Shown here: positions 1-64,000 of the stretch, piece after piece | How the letters are laid out: every line of letters starts with the position of its first letter | How positions within the stretch are numbered: the first letter of the stretch is position 1 | From: a virus | IMG/VR virus record: IMGVR_UViG_3300023245_000006 | Location: 32,704 to 96,703 of that record | Length of the DNA: 64,000 nucleotides | Direction: 5' to 3' (one strand) | Notes under the pieces: generated by a model | Seen by the model: the letters and a program-made list of their open reading frames with translations, nothing else | Database searches by the model: none | Told to the model about the DNA's origin: nothing | Made by a program: the position numbers and the translations under genes

Positions 1-433
1 CTGCTTCGATATTATCGATACACCAATCTTGTCGATAGTGTCCAAGGGGTCGAGGATACGGATTTTTATTATCGCAGGAGGTTTCTTTAATAACAAATCC
101 TTTTTGACCTTCAAGAATCAATACGACTGTTTTGTCTGCGAATTGTATACAATATGGTTTTTTTTCTCCAAGGATTTGTGAAGGTGTAAGTTTTGATTTC
201 ATGGTTTTAAGGTATTTTAGTTTTGATTAAATGTCAATCCTCATCTTCGAGTTCTTCACCTTCCGATGTCACAAGAGACCATCCAAGTTGTGTAAGTGCT
301 TCGGTTCGAGGTTCTTGTCCTTCTTCAACAGAGAATTCAATCTTATCTGCTTCATCGAAGGTGCTCAGTAGTTTGTAGTTTTTTTCTTCCATATTTTAGT
401 TTTATTTTTATTTGTTTTGTTTTAGATTTTTGT

Positions 434-700
434 TTACCATATATCCACGAAAGTTCCGTGTACATCAGTCTGAACATTGTTGATCATATTTTCTAGACTT
501 TCTAAGTATTCCATCGATTCTTGGTCAGGGCTTCTACCTGTTTCGCAAACTTCACTTTGTTCGTCAATATCCAATATATCAACTTTGATTTCGCCTTCGG
601 GAAAGTTACCAGATACTCCAGTAACGACCCCACCGTCAACTGTGATGATGATTCTTTTTGTCATATTATTACGATTAGAGGATTTCTTGCATTTTGTCAA
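434..700 (-). CDS. hypothetical phage protein
   Basis: ORF overlapping the end of the upstream gene; acidic C-terminus. Confidence 0.55.
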   Translation of the reverse strand: MTKCKKSSNRNNMTKRIIITVDGGVVTGVSGNFPEGEIKVDILDIDEQSEVCETGRSPDQESMEYLESLENMINNVQTDVHGTFVDIW

Positions 701-1349
701 TGCTTTTCTTCTGTGTTCCGTGGGCCGGAAAATAGATAATGTAATCTTTTCGTTCCATTTTTTGGCACAGTCCGCATTTTTCGCAGGTCATTGCATCGCG
801 ATAGGTGGCCGGACAGGCAAGGAACTTTTCGCCCTTGTATTCAAAGCTGGTGCGAGATTCGCCACTAGGAACTACTGCACAAACCGGAACACCATGTTTT
901 GCAAGTTCAACGGCATGGTCCGGATCATTGGCCGAAAGATTGATAGAAAATCCACCGCTGATAGCAGTCTTGATTGTTGCAAGGTTATGGGGTGTAGGTT
1001 CATGGTGGGTGTAGGTAAATCCGCGTTTACCTTTGTTGGCACTGGTGAGCTTTTCAACAAAATCTTTATCGATTGCCCCGAAAAAGTTAGGAAGATCGCC
1101 TGCCTGATTGTGCCTCCATAGTTGACCCTTTGGAAAGGCACTAACACCTTTGAGGAAAGAAGCACCATCAATACCACGATCAGTATCCGTTACTTTGTTC
1201 CAGTGAATATTAAGAGGGCCGTTCTTTGCATAGCATCCTTTTTCATAGAAAGAACAAGTCGTAGGACAAGAATCTTTAGATGTAGTTGTAACCGGAATAG
1301 GTCCTGTTTTGGAATTGCTAGATTTTCGAGTAATGTGGTATTTTGTCAT
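675..1349 (-). CDS. conserved Cys-containing phage protein (DUF7227/Gp88-like)
   Basis: NSKTGPIPVT..CP..C....GCYA, WRHNQAGD and C-terminal CxxCxxC...HG motifs; TTGAC promoter upstream. Confidence 0.65.
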   Translation of the reverse strand: MTKYHITRKSSNSKTGPIPVTTTSKDSCPTTCSFYEKGCYAKNGPLNIHWNKVTDTDRGIDGASFLKGVSAFPKGQLWRHNQAGDLPNFFGAIDKDFVEKLTSANKGKRGFTYTHHEPTPHNLATIKTAISGGFSINLSANDPDHAVELAKHGVPVCAVVPSGESRTSFEYKGEKFLACPATYRDAMTCEKCGLCQKMERKDYIIYFPAHGTQKKSIDKMQEIL

Positions 1350-1474
1350 GGATAGTAGAATAGTAAAAGTTTATGGTATAGTCAAGGCATTTTAATAAAA
1401 AGATAGTCTGTCCCCTCTCCTAAATCTTCTACCATTAAAAGACTCTGGAGAAGGGACAAACAAATCTATTTAGG

Positions 1475-2248
1475 TTAGAACCTACAGTTTGAACCGTTTC
1501 CGGCAATTACCTCAATTGGGCGAGACTTCTCGTTGATAATGACCTTGTTGACAGTCTCGCCTTCTTCGGCAAAACGATCATCCCGAGCACTTGCCCGACT
1601 GGAATAAACGAGGGCGTTCTCCAAATTGGCCGTATAGACCGATTTTGTATTGCGATTTAGGAATCGTCCGGTTTTGATGTTTCGGATAACCCATGCTGTT
1701 GCTGTTTTTGTTTTTGTTTTCATATTTTTTAATCGTATCAGTTTTTTAATATTTGTCAATTGTTTTGTGCAAATAAAGATATTTTTACCAGCCGAGCTAA
1801 CGGTGAAGAGAGTTTCGAGAACTTTCTTAAATGCATTACTATCTTGCTCCTCGAAGTATCTTGGAGATTGTGGATAGTTGATGATCAAGAGTCCACCCCT
1901 TTTAATGCCCTTGTGTATCTCCATAAGGGCACGACCTTGCATTTTGGCATCAGACCATGTATTTGCAACATTAGAGGCATATACGACATCGTAGCTCGAA
2001 CGTGCTACCTTTGTTACCATTCCAGGTTTCCGGTTATTCCCAAAGTCGTAGGCATCAACCTTAAATCCTAGATCATTTAAACGGTGTGCATGAATTTGAT
2101 CGGGTCCGCACCCATAATCCAAAATATGAAGTTCTCTAGAAAGAACATCTTCTACGAATCGAGGGACGAGCGCATTCTTTCCGACGATGCCAGCAGACCG
2201 TGCAGATTTGTTGGCTTTGATTATTTCGAGTGGTAATACTTTCATCAT
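1475..2248 (-). CDS. class I SAM-dependent methyltransferase, in frame with a small downstream protein (second start at 1723)
   Basis: ILDYGCG motif I and YDVVYASNV; internal promoter before MKTKTK. Confidence 0.7.
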   Translation of the reverse strand: MMKVLPLEIIKANKSARSAGIVGKNALVPRFVEDVLSRELHILDYGCGPDQIHAHRLNDLGFKVDAYDFGNNRKPGMVTKVARSSYDVVYASNVANTWSDAKMQGRALMEIHKGIKRGGLLIINYPQSPRYFEEQDSNAFKKVLETLFTVSSAGKNIFICTKQLTNIKKLIRLKNMKTKTKTATAWVIRNIKTGRFLNRNTKSVYTANLENALVYSSRASARDDRFAEEGETVNKVIINEKSRPIEVIAGNGSNCRF

Positions 2249-2272
2249 TTTTTAAGGTTATGTAATTTTTGT

Positions 2273-2503
2273 TTAGATGTCAAGGTTCGAAGTTTTGCAG
2301 ACGAGAATTAATGCTCTTTTTCTAGGTCCATATGCAGAAGAATGAGATAATCTATAATACCCAGTGTCTCCGATTGGTCCAGATCCCGAAGCATTAGATG
2401 ATTTACTTTCTAAAAGTTTTTTGATTTCATTTTTATCGGCGATATCGATCACCTGATATTTTCCTTTAGGGTAGAATTGTTCGAGCGAAAGTTCTTTGGA
2501 CAT
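2273..2503 (-). CDS. hypothetical protein
   Basis: ORF with TTGACA promoter just upstream. Confidence 0.6.
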   Translation of the reverse strand: MSKELSLEQFYPKGKYQVIDIADKNEIKKLLESKSSNASGSGPIGDTGYYRLSHSSAYGPRKRALILVCKTSNLDI

Positions 2504-2626
2504 GGATCAAAGACTAGGGGTTTTTACACAAATGTCAAGGACCGATTCCCAAAGAATGATTTTTTACTTTGGGAGATATTTCCCTTATATTTAAAATCAA
2601 TCGGTTCTTCCCCGAAAAGGAAATTT

Positions 2627-2935
2627 TCATTTGATAATTTTGATCTTGTAGCCAAGTAGTTTTTCCAGTTCGGCTACTGTAATGTCTTTGGAGGTTTGTG
2701 TTTTGATTTTAAACTCAGACTCCGTGTATTCCTTACCATTGATGTACCATGATTTATATCCATTTGGATCTTCAATTGCAGGTCCGTCTTCACGATGGAG
2801 ATTACCATTGAGGTACCATGCACTATATCCATCGGAATCTTCAATGGCTGGTCCGTCTTCACGATGGAGATTGCCATTGAGGTACCATGATTTATGCCCA
2901 TCCTCCACTTCGACTGTGTATGTGATTTTATTCAT
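2627..2935 (-). CDS. HREDGPA (MORN-like) repeat protein, 2 repeats
   Basis: 22-aa W(Y/F)xNGxxHREDGPA repeats; one of five paralogs. Confidence 0.85.
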   Translation of the reverse strand: MNKITYTVEVEDGHKSWYLNGNLHREDGPAIEDSDGYSAWYLNGNLHREDGPAIEDPNGYKSWYINGKEYTESEFKIKTQTSKDITVAELEKLLGYKIKIIK

Positions 2936-3309
2936 TTGATAATTTTGATCTTGTAACCAATTAGTTCTTCCAGTTCGACTACCGTAAGGTCTTTGGGTTT
3001 TTGTGTTTTGGCTTTAAACTCAGACTCCGTGTATTTCACACCATTGATGTACCATGCACTATATCCATTTGAATCTTCAATGGCTGGACCGTCTTCCCGG
3101 TGGAACTTATTATTGAGGTACCATGCACTATATCCATTTAGGCCCTCAAGTGCTGGTCCGTCTTCCCTGTGGAGTTCCCCGTTGAGGTACCATTGTTTAT
3201 TCCCATTTGGATCTTCAACGGCTGGACCGTCTTCACGATGGAGTTTGCCATTGAGGTACCATGCACTATATCCGTCCTCTACTTCTACTGTGTATGTGAT
3301 TTTATTCAT
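2932..3309 (-). CDS. HREDGPA repeat protein, 3 repeats
   Basis: same repeats and conserved termini. Confidence 0.85.
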   Translation of the reverse strand: MNKITYTVEVEDGYSAWYLNGKLHREDGPAVEDPNGNKQWYLNGELHREDGPALEGLNGYSAWYLNNKFHREDGPAIEDSNGYSAWYINGVKYTESEFKAKTQKPKDLTVVELEELIGYKIKIIK

Positions 3310-3353
3310 TTGATCTATATTAGTTTAGAGTTTGTTACGTGTCAAGGCTATTT

Positions 3354-3668
3354 TCATGTTTTGGAGATAATTTTGATCTTGTAGCCAAGTAGTTTTTCGA
3401 GTTCGGCTACTGTGATGTCTTTGGAGGTTTGTATTTTGATTTTAAACTCAGACTCCGTATATTTCACACCATTGAGGTACCATGATTTATTCTCATTTGA
3501 CCATTCAACGGCTGGTCCGTCTTCACGATGGAGTTCACCATTGAGGTACCATGATTTATGCCCATTTGAATCTTCAACGGCTGGACCGTCTTCCCGGTGG
3601 AGTTTACCATTGAGGTACCATTCTTTATAGCCATCCTCTACTTCGACTGTGTATGTGATTTTATTCAT
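3354..3668 (-). CDS. HREDGPA repeat protein, 2 repeats
   Basis: same repeats and conserved termini. Confidence 0.85.
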   Translation of the reverse strand: MNKITYTVEVEDGYKEWYLNGKLHREDGPAVEDSNGHKSWYLNGELHREDGPAVEWSNENKSWYLNGVKYTESEFKIKIQTSKDITVAELEKLLGYKIKIISKT

Positions 3669-3675
3669 TTTTATA

Positions 3676-3704
3676 TACTAGCTTAGGGTTTTATACGTGT
3701 CAAG
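3676..3704 (-). promoter_or_regulatory. sigma70-type early promoter (example of a type found before many minus-strand genes)
   Basis: TTGACA-17 nt-TAGTAT a few nt before ATG; near-identical copies at ~3318-3346, ~4105-4133 and ~4601-4629. Confidence 0.8.
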
Positions 3705-3711
3705 GCCATTT

Positions 3712-4098
3712 TCATTTGATAATTTTGATCTTGTAGCCAAGTAGTTTTTCGAGTTCGGCTACTGTGATGTCTTTGGAGGTTTGTATTTTGATTTTAAACT
3801 CAGACTCCGTATATTTCACACCATTGATGAACCATTTTTTAGTCCCATTTGAGTATTCAATGGCTGGTCCGTCTTCCCTATGGAGTTCACCATTGATGTA
3901 CCATGCATTATATCCACTATCTCCATTTGAGTATTCAACGGCTGGTCCGTCTTCACGATGGAGATTACCATTGATGAACCATGCACTATATCCACTTAAA
4001 CCTTCAATGGCCGGACCATCTTCGCGATGGCGTTTACCATTGAGGTACCATGCACTATAGCCATCCTCTACTTCGACTGTGTATGTGATTTTATTCAT
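3712..4098 (-). CDS. HREDGPA repeat protein, 3 repeats
   Basis: same repeats and conserved termini. Confidence 0.85.
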   Translation of the reverse strand: MNKITYTVEVEDGYSAWYLNGKRHREDGPAIEGLSGYSAWFINGNLHREDGPAVEYSNGDSGYNAWYINGELHREDGPAIEYSNGTKKWFINGVKYTESEFKIKIQTSKDITVAELEKLLGYKIKIIK

Positions 4099-4141
4099 TT
4101 TTATATACTAGCTTAGGGTTTTATATATGTCAAGGCAGTTT

Positions 4142-4594
4142 TCATGTTTTGGAGATAATTTTAATCTTGTAGCCAAGTAGTTTTTCCAGTTCGGCTACGG
4201 TAATGTTTTTGGTTTTTTGTGTTTTGATTTTAAACTCAGACTCCGTGTGTTTCTCACCATTGATGAACCATGATTTATCCCCATTTGAGTATTCAACGGC
4301 TGGTCCGTCCTCCCGATGGAGTTTGCCATTGAGGTACCATTCTTTATATCCATTTGGACTTTCAACGGCTGGACCGTCTTCCCTGTGGAGTTTACCATTG
4401 AGGAACCATTTTTTAGTCCCATTTGAGTATTCAATGGCTGGTCCGTCTTCACGATGGAGTTCACCATTGATGAACCATGCACTATATCCATCTGAATTTA
4501 GAACGGCTGGACCGTCTTCCCGATGGAACTTATCATTGAGGTACCATGCACTATAGCCATCCTCTACTTCGACTGTGTATGTGATTTTATTCAT
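4142..4594 (-). CDS. HREDGPA repeat protein, 4 repeats
   Basis: same repeats and conserved termini. Confidence 0.85.
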   Translation of the reverse strand: MNKITYTVEVEDGYSAWYLNDKFHREDGPAVLNSDGYSAWFINGELHREDGPAIEYSNGTKKWFLNGKLHREDGPAVESPNGYKEWYLNGKLHREDGPAVEYSNGDKSWFINGEKHTESEFKIKTQKTKNITVAELEKLLGYKIKIISKT

Positions 4595-4625
4595 TTTTAT
4601 ATACTAGGTTAGAGTTTTATATACG

Positions 4626-4874
4626 TCAAACACAATTTTCACAAATCTCAACCGTCGTTTCGGCACTCTGATAATATGTATTTTTCCAGCCAAAATTTGA
4701 CCTATATGCACTGGTGACATATTCTCCGGTGGTATATTTACGATAACCATAGGCAATGTGAGAAAGAACACGGTCCACGGTGCCGATGATTACGGTTGTT
4801 GCTCTTCCATATCCGTTCCTGCGGGCAATGATGTTTGCTCGGAGCTGTTGCTGTGGGATGATTTCTTGTTTCAT
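4626..4874 (-). CDS. hypothetical protein
   Basis: ORF with TTGACA promoter. Confidence 0.6.
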   Translation of the reverse strand: MKQEIIPQQQLRANIIARRNGYGRATTVIIGTVDRVLSHIAYGYRKYTTGEYVTSAYRSNFGWKNTYYQSAETTVEICENCV

Positions 4875-4899
4875 ACCTACAAACTACGCACAATTTACA

Positions 4900-6400
4900 A
4901 CCATGTCAAATAAAATTATTCTCTAGGGGAAAAGTAATGATCCAAAGTTGTAAATAGTTTATTTAAAATCATTTAGAAAAGTTCAGAAATTTCTCGTTTT
5001 TTAGAACCACTAAGTCTTTTCCCTTTGTGCAATAAATTTAGACTATCATGGATTTGAAATTTTGTCACCAACAATCTTTATGTATTTTTCAGAATTTTAA
5101 AAAAATTCAACCCTGTCTCCCCTTGTAACACAATAGCAAAACCTTGAAATTTGTCAAGACTAAATTTTCAGAATTTTCAGAATTTTCAGAAAACTCGGCC
5201 CGTGCCAATTTTTCTGAATTTTCTGAAAGGGGTAGGTGTTCCCTGTGTGGTATAAATTTATTCTTACATATTTTGAGAATTTTGTCAATCTTTTAAATTT
5301 TCTGCAATTGTAAACCATTGATTTACAAGCATTTACGATGTTTCAGAAGATTTTTCTTTACATTTTCGAAATGGATTCGGTAATTTTTTTACATGATAAA
5401 TGAAGGAGGCGAAATTAAATAAACGTGTATGTAGTTGGTTTTCAGTAACTTACGAATAATCGGATAGCCGAAGTTCGTAAGTCATTGGTAATCATTGGTT
5501 TATGCAAGTGGTTGTAAGTCATTGGTAATCATTGGTTTATGCAAGTGGTTGTAAGTCATTGGTAATCATTGGTTTACAGAAAAGTCATAAGTGGTTGAAA
5601 ATCAGTAACTTATCTAAGTCATTGATATTCAAAGACTTAGATTATTACACAAAAATAGTAAATACTAAAAAATAGTAAATACTCTTTATTACACAAAAAC
5701 CGTAAAAACCTGTAAAACCTGTAAAACCTGTGAAAAAATCGTCCTACGGACAAAACATCCACAAATTTTTAAATGGTCGGTGCTATTTTGATACTATGAA
5801 CAAAAAAGAAAAAAACCTATATTATTTTTCATTTGTTCTCCTATTAATATAATCTGGTTCTTTTCTTTGGTAAACCTTAGTGTACAAAAACAGATCTATG
5901 TTCCCTTATACCTGTCACACTGTCTATATGAAAATAGTCTAGGGAAATTTTTTTTTTTAGATCGTCTGGTTCTGTTCTTGGTTTGAGAAAGATACTTTTT
6001 CACATATCCTTTTATAATGAATCACCATATATATATGGTCTTGTTTATATTATTAATGATCCTATATACATTTTCTTGATCTAATAGATATATCATATCA
6101 CCAGATCGTTTATTCTTTATTAATTCGAGTCTCATAATTTTTTGGTTCATATTGATATCAGTGTTGTATTCTTACACCATGTTCTATTTCTACACCATGT
6201 TCTATTATTACACCTAGTTCCTTTTCATTCTATTCTCATTATAGTATAGGGTCTTATCTATATCTACGATCTTAATTAACCAGATGTTCTATTTTAGTTC
6301 TTTTTTTTTTGCACACGATTCCAACAAAGGTTTCGGGTTTTGCCCTTTTCTTCTACCCACCGGACATTTTGGTTTTTCATATTTTAATTTGTTATAGATA
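4900..6400. other. long AT-rich non-coding region (candidate origin or genome end) with tandem leftward promoters and repeats
   Basis: no ORF >=60 aa in the ORF track; TTTTCAGAA, AAAACCTGT and TACACCATGTTCTATT repeats; IHF-like boxes. Confidence 0.55.
5477..5577. repeat. 37-bp tandem repeat (~2.7 copies)
   Basis: unit GTAAGTCATTGGTAATCATTGGTTTATGCAAGTGGTT. Confidence 0.9.
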
Positions 6401-6409
6401 AAAAACCTA

Positions 6410-6631
6410 TTATCCCCCAATTCTGTTCCATTTATGATCCGAGAATTTATCGGGATTTTCTGCTAATTGGGATGTATGGGTGGGTAGAGATTTTATCTCG
6501 TTATAACCCTTGACCATTAAAAATTCATTGATGTTTTCGTTGGTGGGTGGGATATCTTCTAGAATTTCATCCAATTTAGGATCTTTGATCAATTTTAGGT
6601 TCATAATATTTCCCACGATCATACCACACAC
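6410..6631 (-). CDS. hypothetical protein
   Basis: ORF; true start probably MNLKL. Confidence 0.5.
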   Translation of the reverse strand: MCGMIVGNIMNLKLIKDPKLDEILEDIPPTNENINEFLMVKGYNEIKSLPTHTSQLAENPDKFSDHKWNRIGG

Positions 6632-6720
6632 ATTTACCTTGTCAAAATATATTTGTTTAATGGTTCCATTTGTCCATTATTACGAACATTTAGTAACAAT
6701 TCGAATATTTTTGGTCCCTT

Positions 6721-9366
6721 TTACCTGAAAAAGAAGTCCCTAAATCGCCCAAATGATTCATTTCGGGTCTTTGTAGCAACCTTTTCGATAGTTTCTTTTT
6801 GTGTATCGGTCAGTTGATCCATCAAAATTTTGGGTGGTACCATTGCCGGATCGTGAACATATGTCATGTGATATACTATACTATTAACAATTTCATTATC
6901 TTTCAAAATTGGTTTAAAATATGCATCTGGGATGTCTTTGATGTTATCATTGATCAGCCCTTTGAGGAACCTAATAGCAGTCGGGATCGTAGAAAGGGCA
7001 CTTTCTATCAATTCTTTTGGAACCTTTTCAATCATTTTTCCATGGTTCATGTCTTTATAGTTTTTGGGAGCATCTCGTTCTATAATTTTAAAGATCATTT
7101 TGGTTGCCGTTTCGGGATGGAGTGCAATTACCTTGATCCATTTATCAGGAATTTCTTCGCCTTTATCGATGAATTTTCTGTATACAAATTTAGCCTGTGT
7201 TGAAGATGACCCTCCTTTTATGATCCCATCTACAATATATTCAGGGATCTTGGCACCCATTCTTTTAGATAAAATATGCACCACAAAGTCGTCCAGAACC
7301 AAATCATCATCTAAAATTGGTTCTATCAAATATTTTGGATATGCATCGATTGGAATAAAATCGGCCATATTAGCACGTTTATAAACATCATAGGATGCTC
7401 GTGCTGATTTAGAAATAGTATCTAATAATTTCGGAGGAATATTATGCAGATCGACATCTCTGAGCATAAAGATCGCAACATCCCTAGACAGTGTATAACT
7501 CTTGGCTAGTGCTTCAATAACCTCATTCGGTAGTGTTAAATCATCGGCCTTTTTTAATAATTCTTGCGATATGTTAAGTACATTGTATTCTAGTGCTCCA
7601 CCTGCGGTTGCCAAAGCCGTGTCTCGAATCTTTTGAGGGATACGATAATAATCAACACTATTTCTAATGGCTCTTTGAATAAAGTTAGATGAGTTTGAAG
7701 TATCAGAAGAGATTCGATCAATTAAAGATTCATGAATTTTTTGATTGTTATTGATTAAAAATAGTGCTGTTTTAAATGCTGATACCTCATTTTCGATTAC
7801 GGCACCGATTAGTTCATCCGTAATTGGAATTTTTTTATCCATTAAAAATGTTATATAGTCGGCACTTGCATATGGACTTTGTAAAATTTGATTGTGAATA
7901 GCTTCAGGAACCTTTAGGTTATTTGATAGTAACTTTTCGGCAATATTAACCGAAAATGATGGGCTATAAAGAGCCACTCTCTGATATAGTCTTTCATCTA
8001 TTGGTTGTTTCTTATCAAGTAGTACACTTAGAATATCATAAATGGTTTCTGGTGATCCGGTGGTTAATATTCTTTTATAGACTTCTTCAGGAACATCCGA
8101 TAATGATCTTCCATTATCTATTAGTGTCACAACATACATTCCGGCCTTGGTAGAATTTGATAATAGTGTATCAATGAAATTTTGCGGAACTTCTTTTATC
8201 TGTCCTAAGATTTTCAATTCGTCTGGGGTGAAATCAAATTCATCATCGTCGTCCCATGCACCCAATTCTCGTTCTACGTTTTGTTTCTTCTTGTCCCAAT
8301 ATCTCTTCTTTGGTGCCGGATATTGATCTAAGGTTTCATAATCGAGATTAATGTCTTCGTCTTCTGAGTTTTCAACGGCTACTTCGAGAACAGGCTTAAC
8401 CAGATCTCTTTGCCTGATATTTTCCCAATCTTCTTTAGTTAGGTTATGAAACGAAGTATACATTAAGATGTCTTCCAAAGTTTTAAAATGTTCGACTCCA
8501 TTTTCCTCATAGAACTTTTCATAATATTCTTGTTCTTTTCCGGTGATCGGAACCGATTTAAAGATTCCTTGATCAAATGCACGTTTAAGATCTGGATACT
8601 TTTTGATGATCTGTTTGGGGGTGGAACTATAATCATGATTCTCTTTGACGTTGTTGTATTGATAACCACCATCTTCGACTGCATCGACCAAGATATATCT
8701 ATTTTCTTTCTTTAGCCATATAAAGTATGTGGTTAGTTTCTTCTCCCATCTATAAGAATGGTAGTAGTGACTAGCCGATGAACCGGAAATACAAAGATTA
8801 GTTCCTTTACCGTATTTCTTACAGCTAGAAACAGATTTTCTAGGATCATCGGAATTGTTAGATAAGAACACGGTAATGTTTTCATCATCATATACTTTAT
8901 TAGGATCTGCATCGGTTCCTAAGACGTGCAATTCTTGATTTGCACGTCCTTCTGACATTTTGGAATGAATCTGTTCGGTCCATTTAAGAAAATCTGGTGC
9001 CTTATGGATGGTTTTTTGGTTGAAAAGTGATGCTTGCTCGGTGTAATCCTTATATTCTTTACTTAATAAGTTGATATTGGCCCCTGCTACTAAGAAATTG
9101 GTAAGAGGAACAATGTCTGAAAGGTTTTTATCCTTTGGGTTGTATTTGGTAATGATCTCGGCTAATGATTCGACGGTTCCGTTCCATTTTGTCTTGGCAC
9201 TGTCAAAGGCATCTTTGTTCTCTGGGTTGTTCTTGGCCTTAAAAACTTGGTATCCGATTTCTTTTTTAACCAAAATGTTTAGTGCCTGCGCCTTACTAGA
9301 TTCTGCATCTTCTTCCAAAATTGATAGGTAGAGGCTTTCTAACAGAATTGTGTCGTTATCGCGCAT
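6721..9366 (-). CDS. large helical protein, probable internal virion protein
   Basis: 881 aa; TATAAGTA upstream; N-terminal DTILLESLY..ILEE and C-terminal ESF..F..FF motifs. Confidence 0.6.
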   Translation of the reverse strand: MRDNDTILLESLYLSILEEDAESSKAQALNILVKKEIGYQVFKAKNNPENKDAFDSAKTKWNGTVESLAEIITKYNPKDKNLSDIVPLTNFLVAGANINLLSKEYKDYTEQASLFNQKTIHKAPDFLKWTEQIHSKMSEGRANQELHVLGTDADPNKVYDDENITVFLSNNSDDPRKSVSSCKKYGKGTNLCISGSSASHYYHSYRWEKKLTTYFIWLKKENRYILVDAVEDGGYQYNNVKENHDYSSTPKQIIKKYPDLKRAFDQGIFKSVPITGKEQEYYEKFYEENGVEHFKTLEDILMYTSFHNLTKEDWENIRQRDLVKPVLEVAVENSEDEDINLDYETLDQYPAPKKRYWDKKKQNVERELGAWDDDDEFDFTPDELKILGQIKEVPQNFIDTLLSNSTKAGMYVVTLIDNGRSLSDVPEEVYKRILTTGSPETIYDILSVLLDKKQPIDERLYQRVALYSPSFSVNIAEKLLSNNLKVPEAIHNQILQSPYASADYITFLMDKKIPITDELIGAVIENEVSAFKTALFLINNNQKIHESLIDRISSDTSNSSNFIQRAIRNSVDYYRIPQKIRDTALATAGGALEYNVLNISQELLKKADDLTLPNEVIEALAKSYTLSRDVAIFMLRDVDLHNIPPKLLDTISKSARASYDVYKRANMADFIPIDAYPKYLIEPILDDDLVLDDFVVHILSKRMGAKIPEYIVDGIIKGGSSSTQAKFVYRKFIDKGEEIPDKWIKVIALHPETATKMIFKIIERDAPKNYKDMNHGKMIEKVPKELIESALSTIPTAIRFLKGLINDNIKDIPDAYFKPILKDNEIVNSIVYHMTYVHDPAMVPPKILMDQLTDTQKETIEKVATKTRNESFGRFRDFFFR

Positions 9367-9373
9367 ATGGAAT

Positions 9374-9449
9374 TACTTATAGCGGTTTAAATATATTCAG
9401 AGGATATGATCAAAGAAAATGGTCTTTTAGTGTCTAATTAGTATAAGTA
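9374..9449. promoter_or_regulatory. divergent late-promoter-like TATAAGTA motifs
   Basis: TATAAGTA on - at 9374-9381 and on + at 9442-9449, each close to a start codon; variant of T4 TATAAATA. Confidence 0.65.
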
Positions 9450-9460
9450 GTTGATATATT

Positions 9461-10186
9461 ATGGGCGTAAAAATTTCTGAATTACCACTAAACACAAATC
9501 CTACACTATCGAGTGCAGTCATTCCGATGGTTGATGGTGGGGTGACATATCGGGTTACTCTATATGATGTTGTTGTTCCGTCCCTTTCGGCTCTAGATCT
9601 TAAAGAACCTATACAAACACCAGCCACCCAACTCGAAGCCGAAGCCGGGACGGAAGCGGCCTTGCGGTCGTGGAGTCCTTTGCGCGTCGGGGAGGCAGTG
9701 GCAGCACTCTCACAGGGCCCGGCCATAATTATCCGGGCGGGATTTTCGGGGGAGTCCTCAACTCAACAGGCGCTTTCGCAAGGCAGCTGGGGTAAAATCA
9801 TATTTAATGCATCCGTGAGCGGAGGAAGCTATATAGATCTAGCTGGGGGAATAATCACCCCACCAGCGGGGTTTGGGCTGATCAGCACTTACTGCGCGAT
9901 TAAGCCCGTGACCACAAAGGAATTCATGATAGCGACGGGGGTGTGGGTTAATGGAAGCGAATCGCACACCGAATCTATTCGAGCGTCTGACTTAGTGGTT
10001 CCGGACCCTGCAAACTTCGATGGAACAATTCCGTCAAGCTCAGGGATCGCGGTAGAATCGACAGCTTACTTCACATCAGACGGCACAAAGACATTTGAAC
10101 TCCGAGCGTGGGTGGGAGTAGCGTCTCACATGATGTCGTATTTCAAATCAGGCACGCGAATGGTGCTCCTATGGTTCCCTTCTTAA
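9461..10186 (+). CDS. tail-fibre-like protein, chimeric (AT-rich 5' part, GC-rich 3' part)
   Basis: MGVKISELP N-terminus and ATQLEAEAGT..SPLRV fibre motif. Confidence 0.6.
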   Translation: MGVKISELPLNTNPTLSSAVIPMVDGGVTYRVTLYDVVVPSLSALDLKEPIQTPATQLEAEAGTEAALRSWSPLRVGEAVAALSQGPAIIIRAGFSGESSTQQALSQGSWGKIIFNASVSGGSYIDLAGGIITPPAGFGLISTYCAIKPVTTKEFMIATGVWVNGSESHTESIRASDLVVPDPANFDGTIPSSSGIAVESTAYFTSDGTKTFELRAWVGVASHMMSYFKSGTRMVLLWFPS

Positions 10187-10205
10187 CCAAAAACAAAACA
10201 AAATT

Positions 10206-10583
10206 ATGATAGGTAAAACACTTCTACATTTATTCCCGGACATTGACTTGATGGGAGACGTTACAATCGGGTCGGATCATGGCGTGGAGTCGATTATGGA
10301 ATGGCGATATTCGGAGCCACAACCGACGCAGGCGACGATTGAGGAGATATGGGAGGAGATTAAAGATATTGAGCCTACCCCTCCGATCCAAGTTCGACTC
10401 CGCGCAATCCTTGCACTCCAACCCGCTGCCGTTCGTGCGGCGTTCCTGCCCATCACCGCAGGAGTAAACTATGCCTTAGAGCAAGGGGACACCGAAGCCG
10501 CTCTGGCTGCCATCACCGCTACGGAGGTCCCGGCTAAACTGGAACCAGCCAAGGCGGCTTTGATTGCTGAGTTCGAAATTTAA
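10206..10583 (+). CDS. tail fibre assembly/XkdW-like protein
   Basis: I.EW.YSEPQPT motif; follows the fibre-like gene; GC-rich. Confidence 0.5.
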   Translation: MIGKTLLHLFPDIDLMGDVTIGSDHGVESIMEWRYSEPQPTQATIEEIWEEIKDIEPTPPIQVRLRAILALQPAAVRAAFLPITAGVNYALEQGDTEAALAAITATEVPAKLEPAKAALIAEFEI

Positions 10584-10587
10584 TGTC

Positions 10588-10893
10588 ATGCCGCCTATCC
10601 CCGATCCCACCGACCTTCCTGGTCTCTTTGAAACCGCGAATTTTATGGCCCAACAGACCGACCGCTGGATGTTCGTCGCCATGCTGGTAATTTTCCTGAT
10701 TTGCGGCGCGTGGATGACTCGCTATTTTACTGCGCAAATCCACCAAGCGCGACTGGAATTTGCGGTGCTGAGTAAAGAATTCACGGAGCATCTCATCACC
10801 ACGAATCGGGAGCTTGCTATACTGCTGGCAGGAACAACTAAAGCACTTGCGGACAACACGCGGGCTCTCGAACACGTCAAAGAAAAATTATGA
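10588..10893 (+). CDS. membrane protein, possible holin
   Basis: one TM helix followed by a coiled coil; GC-rich. Confidence 0.5.
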   Translation: MPPIPDPTDLPGLFETANFMAQQTDRWMFVAMLVIFLICGAWMTRYFTAQIHQARLEFAVLSKEFTEHLITTNRELAILLAGTTKALADNTRALEHVKEKL

Positions 10894-11075
10894 AGAACAC
10901 ATTCCTCCGACTCTGGGCCTGGATTACTGGCTCATCCGTTGCATTATTTAATTTCCTCGCGCCGATCCTAGCATCGTCTGCGGCAACCCTCTTGGAGCAA
11001 CTCGCGCCGGAATCTCCACCGGATACACCATTTCCCAAGTCGATCTTTCCAGCTTTACTAACTACGCATAATCTA

Positions 11076-11453
11076 ATGAAAAACCTGTGCATACTATTTG
11101 CATGTCTACTTTTTTTAGTATCATGTGTTACCAATCCTCCGGTTCCTGCTGCGCCTTGGGTTGGAGTTTATCGTAATGCATGTGTTCCAGAGGCTATCTC
11201 AATGGCCCAAGGATTGCGTGGGTCTGGTGTTCAGTCCAGAGTCTTGATGTTCTCCACTCCGACCTATTCACATGCTGCCACGGTCTATCTATATCCATCA
11301 GGACAAAATCAATTGTGGGTTTGGGATTCTTATTGGAAATCTACAACGGTTAGAGCCTTTTGGTACGAACCAAAACAAATTGCCCAAGTTTGGTTACAAA
11401 AGTGCGGAAGACGAGAACAGGTTTTAAAGGCTCACTTTCTTGAGACCGAATAA
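11076..11453 (+). CDS. putative lipoprotein (the longer ORF from 10890 fuses a truncated GC-rich gene to it)
   Basis: MKNLCILFACLLFLVS-C lipobox-like signal; Cys/His/Asp spacing resembles a papain-like fold. Confidence 0.5.
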   Translation: MKNLCILFACLLFLVSCVTNPPVPAAPWVGVYRNACVPEAISMAQGLRGSGVQSRVLMFSTPTYSHAATVYLYPSGQNQLWVWDSYWKSTTVRAFWYEPKQIAQVWLQKCGRREQVLKAHFLETE

Positions 11454-11455
11454 TT

Positions 11456-11917
11456 CTAAGAAGTATATTTGACCCAATATACCGGGAAACCTACTTCTTT
11501 AAAAATGCCTTCTACCATAGGTCTAACAATGGAAAAATTTCCACCCGCCAAACAACACCCGATTTTCCAAGGAAACCCAAGGATGATATTAGAATCTCCA
11601 TCGATTCTTTTGGTGCATAGATGGTTTTTTAAATGCACCAGTGCTATCTCTAATTTGTCTTCCATAAGTCTTTTACCAGACCCGAACGAATATTGCCCGT
11701 ATAAGTTATATATGAATTTTCCAGAAGACTCGGCACAGGTGAATTGTCCTAATTTATTTATATCACCTTTCTTGGTATTCAGGTCTGCATCATATGCCTC
11801 TGGATATTGTTCTCTAATTTGTCGAGCAATTCCGGCTCCGAACGTATGAAAACAGTTTGCACAGTGAGCAATGTGATTACATTCGCTATTTAATAGATCA
11901 CCATCAATTATTTTCAT
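11456..11917 (-). CDS. macrodomain (ADP-ribose processing) protein
   Basis: GDLL, HCANC..FGAGIA, NLYGQ and IGCCLAGG motifs. Confidence 0.9.
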   Translation of the reverse strand: MKIIDGDLLNSECNHIAHCANCFHTFGAGIARQIREQYPEAYDADLNTKKGDINKLGQFTCAESSGKFIYNLYGQYSFGSGKRLMEDKLEIALVHLKNHLCTKRIDGDSNIILGFPWKIGCCLAGGNFSIVRPMVEGIFKEVGFPVYWVKYTS

Positions 11918-12026
11918 CGGTTTTTTTATTATACCAAGACTTAATGGTTTCCCATTCAAACTAACCTCTTAAATCGTCTCAAATGAAAGATTAGGACCAT
12001 GCCTCCGAGGGTCGAGATAAGAGATT

Positions 12027-12524
12027 TTAATCATTGTCTTCTTTTTCATCGTTTAGTTTATCTAGATAATCCTTTACAGGATCAACCTTAGAATTCTTAT
12101 TATTCCATGATTGGTAGAGGCAGTCAAGTCCTTTTTGTATAAGTTCATTAGCGGAACATGTATATTCTTCTGATGCTTTAACAAGTCCAATGAAAAGATT
12201 GACGACAGATGCTGCTAATCCAGAATTTAACATATGGATATTTTTTAGAGATTCAATGTCATATACACCATTTTCCACCGTTGAAAGTGCTTCTAGATTA
12301 TTATATTGAAACACTGCCTTTTGTTTTTTGGCATCATCATCTATGGTTGTTAGTAGTGGAAAAATATATATAGGGATATTTCGTTTGGTTATTTCTTCTA
12401 ACACTTCTTCAATATATGTCATCTCATTAATCTCTTCTTCGGTAAGGAACACCTGACGATATTTTCGATCCTCATCTATTTCAGATTGTTTACTATCATA
12501 ATCATCTTTTTTTTGTCTTTTCAT
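12027..12524 (-). CDS. hypothetical protein
   Basis: ORF adjacent to the upstream stop. Confidence 0.6.
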   Translation of the reverse strand: MKRQKKDDYDSKQSEIDEDRKYRQVFLTEEEINEMTYIEEVLEEITKRNIPIYIFPLLTTIDDDAKKQKAVFQYNNLEALSTVENGVYDIESLKNIHMLNSGLAASVVNLFIGLVKASEEYTCSANELIQKGLDCLYQSWNNKNSKVDPVKDYLDKLNDEKEDND

Positions 12525-12525
12525 A

Positions 12526-13533
12526 TTATTTATTAAGTTTATACCAGTCAACAAATCGGGCTTCGACCTGTTCTTTGGTATGGGTTAAAATGTAATCGGA
12601 ATCCAATGGACCATTATGATCTTTAAATGCGCGGATGATGTTTCCTAGGTCCTTTCCTTCGGCTCCGGTTACTTCCATAACCAAACTACCAGAAAATTTA
12701 GATGCCATATCTTTTTTTACCAAATGATCTCCCAACATCTTTTTCCATTTATCTAATATGTCCACAGAAAAGTGTTTTGAAATTTCTTTGATGTAAACGG
12801 TCTTATCAGGATCACCGATAAAGGTATTTTTCATATCTTTAATATATTCTAACCAACGATTATAATCACCCCGTTTCGCATTCCTATTTTTATTGATACT
12901 GTTCAAATTTTCAAAGGCAAAGATATCCTTGCTAAAGAATCGAGAACCTGTAAGAAATTGGAAGATATCTCGTTCTTCATAGAAATTACCATAACCGACA
13001 TCAGATTCAAAGAATTCAACGACACTCTCCAAATTGGTGCTAATGGGGATACAACCCAATTGTTCACTATCGGATAGTTTAACAGGGTATGTAAGTCCAT
13101 CAATACCCCATTTCAAACCAGCCTGTTTGAGCATATACCCCATACAGTTACCGATAGGAGAATATGAACAAAAACTTAGGTATGCATGATAAGGTTTTGT
13201 ATCTTCAAAGACCGCAAGATCTATCTGATATTTTTCCAAAAAGTCAAATGAATATACGTTCGAATTTTTTCGGACGTATCGAGCCTTATAGGTTTCTTTG
13301 ATCTTACGACTCATGTTCTCAAAATTATTGGCATCTCGGTCCATGGTGACACAATCAACATCACCATGATCTTTCTTAAATTCATAAGAAGGGATGATCT
13401 TGACACCACGGAAACGATCTTTAGTTGCAAATGGAAGTCCTTGACGGAGTTGGTTGCACACGAATTCATATTCTTGTGCAGACATCCTCTGTCCTTCAAA
13501 TCCAAATTTTTCTTTTAGTGCCGTGTTTCCCAT
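12526..13533 (-). CDS. Pol-beta-superfamily nucleotidyltransferase-like phage protein
   Basis: DHGDVD and QIDL motifs; C-terminal GKDLG as in CCA-adding enzymes. Confidence 0.6.
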   Translation of the reverse strand: MGNTALKEKFGFEGQRMSAQEYEFVCNQLRQGLPFATKDRFRGVKIIPSYEFKKDHGDVDCVTMDRDANNFENMSRKIKETYKARYVRKNSNVYSFDFLEKYQIDLAVFEDTKPYHAYLSFCSYSPIGNCMGYMLKQAGLKWGIDGLTYPVKLSDSEQLGCIPISTNLESVVEFFESDVGYGNFYEERDIFQFLTGSRFFSKDIFAFENLNSINKNRNAKRGDYNRWLEYIKDMKNTFIGDPDKTVYIKEISKHFSVDILDKWKKMLGDHLVKKDMASKFSGSLVMEVTGAEGKDLGNIIRAFKDHNGPLDSDYILTHTKEQVEARFVDWYKLNK

Positions 13534-13537
13534 AATT

Positions 13538-14059
13538 TTATTCTGTTCCGTGTAGTTGTTCTGGTTCCATCTTATATCGTTTTTCTTGACCTGAATGTTT
13601 TTCACACAGAGCCTTCACCCAATTCGAACTTTTATCGAGTTTACCATAGTCTCCACATACCTCACAAGTTTGAGATGACAGGTATTCGATATGTGATTCT
13701 AATACTCTCCAAATTTCTCGATAGATTCCGGTTAGGTTGTGATCACCTTGATTGGTTAGAGTCCCGAATTTCTCTTTCATGATGCACGAAGTGATCCGTG
13801 CATCTGGTTGGATACCACTCTTAACAAGTAGATCAACCAAAGTGCAGGCTCGTTCGGCTAATTTATCAGCAAGTCCTAACCATCCGATCCCAAATTCCAT
13901 TGAATATCGAAGGTTGCAAGATTCTTCCTCTTTGATATGACCTAGTTTTATATATTGATCTGTGTAGCTACCATCCATCGGAACGATGAAAAATTGAGGC
14001 CATTTGTTTACGATAACCAGTTCTTCTGGTTTAAGATTTTTGATTGTAAATTCTTTCAT
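13538..14059 (-). CDS. conserved phage protein with Zn ribbon
   Basis: KEKFGTL and CEVCG..LC..H motifs. Confidence 0.7.
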   Translation of the reverse strand: MKEFTIKNLKPEELVIVNKWPQFFIVPMDGSYTDQYIKLGHIKEEESCNLRYSMEFGIGWLGLADKLAERACTLVDLLVKSGIQPDARITSCIMKEKFGTLTNQGDHNLTGIYREIWRVLESHIEYLSSQTCEVCGDYGKLDKSSNWVKALCEKHSGQEKRYKMEPEQLHGTE

Positions 14060-14100
14060 GGTTTTAATATATCAGAATTTTCAAATAAGGTCAATCAATT

Positions 14101-14801
14101 TTATCGGTTGAATTTTCTTTCTAGTTCCATCCTTTTCAAACATTGCAGTGCCGTTTCATTAGGAAGTAGTTTATATCCACAACCAATGGTTCCACCTTTC
14201 CAACTTCCTGTTCCTTCGCCAACTTCTTGATCGAAATCTACCCGAATTGTGGTTGATCGATTTTTAATAAAAGGCAAACCTCTCCAGTGCCATGTCATTC
14301 TATCTAGATGATATGTGGCAATTACATTTTGTATTTGACCGTTCTTTAGCGTATAAGTGTATGGTTCTTGTTTAGAATGTCGTTCTTCGGCTTTTGTTAA
14401 AGCGTCATGATCTGTACCATTTTTTCTGGAGTCTTTAAATAGTGATTCAAAACTTATAGTATCTAGAACCTCTGTTGATTCCCAATCAAGAGACCATGGA
14501 AGACGAATAGTTTTCCTATATTCACCCCATCCGAAGACAATGGAACAATAATCATAAAATCCTAGATTATATTTTCTATATCGTTCATCATCAAAGAATT
14601 CAATTTCTCCGTGATTTAGATGGATATATAGATCCATAAAGGGCAGATGGAAACCCAACATCTTTCCTCCCGAAACATTGTCGGTGGATAATCCACAACC
14701 CAACCAAGAACCACGTAAATTGAATTTATGAAAATTCAGTTCTCCCCAAGTGTATCGAGTGTCGTATTTGTGGCCGATTAGTTTTTTAAGTTTTTGGATC
14801 A
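14101..14801 (-). CDS. hypothetical phage protein
   Basis: ORF with C-terminal GSWKGGTIGC motif; start uncertain. Confidence 0.65.
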
Positions 14802-15048
14802 TTGTATGTTTGTAGGTTAAATTTTGAAAATAGTTCATAGTCTTCTTGGGCGATCTCACTGACTCGTCTAACAATGTTTTCCATCTTACACTCATATAGA
14901 CCAGCCGAAGAAAAGGAAGTGAGTTCCATTACCCAATAATTTTTATCAGAGTCTTCACAGATGTCAATACAAAAAACAGAATCAGGGTAGTAACCCAGAT
15001 CGAGAAATTGTCTTTGATATCATTTCTGGGAAGATCTCGGTTATCGAT

Positions 15049-15240
15049 TTAGCACCCATTTTTTAATAGTCTTTGGTGAAGATCTTCAACCTTTTCTTCT
15101 AATGTTTTGCTCTCCCATATTAATTGATCTTTGATTTTTTGGTCCATTGCCTTCAAACCAGAACAAAAATTACAATTTCCATTGGTATGATAATAAACCT
15201 TTTTACAGTATGGACAATATTTGTTGATTACGTGGGCCAT
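15049..15240 (-). CDS. small Zn-finger-like protein
   Basis: two CxxC motifs. Confidence 0.55.
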   Translation of the reverse strand: MAHVINKYCPYCKKVYYHTNGNCNFCSGLKAMDQKIKDQLIWESKTLEEKVEDLHQRLLKNGC

Positions 15241-15241
15241 A

Positions 15242-15466
15242 TTATTTTTTAGTGTCTCGTAATTTTTTAAATCGTTTATCGATTATTTTGTTTTGTTCCT
15301 TTTCGGTAAATTCTCCATTACCTTGTCGGTGTGCATAACTCCACATATCGGCATTATGTACCAGATCTTTGATCTTTTCGTTTTTTCCGATAATACAATA
15401 TAAATTAATGTCATGTAGAAATCCCTCATACATTGCAATCTTTTCTTTTTGGGTTGGTCGTTTCAT
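15242..15466 (-). CDS. hypothetical protein
   Basis: tightly packed ORF. Confidence 0.6.
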   Translation of the reverse strand: MKRPTQKEKIAMYEGFLHDINLYCIIGKNEKIKDLVHNADMWSYAHRQGNGEFTEKEQNKIIDKRFKKLRDTKK

Positions 15467-15603
15467 ATTATTGAATTAGTGCCCAGACAACCCAAATACA
15501 AACGGTTATATTGAACGCAACATTCATAGATTCTGAATTATTTGGTGATAGTGATGCAATTGCACAGGATACCCACACTACATAGGTTAAAATTAAGAAA
15601 GGG

Positions 15604-15852
15604 TTATCCATTTGTTATATTATAAATTTCTCTTTCGGTTTGAAGCACGAAGGCAGAATCTATTCTGTGAGACATTCCATGAATAGGATCGATCCATTGG
15701 AACCAACAATGATCCGGAGAAATCATGTCGATATTTTTCCATCCAGTGGATTCTAGATACTTCCCAATAGATACGAATGCATCATCTTTATGATCAACTT
15801 TTTTAGAGGGTTTCGACTTTTTGAGCAAATTCTGTGTGAATGTGTTATACAT
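15604..15852 (-). CDS. hypothetical protein
   Basis: tightly packed ORF. Confidence 0.55.
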   Translation of the reverse strand: MYNTFTQNLLKKSKPSKKVDHKDDAFVSIGKYLESTGWKNIDMISPDHCWFQWIDPIHGMSHRIDSAFVLQTEREIYNITNG

Positions 15853-16059
15853 ATTATTTTATAATTTTGTTGCAAACACCCAAACTACAAAAATGAAGAA
15901 GGTCATACTTGTTGCAAGTCCCATAGTATCTACGTTTTTGGTAAATGCTGTGGCGAATCCACAAGACAACCAGATCACACATGCTAGAATTAGATAAGGA
16001 TTATTCATAAGGTGCATTATATATAATAACGTAGATATGTCAAGAATTATGAAAATTTA

Positions 16060-16512
16060 TTAAGAAAGTAATTTTATTAGATTTGTTGTATAATCCATAA
16101 ACCCATTTCGTTCCATAGAACCATCTGGAAAAATTATATATATTTTTTTATTTTTCTTTTTAGAGTATCGGATGGTTGCCCATGTTCCTGATCTAACTTG
16201 TTCGATTTTACTACTAGGACATGCTATCATGATATTCGATGCGTCCACAATATCATGATTCCTTGCAAGATATTCTTTAGATTCGAGAACAACTCCATCC
16301 TCACAAAACGATCTTTTAATCTCGTTGATCGGTGGATGGATAATAATCTTACCGGACGAGACTTCTTTATAAATATTATGAGCATCCGTATCTGCTCCGA
16401 TACAGTCTCCATGATGAAATTCAACAGAGACTATATCAGAAAAGATACTTAGAACAACGTGCTTTTGCTCGTTACTCATACCAACTTGATTACCAGTAAA
16501 TCCAAATTTCAT
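16060..16512 (-). CDS. SLOG/DprA-Smf-like nucleotide-binding protein
   Basis: GFTG, HHGDCIGAD, RNHDIVD and SGTWAT motifs. Confidence 0.8.
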   Translation of the reverse strand: MKFGFTGNQVGMSNEQKHVVLSIFSDIVSVEFHHGDCIGADTDAHNIYKEVSSGKIIIHPPINEIKRSFCEDGVVLESKEYLARNHDIVDASNIMIACPSSKIEQVRSGTWATIRYSKKKNKKIYIIFPDGSMERNGFMDYTTNLIKLLS

Positions 16513-17618
16513 GATTTTTTAAGGACTTGCCAAAAAATCTTTATGATTTGATCATGTGTTAAATTTTTTCCATCCAATTTAGAGAAACAAAAAGACGCTC
16601 TATTTGTTGGACCATATGATTCTATAATCATCTGGGCTTGTTCTTTTCTCGTTTTTAAATTTTTTATAGTTCTTACGAAATCATTAATATGATCTAATAT
16701 TCGATTCACTTCTTTTGCACCATCAGATAGTCTCGAAATTTGACCACGGAGTTGTTCTGCAATCTCATGATCGAAGCTAGTTTCGATCAGGTTGTAAAAA
16801 CCTTGGTAATCAGGCATATCATTTTTGACATAGAATTGAATCAGGTTATTTTCAGAAGATAATTCGGACTTGATTCGATGTTTTACAAGGTAGGCATCAG
16901 CTTTGGTTTTTTTCAAAACTTGACCATTATTTCCATAAATAACTATACCCTCACCCTTTGTCCATTTTTCTACATCGTTCACCATATCTTCGATGGAGGG
17001 AAACAAATAACGAGATGGTCGTTTAACCCCAAAAGAAATAGCCACATCATCTAATTTGTCTTGTATAATATACGTATAGTGTGGGTGTTCTACGATTCCG
17101 GTCAACCACAATTCGGGTTCCAAACTTTCACGCTCCACTATTATATTTACTGGAGAATACCATTCACATATAATAGAATATCCTTCACTATCCAACAAAT
17201 CATTATCAAACAATCTAGGATATTTATCTTTGAGAATCGGTATTTCGTAACCGTTTTCCATCGTTGATTCGGCATCAACCGTTCCTCGGGTTCGCACGAT
17301 TAATTCTTTTTTAAATTTGGATATAATCAAAGCCGAACCATCCATCTTACGAATATATTCAATATCACCTTTAATATTTAAAGGTTCGAACTCTGGTTGC
17401 TCTGGTAAATTTGTAAATTTTCTATAAGATGCGCTCACGAGTTCGCCATCTTCGGTCCATATGGAACTTCTGAAATATTTGTTGGTTTCATCCCACTTGA
17501 CACCAATTTGTCGGGGGAATATAAGTTTACACGTTGTATTTGATATAATACAATCTCGTATATAAAACTCTTCTTCTGATGGAAACCTGTCAATTTTCAT
17601 ACCGTCTATATTATCCAT
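16509..17618 (-). CDS. RNA ligase, T4 Rnl1-like
   Basis: KFTN, motif I KMDGS, EGIV and terminal K-x-K. Confidence 0.8.
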   Translation of the reverse strand: MDNIDGMKIDRFPSEEEFYIRDCIISNTTCKLIFPRQIGVKWDETNKYFRSSIWTEDGELVSASYRKFTNLPEQPEFEPLNIKGDIEYIRKMDGSALIISKFKKELIVRTRGTVDAESTMENGYEIPILKDKYPRLFDNDLLDSEGYSIICEWYSPVNIIVERESLEPELWLTGIVEHPHYTYIIQDKLDDVAISFGVKRPSRYLFPSIEDMVNDVEKWTKGEGIVIYGNNGQVLKKTKADAYLVKHRIKSELSSENNLIQFYVKNDMPDYQGFYNLIETSFDHEIAEQLRGQISRLSDGAKEVNRILDHINDFVRTIKNLKTRKEQAQMIIESYGPTNRASFCFSKLDGKNLTHDQIIKIFWQVLKKS

Positions 17619-17770
17619 TTTTATGGAATTGTCAATAAATATTTGAGATATTCGTGAATGTTCAGTATAATTATATATGGTTATGAAATTAATTATGAAA
17701 AATAAAATGTCTCTAGTTTCATAAAAAAGATATTATCAAAATTTGTTATAGTGTCAAGGACAATGTGATT

Positions 17771-18385
17771 TTAATGGTCTAAAACATCACACTTGTCACA
17801 ATCATCCATACGAGCAGAAATTTGATCACACGTATGAAGCAACCATGCAAGTTTCGTGTGTGGTGCAACAGGACTACCCCATTCTCTTCGACCATGATGG
17901 GCAAGAATGGCATGTAAGATATCATCATGATGTTCTTTATATAGATCGTATTTATCAACAGCTTTACTCCAAACCAACCCAGATCGGCTAATGTGGTGAA
18001 TTTCGCGTTTATGGTCGGTTCCTTCCCAACCACCACGATCAAATGGATTCATCATATCTAGGGTTTTGGGTATGCGAAATTTTCTACTATAATCCCACAT
18101 CTTACCAACATCATGAAATAATCCAGCCAAGATAATATGATCTGGTCTGATATTTAGATTGAGAACTTCCTTGGTTTTTAACATCAAAGTAATGACCTCA
18201 AATGTGTGCGTAGACAACCCATGATCACCATAATGGTGATGTTCTAGTTTAGCAGAACCACTCCAAATTCCGAAATTGGGAAGATCATTGAAGATGGCAC
18301 TAGAAATCATAAAGATATCACCAGAATTACACTGTTCGCGGATCAATTTTTTGATGTCAGGTGTTTTATCGGTGTATTTATTCAT
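17771..18385 (-). CDS. HD-domain phosphohydrolase (YhaM-like)
   Basis: HH..GL..H, HDVGK, HAILAHHG..EWGSP. Confidence 0.85.
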   Translation of the reverse strand: MNKYTDKTPDIKKLIREQCNSGDIFMISSAIFNDLPNFGIWSGSAKLEHHHYGDHGLSTHTFEVITLMLKTKEVLNLNIRPDHIILAGLFHDVGKMWDYSRKFRIPKTLDMMNPFDRGGWEGTDHKREIHHISRSGLVWSKAVDKYDLYKEHHDDILHAILAHHGRREWGSPVAPHTKLAWLLHTCDQISARMDDCDKCDVLDH

Positions 18386-18482
18386 TTGTAATATATGTGA
18401 TAAGATAGAGAGAAAAATTCTAAATGTTATGTTGACGAGGTTTTGCGAATTATAAAACAACTATTAATCCATTGCCATTATT

Positions 18483-18977
18483 TTAAAATGTAAATTTAAC
18501 TTCTCCTGTATATCCTTTTAGGGCATGGACTGCTGCCAACTGAAATCCCGTCTGAGGCCAAGGTTTGGGTGGTGTATCTACCATCAACACTTCAACCAAT
18601 CCAAAACCATTTTCTTGCATATCTCGAACCCTAGCTTTCATAAACCATGCATTTAGTAGAGCAAGAAAAACAATGTTGTTCGATACTTCCATAGACTTTT
18701 TCAAAAATTTCCTGAATTGTGACCATGGCGGGTTCGTAATGATCCAATCAACCTTATCATTAAATTCTAAGAAGTCAACACCTTTATCAATTTCACACCA
18801 AATGGCATCATTTATACCATTTCTGGAAAATGCCCTCATAAAAGAGCCTTCACCCTTACATGGTTCTAAAATGAGTCCAGAAGGTTGAAAATGATCTACG
18901 ATACGGAAAGCCAGATCATCTGGTGTCCATACTTTATCGTTTCCACCCTTCGGTGCTAATGGTCTGCCTTTTTTCAT
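18483..18977 (-). CDS. N6-adenine DNA methyltransferase
   Basis: LEPCKGEG and TNPPW motifs. Confidence 0.85.
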   Translation of the reverse strand: MKKGRPLAPKGGNDKVWTPDDLAFRIVDHFQPSGLILEPCKGEGSFMRAFSRNGINDAIWCEIDKGVDFLEFNDKVDWIITNPPWSQFRKFLKKSMEVSNNIVFLALLNAWFMKARVRDMQENGFGLVEVLMVDTPPKPWPQTGFQLAAVHALKGYTGEVKFTF

Positions 18978-18978
18978 A

Positions 18979-19842
18979 TTACTTCAAACAATTGTTGTAG
19001 TCCACTCGGGAAAAGTTAGGAACTCCGAGTCCGGTTAGATTGTTATAGAGGAATGTCACCGTCTTACCGATCCATTGATCTTTATCGTCCAAGAATTTTT
19101 TAGCCTCTTCTTGGGTTCCTTTGAACGAAGCATCAAATTCTTTTCCGTTCCATTTAAGAGTAATGACCTTACCCATCCCTGCCCAATTTCCGGTCCCTTC
19201 TTTGATATCTAAGATTTCGGCTTCTGAATCATCTGTCTGCTTCATTTTGAGAAGATTTGCAGATCGTTTGTTTTCATAAGGTGCATTAAGTAACCTAATG
19301 ATTGATCCTTCTTCACCATCCTCAACCAATTTTCCAAAATGCTTATAGATGTCTTCAAGGTTGTTACACATGACATTCTGAACCAATTTGATATAAGGAG
19401 TCGTTTCGAGTTCGATACTGATCCGAGCATATCTCGACATGTAAATAGATTCTTTGGTAACATTTCCTATATTGTATCCATCGTAAACAAAGAACCGAAC
19501 CCGTTGTTCACTGTTCTTCAAATGTTCTGGTGTGATATGGACACTCCGACGAATCAATTTCATCGTTTCGTTCAATTTATCTTTGAGACCATCACCCATC
19601 AATTCACCATCTAAAACCGCATCGGGATATACCGCGAAGAATCCTTTCAAAGCATCTTCGATATGAGGCACTGTCATATACTTTTCACCCTTACGAGTGT
19701 ATAGACCTTCTTTGGTTGCAATGCCGCGACAATTATGTGCTAAAATGCCATTAGCATAAAAGTTATGATTTCCTACGATTTCTAAATCGTATCGATTTTG
19801 CGGTGGTATCTTTTTTATAGATTTAATTTTTACAGTTTTCAT
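18979..19842 (-). CDS. ATP-dependent DNA ligase, C-terminal half preceded by split intein C-part (37 aa)
   Basis: YDLEI..NHNFYANGILAHN/C intein end, then LDGEL, EGSIIR and LLKMK ligase motifs. Confidence 0.92.
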   Translation of the reverse strand: MKTVKIKSIKKIPPQNRYDLEIVGNHNFYANGILAHNCRGIATKEGLYTRKGEKYMTVPHIEDALKGFFAVYPDAVLDGELMGDGLKDKLNETMKLIRRSVHITPEHLKNSEQRVRFFVYDGYNIGNVTKESIYMSRYARISIELETTPYIKLVQNVMCNNLEDIYKHFGKLVEDGEEGSIIRLLNAPYENKRSANLLKMKQTDDSEAEILDIKEGTGNWAGMGKVITLKWNGKEFDASFKGTQEEAKKFLDDKDQWIGKTVTFLYNNLTGLGVPNFSRVDYNNCLK

Positions 19843-20716
19843 TTATAATTTTCTTTATTTTATCTGGATTTTTTCGAATGTCAAGCTCCCATAAAACAAT
19901 CACTTTATATCCAAAATCTTCTATGTGATGAATTCGTATTTTATCCTTTTTTCGAATCTCTCTCGCCGTTTTATTTCCACCCCAAATCGGAATTATATCC
20001 GTTGCTTTATATATTTTGGGATTTCCATGCCAGATATCACCATTTATCTCTATAACAATCTTTTTAGATTCTATCAATATGTCCGGTCTGGGACAAAACT
20101 CTCGATTCAATTTTTTATTAAATTTAAAGAATCTATGTTGTGGTTCATATTCGAATTCTATGTTCAATTCTTTTAACATATCCTCTACGATAATTTGTAA
20201 CTTGCTTCTATATCCGCTATGTTTTGGACGATTTGGAAGATAATTTGGGTTTGTGACTCCATATTTTGTCATCAGAGTCTCTTTACTTTTTTCTTTCGTC
20301 GATTCTAACTGAAACACGTTCGCAATATTATACCTATTCTTTACTGTTTTATTCCTTTTTTTATAAAATCTGGAATTTTTCGACATAGGATGTTCCATAC
20401 CATATCTCGTATCACATGTTTCTTTAAATTTGTTGCGAACTTTGGGATTATTGGCAGAATCTACCATGGTCGGTGTATCTATTCCATAAGTTTTACAACG
20501 ATATATGATCGCCGCCGCAGACATTTTTATACCCCTCGGTTGAAGAATATTCTGGGCGATGAAATTCATACTAAATTTATGGAAATTCACGACTTCGTCC
20601 AAAAATTCTTTCGAGATTATCCCTTTTAAATATTTTCTTCGAGTCCAGTCATTTGGATGTCGAGATATAATCTCCATATCTATTTTCATTTTTTTAAATT
20701 TTTCTAAATGGTTCAC
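19823..20716 (-). CDS. free-standing homing endonuclease (Vsr/DUF559-like)
   Basis: PDI..VIEINGDIWH..VLWE; KYGV repeats; lies between the ligase halves; TAAGTA upstream. Confidence 0.85.
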   Translation of the reverse strand: MNHLEKFKKMKIDMEIISRHPNDWTRRKYLKGIISKEFLDEVVNFHKFSMNFIAQNILQPRGIKMSAAAIIYRCKTYGIDTPTMVDSANNPKVRNKFKETCDTRYGMEHPMSKNSRFYKKRNKTVKNRYNIANVFQLESTKEKSKETLMTKYGVTNPNYLPNRPKHSGYRSKLQIIVEDMLKELNIEFEYEPQHRFFKFNKKLNREFCPRPDILIESKKIVIEINGDIWHGNPKIYKATDIIPIWGGNKTAREIRKKDKIRIHHIEDFGYKVIVLWELDIRKNPDKIKKIINENCKN

Positions 20717-20748
20717 ATATATACTTACACATAAAATACAATGGTTTG

Positions 20749-21423
20749 TTATTTTTTTAATGCCAATACATCGCTATCCTTTATTTGATCGACCCGTCTC
20801 CAACACTTTAATCTTGGTAGATATAGCCTATGATTACCCGTGACCTGTATTTTTTTACCATTCATCAATTCTATTTCGAACCAATCGGGATTTTGTTCCT
20901 TTTCATCGAAACAATCTTTAAACCCCATTTTAATCGGTTTAAATTCGGTTTTCCTACTTACCATATTATAAGTCAAAACTTCACAATCGATATTATTCTC
21001 AACGATATCACCGATATTAATATCTCCTAGATTTGTAGTAATTTTTGTATCATAGGCAAAACATCCATTATACTTCACCTGTGAGACGCATGGATAAGTA
21101 ATCTTTTTGATACGATCCTTGAAGTTCTTGGCAAGCATAGGCTCGACGAATGACATCTTACCAATATCATCGATATTTTCAAAATACCCACCCGATTTCT
21201 TTTTCTTTTTCCACATGGCTTCGGCTTCGAATAGTGCCTGTGCTTCGGGATCGCGTTGATTGGCTCGACCAGCATTGGTCATAACCGTATCGGTCCATGC
21301 TGCCTCGACGATCTTTCCATCTTTCTGACCATAACGGGTGGTGAAAGATCCACCATCAACAATAACCTCCCATTGTTGAATTGCACCAGTCGAAGTGAGT
21401 GAATATAGAATAGGTAATTTCAT
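20749..21423 (-). CDS. ATP-dependent DNA ligase, N-terminal half (120 aa) plus split intein N-part (104 aa)
   Basis: PMLA..QVKYNG then CFAYDTKI (intein block A) and VTGNH (block B). Confidence 0.92.
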   Translation of the reverse strand: MKLPILYSLTSTGAIQQWEVIVDGGSFTTRYGQKDGKIVEAAWTDTVMTNAGRANQRDPEAQALFEAEAMWKKKKKSGGYFENIDDIGKMSFVEPMLAKNFKDRIKKITYPCVSQVKYNGCFAYDTKITTNLGDINIGDIVENNIDCEVLTYNMVSRKTEFKPIKMGFKDCFDEKEQNPDWFEIELMNGKKIQVTGNHRLYLPRLKCWRRVDQIKDSDVLALKK

Positions 21424-21444
21424 GATGTGACTATATCCAATTTT

Positions 21445-21948
21445 TTAAGAAAGGTCGACCCTTTTCTTCAAAAGTTCATCAACCAAATTTCGCAAGGCAT
21501 CATAAGCACATTTCAAACCAGCACGATCATCGAGAAGGATGTTGAAATAAATCTTACTACGACTCCAATCATGGCTCTTTACAGGATGCCAATCGATCAG
21601 ATCTTCGTTGATACCATCAATCACGATTCCGAGCTTATTACATTCCATATGGATAGCTATATGACGTTCTTTCGAAGATCCACTAAAGATCACGATTCTA
21701 AAACCTAGTGCATTACAATCTTTCATTAGTGCAACGAGTTTAGGAAATTTATATCCTTTTTTGTGATAGTCGAATAAAGTCGAGTCAAAATCACATGCAA
21801 TAATAAGTTTCTTATGTTTATTATATTCATCTTGAAGTCTATTGAAAACATGATGTGGTTCCATGAATGGATCATTCATAAAATTTTCAGGTTGATTCTC
21901 AATTTCCCATATACGCTGTTCTCTGTCTTCTGTTTGTGTTGATATCAT
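21445..21948 (-). CDS. HAD-superfamily hydrolase
   Basis: CDFDSTL and LLDDRAG motifs. Confidence 0.75.
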   Translation of the reverse strand: MISTQTEDREQRIWEIENQPENFMNDPFMEPHHVFNRLQDEYNKHKKLIIACDFDSTLFDYHKKGYKFPKLVALMKDCNALGFRIVIFSGSSKERHIAIHMECNKLGIVIDGINEDLIDWHPVKSHDWSRSKIYFNILLDDRAGLKCAYDALRNLVDELLKKRVDLS

Positions 21949-22043
21949 GATTGGTTTAATTTTAATAGTAAATTTTGTGTGTCGCTGACTTGAAACAATT
22001 CTTTTCATGATCGATATCAAAAACTTGTTATAATTTCTCTGGA

Positions 22044-23090
22044 TTATTTCTTTGCATCGTAAGGGCTTGATATAAACTTCACGCTCCAATTCTTACCCAA
22101 AACGTTAGACCTGATAGGCTCTACAGTTTTAAGGACAAGACCTTCACCATCGGTCTTACCGTTGTCGTATTTAACACTATCGGCAATAATTTGCAATTCT
22201 TCGAGGGAAGGCATGTCTTCGACTTTGAAACGGAATAATTCTTCTACAGGTTGCAAGTAATCGCTACGCATACAAAACTCCAACACATCATCCCAAGAAA
22301 ACCAATTTCCACCATCAAGATTTTTGATTCCAAAGATAAACATATGTTGTCCTTTAAGGTTCATTTTATTTCCTTGAATACCTTCACCACAGATTTCTGA
22401 TTGAATGGCCAAATTCCGACCATCCAATTTGAGAGTGTCTTCGATCTTGTATTTTTCGGCCATCTTCCAAAAGGTGTTGTTTTCATCCTTTTTAAGTTCA
22501 AGGTTACGAGAACAAACACGCAAATGATTTCCTTGGATAGTTCCGTACCAATTAAAAAACGTTCCCGAAGAACCATCACACTTAGTTGTGGCTACGAGTT
22601 CTTGTCCTTGGAACCTATCTTCTTTCAATTCCAAGATTGCATCTGGGTTACTTCGGTAGTTATCTTCATCCGTTTTCGAAACGATGAAAGTTGGGAAATC
22701 GCCAAGAGCGATTCCGGCTAATTGTGATGACATCGGTGTTTCATATTTTTCGATGTTTAGATATTCTGCAACATCCATTCCCTCTTCCAAAACCAATCCA
22801 TCATTGAGAACCTCAAATCCCAATACGGATGCTGGGAGAACTAGACCAGCGGAAAACTGCCCCCGCATTTTCATGGTTTTGAGACGAATTCTTTCATTTC
22901 CTTCATACGTTGAATCGATAAGTTTCTTATCGATTAGGGTATCGGGAAATACAAAAATAACAGTATCTCCAACTTTATGTAGACCTTTTCTAACCACGCA
23001 ATACCACCCCAATACAAGCGAACGTTCGATAAAATCCGAATTTGGGATGGGGGTTAATTCTAAAATTTTGGTGACTTGTGTTAATTTCAT
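22044..23090 (-). CDS. RNA ligase, DRB0094 family
   Basis: N-terminal OB-like domain, KTDE, KCDGSS, CSRN and EGLV. Confidence 0.88.
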   Translation of the reverse strand: MKLTQVTKILELTPIPNSDFIERSLVLGWYCVVRKGLHKVGDTVIFVFPDTLIDKKLIDSTYEGNERIRLKTMKMRGQFSAGLVLPASVLGFEVLNDGLVLEEGMDVAEYLNIEKYETPMSSQLAGIALGDFPTFIVSKTDEDNYRSNPDAILELKEDRFQGQELVATTKCDGSSGTFFNWYGTIQGNHLRVCSRNLELKKDENNTFWKMAEKYKIEDTLKLDGRNLAIQSEICGEGIQGNKMNLKGQHMFIFGIKNLDGGNWFSWDDVLEFCMRSDYLQPVEELFRFKVEDMPSLEELQIIADSVKYDNGKTDGEGLVLKTVEPIRSNVLGKNWSVKFISSPYDAKK

Positions 23091-23120
23091 GACCTGACTA
23101 TATCTAAATTTATAAAAATG

Positions 23121-23798
23121 TCAAATACTAATCACCGAATAATCAGACAAAGTTTTAAAACCTTCATTTCGAAGGATTTCCGCCGATGCATCATTGTGGT
23201 GATATGTGTAAAAATTCTTATGATCTTTATATTCCAAAAGTTCTTGGTAATAACAATGCACACCATTATTAAATGTGGAAGCATCATGAAAAACCGTGGT
23301 TCCTTTACTTAATGATGTCGATAAAAAGGATAACGGTTTTCCAATATCACCAGAAAATGTTAAGATGTTGTCACCTTCAAATAAAAAAGCCCCGCTAGAA
23401 TTTACACCCTTGATATGTTCAGAATCTGTAGAAAATGTTATGATGTCAGGATCTCCCAAAGATCGGTATTCAACATTTCTTTGCATACCGCCCATATATA
23501 AAATATTTTCGACATCTTGCATAACGGTATTACTAGCCACAATTTGAATCGGTTTCTGGGGTTTGGTGCAAAACCATCTATAGTAAATTAATGATTCAAG
23601 ACTTCCAACATGGTCAGCATTAACATGGGTGATATAAATCAAATCGATCTTATCAACCCATCCAGTTTTAATCAATTTAGGAAAAACATCCCAACCACAA
23701 TCAACCAATATAGTCTTACCATTCGTTTCAACGATAAAAGAAGAATTCCCTTCATAAACATCAAAAGCACCACCGTAACCTAGTGTATGTATTTTCAT
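23121..23798 (-). CDS. MBL-fold metallohydrolase (RNase Z-like)
   Basis: LG.GGAF, VDCG, ITHVNADHVG and FSGD. Confidence 0.8.
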   Translation of the reverse strand: MKIHTLGYGGAFDVYEGNSSFIVETNGKTILVDCGWDVFPKLIKTGWVDKIDLIYITHVNADHVGSLESLIYYRWFCTKPQKPIQIVASNTVMQDVENILYMGGMQRNVEYRSLGDPDIITFSTDSEHIKGVNSSGAFLFEGDNILTFSGDIGKPLSFLSTSLSKGTTVFHDASTFNNGVHCYYQELLEYKDHKNFYTYHHNDASAEILRNEGFKTLSDYSVISI

Positions 23799-24163
23799 AG
23801 AACTTCCTCTAAAATTCTCCAACTTTTAAATGTATTAAAATCTACAGACACTTCTATAGGTTTACCAATTAATTGATCAACCGTAGAACATTTGGCATCG
23901 TTTAAAATCTGACTGACTTCTTTACACATATTAGCCATGGATTTTGATCGATCATCCTCGTCCCATTTTGTATATTTGGTGACATCGATATTAGAATAGT
24001 CCCAACCACCGTCAACAAATGTTGATCCATCACCACCTTTGATACTGAAAGATATATTAAGTCCCATTTGAACATCTTGATATCCGCCCAGACCAAATTT
24101 AGCCGATGTTATTTTTCCAAGATTTTTCTCGAAATCGTCGTGTTGTTTTGATTTATATTCCAT
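23795..24163 (-). CDS. hypothetical phage protein
   Basis: ORF coupled to the next gene. Confidence 0.7.
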   Translation of the reverse strand: MEYKSKQHDDFEKNLGKITSAKFGLGGYQDVQMGLNISFSIKGGDGSTFVDGGWDYSNIDVTKYTKWDEDDRSKSMANMCKEVSQILNDAKCSTVDQLIGKPIEVSVDFNTFKSWRILEEVL

Positions 24164-24253
24164 ATTATTTAAACCAAAGAAGAATTCCAGCCCAGAACAA
24201 AAATCCCATACTTATTAAGATAAGTGCGATCACATCACTCATAGTTCCAATTT

Positions 24254-25639
24254 TCATTGAGAAATCTGTGGTGCCCTGTTGGACAACAACGATTCCATTG
24301 GTTTTTGAGCCTGACGGACTATAAGCTCGTCAGTGGGAGGACTGGAACTGTTCCAATAGAACCCGGAACGGTTCCAGTGTTGCTCCCGAGCAGCCTTCGG
24401 CAATAAAGGAAGGTCAAGGCTAATGTTCACGGAGCCATTCATATCTGCATTCTGTGCGTTTCCGCACCCTTTGCAAACGAACTGTTCTCCGCGTCTATTA
24501 GCCTTCTGCACCCATCCGCAGCACGAACATCGCTGGCTGGTAAACATCGGATTTACCTCAGACACTTGGACGCCAAGTGATTGAGCCTTTTGTTTAACGG
24601 CGTTTAGTAGCTTTGTTGCGCTCCAGTGAGAAAGTGATTTTGAGGTTCGGCGACCTCGCTTTAGATGTTTGATGCGTTCCACGCGAACAGACGCGACTCC
24701 CGTGAAATTGAGCCGATTTACGGATTCGCCCACGAAGTTTCGGCAGTGTGATTCGGCGCGTTTAAAGCCGTCACTCCCGCGCTTGCATCGCGCCATCTTA
24801 TTGTTTATATCTTTGAGGGACCATCCGTGGTTTCCCGTTTTGATCTGTGAACCATCACTCACCGAAAAGATGGACGTTTGCCCGATGTCAATGCCTATTG
24901 CGGGAACAATTCCTATTGCGGGAACAACTCCTATTGAGGAAAGAGTCAATTCCGCAGGTTGCGGCTCTGGAATCTCAAAGGATAACGAGACCTCTGTTTT
25001 GGACATTCGAACGCTATTGAGGCGCGTTCCAGTCTCTTGTATGGAGTTAAAATGCTTGTGGTAATTTAGAGGAATTAGCAACTTCTCGCCGCGAATGCCC
25101 GTTGGGCCTCCTACAACCTTGGTGTCTTTTACGCCCGTGGTGTCCTTTGTGCCCTTGGCACCCCTCAAACTCTTGATCGTAAGCCACGCATCAAAACTCG
25201 TTGAAATAGAAGGGTTTAGATCGAAGAATCTGCTATCTAGTTGAGCCTCAACGTGATTCGTTGCTGGACAAGAGACCTTGTTTTTTTCAATGATTGCTCG
25301 CAGAACCCGTGCCTTCTTGTGTTGCCCTGCTTTTTCAAACTCCTTTACTTGCCATTCTCTGCGCTTATTCTTCGCAAGACTGCCATTGGCAATGCCACTA
25401 GATTGTTTCGCGGCACACTGAATTGCTCTCGCAGAAAGCCAAGTTTGAACGTTCGTAATCTCGCCGCTAGGCATCTGTTGTACTTGCTTCCCATCGTTCA
25501 GCTCGTGCCAAAACCGCCCCACGAATTCTGTCACGACGCGTGCATATTCGTCTAGGAATTCAGCAACCTTTTCGCTTTTATGAGCGTTAGCGAATTTAAG
25601 CGTTAGCCGAGACGAACGGATGTTGCGTTTTTTCTTCAT
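24254..25639 (-). CDS. tnpB: RNA-guided endonuclease TnpB
   Basis: RuvC GIDIG, VERI, TSQRCSCCG..CKGCG Zn finger and NADMNGSVNI. Confidence 0.9.
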   Translation of the reverse strand: MKKKRNIRSSRLTLKFANAHKSEKVAEFLDEYARVVTEFVGRFWHELNDGKQVQQMPSGEITNVQTWLSARAIQCAAKQSSGIANGSLAKNKRREWQVKEFEKAGQHKKARVLRAIIEKNKVSCPATNHVEAQLDSRFFDLNPSISTSFDAWLTIKSLRGAKGTKDTTGVKDTKVVGGPTGIRGEKLLIPLNYHKHFNSIQETGTRLNSVRMSKTEVSLSFEIPEPQPAELTLSSIGVVPAIGIVPAIGIDIGQTSIFSVSDGSQIKTGNHGWSLKDINNKMARCKRGSDGFKRAESHCRNFVGESVNRLNFTGVASVRVERIKHLKRGRRTSKSLSHWSATKLLNAVKQKAQSLGVQVSEVNPMFTSQRCSCCGWVQKANRRGEQFVCKGCGNAQNADMNGSVNISLDLPLLPKAAREQHWNRSGFYWNSSSPPTDELIVRQAQKPMESLLSNRAPQISQ

Positions 25640-25703
25640 GGACTTCTAATAATTACACTTAAATCTCAGTTATTCCACATTTTTTCACGAAAAGTGAAGC
25701 TGC
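24257..25703 (-). mobile_element. non-autonomous TnpB-only IS200/IS605-like element
   Basis: GC shift; left-end hairpin TTCAC-TTTTC-GTGAA; right end ...TCAA; splits a small membrane-protein gene; ends approximate. Confidence 0.7.
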
Positions 25704-25973
25704 TGAACGATACCGAGAAGAAGTAAAAAAAAATGAACCAATATATAAGTTTCCATATATGTTATATTACCAGTTTTTCGGAAATTGTCAATGACTATTT
25801 AAAATTATCGCAACCCCATCAGGTGTATAAATTCCATCAATTTAAAATTCCGTATGGTGCGTAGGGCTTTATTATAATCTTCGATTGTAAGAGTTAGATA
25901 TCTATTACCGTATTGGTCGTACATACCATTTTCATCTGGCTTAATTTGTTCTAGTTCGTTCATATTATTATAT

Positions 25974-26408
25974 TTAGTCTTTCAAACTTCGTGATTTTTG
26001 TTTGCATTGGTTTATTCCTTTGGTTGATAAAATCGTGATATGAAAATATGCAAATCCATCGGTTTTTTTCAAGATCCCTAGATCCTTGGCAATAGTCTCG
26101 CACTCGGTCGAAAAAATATTTAACCAGAAGTTCAAGAATCCCTTTTCAAACCCACCATAATTACCCGAAACGTCATAGTCAAACCAAATCTCTTTACCGT
26201 TCAATTTTTTATATTTCGAACAGTTGGTTCCTTTATGGTGTTTCGGGTTACAGATGCCTATGTGTGCCCCGTAACGAGGCGTCTGGTTCTTGATAGTGTC
26301 CCAATGAGCCTTGTTGAAAAGGGCGCGATAGTATCGACAAAAATCAAGATCGGTTGTGATCTTGATAAAGTCTTTTCCCACTAAAAATTTTCCCTTTGCT
26401 CTTAACAT
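25974..26408 (-). CDS. 2H-phosphoesterase-like protein
   Basis: AHIG and FHIT motifs about 65 aa apart. Confidence 0.5.
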   Translation of the reverse strand: MLRAKGKFLVGKDFIKITTDLDFCRYYRALFNKAHWDTIKNQTPRYGAHIGICNPKHHKGTNCSKYKKLNGKEIWFDYDVSGNYGGFEKGFLNFWLNIFSTECETIAKDLGILKKTDGFAYFHITILSTKGINQCKQKSRSLKD

Positions 26409-26451
26409 TCCCGAAATATATATAAACCATGTAGGTTAGTCAAGAAAATCA

Positions 26452-27009
26452 TCATTTTGATTTATAATATTTAGAAAACTTTTTAATCGGGCATTTACAA
26501 AATACATTCAAACTACAGTCATCACAATCGCGATTTTTTAGAAAAATATCAGGACGGATGCAATTTGATTTGGTTTCTTTTTCACAGGCCTCTCGATTTT
26601 TTGATAGATCGATTATTACGGTCTTTTTATGGAGATCAATTACTGGTAAATTTTTCCGAATTTCATCGGCCCTTATATCCATCTCTTCGCGAGTCATAAT
26701 ATTTACAATTTTAGGTAAATAAACTTCGTTTTCCTTTTTCTCTTTTTTAACAATTTCTTTAATTCGATCCTTTTCGAATTTAACACACATTTTACAATTT
26801 GTGGTAGTCAGGATGGTTGAGATGTTAGAACCAATCAGAAGTTTCTTAACCTTTTGGGGCGACATACTAGCCCTCTGCATTTTACACTCACAACAATAAA
26901 TTTCTATGTATGGGAGTTTTCCATGGCTTTCATAAAATGAAAGCCATTTCTTCATATCCTCAAATTGTTTAGGTTTTGGTAGTTTGAGTTTTTTCTTGGT
27001 ATGTTTCAT
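26452..27009 (-). CDS. Cys-rich basic hypothetical protein
   Basis: several CxxC motifs; C-terminal CIRPDIFL..C..C. Confidence 0.6.
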   Translation of the reverse strand: MKHTKKKLKLPKPKQFEDMKKWLSFYESHGKLPYIEIYCCECKMQRASMSPQKVKKLLIGSNISTILTTTNCKMCVKFEKDRIKEIVKKEKKENEVYLPKIVNIMTREEMDIRADEIRKNLPVIDLHKKTVIIDLSKNREACEKETKSNCIRPDIFLKNRDCDDCSLNVFCKCPIKKFSKYYKSK

Positions 27010-27056
27010 GACAGTATTTATCAACATTAACACCAGATTCGAAAAATATCAAGTCC

Positions 27057-27160
27057 ATTTATCAGATTTTTATAAATTCTCCCACCACCACAGAGGTTGA
27101 ATATTGGTGTAATGAAAACACCTCTACTGCTCTGGGTCCGAAAGAGCAAATTTCTGTTTT
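27057..27160 (-). pseudogene. remnant of an HNH-type endonuclease C-terminus
   Basis: translates FALSDPEQ*RCFHYTNIQPLWWWENL*KSDK with in-frame stops. Confidence 0.55.
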
Positions 27161-27182
27161 TCTCTGCGATCATTCATCAGAA

Positions 27183-27659
27183 TTATTTATAATTAAGTAG
27201 TTCCATTTTTAAAAAATTTTGAATATTTCTTCTACTATCTTCTGATATAATATTATATTCGATGTTATGGAAATCGAAAAAATCTTTGAATCCACTACAT
27301 TTAGAATATTCTTCGAGATAAAAAACTCTCTTAATTTGCATGGCTCCTATCGTTTGACAGCATTTTATACAAGGAGATATGGTTATATATAAATCTCGAC
27401 ATTCCCCTATTTTAATAAGGGAACATACATTAGATTCAGCATGAATGAATAACTCAGCCTTTTTATGTCTGTTTTTTTCTAGAAACATCCATTCAGGTAT
27501 TTTTTTATTAGGTGACAGCCCATTATAACCAGTAGCAATTATTCTATTGCTATAATCCATGGCACAAGCCCCAACTTTCGTATGCGGATCTTCGCTTCTT
27601 GCTTTTGATGTAAGTGCCAACAATCCACCATATTCTATAAATGATAATCTATTTTTCAT
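27183..27659 (-). CDS. dCMP deaminase
   Basis: RSEDP.TKVGA, TGYNG, HAE and PCxxC. Confidence 0.92.
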   Translation of the reverse strand: MKNRLSFIEYGGLLALTSKARSEDPHTKVGACAMDYSNRIIATGYNGLSPNKKIPEWMFLEKNRHKKAELFIHAESNVCSLIKIGECRDLYITISPCIKCCQTIGAMQIKRVFYLEEYSKCSGFKDFFDFHNIEYNIISEDSRRNIQNFLKMELLNYK

Positions 27660-27871
27660 ATTAATATTTTCTCCATATCCAAATAGGTTATACGTGGCTG
27701 ACTGGTAGTGGCGCGTGATTTGGATCGGGCAACTTGGTCTGGTTGTCGGCGTCGTGACCTACTGTTTCTGGAGAAGGATACTTTAATCTACCAAAAATCG
27801 GCTGATGATACGGACTGTCATATCGACCGATTAAGCATCCTTGGTATGCTGAGTGCGAAGAAACAGAAAAA

Positions 27872-28011
27872 TCCGAACAGAGCGATCCAGGGAACTCCCG
27901 TCCCTGCTGGACTTCTGTCATGGGAGATGCGTTATTTTTGGTTTCTTGGCTGCTGTTTTGCATATCTTGGTCTTTCGGTTTCATCGGGATACCTCATCTT
28001 GGGCGTAAGAA
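27872..28011 (+). other. degenerate integron attC-like site
   Basis: TCCGAAC-5 nt-GATCCAGG...TCCCG / CGGGA..CCTCATC-6 nt-GTAAGAA. Confidence 0.45.
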
Positions 28012-28021
28012 TCTAAATTAG

Positions 28022-29461
28022 TTAAATTGTTACTTGATTGTATCGTTCTGCATTTATGGTTTCCAACATGACATCCAGCGGAGAGATAGTGTTACCCGAA
28101 AGCAACGTCTTCAAGATAGATGGCGAACACCCGCTTACGAGACATGTTCCCTTATCATCCTTGGTGATCGGTGACTGACTGTTTCGGGCATTGACATTCC
28201 AGAACACCAAGTTTGGTTGCACATATCCTGCTGCTTCATACTTGAGACGGGTAGCCTCATAGTTTGTAACAGACTGTCCACGACAAGCCATATCGAATTC
28301 CATATCCGAAACAATGTAGAGGGTATCAGGCATATCTTCCTGCGGAACATCATTCCGCATTCCTGTAGTAAGAATCAGATCGAACGTTGCTTGCAAGTTA
28401 GTAGACATATCCCAATCCGCCCTTTCAAGGTTCTGAACCTTCTCTCGAATATTGTTTCCAACAACAGATTGAAGTGTTGGGGTTTCGGAGAACGTGAAGA
28501 ACTTGTTGGCAAAGGCACCCTTGTTCTTTTCGGCAAAATAAATTGCCAAAGAGATAGAGACTGCCATTGGTCTGCCAGTCATGCTACCGCTCACATCCGC
28601 AATAACGATTCCGTTGTGCTTGTTCTCTCCGATATAATCAGGTAGAGCATCCCAAAGGACATCCAAAGTATCACTCTTATCACATCGATTCAGAATCTTT
28701 TCAACAATTTCGTAAGGATACAATGTAGATGCATTGATCTTAGTTTCACCCTTCTTAACTGCCGCCAAAAAGTTTTCATAACGTTCCTTATCGTGCTTAC
28801 GGAAGGCATCTTTATAGGTCAAAGATGCCTTCGAAGGAACATGAGAATATTCGATCTGGTCCCACTTGTTTGCACAAAGAAGAGGCTCAACAACCTTTGT
28901 CTTCTCACGCATATGAGAAAGAGTTTGACGGTATTCCTTAGATGATAGTCCAAGGTGCTTACGCAAAATCGTAGCAAGTCGTCTAGTTGACTTAGAAGAA
29001 GTATTTTCCGAACAAGACCATTTGAAGATTAGAGAGTTCGTCTCGAACCCCTTGTTCCACTCATTACCCCAAAATTCTAGAGCCTTGTCCCAAGACTTGG
29101 TTCCTTCCAAGAAAAAAAGATCATCATATCGACCATAGAACACGATGTTTTCTAGATTATTTACGACAATAGTTGGATACTCATTGCCCAACCACTTGAT
29201 GATTGTTCGGAAAGTCTTACGCTCGCCCATTCCCCCTCGGGCGTCACGGAAATAAAACATGGTTTTTAGAGCCAGTTCTTGATCTTCGGCAAATGCCTTA
29301 GAAAACAAGGAAATAACATCTTCATCAGAACGAGAACGCATAGCACCACCTAGACCAAAGAAATCCAATAGATTACTCAAAGTAGACTTGTGAGTAAAGG
29401 CACCATTCTCGGTTAGAGTGAAATTTTGGTTCTTTTCGATAGAGTTGATTAGTGAGTTCAT
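28022..29461 (-). CDS. DUF2828-type TROVE/Ro60-like protein with vWA domain
   Basis: TENGA, RDARGGMGER, MIDAS DVSGSM, SDMEFD and FWNV. Confidence 0.85.
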   Translation of the reverse strand: MNSLINSIEKNQNFTLTENGAFTHKSTLSNLLDFFGLGGAMRSRSDEDVISLFSKAFAEDQELALKTMFYFRDARGGMGERKTFRTIIKWLGNEYPTIVVNNLENIVFYGRYDDLFFLEGTKSWDKALEFWGNEWNKGFETNSLIFKWSCSENTSSKSTRRLATILRKHLGLSSKEYRQTLSHMREKTKVVEPLLCANKWDQIEYSHVPSKASLTYKDAFRKHDKERYENFLAAVKKGETKINASTLYPYEIVEKILNRCDKSDTLDVLWDALPDYIGENKHNGIVIADVSGSMTGRPMAVSISLAIYFAEKNKGAFANKFFTFSETPTLQSVVGNNIREKVQNLERADWDMSTNLQATFDLILTTGMRNDVPQEDMPDTLYIVSDMEFDMACRGQSVTNYEATRLKYEAAGYVQPNLVFWNVNARNSQSPITKDDKGTCLVSGCSPSILKTLLSGNTISPLDVMLETINAERYNQVTI

Positions 29462-29469
29462 ATTTTTAT

Positions 29470-29505
29470 TTGGTCTTGATTGGTCTTGATTGGTCTTGAT
29501 TGGTC
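29470..29505. repeat. 10-bp tandem repeat TTGGTCTTGA (~3.5 copies)
   Basis: seen directly, in the 5' UTR of the vWA gene. Confidence 0.85.
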
Positions 29506-29553
29506 AAGATGCTGGTTTTTTCATTAAGATAAGTTGATTGCTGCAAGCACCTT
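29506..29553 (-). ncRNA. CAGCAAUCAA stem-loop element, copy B
   Basis: AAGGUGCU/AGCAUCUU stem enclosing CAGCAAUCAA...AAAAAAC. Confidence 0.6.
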
Positions 29554-29588
29554 TATATTGTTATGTTATAGATTTTTATTAAATTGTC

Positions 29589-29627
29589 AAGATGCGTTTT
29601 TTCCATTTTGATTGCTGTCTGCATCTT
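29589..29627 (-). ncRNA. CAGCAAUCAA stem-loop element, copy A
   Basis: AAGAUGC/GCAUCUU stem with the same loop motifs. Confidence 0.6.
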
Positions 29628-29671
29628 TATTGATTGATATTTATCATACCAGTTTTTTTGATTAAGTCAAA

Positions 29672-30403
29672 TTATTTAATCTGTTTAAATTCATCGATAT
29701 CTAAGCACCGATAAACTCTATTATTATGAGAATCGAAAACGTAATGACTTTGATGATAGTGACCGAAATAATGAGACTGACATTCTGATAAATCAGACAT
29801 GTGCTGAACCAGTTCCATTTCGTGAATCAATTCACCTAATAGATCACCACCCTGCATGGCCTCTACACCGTGATAGTGCATAACCATAGAGTTTGTCTCG
29901 GCTTTAGATAATCCACAGTTTGTAGGGCCAATGTGCGTCATTAAGATATCAACCTTCTCGATTCGTTCAGGTTCAAAGACCACTTCTTCGTTTTCCCACC
30001 AAGATTTACCAATAATTCGTTCAGATCGGTCGATAGAGATACCACCACCGATTATCTGAATACGTTTGTCATTAATATCGTATATTGAATAATCCGGTGA
30101 AAAATAAACTCTTTCACCAAATTCTCGATTAGCCCAATGATTTTGATGGAAAAATATGGGATTACTATGGTTCCCTCGACAAATTATTAAATAAGAATTG
30201 ATTTTGGTCATATATTCATATAATTTACGTATTAGATGTCTTTCTTTAATGGGATGGTGGAACCCTTCACCCGCATCACCACAATGTAGAAAGACACAAT
30301 CTTGAAAGTCTTCTGGGATTTTTTTTTCGAAAAGATTAACCAGTTTTAATGAATGTGTATCTCCGATAAGAATAATCGATATATTTTTGAAAGTCGTTCT
30401 CAT
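29672..30403 (-). CDS. calcineurin-like metallophosphoesterase
   Basis: GDTH, GD, RGNH, TH and FGHYH. Confidence 0.9.
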   Translation of the reverse strand: MRTTFKNISIILIGDTHSLKLVNLFEKKIPEDFQDCVFLHCGDAGEGFHHPIKERHLIRKLYEYMTKINSYLIICRGNHSNPIFFHQNHWANREFGERVYFSPDYSIYDINDKRIQIIGGGISIDRSERIIGKSWWENEEVVFEPERIEKVDILMTHIGPTNCGLSKAETNSMVMHYHGVEAMQGGDLLGELIHEMELVQHMSDLSECQSHYFGHYHQSHYVFDSHNNRVYRCLDIDEFKQIK

Positions 30404-30547
30404 ATTATATATCTATATCAGAATTGTAAACAATGTCGAGAACTTTCTTTTTTAAAATAATTTTTCTCAGATTTTCTATCTAAAAACACCGTAGAATCTT
30501 TATATAACCAATCTAAAAATTTCTTGGATCTCAATTCTCCACACAAT

Positions 30548-31174
30548 TTAAAACTTCAAAAACATGTTCCAATCCACACAAATTGCCGATTTGATCAAAA
30601 TATGTGCTGGAACTGGTTTCGGTTTATTAAGTTGGTATTTAGGAATAATACCAAACTCTTCGGGTGTTCTATCAGCCTTTTTTCTATTTAATTCTGGGGA
30701 CGAAATAGCCAAATTCTCCCAAGTGTTTTCACCACCACGACTTCTTGGGTGCATATGCTCTATGGTAGCACTTTTATAAGGAACCACGTCACCCGTCCAT
30801 ATACACTTTCCTCCATAATGGTTATAGATATTTCTCTTTGTTGCTCGGAACGTCTTGACGGGCATTTTATTATAATTAGAACCCACAATGATAACCGTAG
30901 GAAGTCTGACATCCAAAGAAACCGTTCGGATAGAATCTTCATCGAATTCTCTAGGTGATAAGGTAGCCCATTCTTTCCAAGACAAAGGAATAACCTCGGT
31001 TGGGGCAGAAAAATCAAAATTTCCTTGATCATCTTTCATATATTCGATCTTTAGTGCCTTTTTAGGGTATTTAGATGAGTTCATATCTTCAAGTGCATCC
31101 TTTACCGTTGTATGTCCTATTGGTTTCCAAGATTTGTTCAATACTAAGACATGTATGTTTAATGCTTTGCTCAT
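30548..31174 (-). CDS. HNH endonuclease (McrA-like)
   Basis: VLVLN..W.P; TIEHMHPRSRGG.NTWENL..N.KK. Confidence 0.85.
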   Translation of the reverse strand: MSKALNIHVLVLNKSWKPIGHTTVKDALEDMNSSKYPKKALKIEYMKDDQGNFDFSAPTEVIPLSWKEWATLSPREFDEDSIRTVSLDVRLPTVIIVGSNYNKMPVKTFRATKRNIYNHYGGKCIWTGDVVPYKSATIEHMHPRSRGGENTWENLAISSPELNRKKADRTPEEFGIIPKYQLNKPKPVPAHILIKSAICVDWNMFLKF

Positions 31175-31230
31175 AATTAGCCAATTATAATATCCTACGA
31201 AAAAATGTCAAGAAATAAGTAAGTATTTCC

Positions 31231-32142
31231 GTGCGAGAAAATTTAGAGGAATTATTAACGAAAGTAGAACTTCGTCAGAATGACTTGGAAAAATTATCTC
31301 AAAATTTAATAAAAGTAGAAAATCAATTATCACTGTTATTTTCGGCGTCTCCTGATATGATCGTATTTGTTAACCGAGATGGTGAAATTTTGAGATTGTC
31401 ACAATCAACCGGAAAAATTCTGGGATATACAAACGATGAAATGATAGGTAAAAAAGTATGGGAGTTCATTCATCCTGATGATGTTCAAAAGACCGAAATT
31501 GTATGGTCATCTATTTTAGAAGGAAATGACATACAATTTGATCGTCTAAATCATTTTATCAATCGATGGAAGAAGAAAAATGGTGAATATGCAAAGTTAG
31601 CATGGAGATTTTCGGTCCATGATTTTAACCATGATAACACCGTAGGAGTTGCTACGGATGTCACCGATTTTAATTTCGACAATTTTTTTAATACTTCTCT
31701 TATCCAAAAAGCCGTTGCTCTGACCAGAGACGGTATCATTATTACCGAAGCATCATCTCCTGAACATAATATCTTATATGTTAATGAATCTTTTTGTAGA
31801 ATTTCTGGTTATAGCTCAAAAGAATTAGTCGGTCAAAATAGATCAATTTTACAAGGTGGTGATGTAGATCAAGAAGCTCTTAACACAATGAATAAAGCAT
31901 TTGAAACCGGAGATGGTTGTGATGTTTTATTGAAAAATTTAACAAAAGAAAGTGTTGTATATTACAACCATCTAATACTTTCCCCCATATTAGAAGGTAA
32001 TCATGTTATTAACTACATCGGAATATCTAAAGATGTCACCGAAATGGTTGATAACAATATTTATATATGGGACCGAACCTCTCCAAGAGGATTTGGTAGA
32101 ACCCCATTTCGTAATCTAACTCGTTCAAATACCGCAGTCTAA
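31231..32142 (+). CDS. tandem PAS-domain protein with no output domain
   Basis: FIHPDD PAS, then a LOV-like PAS (ILYVNESF..ISGYS..E.VGQNRSILQG). Confidence 0.85.
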   Translation: MRENLEELLTKVELRQNDLEKLSQNLIKVENQLSLLFSASPDMIVFVNRDGEILRLSQSTGKILGYTNDEMIGKKVWEFIHPDDVQKTEIVWSSILEGNDIQFDRLNHFINRWKKKNGEYAKLAWRFSVHDFNHDNTVGVATDVTDFNFDNFFNTSLIQKAVALTRDGIIITEASSPEHNILYVNESFCRISGYSSKELVGQNRSILQGGDVDQEALNTMNKAFETGDGCDVLLKNLTKESVVYYNHLILSPILEGNHVINYIGISKDVTEMVDNNIYIWDRTSPRGFGRTPFRNLTRSNTAV

Positions 32143-32148
32143 AATATA

Positions 32149-32547
32149 ATGGTTGACGATATTATCAAAACCCAAGAATATGTTGAACGTGGGTGGAGAG
32201 ACCATTCTATGATGGTTTTAACCAACGTTGCTGATCATACTAAACTCATCCGTGAAATGATGACTGATTCGTCCAATTCTCAACGAGAATTGGCAGTAAA
32301 TTTAGCACTAGATTCTGTATGGAAAGAAACGTTCACCAAGAATTTAAAATCAATAGAAGATGATATAAAAATCATTCAAGATGAATTAAGAAATAGGACT
32401 TCGCGAATAGATACCCTCGAAAATGATGATGTTGTTGAAAAGGTGTCTAATTTACGAGTTAAAGGAATATGGATCGCATTAGGAGGTGTATTAATAATTG
32501 TTGTTGATATTGCCTTCAAGTTATGGGATTCTCTTTTTAAAGGTTAA
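32149..32547 (+). CDS. coiled-coil protein with C-terminal TM helix (holin-like?)
   Basis: hydrophobic C-terminus; 6 nt after the PAS gene. Confidence 0.55.
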   Translation: MVDDIIKTQEYVERGWRDHSMMVLTNVADHTKLIREMMTDSSNSQRELAVNLALDSVWKETFTKNLKSIEDDIKIIQDELRNRTSRIDTLENDDVVEKVSNLRVKGIWIALGGVLIIVVDIAFKLWDSLFKG

Positions 32548-33230
32548 ATATCTTCGGAATAGTTTCGAATCTCTAGATCTTTAATCTTCAAAAGTTTGGC
32601 TTTTTTATCTAGTGACATATCCCACTCATCTCGATAGTTGCGATGAAGTTGTTTCCATCCATCGTTCTGTTCCATGAAATTATTTAGGCGAAACAATTCA
32701 GATTCATAATCATCTTCTCGGGTTTTTATTTCGGTGATATATGCTGCCTTATATTTCCATTCGAGCATGTGTGCAGAAACTTGTGGGAAATAATATTTAT
32801 AAATAACATTCTTACTACCATAAGAAATGGTCTTTCTTTTAACCTTAAACCATTTACGTTCAAAGGATGGGTTAAATCCGGATTTATCAAACTTTTCCTG
32901 AGTCAAGGGTCGTAGTAATTGTCCTTCGACATAATAAGACAGCGCATCTGGACCATAAGATATAATTTCACTAGATGTTCGATAACTCTTTCCGTCGTTC
33001 TTTTTACCCAAAACCCAATGATTACAGGCATCGACAACTTGTTGAACCTGTTCACCGATAGAAGAACGAAGAACATCTTTACGAACTTGGAAGAATCTCC
33101 AGTGCCCAACGAAAATCTTATTTTCGAGAGGTTTGTAAGGTGCTTTTCGAATAAGATCATACAATTCGCTGATCCGTTCATTCACACGATGGAATTGTTT
33201 GAATTTCGATTCTTTTTTATTGAGTAACAT
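32544..33230 (-). CDS. hypothetical protein
   Basis: ORF; probable start MLLNKKE; TTGACA upstream. Confidence 0.65.
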   Translation of the reverse strand: MLLNKKESKFKQFHRVNERISELYDLIRKAPYKPLENKIFVGHWRFFQVRKDVLRSSIGEQVQQVVDACNHWVLGKKNDGKSYRTSSEIISYGPDALSYYVEGQLLRPLTQEKFDKSGFNPSFERKWFKVKRKTISYGSKNVIYKYYFPQVSAHMLEWKYKAAYITEIKTREDDYESELFRLNNFMEQNDGWKQLHRNYRDEWDMSLDKKAKLLKIKDLEIRNYSEDI

Positions 33231-33329
33231 AATTTTATTAGATGTGCTATGGGTTTTCCTCTTAGTTATGCACGTATAATGGTATATATTTGGGGATCTG
33301 TCAAACAAATTTTAGAACATTTTGAAAAT

Positions 33330-33421
33330 TGGCGGATAGTGAGAGAATTGAACTCTCGCTGGCCTTTCGACCAGACCAGTTTTCCAAACTGGCGCAACAA
33401 ACCAACATTTGCCTACCCTCC
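33330..33421 (-). tRNA. tRNA-Ser(GGA)
   Basis: cloverleaf, CCAGU-UU GGA AA-ACUGG, long V arm, CCA. Confidence 0.9.
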
Positions 33422-33426
33422 ATATG

Positions 33427-33515
33427 CGGAACGCCAGAGGATCGAACTCTGACCACCCTTTCGAGTGGATAAATTTAGCAAACTTACGCAGCAAGCCAAT
33501 ATCTGCCTACGTTCC
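33427..33515 (-). tRNA. tRNA-Ser(GCU)
   Basis: cloverleaf, long V arm. Confidence 0.88.
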
Positions 33516-33521
33516 AAAATA

Positions 33522-33953
33522 TCAATAAACAAATTGTTCAAAAAGGTCAGCACTAGAATTCCTCCCAACATCTCCCACTGGCAAAACGAGAATCGGTTTA
33601 CATTTAGAATGAAGATTCAAATCAATACATACCTGAATCATATCATCATAATGAATTTCGATTCCTAATTCATTAATAATCTCACTTTTAGGATTGTGAT
33701 GGGTGCAATGGATATGATCAATCGGGACCATTAAGTCATGATCTCGGATAAAATGAATCATTTCTAATTTACCCACCAATTTACGAAATGATACGATATG
33801 GACGTTATCACCCTTGGCAATATGTTCCGACATCACCTTACTAATCTTCTCGTTGAGGTCGATTACATAGTTGTTACCAGCCCAAACCAATGAGTCCCCA
33901 GAGGTTCTGCGAGGGATAGCCAAACAATCATCAAAATCGAATGAAATTTTCAT
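33522..33953 (-). CDS. HAD-like protein
   Basis: SFDFDDCL and HYDD. Confidence 0.7.
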   Translation of the reverse strand: MKISFDFDDCLAIPRRTSGDSLVWAGNNYVIDLNEKISKVMSEHIAKGDNVHIVSFRKLVGKLEMIHFIRDHDLMVPIDHIHCTHHNPKSEIINELGIEIHYDDMIQVCIDLNLHSKCKPILVLPVGDVGRNSSADLFEQFVY

Positions 33954-33955
33954 AA

Positions 33956-34309
33956 TTATACAGAAGGACTAATTAAACTTCTTGCGTATTCCCCCGCGAC
34001 CTGACGGACTGCCAATTTAACTAAAAATATGGAAAGTTCTTCCTCTGATAATTTTTTAATCTCATTAATATATTTGCGCTCACGTTCATCGGTCGGAGGT
34101 TTGATAAAATGAGATTTTAGCAAATGAATATCTCCATGCCCAATTTGAAGAGTTAGATCGACAGGTTTTTGGTAATTGGTGCGTGTTTCTTCCGCCAGTT
34201 CCACGGCAAATGAATTATCAAATAAACGGTTCGCAGCTTTGCAGTGTTTTTTGAGAGCTTCGTCTGGATCGCCCAACCGAGAACCGGCTAATGTTTTTTC
34301 CTTTTTCAT
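33956..34309 (-). CDS. hypothetical protein
   Basis: ORF with promoter upstream. Confidence 0.6.
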   Translation of the reverse strand: MKKEKTLAGSRLGDPDEALKKHCKAANRLFDNSFAVELAEETRTNYQKPVDLTLQIGHGDIHLLKSHFIKPPTDERERKYINEIKKLSEEELSIFLVKLAVRQVAGEYARSLISPSV

Positions 34310-34339
34310 ATTATTTATTGTTTGTATGCCTCGACATTA

Positions 34340-34825
34340 TCAATCTTTTATAGATTTGTCAAGTATCCATTCTGGAGTTTCTCGCTTTTTCCAATTAAAA
34401 AGATGCTTCTTACCAACTCGATAATAATTTCGATAATCTTCAATGTGATTTTTAGTTTCTGGGATCAAATCCTTGAAGGTGCCGAAGCACCTTGGCACAG
34501 CGGTCATTTCAACATTTTCAATTTGTGGATCGTTTTGCCGATACCAATCAAGGACGCCTTCACCTTTATGGATCTTTCCGTACCGATATGTATATTCCTC
34601 ACATAGAGCCTGACAGTGCTCTATAGACCATTTAAAGTTAGATTTGGATGCCCGACACCACTTTGTCATTGGATGATTGGTGTGAGTCCATTTATAAGGT
34701 GCCGTGCCTTTGGGATATGCAGATGACAAACATTGATTTATTTCGGTAATAATTTTAACTACATGGCGATCTACATAATATTTTGCAGCTTCTTTAGGAT
34801 CAGAGGATAGATGAAATATGTTCAT
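34340..34825 (-). CDS. pyrimidine-dimer DNA glycosylase (DenV/Pyr_excise-like)
   Basis: MNIF.L, D.HVVK, YK.TH.NHP..W and EYTYRYGK.H. Confidence 0.85.
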   Translation of the reverse strand: MNIFHLSSDPKEAAKYYVDRHVVKIITEINQCLSSAYPKGTAPYKWTHTNHPMTKWCRASKSNFKWSIEHCQALCEEYTYRYGKIHKGEGVLDWYRQNDPQIENVEMTAVPRCFGTFKDLIPETKNHIEDYRNYYRVGKKHLFNWKKRETPEWILDKSIKD

Positions 34826-34926
34826 TGGTAACTTTTACTTTACCACACATGTTATATATATGTCAACTATCTATTTGAGAACCATCAATTGTCGCATTTT
34901 TTTCACTACATAATGCCTTTATCTAG

Positions 34927-35019
34927 GGTGGGCGTGGTGGGGATCGAACCCACGATGTTTAACCACTTGGGTCATCGATTTTAAGTCGATGGTGTTTCAG
35001 CCAGCTTCACCACACGCCC
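34927..35019 (-). tRNA. tRNA-Leu(UAA)
   Basis: AUCGA-CU UAA AA-UCGAU, long V arm. Confidence 0.9.
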
Positions 35020-35024
35020 ATATT

Positions 35025-35396
35025 CTAAAATTTTCTTTCTTTCAGGTCATATTCAGAAGCAATGGCCCAACCATCTTGAACAAATAATCGAATCCAAAGA
35101 TAATAACTAACGTCGGATGTTAGGGTTGATAATCCGACATCCCAATAATCATGATTTTTGGGATATTCTTGAGGAAGGAAAGACATGTCCTTATAAATAA
35201 AACTATACAATGTGTGATCATAATTCAACCCCATTTGTAAAATTTCTTCTACGGTTTTATCCGTCTTTTGTCGTGCCACAGATTTTGAACAATCTAATTG
35301 ATCTACCTTAGTATCATAAGACGCCATTAGACAGTCTCTTAGGACCATTTCGGTTTGAGATTCTGGTAAAATGATTTGTATAGGTCTATGATTCAT
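35025..35396 (-). CDS. hypothetical protein
   Basis: ORF. Confidence 0.6.
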   Translation of the reverse strand: MNHRPIQIILPESQTEMVLRDCLMASYDTKVDQLDCSKSVARQKTDKTVEEILQMGLNYDHTLYSFIYKDMSFLPQEYPKNHDYWDVGLSTLTSDVSYYLWIRLFVQDGWAIASEYDLKERKF

Positions 35397-35400
35397 AATA

Positions 35401-35781
35401 TTAACTCAGACATGGGACGAACTCTACCCAATTTTCAATAAATTCTTGAAATGCCGCTTCATCTCTTTCTACCTTTTCTCTCCAATCTTGAAAGTGGGTT
35501 TTAGTAATTTTATGTCTATAATTATAACCGTGGCACTCGCATCGAGGCACGAATTCGTCCAAACCCGAAAAATCTAATCGAAGTGCGCTCTTGGCCGCAC
35601 CGATACTCGGCCAGATGGTTTTCTTTGATTTGGTGGTGATAAATTGTTGATTAGATAGTAATCTCACCCGAACCGGAGTGCTCCGTTTTTTAAGAATTTT
35701 TTCTTTTCGTTTCATAAACTCCAAGGACCACCATTCGAGAACTTCTACATCTTCTATCGGTATATTCAGTTTTATGTTCAT
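35401..35781 (-). CDS. hypothetical protein
   Basis: ORF with promoter upstream. Confidence 0.6.
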   Translation of the reverse strand: MNIKLNIPIEDVEVLEWWSLEFMKRKEKILKKRSTPVRVRLLSNQQFITTKSKKTIWPSIGAAKSALRLDFSGLDEFVPRCECHGYNYRHKITKTHFQDWREKVERDEAAFQEFIENWVEFVPCLS

Positions 35782-35823
35782 CTCCCCAATATAAACATGT
35801 TTAGAGGATTGTCAACAAATAAA

Positions 35824-35902
35824 TGGTGCAATAGGAGAATTTCGAAATCTCATGTGTCCTTTAACCTTTCTACGGCTCCGCAAGCCGAGGGTTTACTATT
35901 GC
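35824..35902 (-). tRNA. non-canonical D-arm-less tRNA-like RNA, anticodon GCG (Arg)
   Basis: 7-bp acceptor plus ACCA, T arm, CGGC-UUGCGGA-GCCG; paralog at 41434. Confidence 0.6.
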
Positions 35903-35942
35903 ATATTTAAACCATATGAAACTACTTATTATTTAAAAAAGT

Positions 35943-36100
35943 TTTACCAGCTACGGGGAATATCAGCAAAGCAGGTGAGTGAGAATTTCATCTGGACTCT
36001 TTATTGATCCCGAGTGCCCAATCGTCCTTGGTCTCCTTTCTCAAAGGGAGATTTCATGATCAGGTGCGTATAGCGTGTGTACTGCTATACGGCTGGCAAA
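35943..36100 (-). ncRNA. unidentified structured RNA
   Basis: closing stem UUUGCCAGC/GCUGGUAAA with internal hairpins. Confidence 0.45.
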
Positions 36101-36102
36101 AT

Positions 36103-36176
36103 TGGCGATCCGTGCGAGAATCAAACTCGCGATAAAACACTGAGAATGTTTTGTGTTATCATTACACTAATGGATC
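36103..36176 (-). tRNA. tRNA-Glu(CUC)
   Basis: AAACA-UU CUC AG-UGUUU, CCA. Confidence 0.8.
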
Positions 36177-36375
36177 GAAATTAAAAATGCACCCTCTCAA
36201 ACGTCTAGTCTTTTTTAATCACGGTCTCGATAACCGCTTTTTATTTAACCCATCTAGGCCATACCCCAATGTTTGTCTCGTTTTGTGAGAGAAATTGTAT
36301 GCTGCGAACCTTGGACTCGAACCAAGACTATACCTGATTCGGGGTGACTACCATTCCCTAGTTCGAATTAAAAAA

Positions 36376-36639
36376 TTTTTCTTGTTATGTGCATATTACG
36401 CCAAAAGAGAATCAGACCTTACCATTTACGGGGTATCCTTTTACTTCCACGGTTAGACGAAATCCAACATGAACGTCAATATCTAACTTTGACACGCTCA
36501 TGTTATCACAGACACCCATAAAATATGGACCGTTGATATCGGAGACTCGCGTTTCGCTCTACTCTTTAAAGGTAATTGTCATAGACAATCAGAATTTATC
36601 ATTCGTTGCTGCTTCTAAGCCAACCTCTAACAAGAAAAA
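36376..36639 (-). ncRNA. ncRNA mimicking 23S rRNA helices 43-44 (L11-binding domain)
   Basis: GAGGUUGGCUUAGAAGCAGC, CCUUUAAAGAG and GCGUAAUA in rRNA order inside a 12-bp closing stem. Confidence 0.75.
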
Positions 36640-36727
36640 TGGCGGATCATAATCGCATCGAACGATTAGCCTTTTAGAGCTACTACTATTTTCAAAATAG
36701 TTTGAGGAGCCTACCTCAGTATGATCC
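36640..36727 (-). tRNA. tRNA-Ser(UGA)
   Basis: ACUAU-UU UGA AA-AUAGU, V arm, CCA. Confidence 0.85.
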
Positions 36728-36773
36728 ATATAATTTTTTCGGGCGGTTAAAGCCCCATTTAAATTATATGAAA

Positions 36774-36948
36774 GAGAGAACCAAGGTGTCTTTCGCGTAA
36801 CACTCCACGACTAGTTCTTGCTGTATCAAAGCCCTGTTTTCACACATGGCTTGGTTAGGATCATCCTTCGATCAATTCAATGATCTACTGTGGTATGACC
36901 CAGACCCCGATATACTATATGCAGGGTATTTAGTTTTTTGGTTCTCTC
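36774..36948 (-). ncRNA. unidentified structured RNA
   Basis: perfect 11-bp closing stem GAGAGAACCAA/UUGGUUCUCUC. Confidence 0.5.
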
Positions 36949-36966
36949 AATCAAATTCAAAATTAA

Positions 36967-37038
36967 TTCTTCGATAGGGTTAGAACCTACATCTCTTGTA
37001 TACTATCACAAGGCTCTGGGGCATTGAGCTACGAAGAA
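36967..37038 (-). tRNA. degenerate tRNA with 8-nt anticodon loop, identity unclear
   Basis: acceptor, D and T stems present; no CCA. Confidence 0.5.
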
Positions 37039-37050
37039 ATTTAATAAAAA

Positions 37051-37124
37051 TGGTCCCCATCACGGTGATTCTCCGCGCCAAAGTCCCCACGGACTTCGTT
37101 CTATTATGTTAAACTATCAAGGGA
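37051..37124 (-). tRNA. degenerate tRNA-like RNA
   Basis: ends ACCA; AAGUC/GACUU stem with 6-nt loop. Confidence 0.4.
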
Positions 37125-37303
37125 TTTAAAATTAATTGAGCATCTACAGACCGTTCTGTATATCCATCCCCAAGGGACAAATTGGAGCCACAGGCGCGGA
37201 GACCTCTCGGCAATCTCCAACTCTTAGACATTTCTGAACAAGTGTGTTGGCCATCATTCTCACTTAACACTCAAATTTAATGGTAGGTGTTCCCTACCTG
37301 ATG

Positions 37304-37392
37304 CACTGCAACTAGGATTCGAACCTAGATACCTCTTTCGAGGAATACGCGAAGTTAACAGCTTCGTCCCTTACCAGTTAGGGTATCGCAGT
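37304..37392 (-). tRNA. tRNA-Asn(GUU) with long variable arm
   Basis: CGAAG-CU GUU AA-CUUCG; CCUC-GAAA-GAGG V arm. Confidence 0.88.
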
Positions 37393-37398
37393 AAAAAC

Positions 37399-37452
37399 TA
37401 GATGCAGTTTTTTGTGTTTAATATACAATTTTTTGATTGCTGTATGCACCTA
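37399..37452 (-). ncRNA. CAGCAAUCAA stem-loop element, copy C
   Basis: UAGGUGCA/UGCAUCUA stem with the same loop motifs. Confidence 0.6.
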
Positions 37453-37513
37453 AATTCTGAAAATAAACTTGCACTTTAGGTGGATTTCTACCCCGTTTAG
37501 TGTAAGTAGTTAT

Positions 37514-38380
37514 ATGAATATTATATCCGATATAGCAAAATTAAAAAGTCATGATCTCGTTGAGTTAAAATGTGAAAGATGCGAAAAACAATTCTTTTCC
37601 AAAAAACGAATTGTATTGGATAAAAGGAGAATTTTGAAATCTAAAAATCATATGCTTTTCTGTTCTCGGGGATGTTTAGAAATACACTCTGGTAATCGAA
37701 TTTTATGCAAATGTGCCCAATGTGATAAAGATGTATGTAAACCATTAAAAGATTTTAAGAAATCCTCTAATCATTTTTGCACATCTTCGTGTGCTGCGAA
37801 ATTTAATATTCCACGAAGGGAATCTATATGGACCCCTGAATTGAGGAATAAAATGTCGGCTTATGCGAAAAAGAATTACACACAACCTATACATATTAAA
37901 ACAGGAACTTATAAAACATGTCTGATATGTGATAAAGAATTTTACTGCTCACCGTCAAGCAGTCAAAGAAAATTTTGTAGTTTACCGTGTTCATATAAAA
38001 ATCCTAATCTCGGTGGATATAGAGAAAATTCCACCCGACTACATCGTTGTTTTTATAATGGTATCAAAATGGATTCGGGTTCCGAAGCGCAATTTGCCGA
38101 ACTTTTGGATGATAATAATATCAAATGGTCTAAAAACACAACTACATTCTTTCATTACATTTACCGAGGGAAAAATAAGAAATATTATCCAGATTTTTAT
38201 CTCGAAGATTTGAAGTTGTGGGTGGAAATTAAAGGAAAATTTTATATCGAGGATTGGTTGCCTAATAAAATCCAATCTGTGAAAGATGATAATCAGAAAA
38301 TCATTCTTATTGATTCGGATCATTTGAAACATAAAGAAGAAATTTTGAGAAGAATATCAACAGAATCTTCGCGTATTTAA
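37514..38380 (+). CDS. Zn-finger PD-(D/E)xK homing endonuclease
   Basis: repeated CxxC/FCS..C; YYPDFYL..WVEIKG; TAAGTA upstream; antisense within the tRNA array. Confidence 0.85.
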   Translation: MNIISDIAKLKSHDLVELKCERCEKQFFSKKRIVLDKRRILKSKNHMLFCSRGCLEIHSGNRILCKCAQCDKDVCKPLKDFKKSSNHFCTSSCAAKFNIPRRESIWTPELRNKMSAYAKKNYTQPIHIKTGTYKTCLICDKEFYCSPSSSQRKFCSLPCSYKNPNLGGYRENSTRLHRCFYNGIKMDSGSEAQFAELLDDNNIKWSKNTTTFFHYIYRGKNKKYYPDFYLEDLKLWVEIKGKFYIEDWLPNKIQSVKDDNQKIILIDSDHLKHKEEILRRISTESSRI

Positions 38381-38381
38381 A

Positions 38382-38457
38382 GGCGGAACCAAAGGGACTC
38401 GAACCCTCAAATCATCTCCGTGACAGGGAGGCGCATTTTCCAGCTTGCTATGATTCC
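38382..38457 (-). tRNA. tRNA-Asp(GUC)
   Basis: cloverleaf. Confidence 0.85.
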
Positions 38458-38542
38458 AGAAATTGGAGATCAAGTTGGGACTTTTACCCCTATCTTCACA
38501 CACTCCCGTCTCAACAAGTGCATCAGTTTTCTTTTACGTAAA

Positions 38543-38619
38543 TGGCGGAACCGATGGGACTCGAACCCACACGTAGCTTCCTTGACAGGGAAGTGAATTT
38601 TCCAGCTTTCTACGATTCC
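38543..38619 (-). tRNA. tRNA-Asp(GUC), second copy
   Basis: cloverleaf, CCA. Confidence 0.9.
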
Positions 38620-38716
38620 ATAAATTGTCCCTATATACGGACTTTTACCGTTCGATAATGTTTCACATCTTGTTGCCCTATAAGGAAAGGCCATCGAATT
38701 TTCTTTTACGTAAAAA

Positions 38717-38789
38717 TGGTGGGCGTAGCAGGACTTGAACCTACACTTGGAGAGGACTTTGCCTGATATACATTTCATCTCCCATACGC
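38717..38789 (-). ncRNA. tRNA-like RNA with acceptor and T arm only
   Basis: ends GUAGGUUCAAGUCCUGCUACGCCCACCA; D and anticodon arms replaced by one hairpin. Confidence 0.45.
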
Positions 38790-38794
38790 TAAAT

Positions 38795-38869
38795 TGGTGA
38801 TCTGCCTCCGAATCGAACGGAGTCATGGAAGGATGTAAACCTTCGGCCTTCCCACTTGGCGAGCAGACC
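38795..38869 (-). tRNA. tRNA-Val(UAC)
   Basis: cloverleaf, CCA. Confidence 0.9.
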
Positions 38870-38875
38870 ATAAAA

Positions 38876-39103
38876 TTATTTGTTTTTTTGTGACCATTCG
38901 TAAATATACCGAATACCATCATAGATAAAATAAAAACCAAAAAAGATGATCGGGATAAGAATGATAGCGGCCAATAATTGCCACCCAAAGGTGTAAAAAG
39001 CTACCGCAACAATAAACAACAACATAAACAAAAACAGACACCAAAATATAAGGTCGATCATTTCAAATATAAAACTCACCAAGTTTGCAATAATTTTCTT
39101 CAT
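38876..39103 (-). CDS. small membrane protein
   Basis: two TM segments; own TTGACA promoter. Confidence 0.65.
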   Translation of the reverse strand: MKKIIANLVSFIFEMIDLIFWCLFLFMLLFIVAVAFYTFGWQLLAAIILIPIIFFGFYFIYDGIRYIYEWSQKNK

Positions 39104-39145
39104 AGGGTGAAGATATCAAAATTTCAGATATTGTCAATTAAAAAG

Positions 39146-39221
39146 TGGAGTCATCTCTCGGTATCGAACCGAGCAACAAACCTTTTGCAGAGGTTGGGGT
39201 TCACCTGCTCCCTCAGAGGAC
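39146..39221 (-). tRNA. tRNA-Cys(GCA)
   Basis: cloverleaf, U73, CCA. Confidence 0.85.
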
Positions 39222-39232
39222 TAAAATTCTTT

Positions 39233-39365
39233 AAACATGGTGGGATTTGGACCCACTCCTGCATTTGGAGGATTCATCTCTAAGAATAATGGATTTCGCA
39301 TCACTAGTAGATGTTCCAGAGTTCTTTCGATAATGCTGCGTCATTTACATTTCCGCCTCATGTTT
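39233..39365 (-). ncRNA. tRNA-like RNA with an enlarged anticodon-arm insert
   Basis: AAACAUG/CAUGUUU acceptor, D arm, GUGGG/CCCAC T arm; GCAUU/AAUGC stem encloses roughly 65 nt. Confidence 0.5.
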
Positions 39366-39370
39366 AAAAT

Positions 39371-39445
39371 TGGAGCGGGTGGGGAGGGACGATCTCCCAT
39401 CTGGGCATAGGCAATGCCCCATAATAGCCGTTATACGACACCCGC
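39371..39445 (-). tRNA. tRNA-Gly(GCC)
   Basis: cloverleaf, CCA; unusual U37. Confidence 0.88.
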
Positions 39446-39450
39446 TTAAA

Positions 39451-39524
39451 TGGTGGAGCATATGATAATCGAAATCATAGACAAGAATTTTGCAAGAATT
39501 CTCCGCTGACCACAGCTATGCCCC
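39451..39524 (-). tRNA. tRNA-Ala(UGC)
   Basis: G3:U70 pair, CCA. Confidence 0.9.
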
Positions 39525-39560
39525 ATAAAATTTTTCCATGCTCTAATTCGAGCGGAATAA

Positions 39561-39638
39561 TGGCCGCTAAGATCTGATTCGAACAGATTCCCTCATTTTT
39601 TCAGAATGTCGTGCGAGTTCCAACTACACCACTTAGCG
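39561..39638 (-). tRNA. tRNA-Phe(GAA)
   Basis: loop CU GAA AA, CCA. Confidence 0.75.
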
Positions 39639-39728
39639 TTTTTAAATTATCGACTGAACCAGTTTTCTTTGAATCGCCACCACCTTCCGGCAAATCCCTT
39701 AGATGGGGAGGACTCTATCAGTCAAAAT

Positions 39729-39808
39729 TGGTATCCCGCGAGGATTAGCAGCCCTCATTATTTTTCCTTGGAAGGGAAACGCCATTAAGCTATTTAGGCG
39801 AGCGAGAC
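39729..39808 (-). tRNA. tRNA-Gly(UCC), atypical
   Basis: UUUCC-CU UCC AA-GGAAA, CCA. Confidence 0.7.
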
Positions 39809-40025
39809 ATATAAATGGTTAAGAGACAACTCTGTGATCAAATTTCTCAAAAGACTCCCCGAATTACGCATACATTTAGAGGCGCGGGGAGTATGATAAA
39901 TTGAACTGTTTAAGGTTTATCCTCTTTCGCAAACAGGGTTGCGTCATTTGATTATCACAAATAATAACGATTCGGTGAGGTAGACATTTATGAAGTCCGT
40001 CTTGTTTCCAATTCCCATCCAGACT

Positions 40026-40110
40026 TGGTGCGAACGGAGGGACTTGAACCCACACTCCTTGCGGAACCAGATCCTAAATCTGGCGCGTCTGCCGATTTCG
40101 CCACGCTCGC
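40026..40110 (-). tRNA. tRNA-Leu(UAG)
   Basis: canonical cloverleaf, CCA. Confidence 0.93.
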
Positions 40111-40328
40111 ATAAATACAACATTTCAAAGCAAGTTGCCAGCTTTCACCATAGCTTCCACCATAGAGTTTGCAATCTATTTAGCGTTTTATCGCAACTGC
40201 ATAACTCAGAAAAGGTGCGGGGTTGTTGCACTTAGTCAACTATCATATACCGCGCAGAAAGTTTACGAAACAAAAAGGATTTCACGAACGTTCTTTACAG
40301 GTGGAATCGAACTAATCCCAAAGTCATA

Positions 40329-40408
40329 TGGTCGGAAATCGGGCCATCGAATCCCGCTGAATATCGTGATCCCAAATCACGCGACCACGCCAAGCAGTCC
40401 CATTTCCG
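40329..40408 (-). tRNA. tRNA-Pro(UGG)
   Basis: cloverleaf, CCA. Confidence 0.88.
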
Positions 40409-40418
40409 TTAAAATGTA

Positions 40419-40493
40419 TGGTAGGAGATACGGCGTCTGAATCCGTTATCTGGACTTATGAAATCCGAAGTTTACCGCATAACTTAATCTCCC
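40419..40493 (-). tRNA. tRNA(CAU), Met or Ile2
   Basis: loop UU CAU AA, CCA. Confidence 0.75.
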
Positions 40494-40580
40494 ATTTTTA
40501 AATTGGCACTAGTCTTTCCTAGATGTCAACAGAATCGTTTTGTAGCTATTCTGAAATTAAAATTTAAATAGTAGCAAAAA

Positions 40581-40682
40581 TGGTAGCGGGGGCGGCGTTC
40601 GAATCCGATGAAAGGGCTTATTCAGTAATCACATCATGATTACTGAATGAGACCCCCGAGTTACCACCTTCTCTACCCTGCG
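40581..40682 (-). tRNA. initiator-like tRNA-Met(CAU) with a 27-nt hairpin insert in the anticodon loop
   Basis: C1:U72 mismatch, G-rich anticodon stem, insert at 40620-40646. Confidence 0.8.
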
Positions 40683-40689
40683 ATTAAAA

Positions 40690-40875
40690 TGTTTCAAATA
40701 TTTTCTATAAAATTTGTTAAATTCTGGATTATCAGACACATTTAAGATCAACGCTTTGTAGCCTCTTTTCTCGCAAAAATATCGCAAGGCGGTGTTTTTT
40801 TCTTCGAAAAACCTCGTGTAGTTATTTAACGTTTCACCATGCTTCCATATCATTTTTACTTCTACGACTACTCAA
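40690..40875 (-). pseudogene. endonuclease C-terminal remnant
   Basis: VVEVK...K..ALRYFCEKRGY without an N-terminus. Confidence 0.45.
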
Positions 40876-40879
40876 CAAA

Positions 40880-40956
40880 TGGTAGCGAGTCCTAGGAATC
40901 GAACCTAGCTCTCAAGCTTATGAAACTTGAATGGTCAACCAGACCACCTGACCGCA
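40880..40956 (-). tRNA. tRNA-Met(CAU)
   Basis: CAAGU-UU CAU AA-GCUUG, 1:72 mismatch, CCA. Confidence 0.78.
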
Positions 40957-41165
40957 ATAAATTGGTGCATCCAGTGGGATTCGAACCTTCTGTGTTTATT
41001 GTCGTAACACTTCCTCATGAGGTCGTGAAACTATATTAGACTTTTTAATTGTGCGTTCCTTGGGGTCTTTCACAGATCATGATCTGATCGAACCTTGCAG
41101 CACCGTCTCGTTAAAAATGTTTTGGTGGGCGAAGAGTTGTGTTCGCCTACGCACCAAAAAATGTT

Positions 41166-41243
41166 TGGTCCTCCGTGCTGGCGTCGATCCAGCTACCTCG
41201 CTCTTATAAAGAGCTTGCTCTGCCAATCGTGAGCTAACGGAGG
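41166..41243 (-). tRNA. tRNA-Ile(UAU)
   Basis: GCUC-UU UAU AA-GAGC, CCA. Confidence 0.85.
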
Positions 41244-41256
41244 TTAGAAAATTATG

Positions 41257-41327
41257 TCTCTATAGCTGGAATCGAACCAACGAAGAGCCTTTATCAAAGG
41301 CTTATTATACCATTTAATTATACAGAG
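41257..41327 (-). tRNA. tRNA-Ile(GAU)
   Basis: AGCCU-UU GAU AA-AGGCU. Confidence 0.82.
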
Positions 41328-41433
41328 GTTGAAAATACATCCGATCAGTTTCGCGAGACTCTACATGGTAGTAATCATTGGTCGCATGAACCTTCAAACG
41401 TGCAGGCTTTATCGTTTAGATAAATTATTCAAA

Positions 41434-41512
41434 TGGTGCGTCGGGGGAATTTCGAAATCCCATGCGTCCTTTACCGTTTCAATCGGTTCGAAGCCGAAGC
41501 GGATACCAACGC
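41434..41512 (-). tRNA. non-canonical D-arm-less tRNA-like RNA, anticodon UCG (Arg)
   Basis: 7-bp acceptor plus ACCA, T arm, UCGG-CUUCGAA-CCGA. Confidence 0.6.
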
Positions 41513-41516
41513 GAAA

Positions 41517-41601
41517 TGGTGGGTGATCAGGAAATCGAATCCTGCGATCATTACGAGCGGGGTTTACAATCCCGACTGCCTCCTTAACAGTTTAATCACC
41601 C
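41517..41601 (-). tRNA. tRNA-Tyr(GUA)
   Basis: cloverleaf, V arm, CCA. Confidence 0.88.
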
Positions 41602-41615
41602 AAAAATCTAAAATG

Positions 41616-41686
41616 CTCCCCGTCGTGGAATCGAACCACGCCTGTCTGGGCCAAAACCAGATGTGCAACCGATACACCTACAGGGA
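41616..41686 (-). tRNA. tRNA-Gln(UUG)
   Basis: UCUGG-UU UUG GC-CCAGA. Confidence 0.85.
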
Positions 41687-41709
41687 ATAATACTAAAATT
41701 TTCTAAGCG

Positions 41710-41950
41710 ATAGAGTTAGATATCTACATCCAAAAATTAGACTTGGCTTTTGAGATCAATGGTATATTTCATTACTCTCCCATCTACGGGGAATCTAAAT
41801 TGTTAAATATTCAAAGAAATGATACGCGAAAATCAAAAAATGTTTCGAGGATGGTATAGAATTGTGTGTTATAAACACTACCGAACAGATGAAATTCACT
41901 GAATTGTCGTCATTAAAATATTTCCAAATTATCCAAGATAAGATTAATGA
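41710..41950 (+). pseudogene. frameshifted homing-endonuclease remnant
   Basis: IELDIYIQKLDLAFEINGIFHY..ND.RK, then frameshift to KCFEDGIELCVI; no start codon. Confidence 0.7.
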
Positions 41951-41954
41951 AAAA

Positions 41955-42031
41955 TGGTGTGGTATATGATATTCGAAATCATCCTGTCTCTTTCACAAAG
42001 AGAAGTGCGAAACCACTACACTAATACCACC
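41955..42031 (-). tRNA. tRNA-His(GUG)
   Basis: UCUCU-UU GUG AA-AGAGA, G-1, CCA. Confidence 0.88.
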
Positions 42032-42114
42032 ATAAAAACATTCAACCCGTATGCACACATACGGATAGTTTCTAGAAACTAATAACTACACATTGTTAAG
42101 GCAAAGTATCGAAA

Positions 42115-42201
42115 TGGCATGGCTGACGGGAATCGAACCCGCTTCCCATAAGGGACACTGCTTGAAAGGCAGGTCAGACTCTCCGACTTCTGCGCAACCA
42201 C
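42115..42201 (-). tRNA. tRNA-Glu(UUC) with long variable arm
   Basis: CUGC-CU UUC AA-GCAG; UCCC-UUAU-GGGA V arm; CCA. Confidence 0.82.
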
Positions 42202-42218
42202 ATATAAAGTTTTTGAAA

Positions 42219-42314
42219 TGGCATGGATATAAGAAATCGAATCTTATCGTAGTCATTTCTTCCGATTTGACACAAAGGATTTGGAGTCCTTCCGGCTACC
42301 TTAGCCTTATCCAT
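42219..42314 (-). tRNA. tRNA-Trp(CCA) with long variable region
   Basis: AAGGA-CU CCA AA-UCCUU; CCA end. Confidence 0.82.
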
Positions 42315-42340
42315 ATATAAATGTAAACGATCATTATCAA

Positions 42341-42419
42341 TGGTGGCGCAGACAGGAGTCGAACCTGTTATCCCAAAGCTTATGAGACTTGGATTATTAT
42401 TCCGTTTCACTCCCGCGAC
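42341..42419 (-). tRNA. tRNA(CAU), Met or Ile2
   Basis: loop CU CAU AA, CCA. Confidence 0.8.
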
Positions 42420-42462
42420 AAATTGTATGGAGCCAAGACGGGGAATCGGGGTAAGTATTAGT

Positions 42463-43170
42463 ATGAAGATGCTCGTACCAAATATTTCAGATGTTGTTCG
42501 CGGCTCAAAAGTTCCATGCGAATGCTTAAATTGTAAGAAACCTTTTTTCGTTAGTATATCACTAGCACGAAGGGGATTGAAAGGGACAAAAAGGGTCGAT
42601 TTTTGTTCCGTAGAGTGTTCACGACGAGCGAAGACTCTCACCAAGTCTATTATTTGTAAAAATTGCGGAGAAAGTCGGATTATCCAAAATAGCCAAATTG
42701 GTGATAATAATTTCTGTTCAAGGTCTTGTTCGGCAACTTTCAACAACCATTTAAGAAAAATTACTAACACTAAAACAAAAAATTGTGAGAATTGCAAAGA
42801 CTCATTTTCTTTCATCGAGAGGGAAAATCCAAGAAAATTTTGTTCGCAGATTTGCACAAGAAAATATAAACAACAAGAGTTGATTAGTAATTGGAAAGAT
42901 GGGTCCATCAATGGGTGGACGGGAAAGACTATCCGAATTAAAGTATTCGTAAGAAGATATCTTTTTGATAAATATGAAAACAAATGTTGTAAATGTGGTT
43001 GGAGTCAAATTAACCCAACTAGCAAATCTATTCCTTTGGAGGTCAACCATATTGACGGTGATGCTTTGAATTGTTCTGAGGATAACCTTGAACTAATTTG
43101 TCCAAATTGTCATAGTTTGACTCCAAACTTTAGGAGACTTAACAAGAGTGGCAAACGCAATCGATCATGA
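42463..43170 (+). CDS. Zn-finger HNH homing endonuclease
   Basis: FCS..C repeats; LEVNHIDG..N...NL.LICPNCHS; TAAGTA upstream. Confidence 0.9.
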   Translation: MKMLVPNISDVVRGSKVPCECLNCKKPFFVSISLARRGLKGTKRVDFCSVECSRRAKTLTKSIICKNCGESRIIQNSQIGDNNFCSRSCSATFNNHLRKITNTKTKNCENCKDSFSFIERENPRKFCSQICTRKYKQQELISNWKDGSINGWTGKTIRIKVFVRRYLFDKYENKCCKCGWSQINPTSKSIPLEVNHIDGDALNCSEDNLELICPNCHSLTPNFRRLNKSGKRNRS

Positions 43171-43243
43171 GCTTCCTGTCGGTGTCGAACCGACTTCCCC
43201 TCATTACAAGTGAGGAATTCTAGCCAGCGTGAACTAAGGAAGC
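43170..43243 (-). tRNA. tRNA-Thr(UGU)
   Basis: CCUCA-CU UGU AA-UGAGG. Confidence 0.9.
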
Positions 43244-43250
43244 GTAAAAA

Positions 43251-43518
43251 GTCGGCTTCTGGTTTACCAGATTACGCGAGCCGTTCGCAAGTTTCAAATT
43301 TACAAGTCCTAGCAACATTTTGATCGCGATTTTTGTTGTTGCTTCAACGGATTGTCAGACCTATTTCTGACCTATCAGATTCTCCGTCAGAGTCGATGTT
43401 TATTCCAGCCACCTACATACTAATCGACGAACTCTGTAGGTAAAAAAACAGGTGCAATCGGCCACTATGCGACCACGGCAAAAATGTCGGCTTCTGGTTT
43501 ACCAGATCATCGGGCCGA
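43251..43518 (-). repeat. two copies of a 22-nt hairpin element (43251-43272 and 43486-43507)
   Basis: GTCGGCTTCTGGTTTACCAGAT exact direct repeat. Confidence 0.8.
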
Positions 43519-43534
43519 AACGATATTTAACATT

Positions 43535-43607
43535 TGGTATCCCTAGAAGGAGTCGAACCTTCCCTAGTTGCTTAGAAGGCATCTGTCCAGAATCCGCTGG
43601 CAGGGAT
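43535..43607 (-). tRNA. tRNA-Arg(UCU)
   Basis: loop CU UCU AA, CCA. Confidence 0.82.
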
Positions 43608-43614
43608 ATTTTAA

Positions 43615-44199
43615 TTATAGAATTTTTCTACTCCATCCACCATGACCTAAGAAAGAATTTTGTGGTTTATTGATCTTAAACCCCAACTTCTTTGATTTAA
43701 ACTTCTTACGGGCTGTTTTGATTAGGTCTCTTATGTCCAAGTAAGTTCTAAATGTTACCATAACCCCACGAAGAGATTCGAAGGAATGCACATTCTTCTT
43801 AAAGAGACTCGACATCTTTTTCTTCGAATTTATCGGTAAACCATTCATTTTTGAGATGAATAAATCATCTATCTCGAATTTAGTCTTCATCATTGAAATA
43901 AGTGAACGTATCTTTTTCACGCTACGGCACTTAGTTAAGAGATGCCAGCTATGAATCTTATTATGACAAGGGCGACAGATTCCGATTAAATCGGTCTCCA
44001 AATTCTCGAACGGAATACGGTCATATGTTATGTGGTGAACATCATGTGAAACGGTCACATCACAAATTCGACATACTTCATCCCTTTCCAATACAATAAG
44101 CCTCTTCTTCTTCCAATCGGGAGATACTAGATATTCGTTTCTATACTCATCCCTAGTATAGTGAATTGGATATGGATTTTTCATAAAATGTGCAGACAT
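43615..44199 (-). CDS. HNH endonuclease
   Basis: YL.SPDW, CRIC, DVHHITY and C..CH..IH. Confidence 0.85.
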   Translation of the reverse strand: MSAHFMKNPYPIHYTRDEYRNEYLVSPDWKKKRLIVLERDEVCRICDVTVSHDVHHITYDRIPFENLETDLIGICRPCHNKIHSWHLLTKCRSVKKIRSLISMMKTKFEIDDLFISKMNGLPINSKKKMSSLFKKNVHSFESLRGVMVTFRTYLDIRDLIKTARKKFKSKKLGFKINKPQNSFLGHGGWSRKIL

Positions 44200-44254
44200 T
44201 TACATAGTCTGCTAATATAATAACCATCTTAATGTTCATCAGTTTTTCAAGACA

Positions 44255-44492
44255 TTTAGAACGATGGTTATTCTATAGTAGAAGTTGATGCTTCTACCCA
44301 TAGATTATTACCACACAAGATCTTTTAGATCTCCTGTCAATTGGGGGCTATTCCTATTGGAACGAATCGGAAACCATTTTTCAATATGCTTTCGAGGCAC
44401 AAGGTCCGATTTTCTTTATTATTGTTTTTTCGCCGTTCTTACCGCCACTAGAAGTGAACTAGGCTAACTAAGTCTTCTCAAAATGTTCTAAA
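44255..44492 (-). ncRNA. structured RNA at the head of the tRNA array
   Basis: UUUAGAAC/GUUCUAAA closing stem with several internal hairpins. Confidence 0.45.
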
Positions 44493-44600
44493 AATTGTTT
44501 TTGTTGTTTTTCTTTCAACCCCTTTACTGTCTCATATTTTTAAGAGATTGTCAAATTTTTTTTACTTTTTCTTTTTGTTTTCAGTTTTTGGTTCCTAAAA

Positions 44601-44660
44601 CAAAAAAGGGAACCTTTTGGGTTCCCCGATTATTCGTCTACTATTAGATTATAATCAGGG
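44601..44660 (-). terminator. intrinsic terminator with overlapping antiterminator (attenuator)
   Basis: GGGAACC-CAAAA-GGUUCCC-UUUUUU; competing stem CCCUGAUUAU/AUAAUCGGGG. Confidence 0.8.
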
Positions 44661-44663
44661 ATG

Positions 44664-44753
44664 TTACATAAAGAGCCATTCAGCGACACAATAACCTAAA
44701 CGACCTATAATCGGTTGCGGTTTATGCATTGTTGTGTTTGATCTTAACTTCAT
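44664..44753 (-). CDS. putative attenuator leader peptide MKLRSNTTMHKPQPIIGRLGYCVAEWLFM
   Basis: 29 codons; AAGGA SD-like site 8 nt upstream; stop 3 nt before the antiterminator arm. Confidence 0.7.
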   Translation of the reverse strand: MKLRSNTTMHKPQPIIGRLGYCVAEWLFM

Positions 44754-44798
44754 CTTATATGTCCTTCTCTATTTACTTATACTTGAGTGTATCATTTT

Positions 44799-45122
44799 TC
44801 AACTCTTTTTAATCAACATCTGAACAATATCTGGATGATCTACCAAAAATTGAGCCACTTCATCTTTAGCTGCTTCAACATAATGAATATGACTTTTCAA
44901 AATATCCGGTCGGTTTTGATACATCGTTTGAAATTTCATTGCCGTGGTCATTGCCGACACAACAGCAATTACCGAAATAAACTCTTGAAGATTATTAGAA
45001 ACAATATCAAAAATGTTAGACCCCTGTTCCAATCCGGTTTTAAGGATCTTACCAACATTAGAAACGAGTCCCTCGTTAAAAACGGAGGACTCGTAAATTG
45101 TTCCTAGATCATCTGTGTTCAT
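44799..45122 (-). CDS. hypothetical late protein
   Basis: TAAGTA upstream; DDL..IYES..NE N-terminus. Confidence 0.65.
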   Translation of the reverse strand: MNTDDLGTIYESSVFNEGLVSNVGKILKTGLEQGSNIFDIVSNNLQEFISVIAVVSAMTTAMKFQTMYQNRPDILKSHIHYVEAAKDEVAQFLVDHPDIVQMLIKKS

Positions 45123-45208
45123 TAACGATTACTTATCATTGTGTCGTATCGTCGTCAATAATTTCTTTATCATCATCCTAGATTACCTTATTCTAGGATG
45201 GTTTGGTT

Positions 45209-45640
45209 TTAGTGATTATCGTTATTAATAATTAGTTCGCTAGTAGGTGAAAACAAAAATCTTTCTAGATCGGATTTGCTCTGAAATGCTTCGAGAGCGG
45301 TTCCCACCGATTGGTGGTCGATGTAGGTATAGTTTTTATTAGATTCGCAACCAACGGTGAAGTCGAATACTACATCACCACAATGATATGCATCTTTAAG
45401 AATCTCGACTAACCAATTTTTAAGATTTTCGTTTCCGGTTTCCATTGCATCAACAGCAACGTAACAAATTTTGCTATAAATATCGGTAAAACTTTTATAT
45501 CCCCAACCATATTCACCACTTTCGATTACAAAAGGTTCTCCATTATAATCTATCTTTGGCATTTCGATATTCGTCCCAATTGTGAGAGAATGGCTCGATG
45601 AACTATTTGTTTCGAATGTGCTGGTTCTAATTGTTTTCAT
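45209..45640 (-). CDS. conserved phage protein
   Basis: IRTSTFETNSSSSHS and YIDHQS motifs. Confidence 0.75.
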   Translation of the reverse strand: MKTIRTSTFETNSSSSHSLTIGTNIEMPKIDYNGEPFVIESGEYGWGYKSFTDIYSKICYVAVDAMETGNENLKNWLVEILKDAYHCGDVVFDFTVGCESNKNYTYIDHQSVGTALEAFQSKSDLERFLFSPTSELIINNDNH

Positions 45641-46038
45641 TTTGATAAATTATCAGATTTTATAGGTTATGTCAACTTATTTTATTGGTGTTGATATTTG
45701 TGTGGAAGTGTGAACATGTTTGAAGTTTTTCAGATCTTTTGATAAATGTCAATTTATTTTTTATATCGTTTGAACAAATGATTAAAAAAATTATCACCCG
45801 AAAGATCATCATAATCCTTTTTAGATGATTGGGGTGATGGGTCTTCAATTGCAGATTCAACACCAGCTTTATAGGCATAGTCGAATGTTCGTTAGAAGAA
45901 CTGTCTCAAACCCTTTTGGGTAAAGGTAATTTGGGCATCTGGTTGAATGAACTTCGGGTTTTTCTCCAGATAAATTACCCATAAGGTTTCGCGGTTTTTC
46001 ATGTTTGAATTATTCATAATTTTAAAAATATGTCAAGG

Positions 46039-46239
46039 TTATTGATAATATTTTTCATCTAATATCATAGATTTCTTAGAAGCATAATCTCCCAGACCGT
46101 TAAAATATCCAGAAAGTCTTTCGTTTTCTGCTGGATGGATATTCCCATAAATTTCACCATCTCGATACATTGATTCAATTTCGGAATATGGTATCAATGC
46201 ATATCCAAAAAAGTTTAATAATTTATTTATAGTTTTCAT
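46039..46239 (-). CDS. hypothetical protein
   Basis: ORF. Confidence 0.5.
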   Translation of the reverse strand: MKTINKLLNFFGYALIPYSEIESMYRDGEIYGNIHPAENERLSGYFNGLGDYASKKSMILDEKYYQ

Positions 46240-46240
46240 T

Positions 46241-46513
46241 TTAAAATTCCATTCCAACATTAACCGTTCCGTTCATTTTCATCATACGTTGATAGATATC
46301 ATAACCTGTTTCGACCGATCCTCCCACAAACACCGAATTTTTTTTAGATTTAAATTCATATATTTGTAGGCGATATTCGGTTCCCATCCTAGTATAAAGA
46401 GTCTTCGATGATTTCTGTTGGTAATCAGTATCACCATAAAATCGAGATGTCGATTTAGGAGTCGAACATCCCATAACGATAAATGCACATAAAATCGAGA
46501 TAATAAATTTCAT
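46241..46513 (-). CDS. putative lipoprotein
   Basis: MKFII..VMG-C lipobox. Confidence 0.6.
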   Translation of the reverse strand: MKFIISILCAFIVMGCSTPKSTSRFYGDTDYQQKSSKTLYTRMGTEYRLQIYEFKSKKNSVFVGGSVETGYDIYQRMMKMNGTVNVGMEF

Positions 46514-46523
46514 TTATTAATAA

Positions 46524-47207
46524 TCAATGATGATCTATTTTTTTATCCATTTTTTTGTCCATTATTACTTTGATATCATCAAATGACACAGGACCGCCAA
46601 AATTTTCGATACCTACATCTAACCGAGAAGAGTTGAGATATTCTGGTTGACTTTCGACATCGACACCGTGGCTGTGTCCACTGAGATGCCACACAGAACC
46701 TTTGTGAGAATCTATCCATATGCGATGAGCAAAATGCGAACAAAATATATATTGGGAGTTTTTTTCGGTTTTAATTTTAGCCAGAAGATTATTACCATAA
46801 AACGTTATCTTGTCTTGATAGGTAATGGGATACATTTCGGTAGTAAGATCACATTCACCAATTTTTTCTTTCAGGGAGATTCGATATATTTCTTTGACAT
46901 AACTATTATGATTTCCCCATAAAAAATGGATGTGTCCGTTCAGAGAAAATAGAATTTCCTGTCCTCTTTTAAAGGCATCATTTCCGGCCCCAACCAAAAA
47001 ATCCCCCAAATGTATCACGTTATCTTGTGGTGATACGATATCATTCCATCGATTTTTTATCGCAATATCGTGCTCAGATATGTTGGAGAATCCTCGTTTT
47101 CCTAAAATAAAATCTCGATCATGGCAAAAATGGGTGTCAGACACAAAGAATGTTTTTACGTCTTTGTTGTGGTTAAATGTAAATTTATTAAACATATCAC
47201 CGATCAT
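46524..47207 (-). CDS. calcineurin-like metallophosphoesterase
   Basis: SDTHF.H, HLGD, GNH and GHSH. Confidence 0.9.
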   Translation of the reverse strand: MIGDMFNKFTFNHNKDVKTFFVSDTHFCHDRDFILGKRGFSNISEHDIAIKNRWNDIVSPQDNVIHLGDFLVGAGNDAFKRGQEILFSLNGHIHFLWGNHNSYVKEIYRISLKEKIGECDLTTEMYPITYQDKITFYGNNLLAKIKTEKNSQYIFCSHFAHRIWIDSHKGSVWHLSGHSHGVDVESQPEYLNSSRLDVGIENFGGPVSFDDIKVIMDKKMDKKIDHH

Positions 47208-47402
47208 ATTTCGTTTTTATTGATTTGTCAACCTTCTTTTTACTTGGCCATGAAATTTCATCATGATTCTTACCATATTTGGTTTGGTTGACTTTTCTAG
47301 GATAATCACCCTTTCCAGCGGAATGTTTTCTATTATCAGACATATTCTATAATTTATCATATTTTTCTTGATATTCAACAAAAATCATATTAAATATAAT
47401 AT

Positions 47403-47711
47403 ATGCAAATAGAAATTGTCTACAATGTCACAAATTTCACAGATCCTCTAAACCTAGAAAATTTGACCGTTCTCAGAAACCAAGCCGTAACAATTTTTGG
47501 TAAAGGTGGTTTGAATATTGCTGATGTTGTCGATTGTCGATTCGAAGAGCGTATCTACGAAGATCGATCCGACTGGGTGTTTGTTCTCGAACTAGATTTC
47601 AACAATATAAGGTTTTTGGAAAAGATTGAACTTCAATCTATTGCAGAATTTCGTACGGTTTCGGAAATTACCGAAACTCTGAAGAACGAATGGGATTCTA
47701 GATACCAGTAA
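47403..47711 (+). CDS. hypothetical protein
   Basis: ORF with TAAATA upstream. Confidence 0.6.
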   Translation: MQIEIVYNVTNFTDPLNLENLTVLRNQAVTIFGKGGLNIADVVDCRFEERIYEDRSDWVFVLELDFNNIRFLEKIELQSIAEFRTVSEITETLKNEWDSRYQ

Positions 47712-47964
47712 TAACACCCAAAACTTTCAGGTTTCTCTTTTCGAAACCAAGTCTATCGGCCAATTCTTTATATATGATCATTGCTTCTTCAATTTCTTGG
47801 TCTATATCCTCATCTACTTCCATTAAATCGGAGTCTTGATTTACAGAAGATTTTTCGCGCAATAATTCCAAATTGGTATTTGATTCAGAAATTCGTTCTT
47901 TGATCCATTTAAAAGAGTTGAGAGCCATTTCTTTCTGTTCTTCGATATTTTTCTTCATTTCCAC
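47698..47964 (-). CDS. hypothetical coiled-coil protein
   Basis: ORF. Confidence 0.5.
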   Translation of the reverse strand: MEMKKNIEEQKEMALNSFKWIKERISESNTNLELLREKSSVNQDSDLMEVDEDIDQEIEEAMIIYKELADRLGFEKRNLKVLGVITGI

Positions 47965-48004
47965 AAAATAGCAGATTTTTCGTAGTAATCAAGTAAATAT
48001 TTCT

Positions 48005-48694
48005 ATGCAGTCTCTCAACGATAAACTTTGGAATGGTATAAAGTTACAACCAGAAATTAAAGAAAAGCTATTATTTATAGCTAGACGGATTGTATCAGAC
48101 CTAAAAATCAATGTCAAGGTAAAACATGTTTTATTTACTGGATCATTGGCATCTTTTGTTTGGAGATCGAGTAGCGATATTGATTTACACATCATCGTAG
48201 ATCCTGTTGGTTCTTATGAAGATGTTGCCACGGAATATTTGAACATGTATTCTAAACTTTTCAACAGCCATCATTCCATTTTCATTCGTGGGTATCTATT
48301 GGAACTTAATATTAAGATGGAAGAAAAACTTTTGGATAATAAAGGTGTATATGACATTTTAACCGATACATGGATTCAAGAACCTTCAATGCCTAGTAAT
48401 ATCGTATCGGGTAGTGATAAGATCAAAGATATCGTATTAGATTATCAGGACCGAATTGATGAATTAATTTCTCTAAATTTATCACTAGACGAAGGAACCA
48501 TACTTCGAAGAGAAATTAAAGAAATGAGAACTCGGGGGTTGGCAGACTCTGGAGAATATTCCATAGGGAATTTAGTATTTAAAGAATTGCGGCATAGTGG
48601 GTATCTCGGTAAATTATATGATACTTTGAGAAATAAAGAAGATGAATTTCTTTCATTTGAAAATTTCGGTGCATTTTTTAATAGAATATTATAA
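48005..48694 (+). CDS. nucleotidyltransferase-domain protein
   Basis: TGSLA...SDIDLHI; GEYS..NLVFKELR. Confidence 0.8.
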   Translation: MQSLNDKLWNGIKLQPEIKEKLLFIARRIVSDLKINVKVKHVLFTGSLASFVWRSSSDIDLHIIVDPVGSYEDVATEYLNMYSKLFNSHHSIFIRGYLLELNIKMEEKLLDNKGVYDILTDTWIQEPSMPSNIVSGSDKIKDIVLDYQDRIDELISLNLSLDEGTILRREIKEMRTRGLADSGEYSIGNLVFKELRHSGYLGKLYDTLRNKEDEFLSFENFGAFFNRIL

Positions 48695-49950
48695 TGGATT
48701 ATCTCAAGCAATTTTCTAAAGGAAATAGATCATTCTCTGGGAATTTTCCTATATTATCGAAAATATCAGATTGTTCCGTTGGTTATGTTGATATAGTCCA
48801 ACCGATCCCCCGAGAATCGTTTTCGTGTGCATTAGTAGGACTTCTCGAATCACCGGGAGAATCTACGTCTTTTTATGATGGTTATACAATAGAGGTAAGA
48901 TATTCTAACAACTCTGGGCCTTGTCAAGGTGGACATTCATGTAACGCTGCTAGATTTAGATTATTAGGAAATGGTGTTTTAATAGGTGTGGCAGACCTTA
49001 ATAATGATCCTGGTGGCGGTGATAGAGACACATCATTAACCATTAATAGTGAATTAGCTAGACAAATTAGAGAATCTTCACCTAATAACAATATTTTACA
49101 ATTATCTTTAGTATGTGATATACGACCTGATGAAAATGGGGGTTGGGGTCTAGGAAAGTGTCACGAAAACGTTACATGGATTAGAGTTTATTCTGAAAAT
49201 GACCCATTCAATTATTTATATGACGGATGTCCTATTGGTAATTTTTTAGAACTTTATCCACAAAGTGATACACAATCATATATTAAGATATATTATGAGT
49301 CTTTAGATGGAAAAATTATAGAATGTTATAGACCACCAATCGCGGGTTGCACAAACCCATATAGAGAAAATTATAACCCCAACGCAGAGATCCTTGATGA
49401 TTCATGCGGAGATTCAATTTTACATATTATAGATTTAAATTATGATATTAGCGATATAATAAAATCTGATAATGGATTCTCCTACCATAACAATTCAAGT
49501 ATTTCATCGAATATCAAACAAATTATTTATAGTGGTAACGGTACTTTCAGAAGTTCTAATTCAAGTACTTCATCGAATATCAAACAAATTATTTATAGTG
49601 GTAACGGTACTTTCAGAAGTTCTAATTCAAGTACTTCATCGAATATCAAACAAATTATTTATAGTGGTAACGGTACTTTCAGAAGTTCTAATTCACAAAC
49701 CGAGAATAGTTTAGGGTCAATATTTCAAAGTTCAGACGGTATAATAATATCCAATAATTCTTCACCTTCCATGAATTTGAAGAATATTACACAAAGTTCA
49801 GACGGTATAATAATATCCAATAATTCTTCACCTTCCATGAATTTGAAGAATATTACACAAAGTTTATACGGTATAATAATATCCAATAATTCTTCACCTT
49901 CCATGAATTTGGAGAATATTACACAAAGTTTATACGGAACGATTCGTTAA
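48694..49950 (+). CDS. virion-associated protein with tandem repeats
   Basis: GCT.P...NYNPNA..DD.SC motif and C-terminal 22-aa repeats. Confidence 0.65.
   Translation: MDYLKQFSKGNRSFSGNFPILSKISDCSVGYVDIVQPIPRESFSCALVGLLESPGESTSFYDGYTIEVRYSNNSGPCQGGHSCNAARFRLLGNGVLIGVADLNNDPGGGDRDTSLTINSELARQIRESSPNNNILQLSLVCDIRPDENGGWGLGKCHENVTWIRVYSENDPFNYLYDGCPIGNFLELYPQSDTQSYIKIYYESLDGKIIECYRPPIAGCTNPYRENYNPNAEILDDSCGDSILHIIDLNYDISDIIKSDNGFSYHNNSSISSNIKQIIYSGNGTFRSSNSSTSSNIKQIIYSGNGTFRSSNSSTSSNIKQIIYSGNGTFRSSNSQTENSLGSIFQSSDGIIISNNSSPSMNLKNITQSSDGIIISNNSSPSMNLKNITQSLYGIIISNNSSPSMNLENITQSLYGTIR
49494..49937 (+). repeat. two adjacent 66-bp tandem repeat sets (about 3 copies each)
   Basis: SSNIKQIIYSGNGTFRSSNSST and SSDGIIISNNSSPSMNLKNITQ units. 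Confidence 0.9.
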
Positions 49951-49988
49951 TAATTGGTAAATGATCAAAACATTTATAAGTAATTAAC

Positions 49989-50798
49989 ATGATTATATAC
50001 CCAAACACACAGTCGAATTTATTGAGCGGTAATTTCGATTTCTCATCAATGTTGATAAAGGGTGTTTTAACTCAAGATTACCAATATAATGTAAATGTTC
50101 TTTCAGATATTACGAATATTCATTCAATGAGTTTTACTCTTTCTAGTGTTGCGATAACTATTGATATTGGTGTGGCATCATCCTCTAAATCAATATCTTT
50201 AACATCTTCCGATTGTTTTTTCCCCGATGTTACTGGTGGTATTTCTGGATCAACCACATATTTCTATTTATATAAAGATACTGGTAATCCATCAACAAGT
50301 CCGATATTATTCTCACATAGTATCGGAAACTTTACAGGATACGGTGAAGTTTTTTACGCCTTTAATAATAAAAAAATATTTTATTTACGGGATACTGATG
50401 ATTATTATGGAACGAATAGATTCTTATATAGAACAGCTAGTGATAAGATGTTGAGAGGGTTACTCGGAAATTTACAAACAGTGTCCCTTAAAGTTGGTTT
50501 TCTTAAAAACACTCACACACCAAACATCGAGAAAGAATTTCTTTCGGATGTTTCATCTGATGTTGTCACACAAGGACCAATTATCAATAAATATATCAAC
50601 TTAAATGTTTTAAAAACTGATACAGTAGTTTTCGGAGATTCTTTGATCACCGAAACTATTGGTGGGATTGTTGTATATATTGATAGTGGATCTCCAAGCA
50701 CATCACCGCTTTTATGTTTTTATAAATTTTCGGATCTTTATATTCTTAATAAAAAACCAACGGTGGGTTTTTACCAAAATATAATACTTTCTTTGTAA
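49989..50798 (+). CDS. structural protein with a duplicated domain
   Basis: YKDTGNPSTSPIL and YIDSGSPSTSPLL; TATAAGTA upstream. Confidence 0.65.
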   Translation: MIIYPNTQSNLLSGNFDFSSMLIKGVLTQDYQYNVNVLSDITNIHSMSFTLSSVAITIDIGVASSSKSISLTSSDCFFPDVTGGISGSTTYFYLYKDTGNPSTSPILFSHSIGNFTGYGEVFYAFNNKKIFYLRDTDDYYGTNRFLYRTASDKMLRGLLGNLQTVSLKVGFLKNTHTPNIEKEFLSDVSSDVVTQGPIINKYINLNVLKTDTVVFGDSLITETIGGIVVYIDSGSPSTSPLLCFYKFSDLYILNKKPTVGFYQNIILSL

Positions 50799-50832
50799 GA
50801 AGGTTTCTTAGTTATAAGTATTATCATAGAAG

Positions 50833-53800
50833 ATGATAGATTTAAATACCAACAACCCATATACCTATAAAGAATGGGTTTATCGTCAAAATATCGACAT
50901 TTCGGATACAGATCATCCAAAATATGTAGAATATTTAAAATCGTGGTATGCAAACAAGAAATTAATATATCCAGAAACCAAGAAAACTATCAAAGATGAA
51001 TATGTTCAACTTTTAAAAGATCTTTCGTTTCTATTCAGCGAATCTGAAGAAAATAGATTTCTTCGCGATGTGGATTTTGAAAACAAAGACGAGGTTATCT
51101 ATGCTATACCATTCTTTGCCAAAAAATTAAAAGAAATTTCAAAGGTTCTGATCAACAAAAGAGAATCTACCAAGAATGCAAAATTGAAATATAACATGGT
51201 CGGTTCTAACAAGGGGTTAGAGACATTGTTATATGATTACGTTCTCAGAAGTTTTACTAAAAAAGATGGGAACATTACCCAAATTCCGGCATCTGAATTA
51301 TTGAATATTCTTCCACAATTATCAGCGGTTAAAAATGACTTTTATATCGAGGTTGAGGAATTACATGACCCGACTCTTTATCAAGATTCTGACCCAACTA
51401 TTGATATTGGTGTATATCAAAAAATATCCGAGGTCCTTGGGGAAATCCCTCTAGAAACTTTAACGGTTGATGAACTATCTAAAGTATTAGCATCTAGATT
51501 GATTCCTAGACTAGCAAATTCAAATCTTTCTAAATTGATTGGTAAATATATCGAATCAGATATTAAAAATTCTACAAACGTTTCTCAATTACTTGTCGAG
51601 ACATCAAAAAGATATTTAGGTGAGCCTATATACGGATTGACTGCTGTTAGATTGTCAGAAACTAATAATTTTGATATGGGTTTAGATATTGACCTGACCG
51701 TTGGTAATAACTGGTTTCTATGGCCTAGTGGTAACATAATTACAAACGATTATACATTTTCTAATGTATATGCTCCTATTAAAATTAACGATTCTTTATT
51801 TTTCGCATCTAGCGCAAAGGCCGGAACAACTTATGAAGAATCTGATTTAATTTTTACCGAAAAGAATGGTAGCGTTGAGGGTGCTTGGTTGTTGAGCGAT
51901 CAATTGGACGATGTTTCTGATGTAATGTCTATTACCATAATGGGTGGAGAATCGAAAGAATTTAGATTCCCGTTCGCAGGGTTTAAATTGAAAACCAAAG
52001 GATCGTCATGGGATGGGTTTTCCATCAACGATTCATTTCTACCAGATTTTTATGATTTGGATAATAGTCAACGCGAACAAATTTTAACAACATATTTTAC
52101 AGAAACCATTCCGCAGTCGGCTTCTACTGATATTACTCTTAATAGAACAAGTTTGGTTGATATGGGAGCATTTGCCGGAAATTTATACACTAACAGTGAT
52201 ACGATAGTAAAAAAGTCATCGGCCTCGCAAACAAGTCCAGTGTACTCCGAAGATTTATTAGGTCCAATCGAATCGGCATTTTTATATAAACCATTAAAAA
52301 CCGATTTACCAATATCGGTAGGAATTTCGTATGTTTATTGGCCTTATATGGTGTATGTACCCGATGAAGAGTTTCCGATAACCATAAAGGATGATGTTTG
52401 TGCTCCCATTAATCTCAATGAGGTCGATTCTCGGTCTTCTATAGGGGCTGTGGCTGGTTTATCTTTCAATGACTCAGATGTCATCTATAAACTGAATAGT
52501 AGGACTTTAGAGCCAATGGAGGCAGCATTTTTACAAACATCTTTAACCGATGAATTGGATCTGACTATTGACAATATTGCAGTCTATGAAAATGAGGCAG
52601 TAAGATGTTCCAAATATATATCAGGCCCGATCCAAGGAGCACTATCTTTAAAAATTAATCCACTTGAGAAGGTTTCTTTTATTTGGACCGATGTTGATAC
52701 CTATGCAGATGATGTCTTTAAATTCTATAAACATTCTGATGATTGTCCTTATGGTAAGATTTCTAATGATTATTACACCGACCAAAGTTTTATCAATTTA
52801 AAAAAATCATTAGCCAAGAACAACTACAAAAACTGTTCTTGTAAGTCGGTTTATTTTTCTCCTATCGGTCACGAAGGAGAATCTATATTTGAATACAACG
52901 GAATGGCTGATATTCTGTTTCACGATCCTGATGGTGTTGGTGAAGATTTTGCCCTCAATAGTTGGAAAGATACCCGAAACTTAACCGTAAAAAATAGTCC
53001 ACAATTCTCATTCTATAAAATAACTTCAGGGGATTCTAAGGTTGGTTGGGGTGATGGGTTTTGGAAAACCGGTAATGGTCAACGAATGGTCCTTAAAACC
53101 GGGAAGCGTTATACGTACTATAGATCATCACAACGACGAGATAATACAACTGATGATCCGGCACCATATTTTGTGGTTAAGTACCCCTACAAAAAAATTG
53201 TTGGGTTATGTTATCCGGGTAAAAGCGATATAGTCATTCTTTGGGATATTTCCAAAACACAAGAAAATGTTTTTGGCAATGCTAAGGATGTTGTAAAGTT
53301 ATTGGCCAAAAAATTAATAGCATATTCCGTAGGGTCAACCACCAAAGTATCGATTATTGCATTCGATAATGATACAATTGTTGTTGGATATTTAAGTAAA
53401 GATTCCGATGTGTTGAATTTCTATATAAATCAAGTTTCCATCAAATCTATTTATCCGGATTACGCCACAAACATTAAAGGTGCCCTAGAAATGGCTTACT
53501 ATATCTTAACCACCCCCATACCCACAGGATCTGATGAATATGCAGATTTCTCAAAATTATGTAAGTCCTTAGCATCAACCATTATAAATAGTGGTTCATC
53601 TGCAAAATCTTTCAACGTGCCTAGACCGGACGCATCTAAAAAAATATTAATAATCAGTGATGGTTCAGATTCGTACGAACCTTCTGGTGTAATCGAATAT
53701 GCAAATTTCGTAAAATCTATGGGTGTGGAAATCCATTCCGTAGACTTTGGTGAATTGGCTAATTTAAATAATCTTATGGAAGAAATTTCCACAGATTCTA

Positions 53801-55356
53801 TTCAAACATATTTTAACCTACAACGATATATGATATATGGCGATGGAGATATAAACTCTTTCGTTGAACACATATCAAGAAAAATTAATGGATGTAGACC
53901 TATATCACCAAGATGGATGAAGGCGGTTCGCGATGCAAATGGCAACTGGTCCGGAAATGGTGAAGTTAGTGATTTGATAATAAGAGCGGGTGATTTCTTA
54001 TCATATGTCCATCAAGACGTTGTTACATATAGAGGATTCGATAGTTATTCAGATTTCACAAACATTGCTATAAATTTCACAACTAATTTTAAATTGGATG
54101 GGTGGGATTACACAACCAATACATTCTCATTAACATCCATAGGTCTGAATTTTGGGGCTAAACCTTTCTGGGGTGAAGCATATTCCGATAAAACCATTGA
54201 AAATCGATTCAATAAAGAAACTAATATATTTGGTGGACATATTAGATATTTTGAAGAATATACCCCAATAACTCAACCAAATGTATCTCCGATGATTTTG
54301 GAGAACGATTCTCTAATAACATATAATCGAAAAGATTTATATAAATTTTCATGGGATCAACCTTTAGATTTTGTTATCACAACTAAGGTAAATCGATGGA
54401 AAAAATTAGAATTCATAACCAATACTTCCAATTTATCAGAAATTTTAAAGAATGGAACCATAGATCGGGTTTCAATACCAACTTTTGAGGACAGTGATTT
54501 GGTTCTAGAAGGATACTCACAATTTAAACCTGCTAAATATAATTACTACGCTCGAAAACCTTTTAAATATTCTCAACCCCTATATTATAGTAATCGAGAT
54601 GTTAATAGTTTTGTTACATTCTTAACGGGTTATTATATCGACCCAACCAACCCATATAATAATTTAACAAACGTCCATTTTCCAACAATCGCGATTGAAG
54701 AATTTCCAAAAAATTGTATCACCGAAAAATCTGTAGGTCATTATCTATTACCAGAAAATTTGGGAACATCTCATTATCTTGGTAGAGGGTACACTTATAA
54801 AATAACCAGTTCACAACTAACCATTGTTGATGGATTATCCGCCGAAAGATTATATTATGATTTGAACAAATATGGAAACCGTAATCGAGGATTAACCAAA
54901 AACGATCAGGTCACCATTTCGGAATTGGATGAATTAGATAATCGATGGATATCTGAGTCATATTTCAACAACAATAGGGCCGGAATCATTAAAAACCCAC
55001 AAAGGATTCAAAAATTGCTTCCTTACCAGACTGATTACGAAAACAAAGGTAAAAATTACTTCGGCCTTTCTAGACAAGGAGACGATTTACAATTATGGCA
55101 TCCAGCCGATCCTGCAAAATGGAACGATCCTTCTTATAATCTAACTCTTAGAAATGAACTAACAGTCGAAGTTCTACTAGAGAAAATTAAAACATTCTTG
55201 GTAAATAGAGGTGTTTTGGTTCAGTGGAAAAGTGATATATACGGAAACGAATTTGGTGTGTATAAAGGTGATAATATTGATGATACCAACTTCATAAAAA
55301 CCGAAGAAATGTTAAACTTATTAACAGAACTGTTAGAATACATGACAATAGAATAA
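50833..55356 (+). CDS. large structural (baseplate/tail) protein with vWA domain
   Basis: 1507 aa; DISKT..TNI..AL..ISDG vWA motifs; TATAAGTA upstream. Confidence 0.7.
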   Translation: MIDLNTNNPYTYKEWVYRQNIDISDTDHPKYVEYLKSWYANKKLIYPETKKTIKDEYVQLLKDLSFLFSESEENRFLRDVDFENKDEVIYAIPFFAKKLKEISKVLINKRESTKNAKLKYNMVGSNKGLETLLYDYVLRSFTKKDGNITQIPASELLNILPQLSAVKNDFYIEVEELHDPTLYQDSDPTIDIGVYQKISEVLGEIPLETLTVDELSKVLASRLIPRLANSNLSKLIGKYIESDIKNSTNVSQLLVETSKRYLGEPIYGLTAVRLSETNNFDMGLDIDLTVGNNWFLWPSGNIITNDYTFSNVYAPIKINDSLFFASSAKAGTTYEESDLIFTEKNGSVEGAWLLSDQLDDVSDVMSITIMGGESKEFRFPFAGFKLKTKGSSWDGFSINDSFLPDFYDLDNSQREQILTTYFTETIPQSASTDITLNRTSLVDMGAFAGNLYTNSDTIVKKSSASQTSPVYSEDLLGPIESAFLYKPLKTDLPISVGISYVYWPYMVYVPDEEFPITIKDDVCAPINLNEVDSRSSIGAVAGLSFNDSDVIYKLNSRTLEPMEAAFLQTSLTDELDLTIDNIAVYENEAVRCSKYISGPIQGALSLKINPLEKVSFIWTDVDTYADDVFKFYKHSDDCPYGKISNDYYTDQSFINLKKSLAKNNYKNCSCKSVYFSPIGHEGESIFEYNGMADILFHDPDGVGEDFALNSWKDTRNLTVKNSPQFSFYKITSGDSKVGWGDGFWKTGNGQRMVLKTGKRYTYYRSSQRRDNTTDDPAPYFVVKYPYKKIVGLCYPGKSDIVILWDISKTQENVFGNAKDVVKLLAKKLIAYSVGSTTKVSIIAFDNDTIVVGYLSKDSDVLNFYINQVSIKSIYPDYATNIKGALEMAYYILTTPIPTGSDEYADFSKLCKSLASTIINSGSSAKSFNVPRPDASKKILIISDGSDSYEPSGVIEYANFVKSMGVEIHSVDFGELANLNNLMEEISTDSIQTYFNLQRYMIYGDGDINSFVEHISRKINGCRPISPRWMKAVRDANGNWSGNGEVSDLIIRAGDFLSYVHQDVVTYRGFDSYSDFTNIAINFTTNFKLDGWDYTTNTFSLTSIGLNFGAKPFWGEAYSDKTIENRFNKETNIFGGHIRYFEEYTPITQPNVSPMILENDSLITYNRKDLYKFSWDQPLDFVITTKVNRWKKLEFITNTSNLSEILKNGTIDRVSIPTFEDSDLVLEGYSQFKPAKYNYYARKPFKYSQPLYYSNRDVNSFVTFLTGYYIDPTNPYNNLTNVHFPTIAIEEFPKNCITEKSVGHYLLPENLGTSHYLGRGYTYKITSSQLTIVDGLSAERLYYDLNKYGNRNRGLTKNDQVTISELDELDNRWISESYFNNNRAGIIKNPQRIQKLLPYQTDYENKGKNYFGLSRQGDDLQLWHPADPAKWNDPSYNLTLRNELTVEVLLEKIKTFLVNRGVLVQWKSDIYGNEFGVYKGDNIDDTNFIKTEEMLNLLTELLEYMTIE

Positions 55357-55357
55357 T

Positions 55358-56032
55358 ATGACAATATACGAAAAACAAAACAATATAGGAGAATCTTGGT
55401 ATAGATCTTCGGATGGTAAAATATTATCATGTAACATAGCCCTATCAAGTTTTGGGATAAAATACCGAAATATTGATTATGATTTGTATTCCAATATAAC
55501 CGACAACCACATCAAGGATTTAGATGTTATTCAAGATGTTTTATTGGTAAAAACAATCAGTGCATTTTTTATCGATAAATTCTACATCAACGATGATAAT
55601 ATTCCTGTTCCTATTTTAAATTATAACAATTCTCATACAATACCGAAGAATTGTAGTTTGGATTATTGGTTCGACGAACCGACCCAAAAAATATACACTT
55701 TTTTTGGAGGAATGTCTGCACTCGATAATAAATTCAATTTTGAGATTTATGAATTTGATATTTTGAACAACCTATATGACAAAAAACGTCATTTAGCATT
55801 CGATATCGTATCAGAGCCTATTACTACCGTGGATGGCCTAAAGGTCTGCTATAATCAAGATACTACTAATTTTAATATAAGTTTGGTATTTAGCACATCG
55901 AGCCTGAGTGATGTAAATTTGTTATCGTGGAATGTGAAAACCAAAAATACGATGATACTTGATAGTTTAAACTTGGTTTTGCCTAACCAACCATTAATCA
56001 CATCTCGAATCACCAATGTTTTATATATTTAA
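55358..56032 (+). CDS. probable structural protein
   Basis: coupled to the upstream gene. Confidence 0.6.
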   Translation: MTIYEKQNNIGESWYRSSDGKILSCNIALSSFGIKYRNIDYDLYSNITDNHIKDLDVIQDVLLVKTISAFFIDKFYINDDNIPVPILNYNNSHTIPKNCSLDYWFDEPTQKIYTFFGGMSALDNKFNFEIYEFDILNNLYDKKRHLAFDIVSEPITTVDGLKVCYNQDTTNFNISLVFSTSSLSDVNLLSWNVKTKNTMILDSLNLVLPNQPLITSRITNVLYI

Positions 56033-56059
56033 AATCACATTGGCCCTATAAATAGTTAA

Positions 56060-59000
56060 GTGATCGTTTCATCATATAATTCATTTTCGTCGGTAAACCT
56101 AGAATTTTTCAAATTTTCACCTGTATCTCAGGAGTCCAATTTGGAATGTACTAGTGTTTGTTTAGATAATGGTTTAAAATTGTCTATATATAACGTTCTG
56201 TCAGGTGCCAAAGATTTCTCATTCAATAATAAAAGTGGATTGTTGTTAAGTAGTCTCCGATCCAATTCAGAGATTTTTGAATCATCTGATGTCATATCAA
56301 AGTTAAATTTTTCAAATATGGATTCGCCCATAACAACATCTAATAATTTTGTTATTTCCACATCATCGAATAATCTACACTTCACCAACAAAACTGTAGC
56401 GGATATCCCAGATACATTAACATTTTTAAAGGTTTCTGATTATTTACATATAAAAAATAACAGGAACTTTTATCTAACACATAACCCAACAGATGATACA
56501 TTATCATTTATCCCAAAAATAATATCAGATTCAAATTTACAAAAATTTGATTATAATTTAAATGATAATTTACTATATCTTTATCCATATGGTTACAATC
56601 GGTCTAAAATCGTAGTTTCTACAAATCCTCTATCAGTTAGTTCTTATAACTACAATACATTCTCATCAAACTCGTCATTATACATTTTAAAAATGTATGC
56701 ATTTACAGATGCTTTAAACAACTATGGATTGTTAGAAACCTCGGTTGTCACGTATGAAAACAACCCTATCACATCAACCGAATCTCTGAAACGAATAGAC
56801 GACCTAGAATATAAACAAAATTATCTGGTTATTTTTCCCTACGAATATAAAACTGATAATGGATACCCTTTATATATCAACGGTCTTAAAAACTACCAAA
56901 CGCCCGAATATGCCTATAGTAAAGGGTCTGAGACATATCTAAACAACTCATCCACCCGAAGAGATTACGATAAGATTTTTACTGGTAGTAATCAATATGG
57001 CGGAAATGATAATGTTTTTTTGGGCTACCGAGGAAAGACTGCCGAACAAATTTTCGACCCAAATAAAAATACAAAATTTTTCTATCCATTCAATGCACCG
57101 AGAATATATATCGGGGATTCTGGGTTAATCGAAGATGGTGCCAAAAGCGGTGAAATACCATTTGATTCTGATAAAGTTTTTGTTAATAATATAGACTATT
57201 CCGAATTCTTGGCAACATCATCAACCATCAAGAAATTTGATGGAACATGGGCATGTTCTTGGTTGAGTGGCAATCATTTAGGCGATTCTATTTGGATGGA
57301 TAGGTTTTATAATTCTGCGTATTACACATTAGATCAAGCTATATCGGCTGGAAATGTTGTCTACAATCCAAAACATAGAAATATATCCACTAATATGTGG
57401 GATGATATATCTACCATGTATTTCGAACCGGGAATTCGATATTCATATATGAGAATTGGTCAGTACGATGTGGATGACTATATAAAAAGTTTTGATTTTG
57501 ACCCATCGATGGAACTTGGTGGAAAAATATTACATATTAAAAAATGGAATTCTGATCCTCTTCTCGATGAGACTCCGTATAAACACGATGGGTTAGTATT
57601 CTACAATAATTTTGATAACTTCAAAGGGGATTATTGGGTTATGGATGGTGAAAACCATGCAGTATTTTCGTCTGATAATATTCTATTAAACGATACCGAA
57701 TTCACAACGAGTCTTTGGGTTAATGTAGATGATTGGTCTGATATACAAGGTGAACAAATTTTCGGAAATTATTACAACGGTGGATATGGATTTGTTAATA
57801 GTTCTGCATACCCATCACCACTGTTCACCATAGTTGAAAACACCGCAGGAAAAATATCTACATATAATTACCGAATGTTAGAAATTGATGAGGTGATGTT
57901 TGAACCTCTTGATGATCAAGAAAATAGAATTATACAAAAATTGCCTAATTTCGATTATTGGGTTTTTGATTGTATTAATTTGATAGGTAGACGATATGAC
58001 ATTGAAGGAAAACTTTTGGATGTTATACCAACCTCTGACATATCACCCACATTGAGTACCATCACACAAGTAAAAATAGATTCCGCCCAGAGTTTGTATT
58101 TATATGATAAAGACAATCATAATATATTGGTTCTGGATAGTGATGGAAATTACACAAATACAAGATCTATAACCGGAAATTCTTTCCAGATTGATTTGAA
58201 TGATAATTTAATTGATTGTTATGGATCATTTGCTGATATAGATAGTTCTAATAATCTATGGGAAATTGTTGGTGGAAATCTATATAAGAATAAACAGATA
58301 TATGGTAATGTAGGACTTGTTCAAGAAATATTATTTGATGCTCTAGACAATCTATGGATTTTACATGGGCAAGATACGGTTTCAAAATTAAATACTTCTA
58401 TTGATGCATTCACCTTTAGTTTAAGAATAGGGACTCGATCATCTTTACCAGAAGATCCGTGCGTATTGGCAAGTATTCCTGATAAATTCAGAACGATAGA
58501 CTTCTTGAAAGTTCCTAATGGAAAAATTTCCGAAGATTTGGCGGTCATTGTTGATAATTTTGATAATGAAATTTACATAATCAATCAAAATGGTGATATG
58601 TTATCTAAAATGAATTTGCGAGATGGAAAAGATTCTGGCGATTTTAAATACTATGCCGAAGGAGATTTTACCGGATACCAATATCTCAGAAAATATGGCT
58701 ACTCCGATAAATCATTGGCATGGAAATTCAAAATTTCCAAGTTGGATGGAACCGATAATAGAAATATAACATTGAAGCACACAGCGAAAAATTTATACAA
58801 AGGTTGGCACATGTTTACCTTTGCATTCGATACTCTTAAAGGTGAAGCAAGTTATTACATAGATAGTATATTGGTGGACTCTGTAAAATTTGATAAATAT
58901 ATATATAAATTAGCTTTTTCTTATAGATCTCCGCTTCTGTTGGGTGCCAATACGGTTAAAAATAAAATATTGAATGATGTGATCAGAATTAACAATTCAT

Positions 59001-59332
59001 ATAAATTTATAGGTAAGGTTTCGGATCTACGTATATATTCTAAGGCACTTACATCTAACCAGATTAGAGCATTATACTTCACATTTCCATATTCGGTAAA
59101 ACCTATCCCATTACATTGGAACATGCCAACGGGTGAGAGGAATTTCATCGAATGTGTTGATAAGTGGTACAAGATGCAACTTACTGGTTTGAAAAGTAGA
59201 CACTTCAACATAAATATTCATAATATGGAAGTTGACAACTCTTTAAAATTAATTATCGAGGAATCGTTAAAAAATGTTGTTAAGAAAATCATCCCATCTT
59301 ATAGTGGGTTGAATAAAATAGAATGGGTATAA
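56060..59332 (+). CDS. tail/baseplate protein with split LamG domain and beta-propeller
   Basis: FTTSLWV..WHMFTF..F.GKVSDLRIY; TATAAATA upstream. Confidence 0.7.
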   Translation: MIVSSYNSFSSVNLEFFKFSPVSQESNLECTSVCLDNGLKLSIYNVLSGAKDFSFNNKSGLLLSSLRSNSEIFESSDVISKLNFSNMDSPITTSNNFVISTSSNNLHFTNKTVADIPDTLTFLKVSDYLHIKNNRNFYLTHNPTDDTLSFIPKIISDSNLQKFDYNLNDNLLYLYPYGYNRSKIVVSTNPLSVSSYNYNTFSSNSSLYILKMYAFTDALNNYGLLETSVVTYENNPITSTESLKRIDDLEYKQNYLVIFPYEYKTDNGYPLYINGLKNYQTPEYAYSKGSETYLNNSSTRRDYDKIFTGSNQYGGNDNVFLGYRGKTAEQIFDPNKNTKFFYPFNAPRIYIGDSGLIEDGAKSGEIPFDSDKVFVNNIDYSEFLATSSTIKKFDGTWACSWLSGNHLGDSIWMDRFYNSAYYTLDQAISAGNVVYNPKHRNISTNMWDDISTMYFEPGIRYSYMRIGQYDVDDYIKSFDFDPSMELGGKILHIKKWNSDPLLDETPYKHDGLVFYNNFDNFKGDYWVMDGENHAVFSSDNILLNDTEFTTSLWVNVDDWSDIQGEQIFGNYYNGGYGFVNSSAYPSPLFTIVENTAGKISTYNYRMLEIDEVMFEPLDDQENRIIQKLPNFDYWVFDCINLIGRRYDIEGKLLDVIPTSDISPTLSTITQVKIDSAQSLYLYDKDNHNILVLDSDGNYTNTRSITGNSFQIDLNDNLIDCYGSFADIDSSNNLWEIVGGNLYKNKQIYGNVGLVQEILFDALDNLWILHGQDTVSKLNTSIDAFTFSLRIGTRSSLPEDPCVLASIPDKFRTIDFLKVPNGKISEDLAVIVDNFDNEIYIINQNGDMLSKMNLRDGKDSGDFKYYAEGDFTGYQYLRKYGYSDKSLAWKFKISKLDGTDNRNITLKHTAKNLYKGWHMFTFAFDTLKGEASYYIDSILVDSVKFDKYIYKLAFSYRSPLLLGANTVKNKILNDVIRINNSYKFIGKVSDLRIYSKALTSNQIRALYFTFPYSVKPIPLHWNMPTGERNFIECVDKWYKMQLTGLKSRHFNINIHNMEVDNSLKLIIEESLKNVVKKIIPSYSGLNKIEWV

Positions 59333-59333
59333 C

Positions 59334-60122
59334 ATGTCAAAATTAACCGATTTTAATATATCCGCAAACGATGCATGTTCAAATGTTTATCTAATAGATG
59401 AAAATTTATGTCTGGGTGATTCGTATCAAATAATGAATGCGAATTTCTCTGGATTGTCTTCTAGTTTACTAAATTTAGAAACATATGCCAACGATTTTTA
59501 TAACATATATACCACGTTTACGGTAAATAGCGCAAATATTTTAAAAGCCTTCGATAATATCCACACTTTAAGTGCTAGTTGGAATAGTGCGTATTCCACG
59601 GTAGAGTCTACAAGTTCTTATTGGCAAACTCCCTTAGAAATTATATATCCGAAATTAATTGTTATGGATGATTGGTATTCTTATACAAACAACTACGAAA
59701 CGGTTGTTATCAAAAATTGGTTAGATTATGTTTTCCCACCCACGGATTTCTACATGAATCAAAAACTAGTTGTTTGTATTAACCTATTCAAAAATGTGAA
59801 TTTCGACTTTAAATTCCAGAGAAGTTATTATGAAAGCTGTTATATCTACAGTTCTCGTGGTATAAGCTGTGGTAGATGCAATATAGGTCAGGTGAAATGT
59901 AATCACCCGGATGCTGATGGTAACAAAGATATACCAAGTTGCAACCTATGTAACAATTGCGATGTGAGAGGTGAGAGTAAATCAGGATCGGTAACATGTA
60001 GATCGTTAGGGGGACAGACGACCTTGAATCTGAATTATAGTAGATATATGTCCGATGGGTTTATACCTAGAAACATAAAAGTAGAATATATAAATATTAA
60101 CAATGTCTGGACATTAATATGA
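59334..60122 (+). CDS. structural protein with Cys-rich insert (paralog 1)
   Basis: CLGDS..MN.NF..L N-terminus shared with the next two genes. Confidence 0.65.
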   Translation: MSKLTDFNISANDACSNVYLIDENLCLGDSYQIMNANFSGLSSSLLNLETYANDFYNIYTTFTVNSANILKAFDNIHTLSASWNSAYSTVESTSSYWQTPLEIIYPKLIVMDDWYSYTNNYETVVIKNWLDYVFPPTDFYMNQKLVVCINLFKNVNFDFKFQRSYYESCYIYSSRGISCGRCNIGQVKCNHPDADGNKDIPSCNLCNNCDVRGESKSGSVTCRSLGGQTTLNLNYSRYMSDGFIPRNIKVEYININNVWTLI

Positions 60123-60889
60123 ATTTAACATTATCACCTATTATAAACACCGAAGATATTGGTAATACTCTATCATCTATAAATCTATCATTTAAGGGGT
60201 TGGATGCTTTCACATATGGTCTGCACGTAAGTGCCTATAATTTATTTGAACCTTTGATGGAATTCTATGTAACCCATAAAGATAGATTCAAATCATTAAT
60301 AACAACCACGCAGACTTATAGTGCTAATTGGGAAACTATGAGAACATTGGTATCCACCAATAGCGCAAAGTGGATCAAACCTATAGTTTTTATCCACCCA
60401 ACGGTTTATAGGTATCCGATAGCATTGAGCACTTTAAATATAATTGTTAGTTCTTTCAATGATCTATATCCTATTTTACCAGATCCAACCATTGCTCCTA
60501 ACCATATAGAAAATCAAAGAGCTATAATATACTACTACACAAATACAATCAAAGATGTGGTTAATGATAGTTTCGTACAAAACTCTAACGAAGTTGCCGG
60601 ATGCTATTCACAAGACAGTGCTACGGGGTGCGTAAGGTGTCAAAACCGTGTAGGTAGGGGTTCGACATCGTGCAGAGGACAACAACAGTCATGCGGTGGT
60701 TGTGCTGGTGGGGCATGTCAATCATGTGCAACAGTGTCATGTAGATATCCAGAAACGAATACAAATTCAACAAATCGATATATACAGGCAACGATCAATA
60801 GTCGTTTTCAAGATGTATATGAACGAGAATTAAAAGGTATGATGTATACTGTTAAAGATTGTTCTTGGACGTTCGAAAGGAATTTATAA
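60119..60889 (+). CDS. structural protein with Cys-rich insert (paralog 2)
   Basis: IGNTL.SIN.SF..L N-terminus and a Cys cluster. Confidence 0.65.
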   Translation: MNLTLSPIINTEDIGNTLSSINLSFKGLDAFTYGLHVSAYNLFEPLMEFYVTHKDRFKSLITTTQTYSANWETMRTLVSTNSAKWIKPIVFIHPTVYRYPIALSTLNIIVSSFNDLYPILPDPTIAPNHIENQRAIIYYYTNTIKDVVNDSFVQNSNEVAGCYSQDSATGCVRCQNRVGRGSTSCRGQQQSCGGCAGGACQSCATVSCRYPETNTNSTNRYIQATINSRFQDVYERELKGMMYTVKDCSWTFERNL

Positions 60890-60890
60890 A

Positions 60891-61508
60891 ATGAATTATA
60901 CCTATGAAATATTAGATTACGAATGTGTCGGTGACTCGTTAGGAAAATATAACTACAATTTTATCAATCTAGATGATAAACTTTGTGGCGTATCATCTAT
61001 ATTCTTTTTAGATAATCCTAACATATATAAAGAATTTAACGATTTTTTAAATATATCAGAATCTTTGATTAATATAGGAAATGTTTACAATGATGTATCT
61101 GGTTATAAGGAAGCATTTACAGCAGTCACTCTTTTGAGTTCTTATTGGAATACTCCTGAAATAACGGTCCAATATCCTATAAATTTTGTTTCGGATTCTA
61201 ATGTATCTCTAAAAAATTATTATTTAGATACTATTGCCGATCAAAATCTTTCTTTGATCGCCCAGACGTATATAAATGCAAATTTTCCGGTTTCTGAATA
61301 TCTACCTAAGTCTATAGTCAATATATCGTTTCTGTTATATAGTAGCAGTGGGGAATTTATTTCTACTGTAGATGGCCCTTATCAGGATTATCCACGATCA
61401 CAGTATTGGATCGTGGATTTTACAAAAAATGATGTATATATTGTAAAAAGTAAAAATTTCAAATTTGAGATGGTTTCTGATGTTTGGGTAAATACAGAAA
61501 TATTATGA
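60891..61508 (+). CDS. structural protein (paralog 3)
   Basis: CVGDSLGKYN.NF..L N-terminus. Confidence 0.65.
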   Translation: MNYTYEILDYECVGDSLGKYNYNFINLDDKLCGVSSIFFLDNPNIYKEFNDFLNISESLINIGNVYNDVSGYKEAFTAVTLLSSYWNTPEITVQYPINFVSDSNVSLKNYYLDTIADQNLSLIAQTYINANFPVSEYLPKSIVNISFLLYSSSGEFISTVDGPYQDYPRSQYWIVDFTKNDVYIVKSKNFKFEMVSDVWVNTEIL

Positions 61509-61933
61509 TAGCAATTTTCAACGATGGTGATGTTTTTTTAGGGTATTGTGAGGTTGTTCCTCCACACATCAAAAAAATAAAAGATTTGGGGAATGAATTC
61601 GATCCCATGACATCATTTTGGGATGGTGACTTCCTTTCTGGTTGTGTAAGACCTCTCAAAGCCAAGAAATTGAATGCTTTTCATATCGAGGAAGAATTTG
61701 TTGATAAAATGAAGGCTCTATATTCTAATGAGATCAGCCATATTCTGTGCATCAAACAAATTCATAAAATATCTGAAAAATTAGAATGTTTTGATGATAA
61801 TTTCAAAAATATGTGTGATGATATCATGCCTCTTATTGATTATTACGACAACTTGGTTAAGTCTTTAAAGGAAGAAAATAATATAGAAACGAAAGAAGAA
61901 ATTTATGAGAAACATAAAGCTGTATTTAAGTAA
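61505..61933 (+). CDS. hypothetical protein
   Basis: ATGA overlap with the upstream gene. Confidence 0.6.
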   Translation: MIAIFNDGDVFLGYCEVVPPHIKKIKDLGNEFDPMTSFWDGDFLSGCVRPLKAKKLNAFHIEEEFVDKMKALYSNEISHILCIKQIHKISEKLECFDDNFKNMCDDIMPLIDYYDNLVKSLKEENNIETKEEIYEKHKAVFK

Positions 61934-62312
61934 GACAAAAGGTTTTAACCCTGTGTTAAAATTTCGATATGGTTATGGTCTGGGTGACTTCATAGCTGCT
62001 ACATTACATTCAAAATTTATCGGGCCTATAACATATCTCATAACAGGTAACCTAGAACCGTGTCAAACATGTAGCAATCGAAGAATGGCCTTGAATATTC
62101 TAATCCCTATCCCCTTCTGGAGAATTTTCTTTAAAACACATGACGATCTAGAAACATCATTGAATGCTGATTATAAGAAACATGGGATCATCCTACATAA
62201 AGAGGGTGAAGAACCCAAATCAGATAATGAGCCAATCGTAGAGCCACCAATGAAGGTAGAGACCATCACGACCATGGAAGAACTTATAAAAAAGCCTTAT
62301 TACAATTTATGA
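61905..62312 (+). CDS. hypothetical protein
   Basis: GLGD...PC..C..RR..LN motif. Confidence 0.65.
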   Translation: MRNIKLYLSKTKGFNPVLKFRYGYGLGDFIAATLHSKFIGPITYLITGNLEPCQTCSNRRMALNILIPIPFWRIFFKTHDDLETSLNADYKKHGIILHKEGEEPKSDNEPIVEPPMKVETITTMEELIKKPYYNL

Positions 62313-62884
62313 ATGATATAGAAATAGTAGTGGTAAAATTACCCGAAGATGAAAATTGTCTACAGACCGTATACAATTTTTGTGAACACCTGAATAGTAT
62401 TTTATCAGGTATACGGTTGTGTCATGTATTCACCAACAACTACAGCACCCACACAATTTACGGTGCTCTTTACGGTGCTCTATCAAACGACTTTGACTCT
62501 TTAATGGAAGAAGTGGTCGGACTATACAAATCCGATAAAAGCTTGGTTTTTCCTGAAAATTCCATTGTGGTACCTGTGGTAGATTGTGAATCGGATTGTT
62601 ATGATTCCTTTAAGCTTATTGTTAATGAATTGTATTCAATTCTAACACTAAACGACTTTACCGACTTTGTTGATAATGCCCCTAAGAATGGTATCAATAA
62701 CAAACTGGAAGAGATATTCTCGGAGATCAATAAGGCCGACTATCTCCTGTCGATGGCTACATCTAAACCCTCAGACGAGCCTAAAATTCTAGAAGAACCG
62801 GAAGTAAGTAATTTGGACTCTGAGACTCAAACATATATAGCAGGCGGTCAGTTACCCCAAACATTCGAGATCCCACAAGTTTAA
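62309..62884 (+). CDS. Dps/ferritin-like (DUF5856-like) protein
   Basis: H..T.NYSTH...G.LY......D.LME..YLL. Confidence 0.7.
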   Translation: MNDIEIVVVKLPEDENCLQTVYNFCEHLNSILSGIRLCHVFTNNYSTHTIYGALYGALSNDFDSLMEEVVGLYKSDKSLVFPENSIVVPVVDCESDCYDSFKLIVNELYSILTLNDFTDFVDNAPKNGINNKLEEIFSEINKADYLLSMATSKPSDEPKILEEPEVSNLDSETQTYIAGGQLPQTFEIPQV

Positions 62885-63302
62885 AGTTTGTAGAATCCCC
62901 TAATATGGTTTCTAGACTTGGTAGTGTTAGACTAATTGTGAAGTTTACTTCCTCTGGGGTTGATATTCCTATTTCGTAGAACTGTATCTTGATATTGTAA
63001 ATTTTTTGAGCCGTATCATCAAAGAAGTATGAGGTTGTTAGTAACTTGTTTCTAGGATCACCCGATTCATCTAAGATGAAAGTTCCTGTTGGTTGATCTA
63101 GTAGGGGTATAAGTTCCTCGGTTGACTGTAGATCATTACCAAAATCACATTCGATTTTCCATATTTTATTTAATGGTGTGAACCCAGATGTACATAGTGT
63201 CAGAGACAATGGGGAATACGAAGATATCGTAGAACCATCTGTTGAGTTATCTACCTGTATGGTCTGAGAATTAATCATTACATTTTTGTTAAAATTAGCC
63301 AT
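62781..63302 (-). CDS. hypothetical structural protein (start may be truncated by the adjacent island)
   Basis: ORF. Confidence 0.5.
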   Translation of the reverse strand: MANFNKNVMINSQTIQVDNSTDGSTISSYSPLSLTLCTSGFTPLNKIWKIECDFGNDLQSTEELIPLLDQPTGTFILDESGDPRNKLLTTSYFFDDTAQKIYNIKIQFYEIGISTPEEVNFTISLTLPSLETILGDSTNFKLVGSRMFGVTDRLLYMFESQSPNYLLPVLLEF

Positions 63303-63426
63303 CCTCCAAAACGGTCAGGGAAATGGCCCCAGTCGCTGGCTCGAATCTCGCAAATCGCAATTCAGGGGATGCGGATGCGGTGGCGATTGCGGCCAGAAGA
63401 CAGAGTGTGATGAGGTGTTTCATAAT

Positions 63427-63981
63427 TTAGCGGCGAAATTCGATTTGGCCGTAAATGGAGTGGTTCTGCGCGTAATTGTCAGTCAACGATCCCCCTGATT
63501 TGTTGCCGACAATGATCCCGATGAATCCATACGATCCGACATTCGCCGCATTTGTTTGCCAGGCCTCTGGGATCGTCACCCAATCGCTCGTGAAGGCAAA
63601 TGTGTTAGTAAATCCGCTATGAGTCGCGGCAAGGTCAACGAGAGTCCCGGTCAGCCCGCCAACGGTGTCGGGATAAGCGGTATTCCCGACACGGGTGCCG
63701 TGCAGCGTCTCTATCGTGTTCGTTGAGTTGATGCCCTGCGAACTAAATTTCACGTAAATTGGGAATGTGTCCGAAGTTGGGTTGGATGTGAATCCCATTG
63801 AAACCCGCACTCGAAATTTTGTCATCTCAGCGGGAATAGACGCGGGCATACTGCTAGAAAAAGCATTATATCCACCCGGTACAAGCGACCACGATGCATC
63901 GTCGGCTTTTGCTGCGGCCGAGTTTAGATTAATGCACCATTGGAAATAACTCCCGCGAGCGTCGAGAAGCTGCCGCGTCAT
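63427..63981 (-). CDS. GC-rich tail-fibre-like C-terminal domain (probably continues beyond the window)
   Basis: beta-rich sequence in a GC-rich island. Confidence 0.5.
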   Translation of the reverse strand: MTRQLLDARGSYFQWCINLNSAAAKADDASWSLVPGGYNAFSSSMPASIPAEMTKFRVRVSMGFTSNPTSDTFPIYVKFSSQGINSTNTIETLHGTRVGNTAYPDTVGGLTGTLVDLAATHSGFTNTFAFTSDWVTIPEAWQTNAANVGSYGFIGIIVGNKSGGSLTDNYAQNHSIYGQIEFRR

Positions 63982-64000
63982 AACGCTTGATCCACTCGCC

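Follow-up and report, generated by a model that had tools for sequence, protein, structure and literature searches.

Two predicted tRNA-Arg genes with non-cloverleaf wiring in the tRNA array of a large phage

Results

Two unusual elements within a phage tRNA array

The window analysed here, a 64,000-nt stretch of the IMG/VR virus record IMGVR_UViG_3300023245_000006, contains a phage tRNA array in which about two thirds of the tRNAs have an encoded CCA. Two further elements, A and B, lie within its bounds (Table 1), and element B starts 4 nt past the CCA of tRNA-Tyr. Both are 79 nt long and on the minus strand, and the description of their parts in the original prediction, made from the sequence without database searches, was borne out. 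Each has a 7-bp acceptor stem (GCAAUAG/CUAUUGC in A, GCGUUGG/CCGACGC in B) with an ACCA end, a T arm with the loop UUCGAAA, and an anticodon arm, namely a 4-bp hairpin whose 7-nt loop shows GCG in A and UCG in B. A covarying 3-bp stem (ACC/GGU in A, CCG/CGG in B) surrounds this hairpin, and the conserved segment UAAAGGAC(A/G)CAU follows on its 3' side. In element A the anticodon is followed by G36-G37. A feature that had not been stated is the U.U in the T stem of both elements, at the usual G53-C61 position; position 53-61 is almost always G-C elsewhere, and G53-C61 is also missing from other tRNAs of the same array.

Table 1 Features of the array and of elements A and B (positions in the window)
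Feature	Positions	Strand	Remarks
Phage tRNA array	33330..43243	minus	22 tRNAs called by ARAGORN, all on this strand and without any for Arg
Element A, predicted rewired tRNA-Arg(GCG)	35824..35902	minus	76 nt plus encoded CCA; R1 81.7 bits
A, T arm	35835..35851	minus	Stem of 4 pairs and a U.U; UUCGAAA loop
A, displaced D-loop AAAGGACACA, then U	35852..35862	minus	Covariation and base after GG
A, split D stem, strand GGUU	35863..35866	minus	In place of canonical 10-13; covariation and un-transposed drawing
A, anticodon GCG	35879..35881	minus	Loop UUGCGGA (35877-35883); would read CGC and CGU
A, split D stem, strand AACC	35890..35893	minus	In place of canonical 22-25; pairs with 35863-35866
Element B, predicted rewired tRNA-Arg(UCG)	41434..41512	minus	76 nt plus encoded CCA; R1 86.4 bits
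B, T arm	41445..41461	minus	Stem of 4 pairs and a U.U; UUCGAAA loop
B, displaced D-loop AAAGGACGCA, then U	41462..41472	minus	Covariation and base after GG
B, split D stem, strand CGGU	41473..41476	minus	Covariation and un-transposition
B, anticodon UCG	41489..41491	minus	Loop CUUCGAA (41487-41493); would read CGA and CGG
B, split D stem, strand UCCG	41500..41503	minus	Pairs with 41473-41476
tRNA-Tyr	41517-41601	minus	ARAGORN

The two elements align without gaps and share a 27-nt core that occurs twice in the window and not once in 100 shuffles. Identity between them is 32/38 at unpaired positions and 19/38 at paired ones: among the 19 pairs of the model, 9 differ on both sides and still pair, 1 becomes a wobble and none is broken. 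Single-sequence folding (z = -2.2 for A and -0.14 for B) is weak evidence for either element, and the fold is resolved by comparative analysis only. The sequencing runs listed as containing this DNA are DNA runs of salt-lake metagenomes, with no RNA run among them. Four of these runs contain the same strain, with zero variants within A or B, and so are uninformative at the population level.

It had been asked whether tRNA finders miss such genes, and ARAGORN made no cloverleaf call on native A or B. Against the Rfam tRNA model RF00005, element A scored 19.9 bits, below the gathering score of 29, and B gave no tRNA match at E values up to 10. Neither blastn with the element A region nor tblastn with a 1090-aa ORF of the window gave a match in 50,697 phage records, and a full-text search returned no description of this tRNA layout within the literature covered.

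The observation that the array holds no canonical CGN-reading tRNA extends to the whole 96.7-kb record, in which no canonical tRNA-Arg of any kind was found. A (GCG) and B (UCG) are thus the only Arg tRNAs in the record and would jointly cover all CGN codons; as the record is about 46% complete, canonical Arg tRNAs may sit elsewhere in the genome. CGN triplets make up 57% of the Arg codons in 46 ORFs of the window, CGA being the commonest of them. Genes for two RNA ligases, of which one is T4 Rnl1-like, also lie in the window, together with homologues of anti-defence proteins such as an Acb3-like one.

A phage family with Arg and Ile classes

Homologues that keep the anticodon hairpin were found, both as further phage Arg members and as a sister class with Ile anticodons. 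The family is defined by a covariance model, R1, built on alignment A2. Viral contigs were searched with a sequence pattern that left the anticodon free; it replaced an earlier, looser pattern that, among the matches listed, had yielded mostly chance matches and had been filtered by script. The 26 distinct members obtained from viral contigs nonetheless all had Arg anticodons (UCU in 12, ACG in 10, UCG in 3 and GCG in 1), GCG being confined among pattern-defined members to this window. Because members were gathered by sequence patterns, part of the 'invariant core' is imposed, and because they are related to one another, counts do not represent independent events.

No Arg-class member was found in 185,579 prokaryote species genomes, against 31 viral contigs that have the class. 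The Ile class emerged once the D-loop-like segment of the pattern was relaxed; in the prokaryote genomes this relaxed pattern gave only 5 true members, each of them an Ile-class RNA in a MAG contig. The rewired family is almost only phage. R1 scored B at 86.4 bits, A at 81.7 bits and the other members at 86.5-96.3 bits, with ordinary tRNAs at no more than 28.5 bits; A and B have the lowest scores in the family, and as both were in the R1 seed alignment these scores are partly by construction. Members lie among same-strand tRNAs in arrays, and some are adjoined by HNH or endonuclease VII genes. Cultured carriers include the Streptomyces phages Mildred21 and TunaTartare and the Microbacterium phage A3Wally. 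In GenBank phage records, the genes of the family are unannotated or mislabelled, the Mildred21 homologue for instance being recorded as 'tRNA-Phe(gaa)'.

Covariation, a Levitt-type pair and in-silico un-transposition

In an alignment of 21 members, pairing across the four helices reaches 99.5%, and compensatory changes occur in 16 of 19 pairs. The covariation score is 0.91, as against 0.22 after shuffling and at most 0.17 in slid controls, and RNAalifold predicted the same fold. Across 87 distinct sequences all four helices are kept via compensatory changes. Among them is a long-range 3-bp helix, 11-13/37-39, that encloses the anticodon hairpin, with AU, GC and CG at 11-39 and CG and GC at 13-37. 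The original description of the RNAs as D-arm-less therefore needs qualification. Neither the consensus fold nor the ARAGORN output has a D hairpin formed locally between positions 9 and 26; yet the D stem itself is kept, its strands (11-13 with 37-39, plus 10 with 40) flanking the anticodon arm on opposite sides. In element A, this fourth pair is A10-U40 in the drawing made after un-transposition.

The strongest covariation outside the helices joins columns 42 and 51 (AU in 48 sequences, GC in 25, GG in 10), and speaks for a Levitt-type 15:48 contact in which the displaced D-loop pairs with the base that precedes the T stem. Elements A and B both have A42, U51 and GG followed by A, the displaced D-loop taking the form UAA-N-GG-A before the T arm. 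The loop in A would provide A14-, R15-, G18G19-, A20- and A21-like bases, with the final U as the 48-like Levitt partner.

For un-transposition, columns 37-50 (14 bases) were moved in silico to between positions 9 and 10. ARAGORN then called a cloverleaf in 87/87 sequences, against 0/87 in their native order, and identified A as tRNA-Arg(gcg) and B as tRNA-Arg(tcg). Control moves of columns 41-54 or 44-57 gave 0/87 calls. Moving columns 31-44 also gives 83/87 calls, so the boundaries of the un-transposition are not unique. Together with the covariation of the family and the Levitt-type pair, this outcome supports the earlier proposals of a rearranged tRNA architecture and of a D-loop GG moved 3' of the anticodon.

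Synthetase identity bases

Of the Arg members, 27/27 have A directly 3' of GG; of the Ile members, 59/60 have U there and 60/60 have A73. Bacterial identity comprises A20, C35, G/U36 and A/G73 for ArgRS and includes U20 and A73 for IleRS (PMC9976931). The base after GG in each class matches these bacterial ArgRS and IleRS rules. Both A and B have A after GG, C35, G36 and A73, and we infer that this A is presented like A20.

Discussion

Our preferred reading, to which we assign a probability of roughly 0.8, is that A and B are functional Arg tRNA genes of a large phage, with GCG for CGY and UCG for CGR codons, built on a wiring other than the cloverleaf. In this wiring, the segment matching positions 10-21 (the 5' D-stem strand and the D loop) lies 3' of the anticodon arm, immediately ahead of position 48. 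From 5' to 3', the chain runs from the acceptor strand through U8 A9, a 22-25-like D-stem strand, the anticodon arm and a UNGAAA linker resembling 44-47 to a 10-13-like D-stem strand, a D loop carrying GG and A20, the Levitt partner, the T arm, the acceptor strand and ACCA. The helices and tertiary contacts would be those of an ordinary L-shaped tRNA, with U8-A14, R15-Y48 and G18G19/T loop interactions and a D stem that stacks on the anticodon stem, and only three backbone links would differ. In alignment columns, the predicted contacts are U8-A41, A42-U51 and G44G45 with the T loop. We infer that the RNAs are excised from a polycistronic transcript of the array and charged by the host ArgRS via A20, C35 and G36, after which they would read phage CGN codons on the ribosome.

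The original prediction had left it undecided whether these RNAs are decoders or decoys. Real decoders are the most likely, because identity bases track the anticodon class, because rewired Arg anticodons never duplicate canonical ones in the same array (6 scripted loci and L073, which have both rewired and canonical Arg tRNAs), and because A and B together cover a CGN box heavily used by the phage. A decoy or sponge, that is, a tRNA-shaped but non-translational RNA that titrates a tRNA-binding factor such as a nuclease or a synthetase, would be in keeping with the non-canonical core and with the U.U at 53-61 in both elements. Such an RNA would nevertheless have no need for class-specific synthetase identity bases, a 7/5 acceptor-T branch or an encoded CCA; nor would the anticodons have to complement the canonical set, or those of A and B to tile CGN exactly in a record with no other tRNA-Arg, and we consider this role unlikely. 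Far less probable still is that the elements are decaying tRNA pseudogenes or debris of rearrangement, for example via homing endonucleases. The HNH or endonuclease VII genes beside some members fit such an origin, but covariation already contradicts it, since 87 distinct sequences retain four helices by compensatory changes and A and B differ at 9 compensated pairs with none broken. The GenBank label on the Mildred21 homologue, which reaches 32 bits in RF00005, points instead to an ordinary cloverleaf in another register, with GAA of the UNGAAA linker as the anticodon. The Rfam alignment, however, deletes the D arm and takes the CUUCGAA hairpin loop as the anticodon loop; moreover, GAAA has no flanking stem, the base before its G is U, A or C rather than a fixed U33, and the native sequence gives no ARAGORN cloverleaf. 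We regard this register as scarcely credible.

A refinement of decoding Arg tRNAs, possible though tentative, is that they are specialised for anti-defence, the rewiring making them poor substrates for a tRNA nuclease, whether that nuclease belongs to a host defence or is used by the phage to deplete host tRNAs. With changed connectivity and the same three-dimensional shape, these Arg and Ile tRNAs might conceivably be accepted by ArgRS, EF-Tu and the ribosome while escaping a tRNA-directed nuclease or modification enzyme. The restriction of the Arg class to viral contigs among the genomes searched, and the few Ile-class members of prokaryote MAG contigs, agree with this idea, and the two RNA ligases and Acb3-like homologues in the window suggest pressure from RNA-targeting defences. 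On the other hand, the anticodon loops are of ordinary bacterial type (CUACGAA, for example); well-known anticodon nucleases read the anticodon loop, so rewired tRNAs should still be cut. Rewired and canonical tRNAs also coexist within the same arrays.

As predicted Arg tRNA genes, A and B share much with canonical tRNA-Arg (RF00005): the 7-bp acceptor stem, the T stem of 5 positions, the T loop UUCRA, a 7-nt anticodon loop with U33 and purine 37, Arg anticodons and an A20-like base after GG. Like canonical phage tRNA-Arg genes they lie in tRNA arrays and encode CCA, and canonical GCG plus UCG pairs occur in some other phages (L120, L123 and L147). They depart from the canonical form in having no local D hairpin and in placing the 10-21 segment after the anticodon arm, as well as in falling below the Rfam gathering score or giving no match and in being invisible to ARAGORN.

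Metazoan mitochondrial D-armless tRNAs, such as mt-tRNA-Ser, likewise lack a D hairpin, and a short connector leads straight from the acceptor stem into the anticodon arm. In these tRNAs the D arm is lost and the molecule is flexible, according to a review (PMC7609411). The rewired family, unlike the mitochondrial forms, occurs in phage genomes, has normal tRNA length and keeps, in another order, the D stem, the GG D loop, U8, an A14-like base and the Levitt-type pair, and we did not assign A and B to the mitochondrial type. Allo-tRNAs are also non-standard and partly found in phage tRNA clusters. Their predominant anticodons include UAU and GCG, and they combine an acceptor-T branch of 8/4 or 9/3 with a long V-arm and with a D hairpin that has a long stem and a tetraloop (Mukai et al. 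2017, PMC5389517). In contrast, the rewired family is 7/5, without a local D hairpin and without a V-arm hairpin, and an allo-tRNA or (8/4) tRNA was rejected on these grounds.

A departure from the textbook order of tRNA parts is also seen in the circularly permuted tRNA genes of Cyanidioschyzon merolae, whose 3' half is encoded ahead of the 5' half; processing through a circular intermediate then restores the normal cloverleaf. The rewired genes, unlike these, have the acceptor strands at their two ends; a permuted gene restored by processing was rejected, as no simple cut-and-join would restore the order. A tmRNA tRNA-like domain was likewise rejected, the anticodon hairpin being present and ARAGORN finding no tmRNA in the window.

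To our knowledge, the cloverleaf has been treated as universal outside organelles. The covariation, the Levitt-type pair and the identity bases that track class constitute sequence evidence for a second wiring of the L-shaped tRNA, one that is widespread in phages and would serve Arg and Ile at least. Because standard finders miss the genes of this family and GenBank mislabels them, phage tRNA repertoires and analyses of codon supply are biased; in the present record, such finders would miss the Arg supply entirely. If function is confirmed, the family would offer a natural experiment that tells tRNA features governed by three-dimensional shape from those governed by chain connectivity, covering RNase P, synthetases, EF-Tu, modification enzymes, the ribosome and tRNA-directed nucleases. 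In that case, this layout would also be a new scaffold for tRNA engineering and, should the anti-defence refinement hold true, a naturally orthogonal tRNA chassis.

Structure of elements A and B

Elements A and B, two putative rewired tRNA-Arg genes, carry the stems, loops, anticodons and ACCA described in the original prediction, both on the minus strand (see table). From the 5' end, each runs through a 7-bp acceptor stem, U8 and A9 to a stem of three pairs (11-13 paired with 37-39, numbered along the element), which surrounds a hairpin of 4 bp and a 7-nt loop. The UNGAAA linker comes next, then the segment UAAAGGAC(A/G)CAU and the T arm, whose loop is UUCGAAA; the 3' acceptor strand, A and CCA complete the element. 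The two align without gaps. Nine of the 19 model pairs have changed on both sides and still pair, one has become a wobble and none is broken, and 32 of 38 unpaired positions are identical, the signature of selection for an RNA structure. Both elements have U.U at the 53-61 position, an oddity softened by the absence of G53-C61 from several neighbouring array tRNAs. At 76% identity, B resembles the UCG member of Streptomyces phage TunaTartare more than it does A (67%), and A is the only GCG member found so far. tRNA finders do miss both, a possibility raised at the outset: ARAGORN called neither in the window, and the Rfam tRNA model gave A 19.9 bits, below its gathering score of 29, and had no match to B at E up to 10.

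Features of the window
Feature	Coordinates	Strand	Description
Element A	35902-35824	minus	79 nt; anticodon loop UUGCGGA, anticodon GCG
Element B	41512-41434	minus	79 nt; anticodon loop CUUCGAA, anticodon UCG
tRNA array	33330-43243	minus	22 ARAGORN tRNAs
tRNA with 8-nt anticodon loop	36966-37038	minus	Loop GAUAGUAU; no encoded CCA
Class II tRNA-like gene	42115-42201	minus	87 nt; loop CUUUCAA (UUC, Glu); encoded CCA
tRNA-Met(CAU)-like gene	42341-42419	minus	Encoded CCA
Sigma-70-like site	35788-35815	minus	TTGACA, 16 nt, TATATT; 11/12; best of region
126-aa ORF	35781-35401
Two RNA ligases	16509-17618 and 22044-23090	minus	Upstream of array; one T4 Rnl1-like (PF09511), one PF09414 with PHA02142 OB domain
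HD-domain gene	17771-18460		Upstream of array
Acb3-like CBASS-inhibitor homologue	14101-14895	minus	Upstream of array
Metallo-beta-lactamase-fold protein	23121-23822	minus	Sub-threshold Apyc1 match
TnpB/Cas12f-like ORF	24254-25639	minus	Upstream of array
HNH endonuclease gene			Upstream of array
ATP-dependent DNA ligase pieces	18979-19842 and 20749-21423	minus	Upstream of array; two separate ORFs; sub-threshold intein-splicing-domain matches

Source DNA and gene neighbourhood

The window belongs to an IMG/VR virus record of 96.7 kb with an estimated completeness of 46%. Its GC content is about 36% and its DNA recurs in salt-lake metagenomes; no close relative was found among 50,697 GenBank phage records. 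The two RNA ligases and the HD-domain gene may form a set for tRNA repair, and the DNA ligase pieces suggest an intein-interrupted or split ligase. The sigma-70-like site lies 9 nt downstream of A and faces the 126-aa ORF.

Three other tRNA or tRNA-like genes of the array are odd. The one with the 8-nt anticodon loop is normal in its acceptor stem and in its D and T arms (Rfam tRNA 36.2 bits; ARAGORN 'tRNA-???' with a 2-base anticodon); it may be a tRNA of the quadruplet or frameshift type, or a defective one. The class II gene, called by ARAGORN at relaxed threshold only and absent from Rfam at E up to 1, joins a long variable arm to a Glu anticodon, an unusual combination. The tRNA-Met(CAU)-like gene, likewise called at relaxed threshold only, has an acceptor U.C mismatch, and its D arm is very weak and lacks GG; it scores 23.9 bits in Rfam, below the gathering score.

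A family in phages

Homologues retaining the anticodon hairpin, whose absence had been held to count against the original prediction, were found in phage genomes. By blastn, B has homologues in 130-kb Streptomyces phages, unannotated except in Mildred21, whose UCG copy carries the GenBank label tRNA-Phe(gaa); a second rewired copy in Mildred21 (L102:4639-4715, ACG), which GenBank leaves unannotated, carries one inserted nucleotide in its displaced D loop. A 44-column pattern with the core fixed and the anticodon free matched 31 IMG/VR contigs of 4.7 to 438 kb, yielding 26 distinct sequences, all 26 with Arg anticodons (UCU 12, ACG 10, UCG 3, GCG 1), and had 0 matches in prokaryotes (185,579 species, one genome each). 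Under the family covariance model R1, whose seed alignment included A and B, members scored 81.7-96.3 bits and ordinary tRNAs no higher than 28.5, with a few divergent forms intermediate. Three divergent relatives at 41-54 bits, L073:2892-2967(-) UAU, L016:89-170(-) UCU and L047:785-860(-) UCU, have changed or longer linkers and may represent additional sub-types.

Pairing in the four helices stands at 99.5% over 21 members, with compensatory changes in 16 of 19 pairs. Members had been filtered on acceptor pairing, which partly preselects helix 1; the other three helices are unfiltered. The covariation score reached 0.91, whereas shuffled controls gave 0.22 and slid controls no more than 0.17, and RNAalifold independently predicted the same fold.

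With the D-loop-like segment of the pattern relaxed, the set grew to 87 distinct sequences, of which 27 are Arg and 60 Ile-type (UAU 50, GAU 8, CAU 2). The Ile-class loci (viral L120-L199; MAG L208, L210, L215-L217) have the same layout as the Arg class. Of the 14 matches to the relaxed pattern in prokaryote genomes, only five are genuine; these five belong to the Ile class and lie on MAG contigs. The rewired layout is almost restricted to phages. The core common to both classes makes a single origin likely, and UCU and UAU are one base apart.

A proposed D-loop role for the displaced segment

Outside the helices, covariation is strongest between column 42 and column 51, the base directly 5' of the T stem (AU 48, GC 25, GG 10), a distribution that marks the R15:Y48 Levitt pair. 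The base 3' of GG is A in 27 of 27 Arg members and U in 59 of 60 Ile members, and A73 is present in all 60 Ile members. In bacteria, the published identity elements of tRNA-Arg comprise A20, C35, U/G36 and A/G73, and those of tRNA-Ile U20, A35, U36 and A73 (PMC9976931), so the base tracks class as these sets do, placing a class-specific synthetase determinant exactly at the would-be position 20.

When columns 37-50 were excised and reinserted between 9 and 10, ARAGORN called cloverleaves in 87/87 sequences, against 0/87 in native form; A and B became tRNA-Arg(gcg) and tRNA-Arg(tcg), A with a restored D stem of four Watson-Crick pairs. Moving 41-54 or 44-57 gave 0/87 calls, but moving 31-44 still gave 83/87, so the exact boundaries of the moved segment are not fixed.

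In the mapping that we infer, element 37-40 would correspond to canonical 10-13, 41-50 to 14-21, 10-13 to 22-25, C14 to 26, 15-31 to the anticodon arm (first pair U.U), 32-36 to 44-47 and 51 to 48. On this mapping, as in ordinary tRNAs, the pair equivalent to G10-C25 is conserved, the one equivalent to 13-22 is weak, and the 45-like position holds an invariant G. In the predicted 3D model the stacked arm would have ten layers, equal to the canonical D stem plus anticodon stem.

Discussion

Covariation, the Levitt-type pattern of columns 42 and 51 and the un-transposition result support the rearranged tRNA architecture first proposed for A and B. A canonical cloverleaf was rejected (no D hairpin, Rfam score under threshold), as were a tmRNA tRNA-like domain and a permuted gene restorable by processing. 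Unlike mitochondrial-type D-armless tRNAs (PMC7609411), A and B keep D elements; they differ from allo-tRNAs (PMC5389517) in a 7/5 branch without V-arm or D hairpin. The rewired layout was not described in the literature searched.

The original prediction left open whether A and B are decoders or decoys. Members are embedded in tRNA arrays and share the strand of those tRNAs, and rewired and canonical tRNA-Arg anticodons coincide in none of six scripted loci holding both, nor in a seventh, L073, read separately; in the Ile class they coincide in 2 of about 21 such loci. The claim that the array has no canonical CGN-reading tRNA was borne out, there being no other tRNA-Arg in the 96.7-kb record: both its CGN-reading tRNAs are rewired, and their anticodons, GCG and UCG, together cover the CGN box. 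In 46 window ORFs, 57% of Arg codons are CGN, most often CGA (145 uses). About two-thirds of the array's tRNAs share the encoded CCA of A and B, and B starts 4 nt past the CCA of tRNA-Tyr, a spacing that would fit co-transcription and RNase P processing. Array setting, non-coinciding Arg anticodons and CGN coverage thus favour a decoding role, to which we give a probability of roughly 80%, with the decoy the less favoured reading.

It is attractive to suppose that the layout might serve evasion of tRNA-directed nucleases, as RNA ligases and anti-defence genes lie nearby, but anticodon loops of the ordinary kind make it less likely that nucleases reading the loop would be evaded. As probable decoders, A and B would follow an ordinary strategy, since canonical GCG and UCG pairs occur in other phage arrays, and their chassis alone would be unusual.

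Follow-up and report, generated by a model that had tools for sequence, protein, structure and literature searches.

Why would a large uncultured phage carry, inside its tRNA array, a sequence that reads like a functional center of the ribosome? On the minus strand of the window (i.e. the whole stretch of 64,000 nt of viral DNA that was analyzed) lies an element that resembles the GTPase-associated center (GAC) of 23S rRNA. In E. coli this center comprises the top of H42, H43, and H44 (positions 1051-1108) and is the 58-60-nt domain that binds uL11 and thiostrepton. To our knowledge, a ribosomal functional center that occurs naturally as a free-standing copy is not known outside rRNA, and none is found in Rfam 15 or in the literature searched.

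Read on the minus strand, the element holds equivalents of the E. coli H43, junction, and H44 blocks in rRNA order (Table 1; reference sequence as printed in PMC1802607). All three blocks, together with the 12-bp stem that closes them, are found where the original prediction had put them, and a repeat search recovers the same stem as a perfect 13-nt inverted repeat (36628-36640 and 36375-36387, spacing 240 nt). The H43 block agrees with the bacterial consensus at 20/20 bases and includes an exact match to the family-defining block GUUGGCUUAGAAGCAGC (H43 5' strand and 1067 loop; 36624-36608). The 17-mer GTTGGCTTAGAAGCAGC occurs only once in the window even when up to two mismatches are allowed, and is matched in 0 of 100 shuffles; the element as a whole has a single copy in the 96.7-kb genome record.

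Table 1. Features of the GAC-like element and of the adjoining tRNA gene, in minus-strand order.
Feature	Coordinates	Strand	Sequence or E. coli equivalent	Remark
tRNA-Ser(UGA)	36640..36727	-		CCA encoded; ARAGORN; abuts element 5' end
Whole GAC-mimic RNA element	36376..36639	-		264 nt, closing stem to closing stem
Closing stem, 5' strand	36639-36628	-	UUUUUCUUGUUA	pairs with 36387-36376; replaces top of H42
H43 5' strand and 1067 loop	36627-36608	-	GAGGUUGGCUUAGAAGCAGC; 1056-1075	
Positions 1076-1078	36605..36607	-	AAC	family consensus CAU or CAC
H43 3'-strand insert	36604-36573	-	between 1078 and 1079	32 nt, two hairpins
H43-insert hairpins	36604-36592 and 36591-36573	-		from fold of 36562-36607
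Junction block	36572-36561	-	CCUUUAAAGAGU; 1079-1090	
Parts of junction block	within 36561..36572	-	C1079 C1080 U1081; U1082-A1086; G1087 A1088 G1089 U1090	H43 3' strand; hairpin; remainder
Large insert	36560-36402	-	between U1090 and G1091	159 nt, base of H44
P_a, 5' strand	36557..36560	-	AGAG	frames large insert; pairs with CUCU at 36406-36409
Junction, then P_b	36451..36556	-	CGAAA, then P_b	P_b is a branched variable domain, ~100 nt
Type A module	36411..36450	-	GGAAGUAAAAG, hairpin P_c, UGAU	GGAAGUAAAAG is a purine-rich strand
P_a, 3' strand, and linker	36406-36409 and 36402-36405	-	CUCU and UUUG	
H44	36401-36388	-	GCGUAAUAUGCACA; 1091-1103 plus one extra U	reads GCGUAAUA+U+GCACA, G1091-A1103
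Closing stem, 3' strand	36387-36376	-	UAACAAGAAAAA	followed by a run of six U

The likeness to the 23S GAC goes beyond block order and helices. Loop sequences are the same, including A1067 (36616) and A1095 (36397), kept as the original prediction states, and the following pairs are intact: 1057:1081 (A-U), 1058:1080 (G-C, a compensated pair vs the U-A of E. coli), 1059:1079 (G-C), U1060 with A1088, and 1082:1086 (U-A). The U1082-A1086 hairpin, the G1071/C1072 bases that face H44 pairs, and the G1056 with A1103 mismatch are retained as well. Unlike its ribosomal counterpart, the element stands alone, is phage-encoded within a tRNA array, and has a 12-13-bp AU closing stem in place of H42. It also has A1101 for U (36390; a family-specific base), A at 1076, and an extra U in the H44 loop (36393, after A1098). 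Two inserts further set it apart. The larger, predicted at ~160 nt and measured at 159 nt, is structured, framed by P_a and UUUG, and placed at a junction as had been claimed; the smaller does have its two predicted hairpins (fold of 36562-36607: -7.4 kcal/mol, z -2.3), but its length is 32 rather than ~33 nt and it lies inside the H43 3' strand, not at a junction.

The element matches no Rfam family, whether the gathering score or E up to 10 is used as the threshold, and a check against LSU rRNA, GOLLD, and ROOL gives the same result. For 14 other family loci, the sole non-tRNA signal is one sub-threshold local match, to the GAC part of LSU rRNA. Such an RNA family is found neither in Rfam 15 nor in the searchable literature and, as far as could be found, it is not previously described. 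IMG/VR contigs, together with a small number of bacterial assemblies, supplied the 151 distinct members of our sample. A covariance model of other family members (R1), built without the element and without its close kin, matches it end to end (36378-36636, model positions 1-188, 97.2 bits, E 3.4e-30). This score alone cannot separate a mimic from rRNA, because a true 23S GAC (L334) receives ~60 bits. Scanning genome contigs with the 3' block yields chance matches for the most part, the 5' block being present in only 13 of 120.

Whole-element minimum free energy (MFE) shows no unusual stability (z -1.2), and this fold is not significant by itself; the structural evidence is covariation. Of the cells in alignment A3, 96.4% pair, and both sides have changed in 17 of the 28 pairs, with a covariation score of 0.53 vs 0.18 in shuffles (0/500 as high), and slid controls are only 29-50% paired. 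Among the 89 anchored members, 1058:1080 occurs as UA (34), GC (30), AU (20), and CG (2), 1057:1081 as AU (64) and CG (12), and 1082:1086 as UA (37), CG (31), and AU (10), while the closing stem takes all four Watson-Crick pair types across the family. All 89 retain U1060 and A1088, the tertiary partners. With compensatory changes in all GAC helices, the fold is, on this comparative evidence, under selection across the family, in line with the proposal of a selected, structured noncoding RNA (ncRNA) that reproduces the GAC; the mimicry is at the level of the fold.

Other traits belong to the family itself. Fixed among these are the 1090/1091 insert, with its P_a and UUUG, and A1101, which is found in 89/89 members where true 23S reads GCUCAC. 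The H44 family block, GCGUARNAGC then ACAC (A1101 for the rRNA U), is present in the element with one U added. Positions 1061, 1067, and 1097 of the GAC are able to vary; A1067 is substituted in ~11% of the 3'-block-anchored sample, so the loop face differs among family members.

The large insert spans 41-313 nt across the family. P_a, which frames it, has compensatory changes in all four pairs with 100% of cells paired (A3), and a YUUUG linker precedes G1091 in nearly all members. The type A module (GGAAGUA... strand, ACC-hairpin-UAAGG) is common to 37 of the 151 distinct members, including the element, where the P_c hairpin reads GAU ACC CCG-UAAA-UGG UAAG GUC. Its outer and inner stems covary (columns 203:223, GC 10 and UA 8; 210:215, GU, GC, AU, and UA). 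P_b is conserved only in L055, L112, L024, L031, and L021 (75-82% identity); with the element these give six sequences and four compensatory pairs, and the internal pairing of P_b is partly resolved. When 55 elements are compared with two real 23S sequences (blastn-short), only the GAC blocks match, i.e. the inserts have no other 23S similarity. A copy of the sarcin-ricin loop is not found in the insert of the element, and hairpins resembling this loop occur in only 2/151 family members (L027 and L320).

Within this large family of phage RNAs, the element stands out as slightly aberrant. Specifically, the extra U of its H44 loop is found in no other of the 151 members. The change from C1076 to A (36607) leaves G1062 unpaired at a position where C is kept in 86/89 anchored members (87% in the 3'-anchored sample); L055 and Serratia phage BF also have A1076. 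Lastly, none of the five closest relatives has the 32-nt H43 insert, though 16 of 94 family members (~17%) have an insert at 1078/1079 and that of L060 has a similar two-hairpin form. Close relatives have lost one base at 1080/1081. With its extra U, G1062/A1076 mismatch, and H43 insert, the element could therefore be impaired.

The genomic setting is a tRNA operon. The window's array counts 22 tRNAs, all on the minus strand as is the element; tRNA-Ser ends ...GAUCCGCCA at 36640, and the closing stem begins at 36639. The gap of 15 nt between this tRNA and G1059 consists entirely of closing stem and G-A-G (1056-1058), and a tRNA end likewise lies 10-20 nt upstream of G1059 in 18 family loci. 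tRNAs are found at 57 of the 79 family loci, and 427/427 of these tRNAs share the strand of the element. No terminator-like site is found between the tRNA-Ser body and the element, and no promoter is assigned because a sigma-70 scan is no richer than shuffles (46 found vs 40 expected). On its 3' side, the element is followed by a tRNA-like sequence and tRNA-Glu, with no ORF after. This position between tRNAs led us to reject a ribosomal-protein autoregulatory leader. Such leaders (e.g. L10_leader, RF00557) are also non-ribosomal RNAs that imitate an rRNA site recognized by a ribosomal protein, but they are cis-acting 5' leaders of ribosomal-protein operons with a loose resemblance to rRNA, whereas the element is nearly a base-for-base copy, precedes no ribosomal-protein gene, and matches no Rfam leader.

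Carriers of the family include cultured phages. A blastn search with the element as query returns no match among 50,697 phage records, because its sequence diverges too far outside 20-35 nt, while a canonical family member used as query does recover cultured carriers. Those confirmed with R1 are Pseudomonas phages pf16 and Astolliot, Aeromonas phage 4_4572, Serratia phage BF, and Xanthomonas phage XacN1; Cronobacter phage GAP32 is probably another, judging from a BLAST match. In every one of the cultured carriers, the element occupies an unannotated gap; in pf16, a phage of Pseudomonas putida, this gap separates tRNA-Asn from tRNA-Pro (KU873925.1, ~29,410-29,610). In Serratia phage BF, the copy departs from the enterobacterial 23S GAC at 1070, 1076, and 1082:1086 (four positions), which argues against recent copying from the host. 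Among the assemblies considered for comparing mimic and host rRNA, four MAGs are without rRNA and one isolate assembly has several different 23S types.

Clustering of 1,325 ORFs from the 79 loci and this genome reveals no conserved neighbor protein beyond small groups of related phages. uL11 is found in 0/40 carrier records (0/22 among those at least 90% complete), bL12 is above cut-off in 3/40, and a GTPase (GTP_EFTU) occurs in 2/40, both proviruses. As such, with no conserved neighbor, no uL11, and scarce bL12 and GTPases in the carriers, a partner must come from the host.

The explanation that we favor as a whole, at a probability of roughly 0.55, is that of an off-ribosome imitation of the GAC that acts in trans on a host factor, made as an ncRNA transcribed and processed with the tRNA array. 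We infer that the element is expressed as a stable RNA together with the phage tRNAs and is probably excised by tRNA-processing enzymes, because no base separates its closing stem from the tRNA-Ser CCA. Its two ends fold as the 23S GAC tertiary domain (H43, the 1082-1086 hairpin, H44, and a surrogate H42 stem). From the base of H44 leaves the large insert, whose conserved module ends in a GNRA-like tetraloop hairpin and may brace the GAC fold. The RNA would then engage, in trans, a host-encoded molecule that normally recognizes the A1067/A1095 face. Candidate ligands are a GAC-directed toxin or defense enzyme, a translational GTPase, or RelA, with host uL11 possibly bound as a cofactor. Points against this explanation are the deviations of this member, the variable loop face, and the unremarkable whole-element MFE. 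One toxin aimed at the GAC is Tre23, which ADP-ribosylates H44 at 1095-1098 (PMC8661411).

It is possible, and we suggest it tentatively, that the RNA is a decoy of the rRNA functional center, i.e. a counter-defense or take-over RNA that would absorb host enzymes attacking the GAC, or would capture translational GTPases or RelA. Enzymes in question would be ADP-ribosyltransferases of the Tre23 kind, methylases, and nucleases. A stoichiometric decoy is inefficient against an enzyme unless the RNA is abundant, which counts against this role. The pseudo-ToxI RNA of phage PhiTE, a phage decoy that copies an antitoxin RNA repeat, has reportedly been shown to work. It shares with the candidate role of the element the imitation of a host RNA to neutralize a host protein; by contrast, the element copies a ribosomal center rather than an antitoxin repeat, and its target is only putative.

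Other known RNAs offer partial parallels. GOLLD and ROOL are phage RNAs of unknown role that are found near tRNA islands (PMC12286853). The element is likewise phage-encoded, highly structured, and in or beside tRNA islands, but it is much smaller and its core is a copy of a ribosomal functional center, which is not known for GOLLD or ROOL, and their Rfam models have no match in the window or in the 14 other family loci. The cryo-EM structure of OLE RNA reveals a pocket like the ribosomal bS21 (RpsU) site, from which sequestration of RpsU has been hypothesized (PMC12286853). The idea of an ncRNA offering a ribosome-like site to a ribosomal protein is common to both, whereas OLE is bacterial, ~600 nt long, and has no rRNA sequence copy, its resemblance being one of shape in a solved structure.

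We consider it doubtful that the element is purely a uL11 sponge, which would titrate newly made or exchanging host uL11 and leave ribosomes without it, so that RelA is not activated and the stringent response is damped. Isolated GAC RNA of 58-60 nt binds uL11 tightly, and the core that is recognized (U1060, A1088, G1059-C1079, and the 1082-1086 hairpin) is kept, both of which favor such a sponge. In a study of the complex between uL11 and GAC RNA, the L11ctd interaction surface for docking comprises 1058-1060, 1062-1065, 1075-1083, and 1088 (PMC1802607). Most of these bases are kept in the element, but A1076 and the 32-nt insert, which splits 1078 from 1079, both fall within the contact strand 1075-1083. 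Also against a sponge are the recurrence of inserts at 1078/1079 in the family and the base lost at 1080/1081 in close relatives, and its effect may be slow within one infection cycle, as existing ribosomes already hold uL11. Judging by these contact bases, the specific uL11/RelA idea of the original prediction is weakened for this member.

A role tied to the tRNAs themselves, in which the RNA docks tRNA elbows or organizes the processing, folding, or stability of the tRNA operon transcript, has a low probability as well. In its ribosomal context, the GAC is in contact with the incoming tRNA at the elbow. The strict same-strand placement of the element, flush with tRNA ends and starting right after the CCA, is consistent with such a role, as is the location of GOLLD and ROOL (PMC12286853). 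Set against this, 22 of the 79 loci are without a tRNA in the fetched flanks. Moreover, a processing signal needs no near-perfect GAC loops and tertiary partners, and even in the ribosome A1067 contacts the tRNA elbow only weakly.

Unlikely, too, is a function on or with the ribosome or in a large assembly, be it docking at the 50S stalk region, delivery of bL12/uL10 to complexes specific to the phage, or multimer formation by the RNA alone. In its favor, bL12 domains that make contact with uL11 and the elongation factors are known to be phage-encoded (PMC6375957), and ROOL and GOLLD form nanocages (PMC12286853). Nevertheless, the surrogate H42 stem is short, sequence-variable, and without a conserved uL10-site sequence, bL12 is rare among the carriers as noted, and no sequence sign of self-association is seen.

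We find it equally hard to credit that this copy is decaying and non-functional in an otherwise functional family. The three departures listed above point that way, yet every helix still pairs, the tertiary partners are all kept, and the R1 score is high. Likewise, the H43 insert consists of two clean hairpins with a counterpart in L060, and A1076 is also found in L055 and Serratia phage BF.

Finally, capture or mis-assembly of part of a genuine 23S rRNA gene is suggested by the 20-nt identity to 23S and by the existence of such pieces in viral records (e.g. L102/L046, and the end of Paenibacillus phage Pd_22F), but is refuted, in agreement with the original prediction that this is no simple rRNA fragment, by the family-specific traits, the covariation, the absence of flanking 23S sequence and of other 23S similarity in the inserts, and the lack, both at the gathering score and with E relaxed to 10, of any match to LSU rRNA (RF02541) in the window.

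If the element is indeed a trans-acting imitation of the GAC, it would give phages a previously unseen means of interfering with translation factors, the stringent response, or ribosome-directed defense and toxin enzymes; should it act as a decoy, phage RNAs would gain a new class. Phage tRNA islands are seen as a counter to translation-directed defenses, and with a role of this kind they would carry cargo of a second type. Natural variation in the family also serves as a mutagenesis series for the GAC fold, with tolerated inserts at 1078/1079 and 1090/1091, and its presence in several cultured phages makes the question of GAC mimicry directly testable.

The 264-nt minus-strand element belongs, as a slightly aberrant type A member, to a large family of phage RNAs that rebuild the GTPase-associated centre (GAC) of 23S rRNA. 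With the E. coli 1050-1109 sequence given in PMC1802607 as the numbering reference, its three conserved blocks lie where the original prediction had placed them, with the minus-strand sequence as described. The perfect inverted repeat of the closing stem reaches 13 nt once the adjoining A/U is counted, and at 1058:1080 a compensating G-C takes the place of the E. coli U-A pair. Even when two mismatches are tolerated, the window holds a single copy of the 17-mer core, and none of 100 shuffles has one.

Features of the GAC-like element, in window coordinates and E. coli 23S rRNA numbering
Feature	Position	Strand	Remark
Closing stem, 12 bp	UUUUUCUUGUUA 36639-36628 with UAACAAGAAAAA 36387-36376	minus	read from the sequence
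GAGGUUGGCUUAGAAGCAGC	36627-36608	minus	E. coli 1056-1075
A1067 equivalent	36616	minus	
First insert, 32 nt	36604-36573	minus	between 1078 and 1079; two hairpins on folding
CCUUUAAAGAGU	36572-36561	minus	E. coli 1079-1090
Second (large) insert, 159 nt	36560-36402	minus	between U1090 and G1091
Helix P_a	AGAG 36560-36557 with CUCU 36409-36406	minus	return through UUUG
GCGUAAUAUGCACA	36401-36388	minus	E. coli 1091-1103
A1095 equivalent	36397	minus	

The 17-mer core is present in more than 117 IMG/VR contigs, nearly all of which read on as CAUC-N-UUUAAAGAGU and then diverge, while true 23S rRNA continues uninterrupted at the same place as GAGUGCGUAAUAGCUCAC. In nearly all members a 3' block (YUUUG-GCGUARNAGC-ACAC) follows 41-313 nt further downstream, and a second scan anchored on this block added members with a variable 5' block. 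The collection comprises 151 distinct elements, whose median length is ~206 nt. Beyond the GAC blocks the inserts share no further sequence with 23S rRNA and, together with family-specific traits, this bears out the earlier view that the element is not a simple rRNA fragment. Only 13 of 120 pattern matches in bacterial assemblies are genuine, mostly in MAG contigs, and the family is thus essentially viral. Some phage records contain real rRNA: Paenibacillus phage Pd_22F (MZ092003.1, about 83,900-84,100) and several 2-7-kb "phage" records among the BLAST matches carry true 23S rRNA, i.e. host DNA or contamination, and such records are false members in any family search. Separately, a 15-kb viral contig (L102, 1745-1840; near-identical in L046) holds a contiguous, insert-free GAC with flanks (AGACAACUAGGAU... 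and ...CUCACUAGUC) identical to a real Firmicute-type 23S rRNA (L323), followed by a hairpin, a Shine-Dalgarno site and a small hydrophobic ORF. This GAC looks like a captured rRNA fragment, and is possibly a picture of the family's origin, or a leader.

Selection has acted on the fold. Among 89 members numbered from the conserved blocks as anchors, pair 1058:1080 is UA in 34, GC in 30, AU in 20 and CG in 2; pair 1057:1081 is AU in 64 and CG in 12; and pair 1082:1086 is UA in 37, CG in 31 and AU in 10. All Watson-Crick pair types occur in the surrogate H42 stem, and U1060 with A1088, G1091-C1100 and C1092-G1099 are invariant. An alignment of 18 members that leaves out the window element and its kin (A3) has 96.4% of cells paired under the proposed structure (29-50% in slid controls), with both-side changes in 17 of 28 pairs and a covariation score of 0.53, compared with 0.18 when shuffled (0 of 500 shuffles reach 0.53). 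The covariance model from phage homologs that the original prediction had proposed, built here from A3 (model R1), matches the element end to end (36378-36636, all 188 model positions, 97.2 bits, E 3.4e-30). A true 23S GAC also scores ~60 bits, so the mimic is told from rRNA by family-specific traits rather than by score.

The large insert always exits between U1090 and G1091 through the covarying helix P_a, and A1101 replaces the rRNA U in 89/89 members. A type A module is found in 37 of the 151 members, including the window element, and consists of a purine-rich strand (GGAAGUAAAAG in the window) and a hairpin, NNN-ACC-CCN-tetraloop-N'GG-UAAG-N'N'N', with covarying stems and a GNRA-like or UMAC-like loop (e.g. 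GAAA, GAGA and UAAC; UAAA in the window element). The presence of a tetraloop in a conserved module hints that it may brace the GAC fold by a tertiary contact. Between P_a and the module lies a variable domain, P_b, which spans ~100 nt in the window element and is common only to five relatives (L055, L112, L024, L031 and L021; 75-82% identity), with four compensated pairs among the six sequences. Another insert architecture that recurs (GAGU-UGCRAG ... GGGGAAGGACAAG ...) differs from type A and is present in L008, L010 and Xanthomonas phage XacN1 (L335), and probably also in Serratia phage BF (L333). The large inserts of 2 of the 151 members (L027 and L320) contain a sarcin-ricin-loop-like hairpin (GCAU-AGUA-C-GGGA-G-GAA-AUGC in L027), which was not found in the window element; a few members may thus reproduce the factor-binding site in both its halves.

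The IMG/VR source record (96.7 kb, 36.5% G+C) is 46% complete by CheckV estimate, which implies a phage of roughly 200 kb, and model R1 finds no second copy in it. The element sits inside an array of 22 tRNA genes that share the minus strand: the encoded CCA of tRNA-Ser(UGA) ends at 36640, directly before the closing stem, and a tRNA-like sequence immediately 3' of the element is followed by tRNA-Glu. No terminator-like site separates the tRNA-Ser body from the element, with one at 36718-36703 within the tRNA gene itself. The promoter scan was not richer than chance, no ORF of note overlaps it, and neighbouring proteins in the window are uninformative. The tRNA-Ser(UGA) gene (36640-36727, minus), called by ARAGORN with a long variable arm, goes unreported by the Rfam tRNA model even at E up to 10. 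The tRNA-like sequence (36296-36372, minus) has a perfect T arm (CUUGG-UUCGAGU-CCAAG), a 6-bp acceptor-like stem and a fold of -21.3 kcal/mol (z -2.3), receives no tRNA call from ARAGORN or Rfam, and may be akin to the D-arm-less tRNA-like RNAs noted elsewhere in the array. About 7 kb from the array, a 479-aa protein with DUF2828 and DUF7788 (28022-29461, minus) matches PHROG 850, annotated "RNA-binding protein" (E 4e-147).

Across 79 non-redundant viral loci, 57 have tRNAs, and all 427 of these lie on the element strand. In 18 loci the last base of a tRNA lies 10-20 nt upstream of G1059, right against the closing stem as in the window, and in 20 a tRNA begins no more than 100 nt downstream. 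The tRNA operons of large phages contain, in this element, an RNA-level copy of the GAC tertiary domain that is under selection. No recurrent protein family lies beside it in the 79 loci. Among 40 carrier records (101-519 kb, 22 at least 90% complete), none encodes uL11, three have a bL12 domain over the cut-off and two, both proviruses, a translational GTPase; uL11 was likewise not found in the window's genome record, and neither source yielded a phage-encoded partner. A protein partner, if there is one, would therefore probably be supplied by the host.

A BLAST search with a canonical family member finds the element in cultured phages: Pseudomonas phages pf16, Astolliot, UNO-G1W1 and Milchi, Aeromonas phage 4_4572, Xanthomonas phages XacN1 and XbC2, Serratia phage BF, Cronobacter phage GAP32 and a group of Erwinia jumbo phages. 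The region is unannotated or covered by a hypothetical protein in every case. In the published complete genome of pf16 (KU873925.1; L331 2446-2698), the element occupies the whole of an unannotated 253-nt gap separating tRNA-Asn from tRNA-Pro, and in 4_4572 and Astolliot it is likewise unannotated, upstream of tRNA-Met. Model R1 gives 143 bits for pf16, 140 for Astolliot, 113 for 4_4572, 75 for XacN1 and 66 for BF. Enterobacterial 23S records are 100% identical to the query's GAC block; the BF element differs from enterobacterial 23S at 1070, 1076 and 1082:1086, and the mimic was thus not recently copied from host rRNA.

We could not find a description of the family in Rfam 15, which the original prediction had wanted searched for a known family, or in the searchable literature: full-text queries, including the core sequence, return only papers on the real GAC, and the available part of a survey covering ten thousand viral RNA candidates is silent on resemblance to rRNA. 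We infer that the element would be freed by tRNA processing and act in trans as a GAC imitation for a host factor. Candidate ligands include enzymes attacking the GAC site (e.g. Tre23, which modifies H44 at 1095-1098 by ADP-ribosylation and severely impairs the GTPase activity of EF-G; PMC8661411), translational GTPases, RelA, or uL11 itself. A1067 varies in ~11% of members in the 3'-block-anchored sample, so no single ligand is strongly favoured.

The selected GAC copy of the original prediction stands; its emphasis on uL11 titration fares less well. The interaction surface of the uL11 C-terminal domain that PMC1802607 defined for docking comprises nt 1058-1060, 1062-1065, 1075-1083 and 1088, and the 32-nt insert and A1076 of the window element thus fall in the uL11 contact strand. 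That insert is absent from the five closest relatives; L060 has a counterpart there, likewise of two hairpins, and 16 of 94 members in the 3'-block-anchored sample have an insert there. C1076 is kept in 86/89 members, and its replacement by A leaves G1062 unpaired in the window. Close kin have also lost a base at 1080/1081. Together these changes argue that other parts of the element are more constrained than the uL11 C-terminal-domain surface, and a pure uL11 sponge would therefore rank below a loop-face decoy. The window copy, which also has an extra U after A1098 (unique among the 151 members) and a long, AU-rich closing stem with A1055-U1104 in place of the G-C found in most members, could be partly impaired; it retains all helices and all tertiary partners. 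Cultured phages offer a setting for decisive experiments.

Follow-up and report, generated by a model that had tools for sequence, protein, structure and literature searches.

The locus described here lies in a window of 64,000 nt, which comprises bases 32704-96703 of a 96.7-kb IMG/VR record of an uncultured salt-lake phage (G+C content 36.5%; completeness 46% as estimated by CheckV). From about 47400 leftwards, the minus strand carries a phosphoesterase gene, small ORFs, genes for proteins of 143 and 107 aa, the leader element considered below, an HNH endonuclease gene and then tRNA genes, which extend over about 10 kb with other HNH genes interspersed. The distance from the switch to the first tRNA is 1.0-1.4 kb, with the 585-nt HNH gene in between. 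The features referred to throughout are the following:

46524-47207, minus strand: phosphoesterase gene (phrog_547)
45209-45640, minus strand: 143-aa gene (phrog_28997)
ATG at 45136, minus strand: 107-aa orphan gene, with GATAAGTA 7 nt 5' of its ATG
44774-44781, minus strand: promoter-like motif TATAAGTA, 20 nt 5' of the leader ATG
44766-44762, minus strand: AAGGA, SD-like, 5' of the leader ORF
44664-44753, minus strand: 29-codon leader ORF MKLRSNTTMHKPQPIIGRLGYCVAEWLFM, stop codon at 44666-44664
44707-44714, minus strand: CCGAUUAU, at codons 14-16 of the leader ORF, nearly identical to the 5' arm of the antiterminator
44624-44660, minus strand: putative antiterminator hairpin, 5' arm CCCUGAUUAU (44660-44651), 3' arm AUAAUCGGGG (44633-44624), -13.4 kcal/mol alone
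44602-44627, minus strand: predicted intrinsic terminator, GGGGAACC-CAAAA-GGUUCCCU plus U6, with a G+C-rich 8-bp stem, -12.3 kcal/mol
44526-44554, minus strand: candidate sigma-70-type promoter 3' of the terminator (TTGACA, 17 nt with TGn, GACAGT)
43615-44199, minus strand: HNH endonuclease gene (phrog_144, E 1.3e-10), downstream of the switch and ahead of the tRNA genes
39146-43608, minus strand: first tRNA block, by default and relaxed ARAGORN calls Arg-UCU (candidate), Thr, Met (candidate), Glu-UUC, His, Gln, Tyr, Ile x2, Met, Met (candidate), Pro-UGG (candidate), Leu-UAG, Phe, Ala, Gly and Cys
39110-39137, minus strand: strong internal promoter heading the second tRNA block, with Val, Asp x2, Asn, Ser, Glu-CUC, Leu-UAA and Ser x2 downstream

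The upstream motif, the ORF, both hairpins and the terminator had all been listed in an earlier first-pass annotation of this DNA, and each of them was confirmed on the minus strand at the positions given above. Many salt-lake metagenome runs carry near-identical DNA. The contigs from these DNA runs are near-clonal, with a single low-depth change (44734 G>A, Thr7Ile in the leader), and population variation is thus uninformative.

The motif TATAAGTA is present in 8 copies in the 96.7-kb contig, six of which sit 6-12 nt 5' of an ATG that opens an ORF of 168-1507 aa, on both strands. As these six copies lie just 5' of the start codons of long genes, the motif is, judged by its placement, a genuine promoter-like signal that would give very short leaders. 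Many phage genes, structural ones included, have either TATAAGTA or TAAGTA only 5-12 nt 5' of the ATG (for example, 9374-9381 on the minus strand, and 9442-9449, 49975-49982 and 50813-50820 on the plus strand). Together with the lack of SD sites, this spacing implies leaderless or near-leaderless mRNAs and a phage-specific, possibly late, promoter. Sites of the form TTGACA-N15-19-TANNNT number 30 where 6.3 are expected, a five-fold enrichment, and are found in 1-48927, almost all on the minus strand. Many of these sites present the layout TTGACA-N6-TAAAAA-N-GATAATAT, which suggests a uniform family of early sigma-70-type promoters.

A possible weak TTGACA promoter after the terminator had been pointed out previously and is indeed present about 50 nt downstream, at 44554, with a perfect -35, a TGn and a spacer resembling that of the phage's 30 TTGACA-type promoters. 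Its -10 (GACAGT) is poor, and for this reason the site fell below the threshold of our scan. The roughly 300 nt from this candidate promoter to the HNH start codon (44255-44500, minus strand) contain no ORF and no Rfam match. Further promoters had been placed inside the array, and a strong one is present at 39137-39110. At 38876-39103 (minus strand), between that promoter and tRNA-Val, lies an ORF for a very hydrophobic 75-aa membrane protein, which takes the place of the leader cassette at the head of block 2.

The leader ORF contains 19 of the 20 amino acids, with only Asp being absent, in 23 distinct codons. At least 19 amino acids in 29 codons are rare in random ORFs of the genome composition (P 0.002), in shuffles of the ORF's own bases (P 0.005) and in 29-residue windows taken from the long ORFs of the phage (0.12% of windows, P 0.0012). 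The diversity emphasized by the first-pass annotation is thus unusual when measured against random and shuffled ORFs, and is the highest among the 423 small ORFs of the contig; it should be considered here that about 0.9 small ORFs with at least 19 amino acids are expected by chance across the contig.

For the translation of this ORF, the AAGGA had been taken as an SD site, a claim that does not hold. SD-like sites precede only 7 of the 92 long ORFs of the phage, which equals the background of 7.5%, and as the phage genes do not use SD sites, AAGGA carries no weight as evidence for translation. We therefore scored start contexts with a position-weight matrix built from real starts of the phage, which are A-rich and lack SD sites. 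With a score of 5.38, the context of the leader ATG exceeds that of 86% of the long genes and falls in the top 0.9% of 464 small ORFs. By this measure, the start context resembles that of a real gene and is a credible candidate for a translation start. No homologue of the 29-residue peptide was found by tblastn against phage records.

The antiterminator 5' arm starts only 3 nt after the leader stop codon, while its 3' arm has the G residues at 44626-44624 in common with the terminator. Both structures need this G-run, so that the two pairings are mutually exclusive, as had been claimed for them. When the RNA was folded up to the terminator 3' arm, both states had a probability of 0.40-0.42 and differed by 0.3 kcal/mol, i.e., they are predicted to be iso-energetic. 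In the full leader, with the U-tract included, the antiterminator is the MFE state. Such a balance is rare by chance. When the 36 nt between the stop codon and the G-run were shuffled, the competitor was 7.6 +/- 2.2 kcal/mol weaker than the terminator, and the real difference was matched in only 0.15% of the shuffles (P 0.0015). Each of the other four strong terminators on the contig has a 12-bp stem, a difference of 8-11 kcal/mol and no competitor, and is stronger than the terminator at 44602. An equally strong competitor was seen in 11 (8%) of the 141 strict terminators from 1.6 Mb of phage DNA that served as natural controls.

Folds ending at 44651 revealed no anti-antiterminator or pause (1:2) hairpin, as the 5' arm remained mostly unpaired, with weak long-range pairing of CCCU only. 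The element would thus represent a two-hairpin variant, in which read-through would be the default for an untranslated leader and tight coupling would be required for termination. Searches for Rfam leader, riboswitch and T-box families gave no match at the gathering score, with only chance-level hits (E up to 5).

To consider the ribosome, we calculated equilibrium folds in which a 30-nt footprint was masked. With the footprint at the stop codon, the terminator reached a probability of 0.78 and the antiterminator was abolished, whereas footprints elsewhere gave terminator probabilities of 0.15-0.47, and those at codons 16-25 gave antiterminator probabilities of 0.47-0.73. These equilibrium folds agree in direction with an attenuator, with a contrast that is only moderate (0.78 versus 0.15-0.47). 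They also suggest that stalls at early leader codons antiterminate poorly. In the masked folds, the in-ORF near-copy CCGAUUAU can pair with AUAAUCGG, and this third pairing would blunt the effect of early stalls.

The tRNA genes behind the HNH gene fall into two blocks. With default settings, ARAGORN calls Thr, His, Gln, Tyr, Ile x2, Met, Leu-UAG, Phe, Ala, Gly and Cys in block 1, and relaxed settings add Arg-UCU, Met, Glu-UUC, Met and Pro-UGG. By Rfam scores, Glu-UUC reaches 31 bits (above the gathering score in a local search), one Met 23.9 and Arg 20.6. The candidates outside the default calls lie on the minus strand at 42118-42201, 42344-42419, 43536-43608 and 40329-40493 and comprise Glu-UUC with a long extra arm, Met-CAU, Arg-UCU, Pro-UGG and a further Met-CAU; several appear to encode CCA. 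For the whole array, the 19 amino acids credited to it in the first-pass annotation are reduced to 16 by default ARAGORN calls and to 18 when low-score candidates are included.

We compared the leader codons with the anticodons of these tRNAs. Over the whole array, the leader behaves as an ordinary gene, with a coverage of 62% as compared to 64% for the average gene (default ARAGORN calls) and a match that is not significant (P 0.08-0.25). For block 1, the leader codons match 10 of 12 anticodons when the default calls are used (P 0.034) and 13 of 15 once low-score candidates are added (P 0.005), while for block 2 they match only 3 of 8 (P 0.97). When the nearest 10 distinct anticodons are taken in transcription order, low-score candidates included, all 10 are sampled (P 0.0024; 0.006 family-wise over all prefixes). 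It should be noted that the best of these codon-match P values rest on low-scoring tRNA candidates and that the block boundary was picked after inspection. The two block-1 species that are not sampled, Leu-UAG and Ala-UGC, are matched at the amino acid level, via CUC and GCU. Both Asp tRNAs, for the one amino acid missing from the leader, lie in block 2, behind the later promoter. Block 1 does not account for the Lys, Trp, Ser, Asn and Val codons of the leader, and for its Lys and Trp codons no phage tRNA was detected. The proposal that the leader samples nearly every tRNA is not supported in that form, since the leader matches the nearest block but under-samples block 2, and the first-pass interpretation as a whole is partly supported. 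Such a pattern would fit feedback that concerns the nearest of the phage's own tRNAs better than a general alarm set off when any host tRNA is lost.

Further to these analyses, we searched for relatives of the locus. The region had no blastn match in 50,697 phage records, and the neighboring 143-aa protein had no tblastn match in phages. In IMG/VR, nothing was found when the products of the 107-aa, 143-aa and phosphoesterase genes were each used as a query, and among 5.8 billion proteins the 107-aa gene had near-identical copies only. An exact-pattern scan of IMG/VR for both hairpin arms yielded two chance matches in unrelated contexts. The 143-aa family has 240 homologues, some of them with 50-53% identity on long ENA/Logan contigs of up to 232 kb; the loci of homologues in IMG/VR and JGI were not syntenic with the window. 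Via this family, we gathered 136 loci, which serve as a tRNA-blind sample of large phages.

Comparable cassettes of a mini-ORF and a terminator head tRNA blocks in three of these phages, here L025, L026 and L140, all of which carry the 143-aa family. These should be regarded as look-alikes, as they are not homologous to the leader of the window:

L025, 6460-6565: TGnTATAAT 6 nt 5' of a 15-codon ORF, MQNATTLLYTLFSLT
L026, 8547-8690: promoter and 25-codon ORF directly after the 143-aa homologue, then a terminator
L140, 2774-2954: promoter, 26-codon ORF and CCAAUGGUUG immediately after the stop codon

In L025, the antiterminator begins 2 nt after the stop codon, and its stability exceeds that of the terminator state by 6 kcal/mol (shuffle P 0.003). 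Here tRNA-Tyr begins 16 nt 3' of the U-tract, and the ORF holds a cognate codon for all 8 of the following tRNAs (Tyr, Phe, Leu x4, Ser and Thr; joint P ~1e-5). The L026 ORF has 9 Lys, Gln or Arg codons, with tRNAs in the order Gln-Lys-Arg-Gln 11 nt after the terminator (binomial P 0.002), and no antiterminator is evident in this cassette. In L140, CCAAUGGUUG pairs with the terminator 5' arm, with an energy difference of 2.0 (shuffle P 0.049) and a codon match of P ~0.005; as in the window, the cassette is followed by a TTGACA promoter and then by the tRNAs. When all loci (1.6 Mb of phage DNA) are considered, terminators followed by a tRNA within 2.5 kb face stronger competitors than the remainder (Mann-Whitney P 0.001; Fisher P 0.005, which becomes 0.02 if this window is left out). 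Such a cassette is absent from the L016 and L021 arrays, and also from block 2 of the window and the first block of L025, so that the arrangement is frequent but not universal.

What the sequence itself shows is the set of elements with their overlap and energies, together with the match of the codons, and on this basis we regard the architecture (promoter-like motif, mini-ORF, antiterminator and overlapping terminator) as real and statistically unusual. As to what it does, we lean towards a functional two-hairpin transcription attenuator that is read by the ribosome; translation of the ORF, the effect of the ribosome on folding and the resulting read-through are the steps that we infer. Transcripts with the 29-codon leader would start at the TATAAGTA-type promoter at 44781 or enter the leader from early promoters further upstream. 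A ribosome that reaches the stop codon in time would cover CCCUGAUUAU with its footprint, which would free the G-run, such that the terminator closes and the transcript ends at 44602. If the ribosome is delayed in the leader, the upstream hairpin would take the G-run and the polymerase would continue via the HNH gene into block 1. The leader codons are those read by block 1 (Arg, Thr, Met, Glu, His, Gln, Tyr, Ile x2, Pro, Phe, Gly and Cys), and the likely logic is feedback, in which slow decoding of block-1 codons would raise transcription of the matching phage tRNAs.

Other readings of the same stretch need to be considered. The terminator could be an ordinary operon end for the upstream early or late genes (phosphoesterase to 107-aa gene), with the array driven by the promoter at 44554 and the internal promoters, and with the ORF and the upstream hairpin being incidental. 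A terminator followed 50 nt on by TTGACA is a classic boundary of transcription units, and the sequence suggests that the 44554 candidate could drive the array alone; as this promoter and the 585-nt HNH gene intervene ahead of the tRNAs, read-through from the switch may not be needed to express the array. The chance expectation of about 0.9 equally diverse small ORFs, the 8% of natural terminators with an equal competitor and an SD site that is meaningless in this phage point the same way. Nonetheless, several independent features of low probability would have to coincide on one 180-nt stretch: a start context in the top 0.9%, the amino acid diversity (P 0.002-0.005), the competitor (P 0.0015 against shuffles), a stop codon 3 nt before the competing arm, an own TATAAGTA motif and the codon match (P 0.006-0.03). 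As comparable cassettes also precede tRNA blocks in L025, L026 and L140, we consider an operon end unlikely. A promoter-like motif and a terminator that bracket a transcript of about 170 nt, with a good start context inside, would also fit a stand-alone small gene or sRNA that makes the 29-residue peptide, or acts as RNA, and exerts no downstream control. A hairpin beside the terminator is the usual 3' end of an sRNA, and a promoter follows the unit here, as it does in L140. However, the peptide has no homologue by phage tblastn and the RNA no Rfam family, windows of real proteins show a 19-amino-acid composition as rarely (0.12%) as random ORFs do, and both the sharing of the G-run and the codon match to adjacent tRNAs, the latter also in L025 and L026, would be left unexplained. 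We thus find a stand-alone unit quite improbable.

The function proposed in the first-pass annotation shares the attenuator and differs in what is sensed: a near-all-amino-acid leader by which loss of any host tRNA, due to anticodon nucleases or starvation, would turn on the whole 11-kb array. In its favor are a leader that fits 19 of the 20 amino acids into 29 codons (P 0.002-0.005), an array that covers 16-18 amino acids and a two-hairpin design, in which a stall almost anywhere upstream leaves the antiterminator free. Yet the leader matches the nearest block and not the array, with block 2 under-sampled (3 of 8) and both Asp tRNAs lacking a leader codon; whole-array coverage equals the genome-wide background (62% versus 64%); block 2 has a strong promoter of its own; and early-codon stalls appear, from the masked folds, to antiterminate poorly. 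Of the readings considered, such a general sensor is the one to which we give the least credence.

Returning to the block-specific attenuator, leader-peptide transcription attenuators are well known from amino acid operons, as in trpL, hisL, leuL, pheL and the multivalent thrL and ilvL. With these, the element of the window has in common a short ORF before a terminator whose 5' arm can pair upstream instead and, as proposed here, a selection of the pairing by the ribosome's position and codons that correspond to the controlled product. In contrast to the amino acid operons, where biosynthetic enzymes are regulated, tRNA genes would be regulated here, and the leader presents single codons for at least 13 tRNAs rather than a run of one codon. 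The canonical scheme includes a 1:2 hairpin (PMC5314783), whereas the element of the window has neither this hairpin nor an Rfam leader match and belongs to a genome that does not use SD sites. Stalling uORFs that sense translation stress have been described for toiL in E. coli (PMC12121999) and for the leader of vmlR in B. subtilis (PMC9226507). In these systems, as would be the case here, a small uORF serves to report the slowing of ribosomes at any of several positions, and it alters downstream RNA structure and transcription. However, toiL and vmlR respond to antibiotics, and toiL acts via occlusion of the RBS and Rho, while the window presents an intrinsic terminator and codons that point to tRNA supply. 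T-box riboswitches likewise use a terminator/antiterminator switch that reads tRNA status; they bind uncharged tRNA via a specifier loop and the T-box sequence, whereas the element of the window, which has no such motifs or Rfam match, would read tRNA supply through the ribosome.

A full-text literature search found no published description of leader-peptide control of tRNA genes. The nearest case is the trn operon of Anabaena PCC 7120, a silent operon of 26 tRNA genes that is induced by translational stress (PMC8421152, PMC10272220). This is similarly an accessory tRNA array with transcription that rises when translation is impaired, although it lies on a cyanobacterial megaplasmid and not in a phage, and is controlled by a protein repressor, TrcR, rather than by a leader peptide and terminator. 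Phage tRNA arrays are seen as a counter to host defences that cleave tRNAs and as compensation for codon usage (PMC11464382, PMC11555353).

If true, an attenuator with test codons for the very tRNAs encoded behind it would provide feedback by sensing decoding capacity directly, and would extend a classic regulatory principle from amino acid supply to tRNA supply. Such a reading predicts that read-through is induced in a codon-specific manner. More broadly, we tentatively propose, with a confidence that falls slightly short of even, that in large tRNA phages each tRNA block is headed by a mini-ORF in the codons of its own tRNAs and by a terminator/antiterminator, which would confer trp-style feedback. 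A block would then be transcribed if, and only if, those codons are decoded slowly, for example due to cleavage of host tRNAs or a mismatch in codon usage, and the window would represent a many-amino-acid member of this class, with at least 13 tRNA species sampled. As a promoter and an HNH gene intervene, the window is less clean than L025, and its value is mainly that of one more independent case, in which the leader tracks the nearest tRNA block.

Two additional observations concern the neighborhood of such cassettes. L140 (the relative G002; 2494-2760, plus strand) carries a promoter-driven 67-aa ORF with three KF(A/G)GPI(I/V)G repeats, which ends in a very strong terminator (z -6.4) just 5' of the leader-like cassette and the tRNA array. 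A 'PIIG' likeness between this ORF and the leader of the window was rejected, as BLASTP gave no alignment and the terminator of the repeat ORF has no competitor. The 143-aa family has no Pfam match and displays the invariant motifs ETNSSSSHS, YIDHQS and DNDNH. Its members adjoin or lie inside tRNA arrays in at least four large phages (45209-45640 on the minus strand of the window, L025:8001-8429, L026:8001-8438 and L016:8001-8504), which suggests a tRNA-related role for this family.
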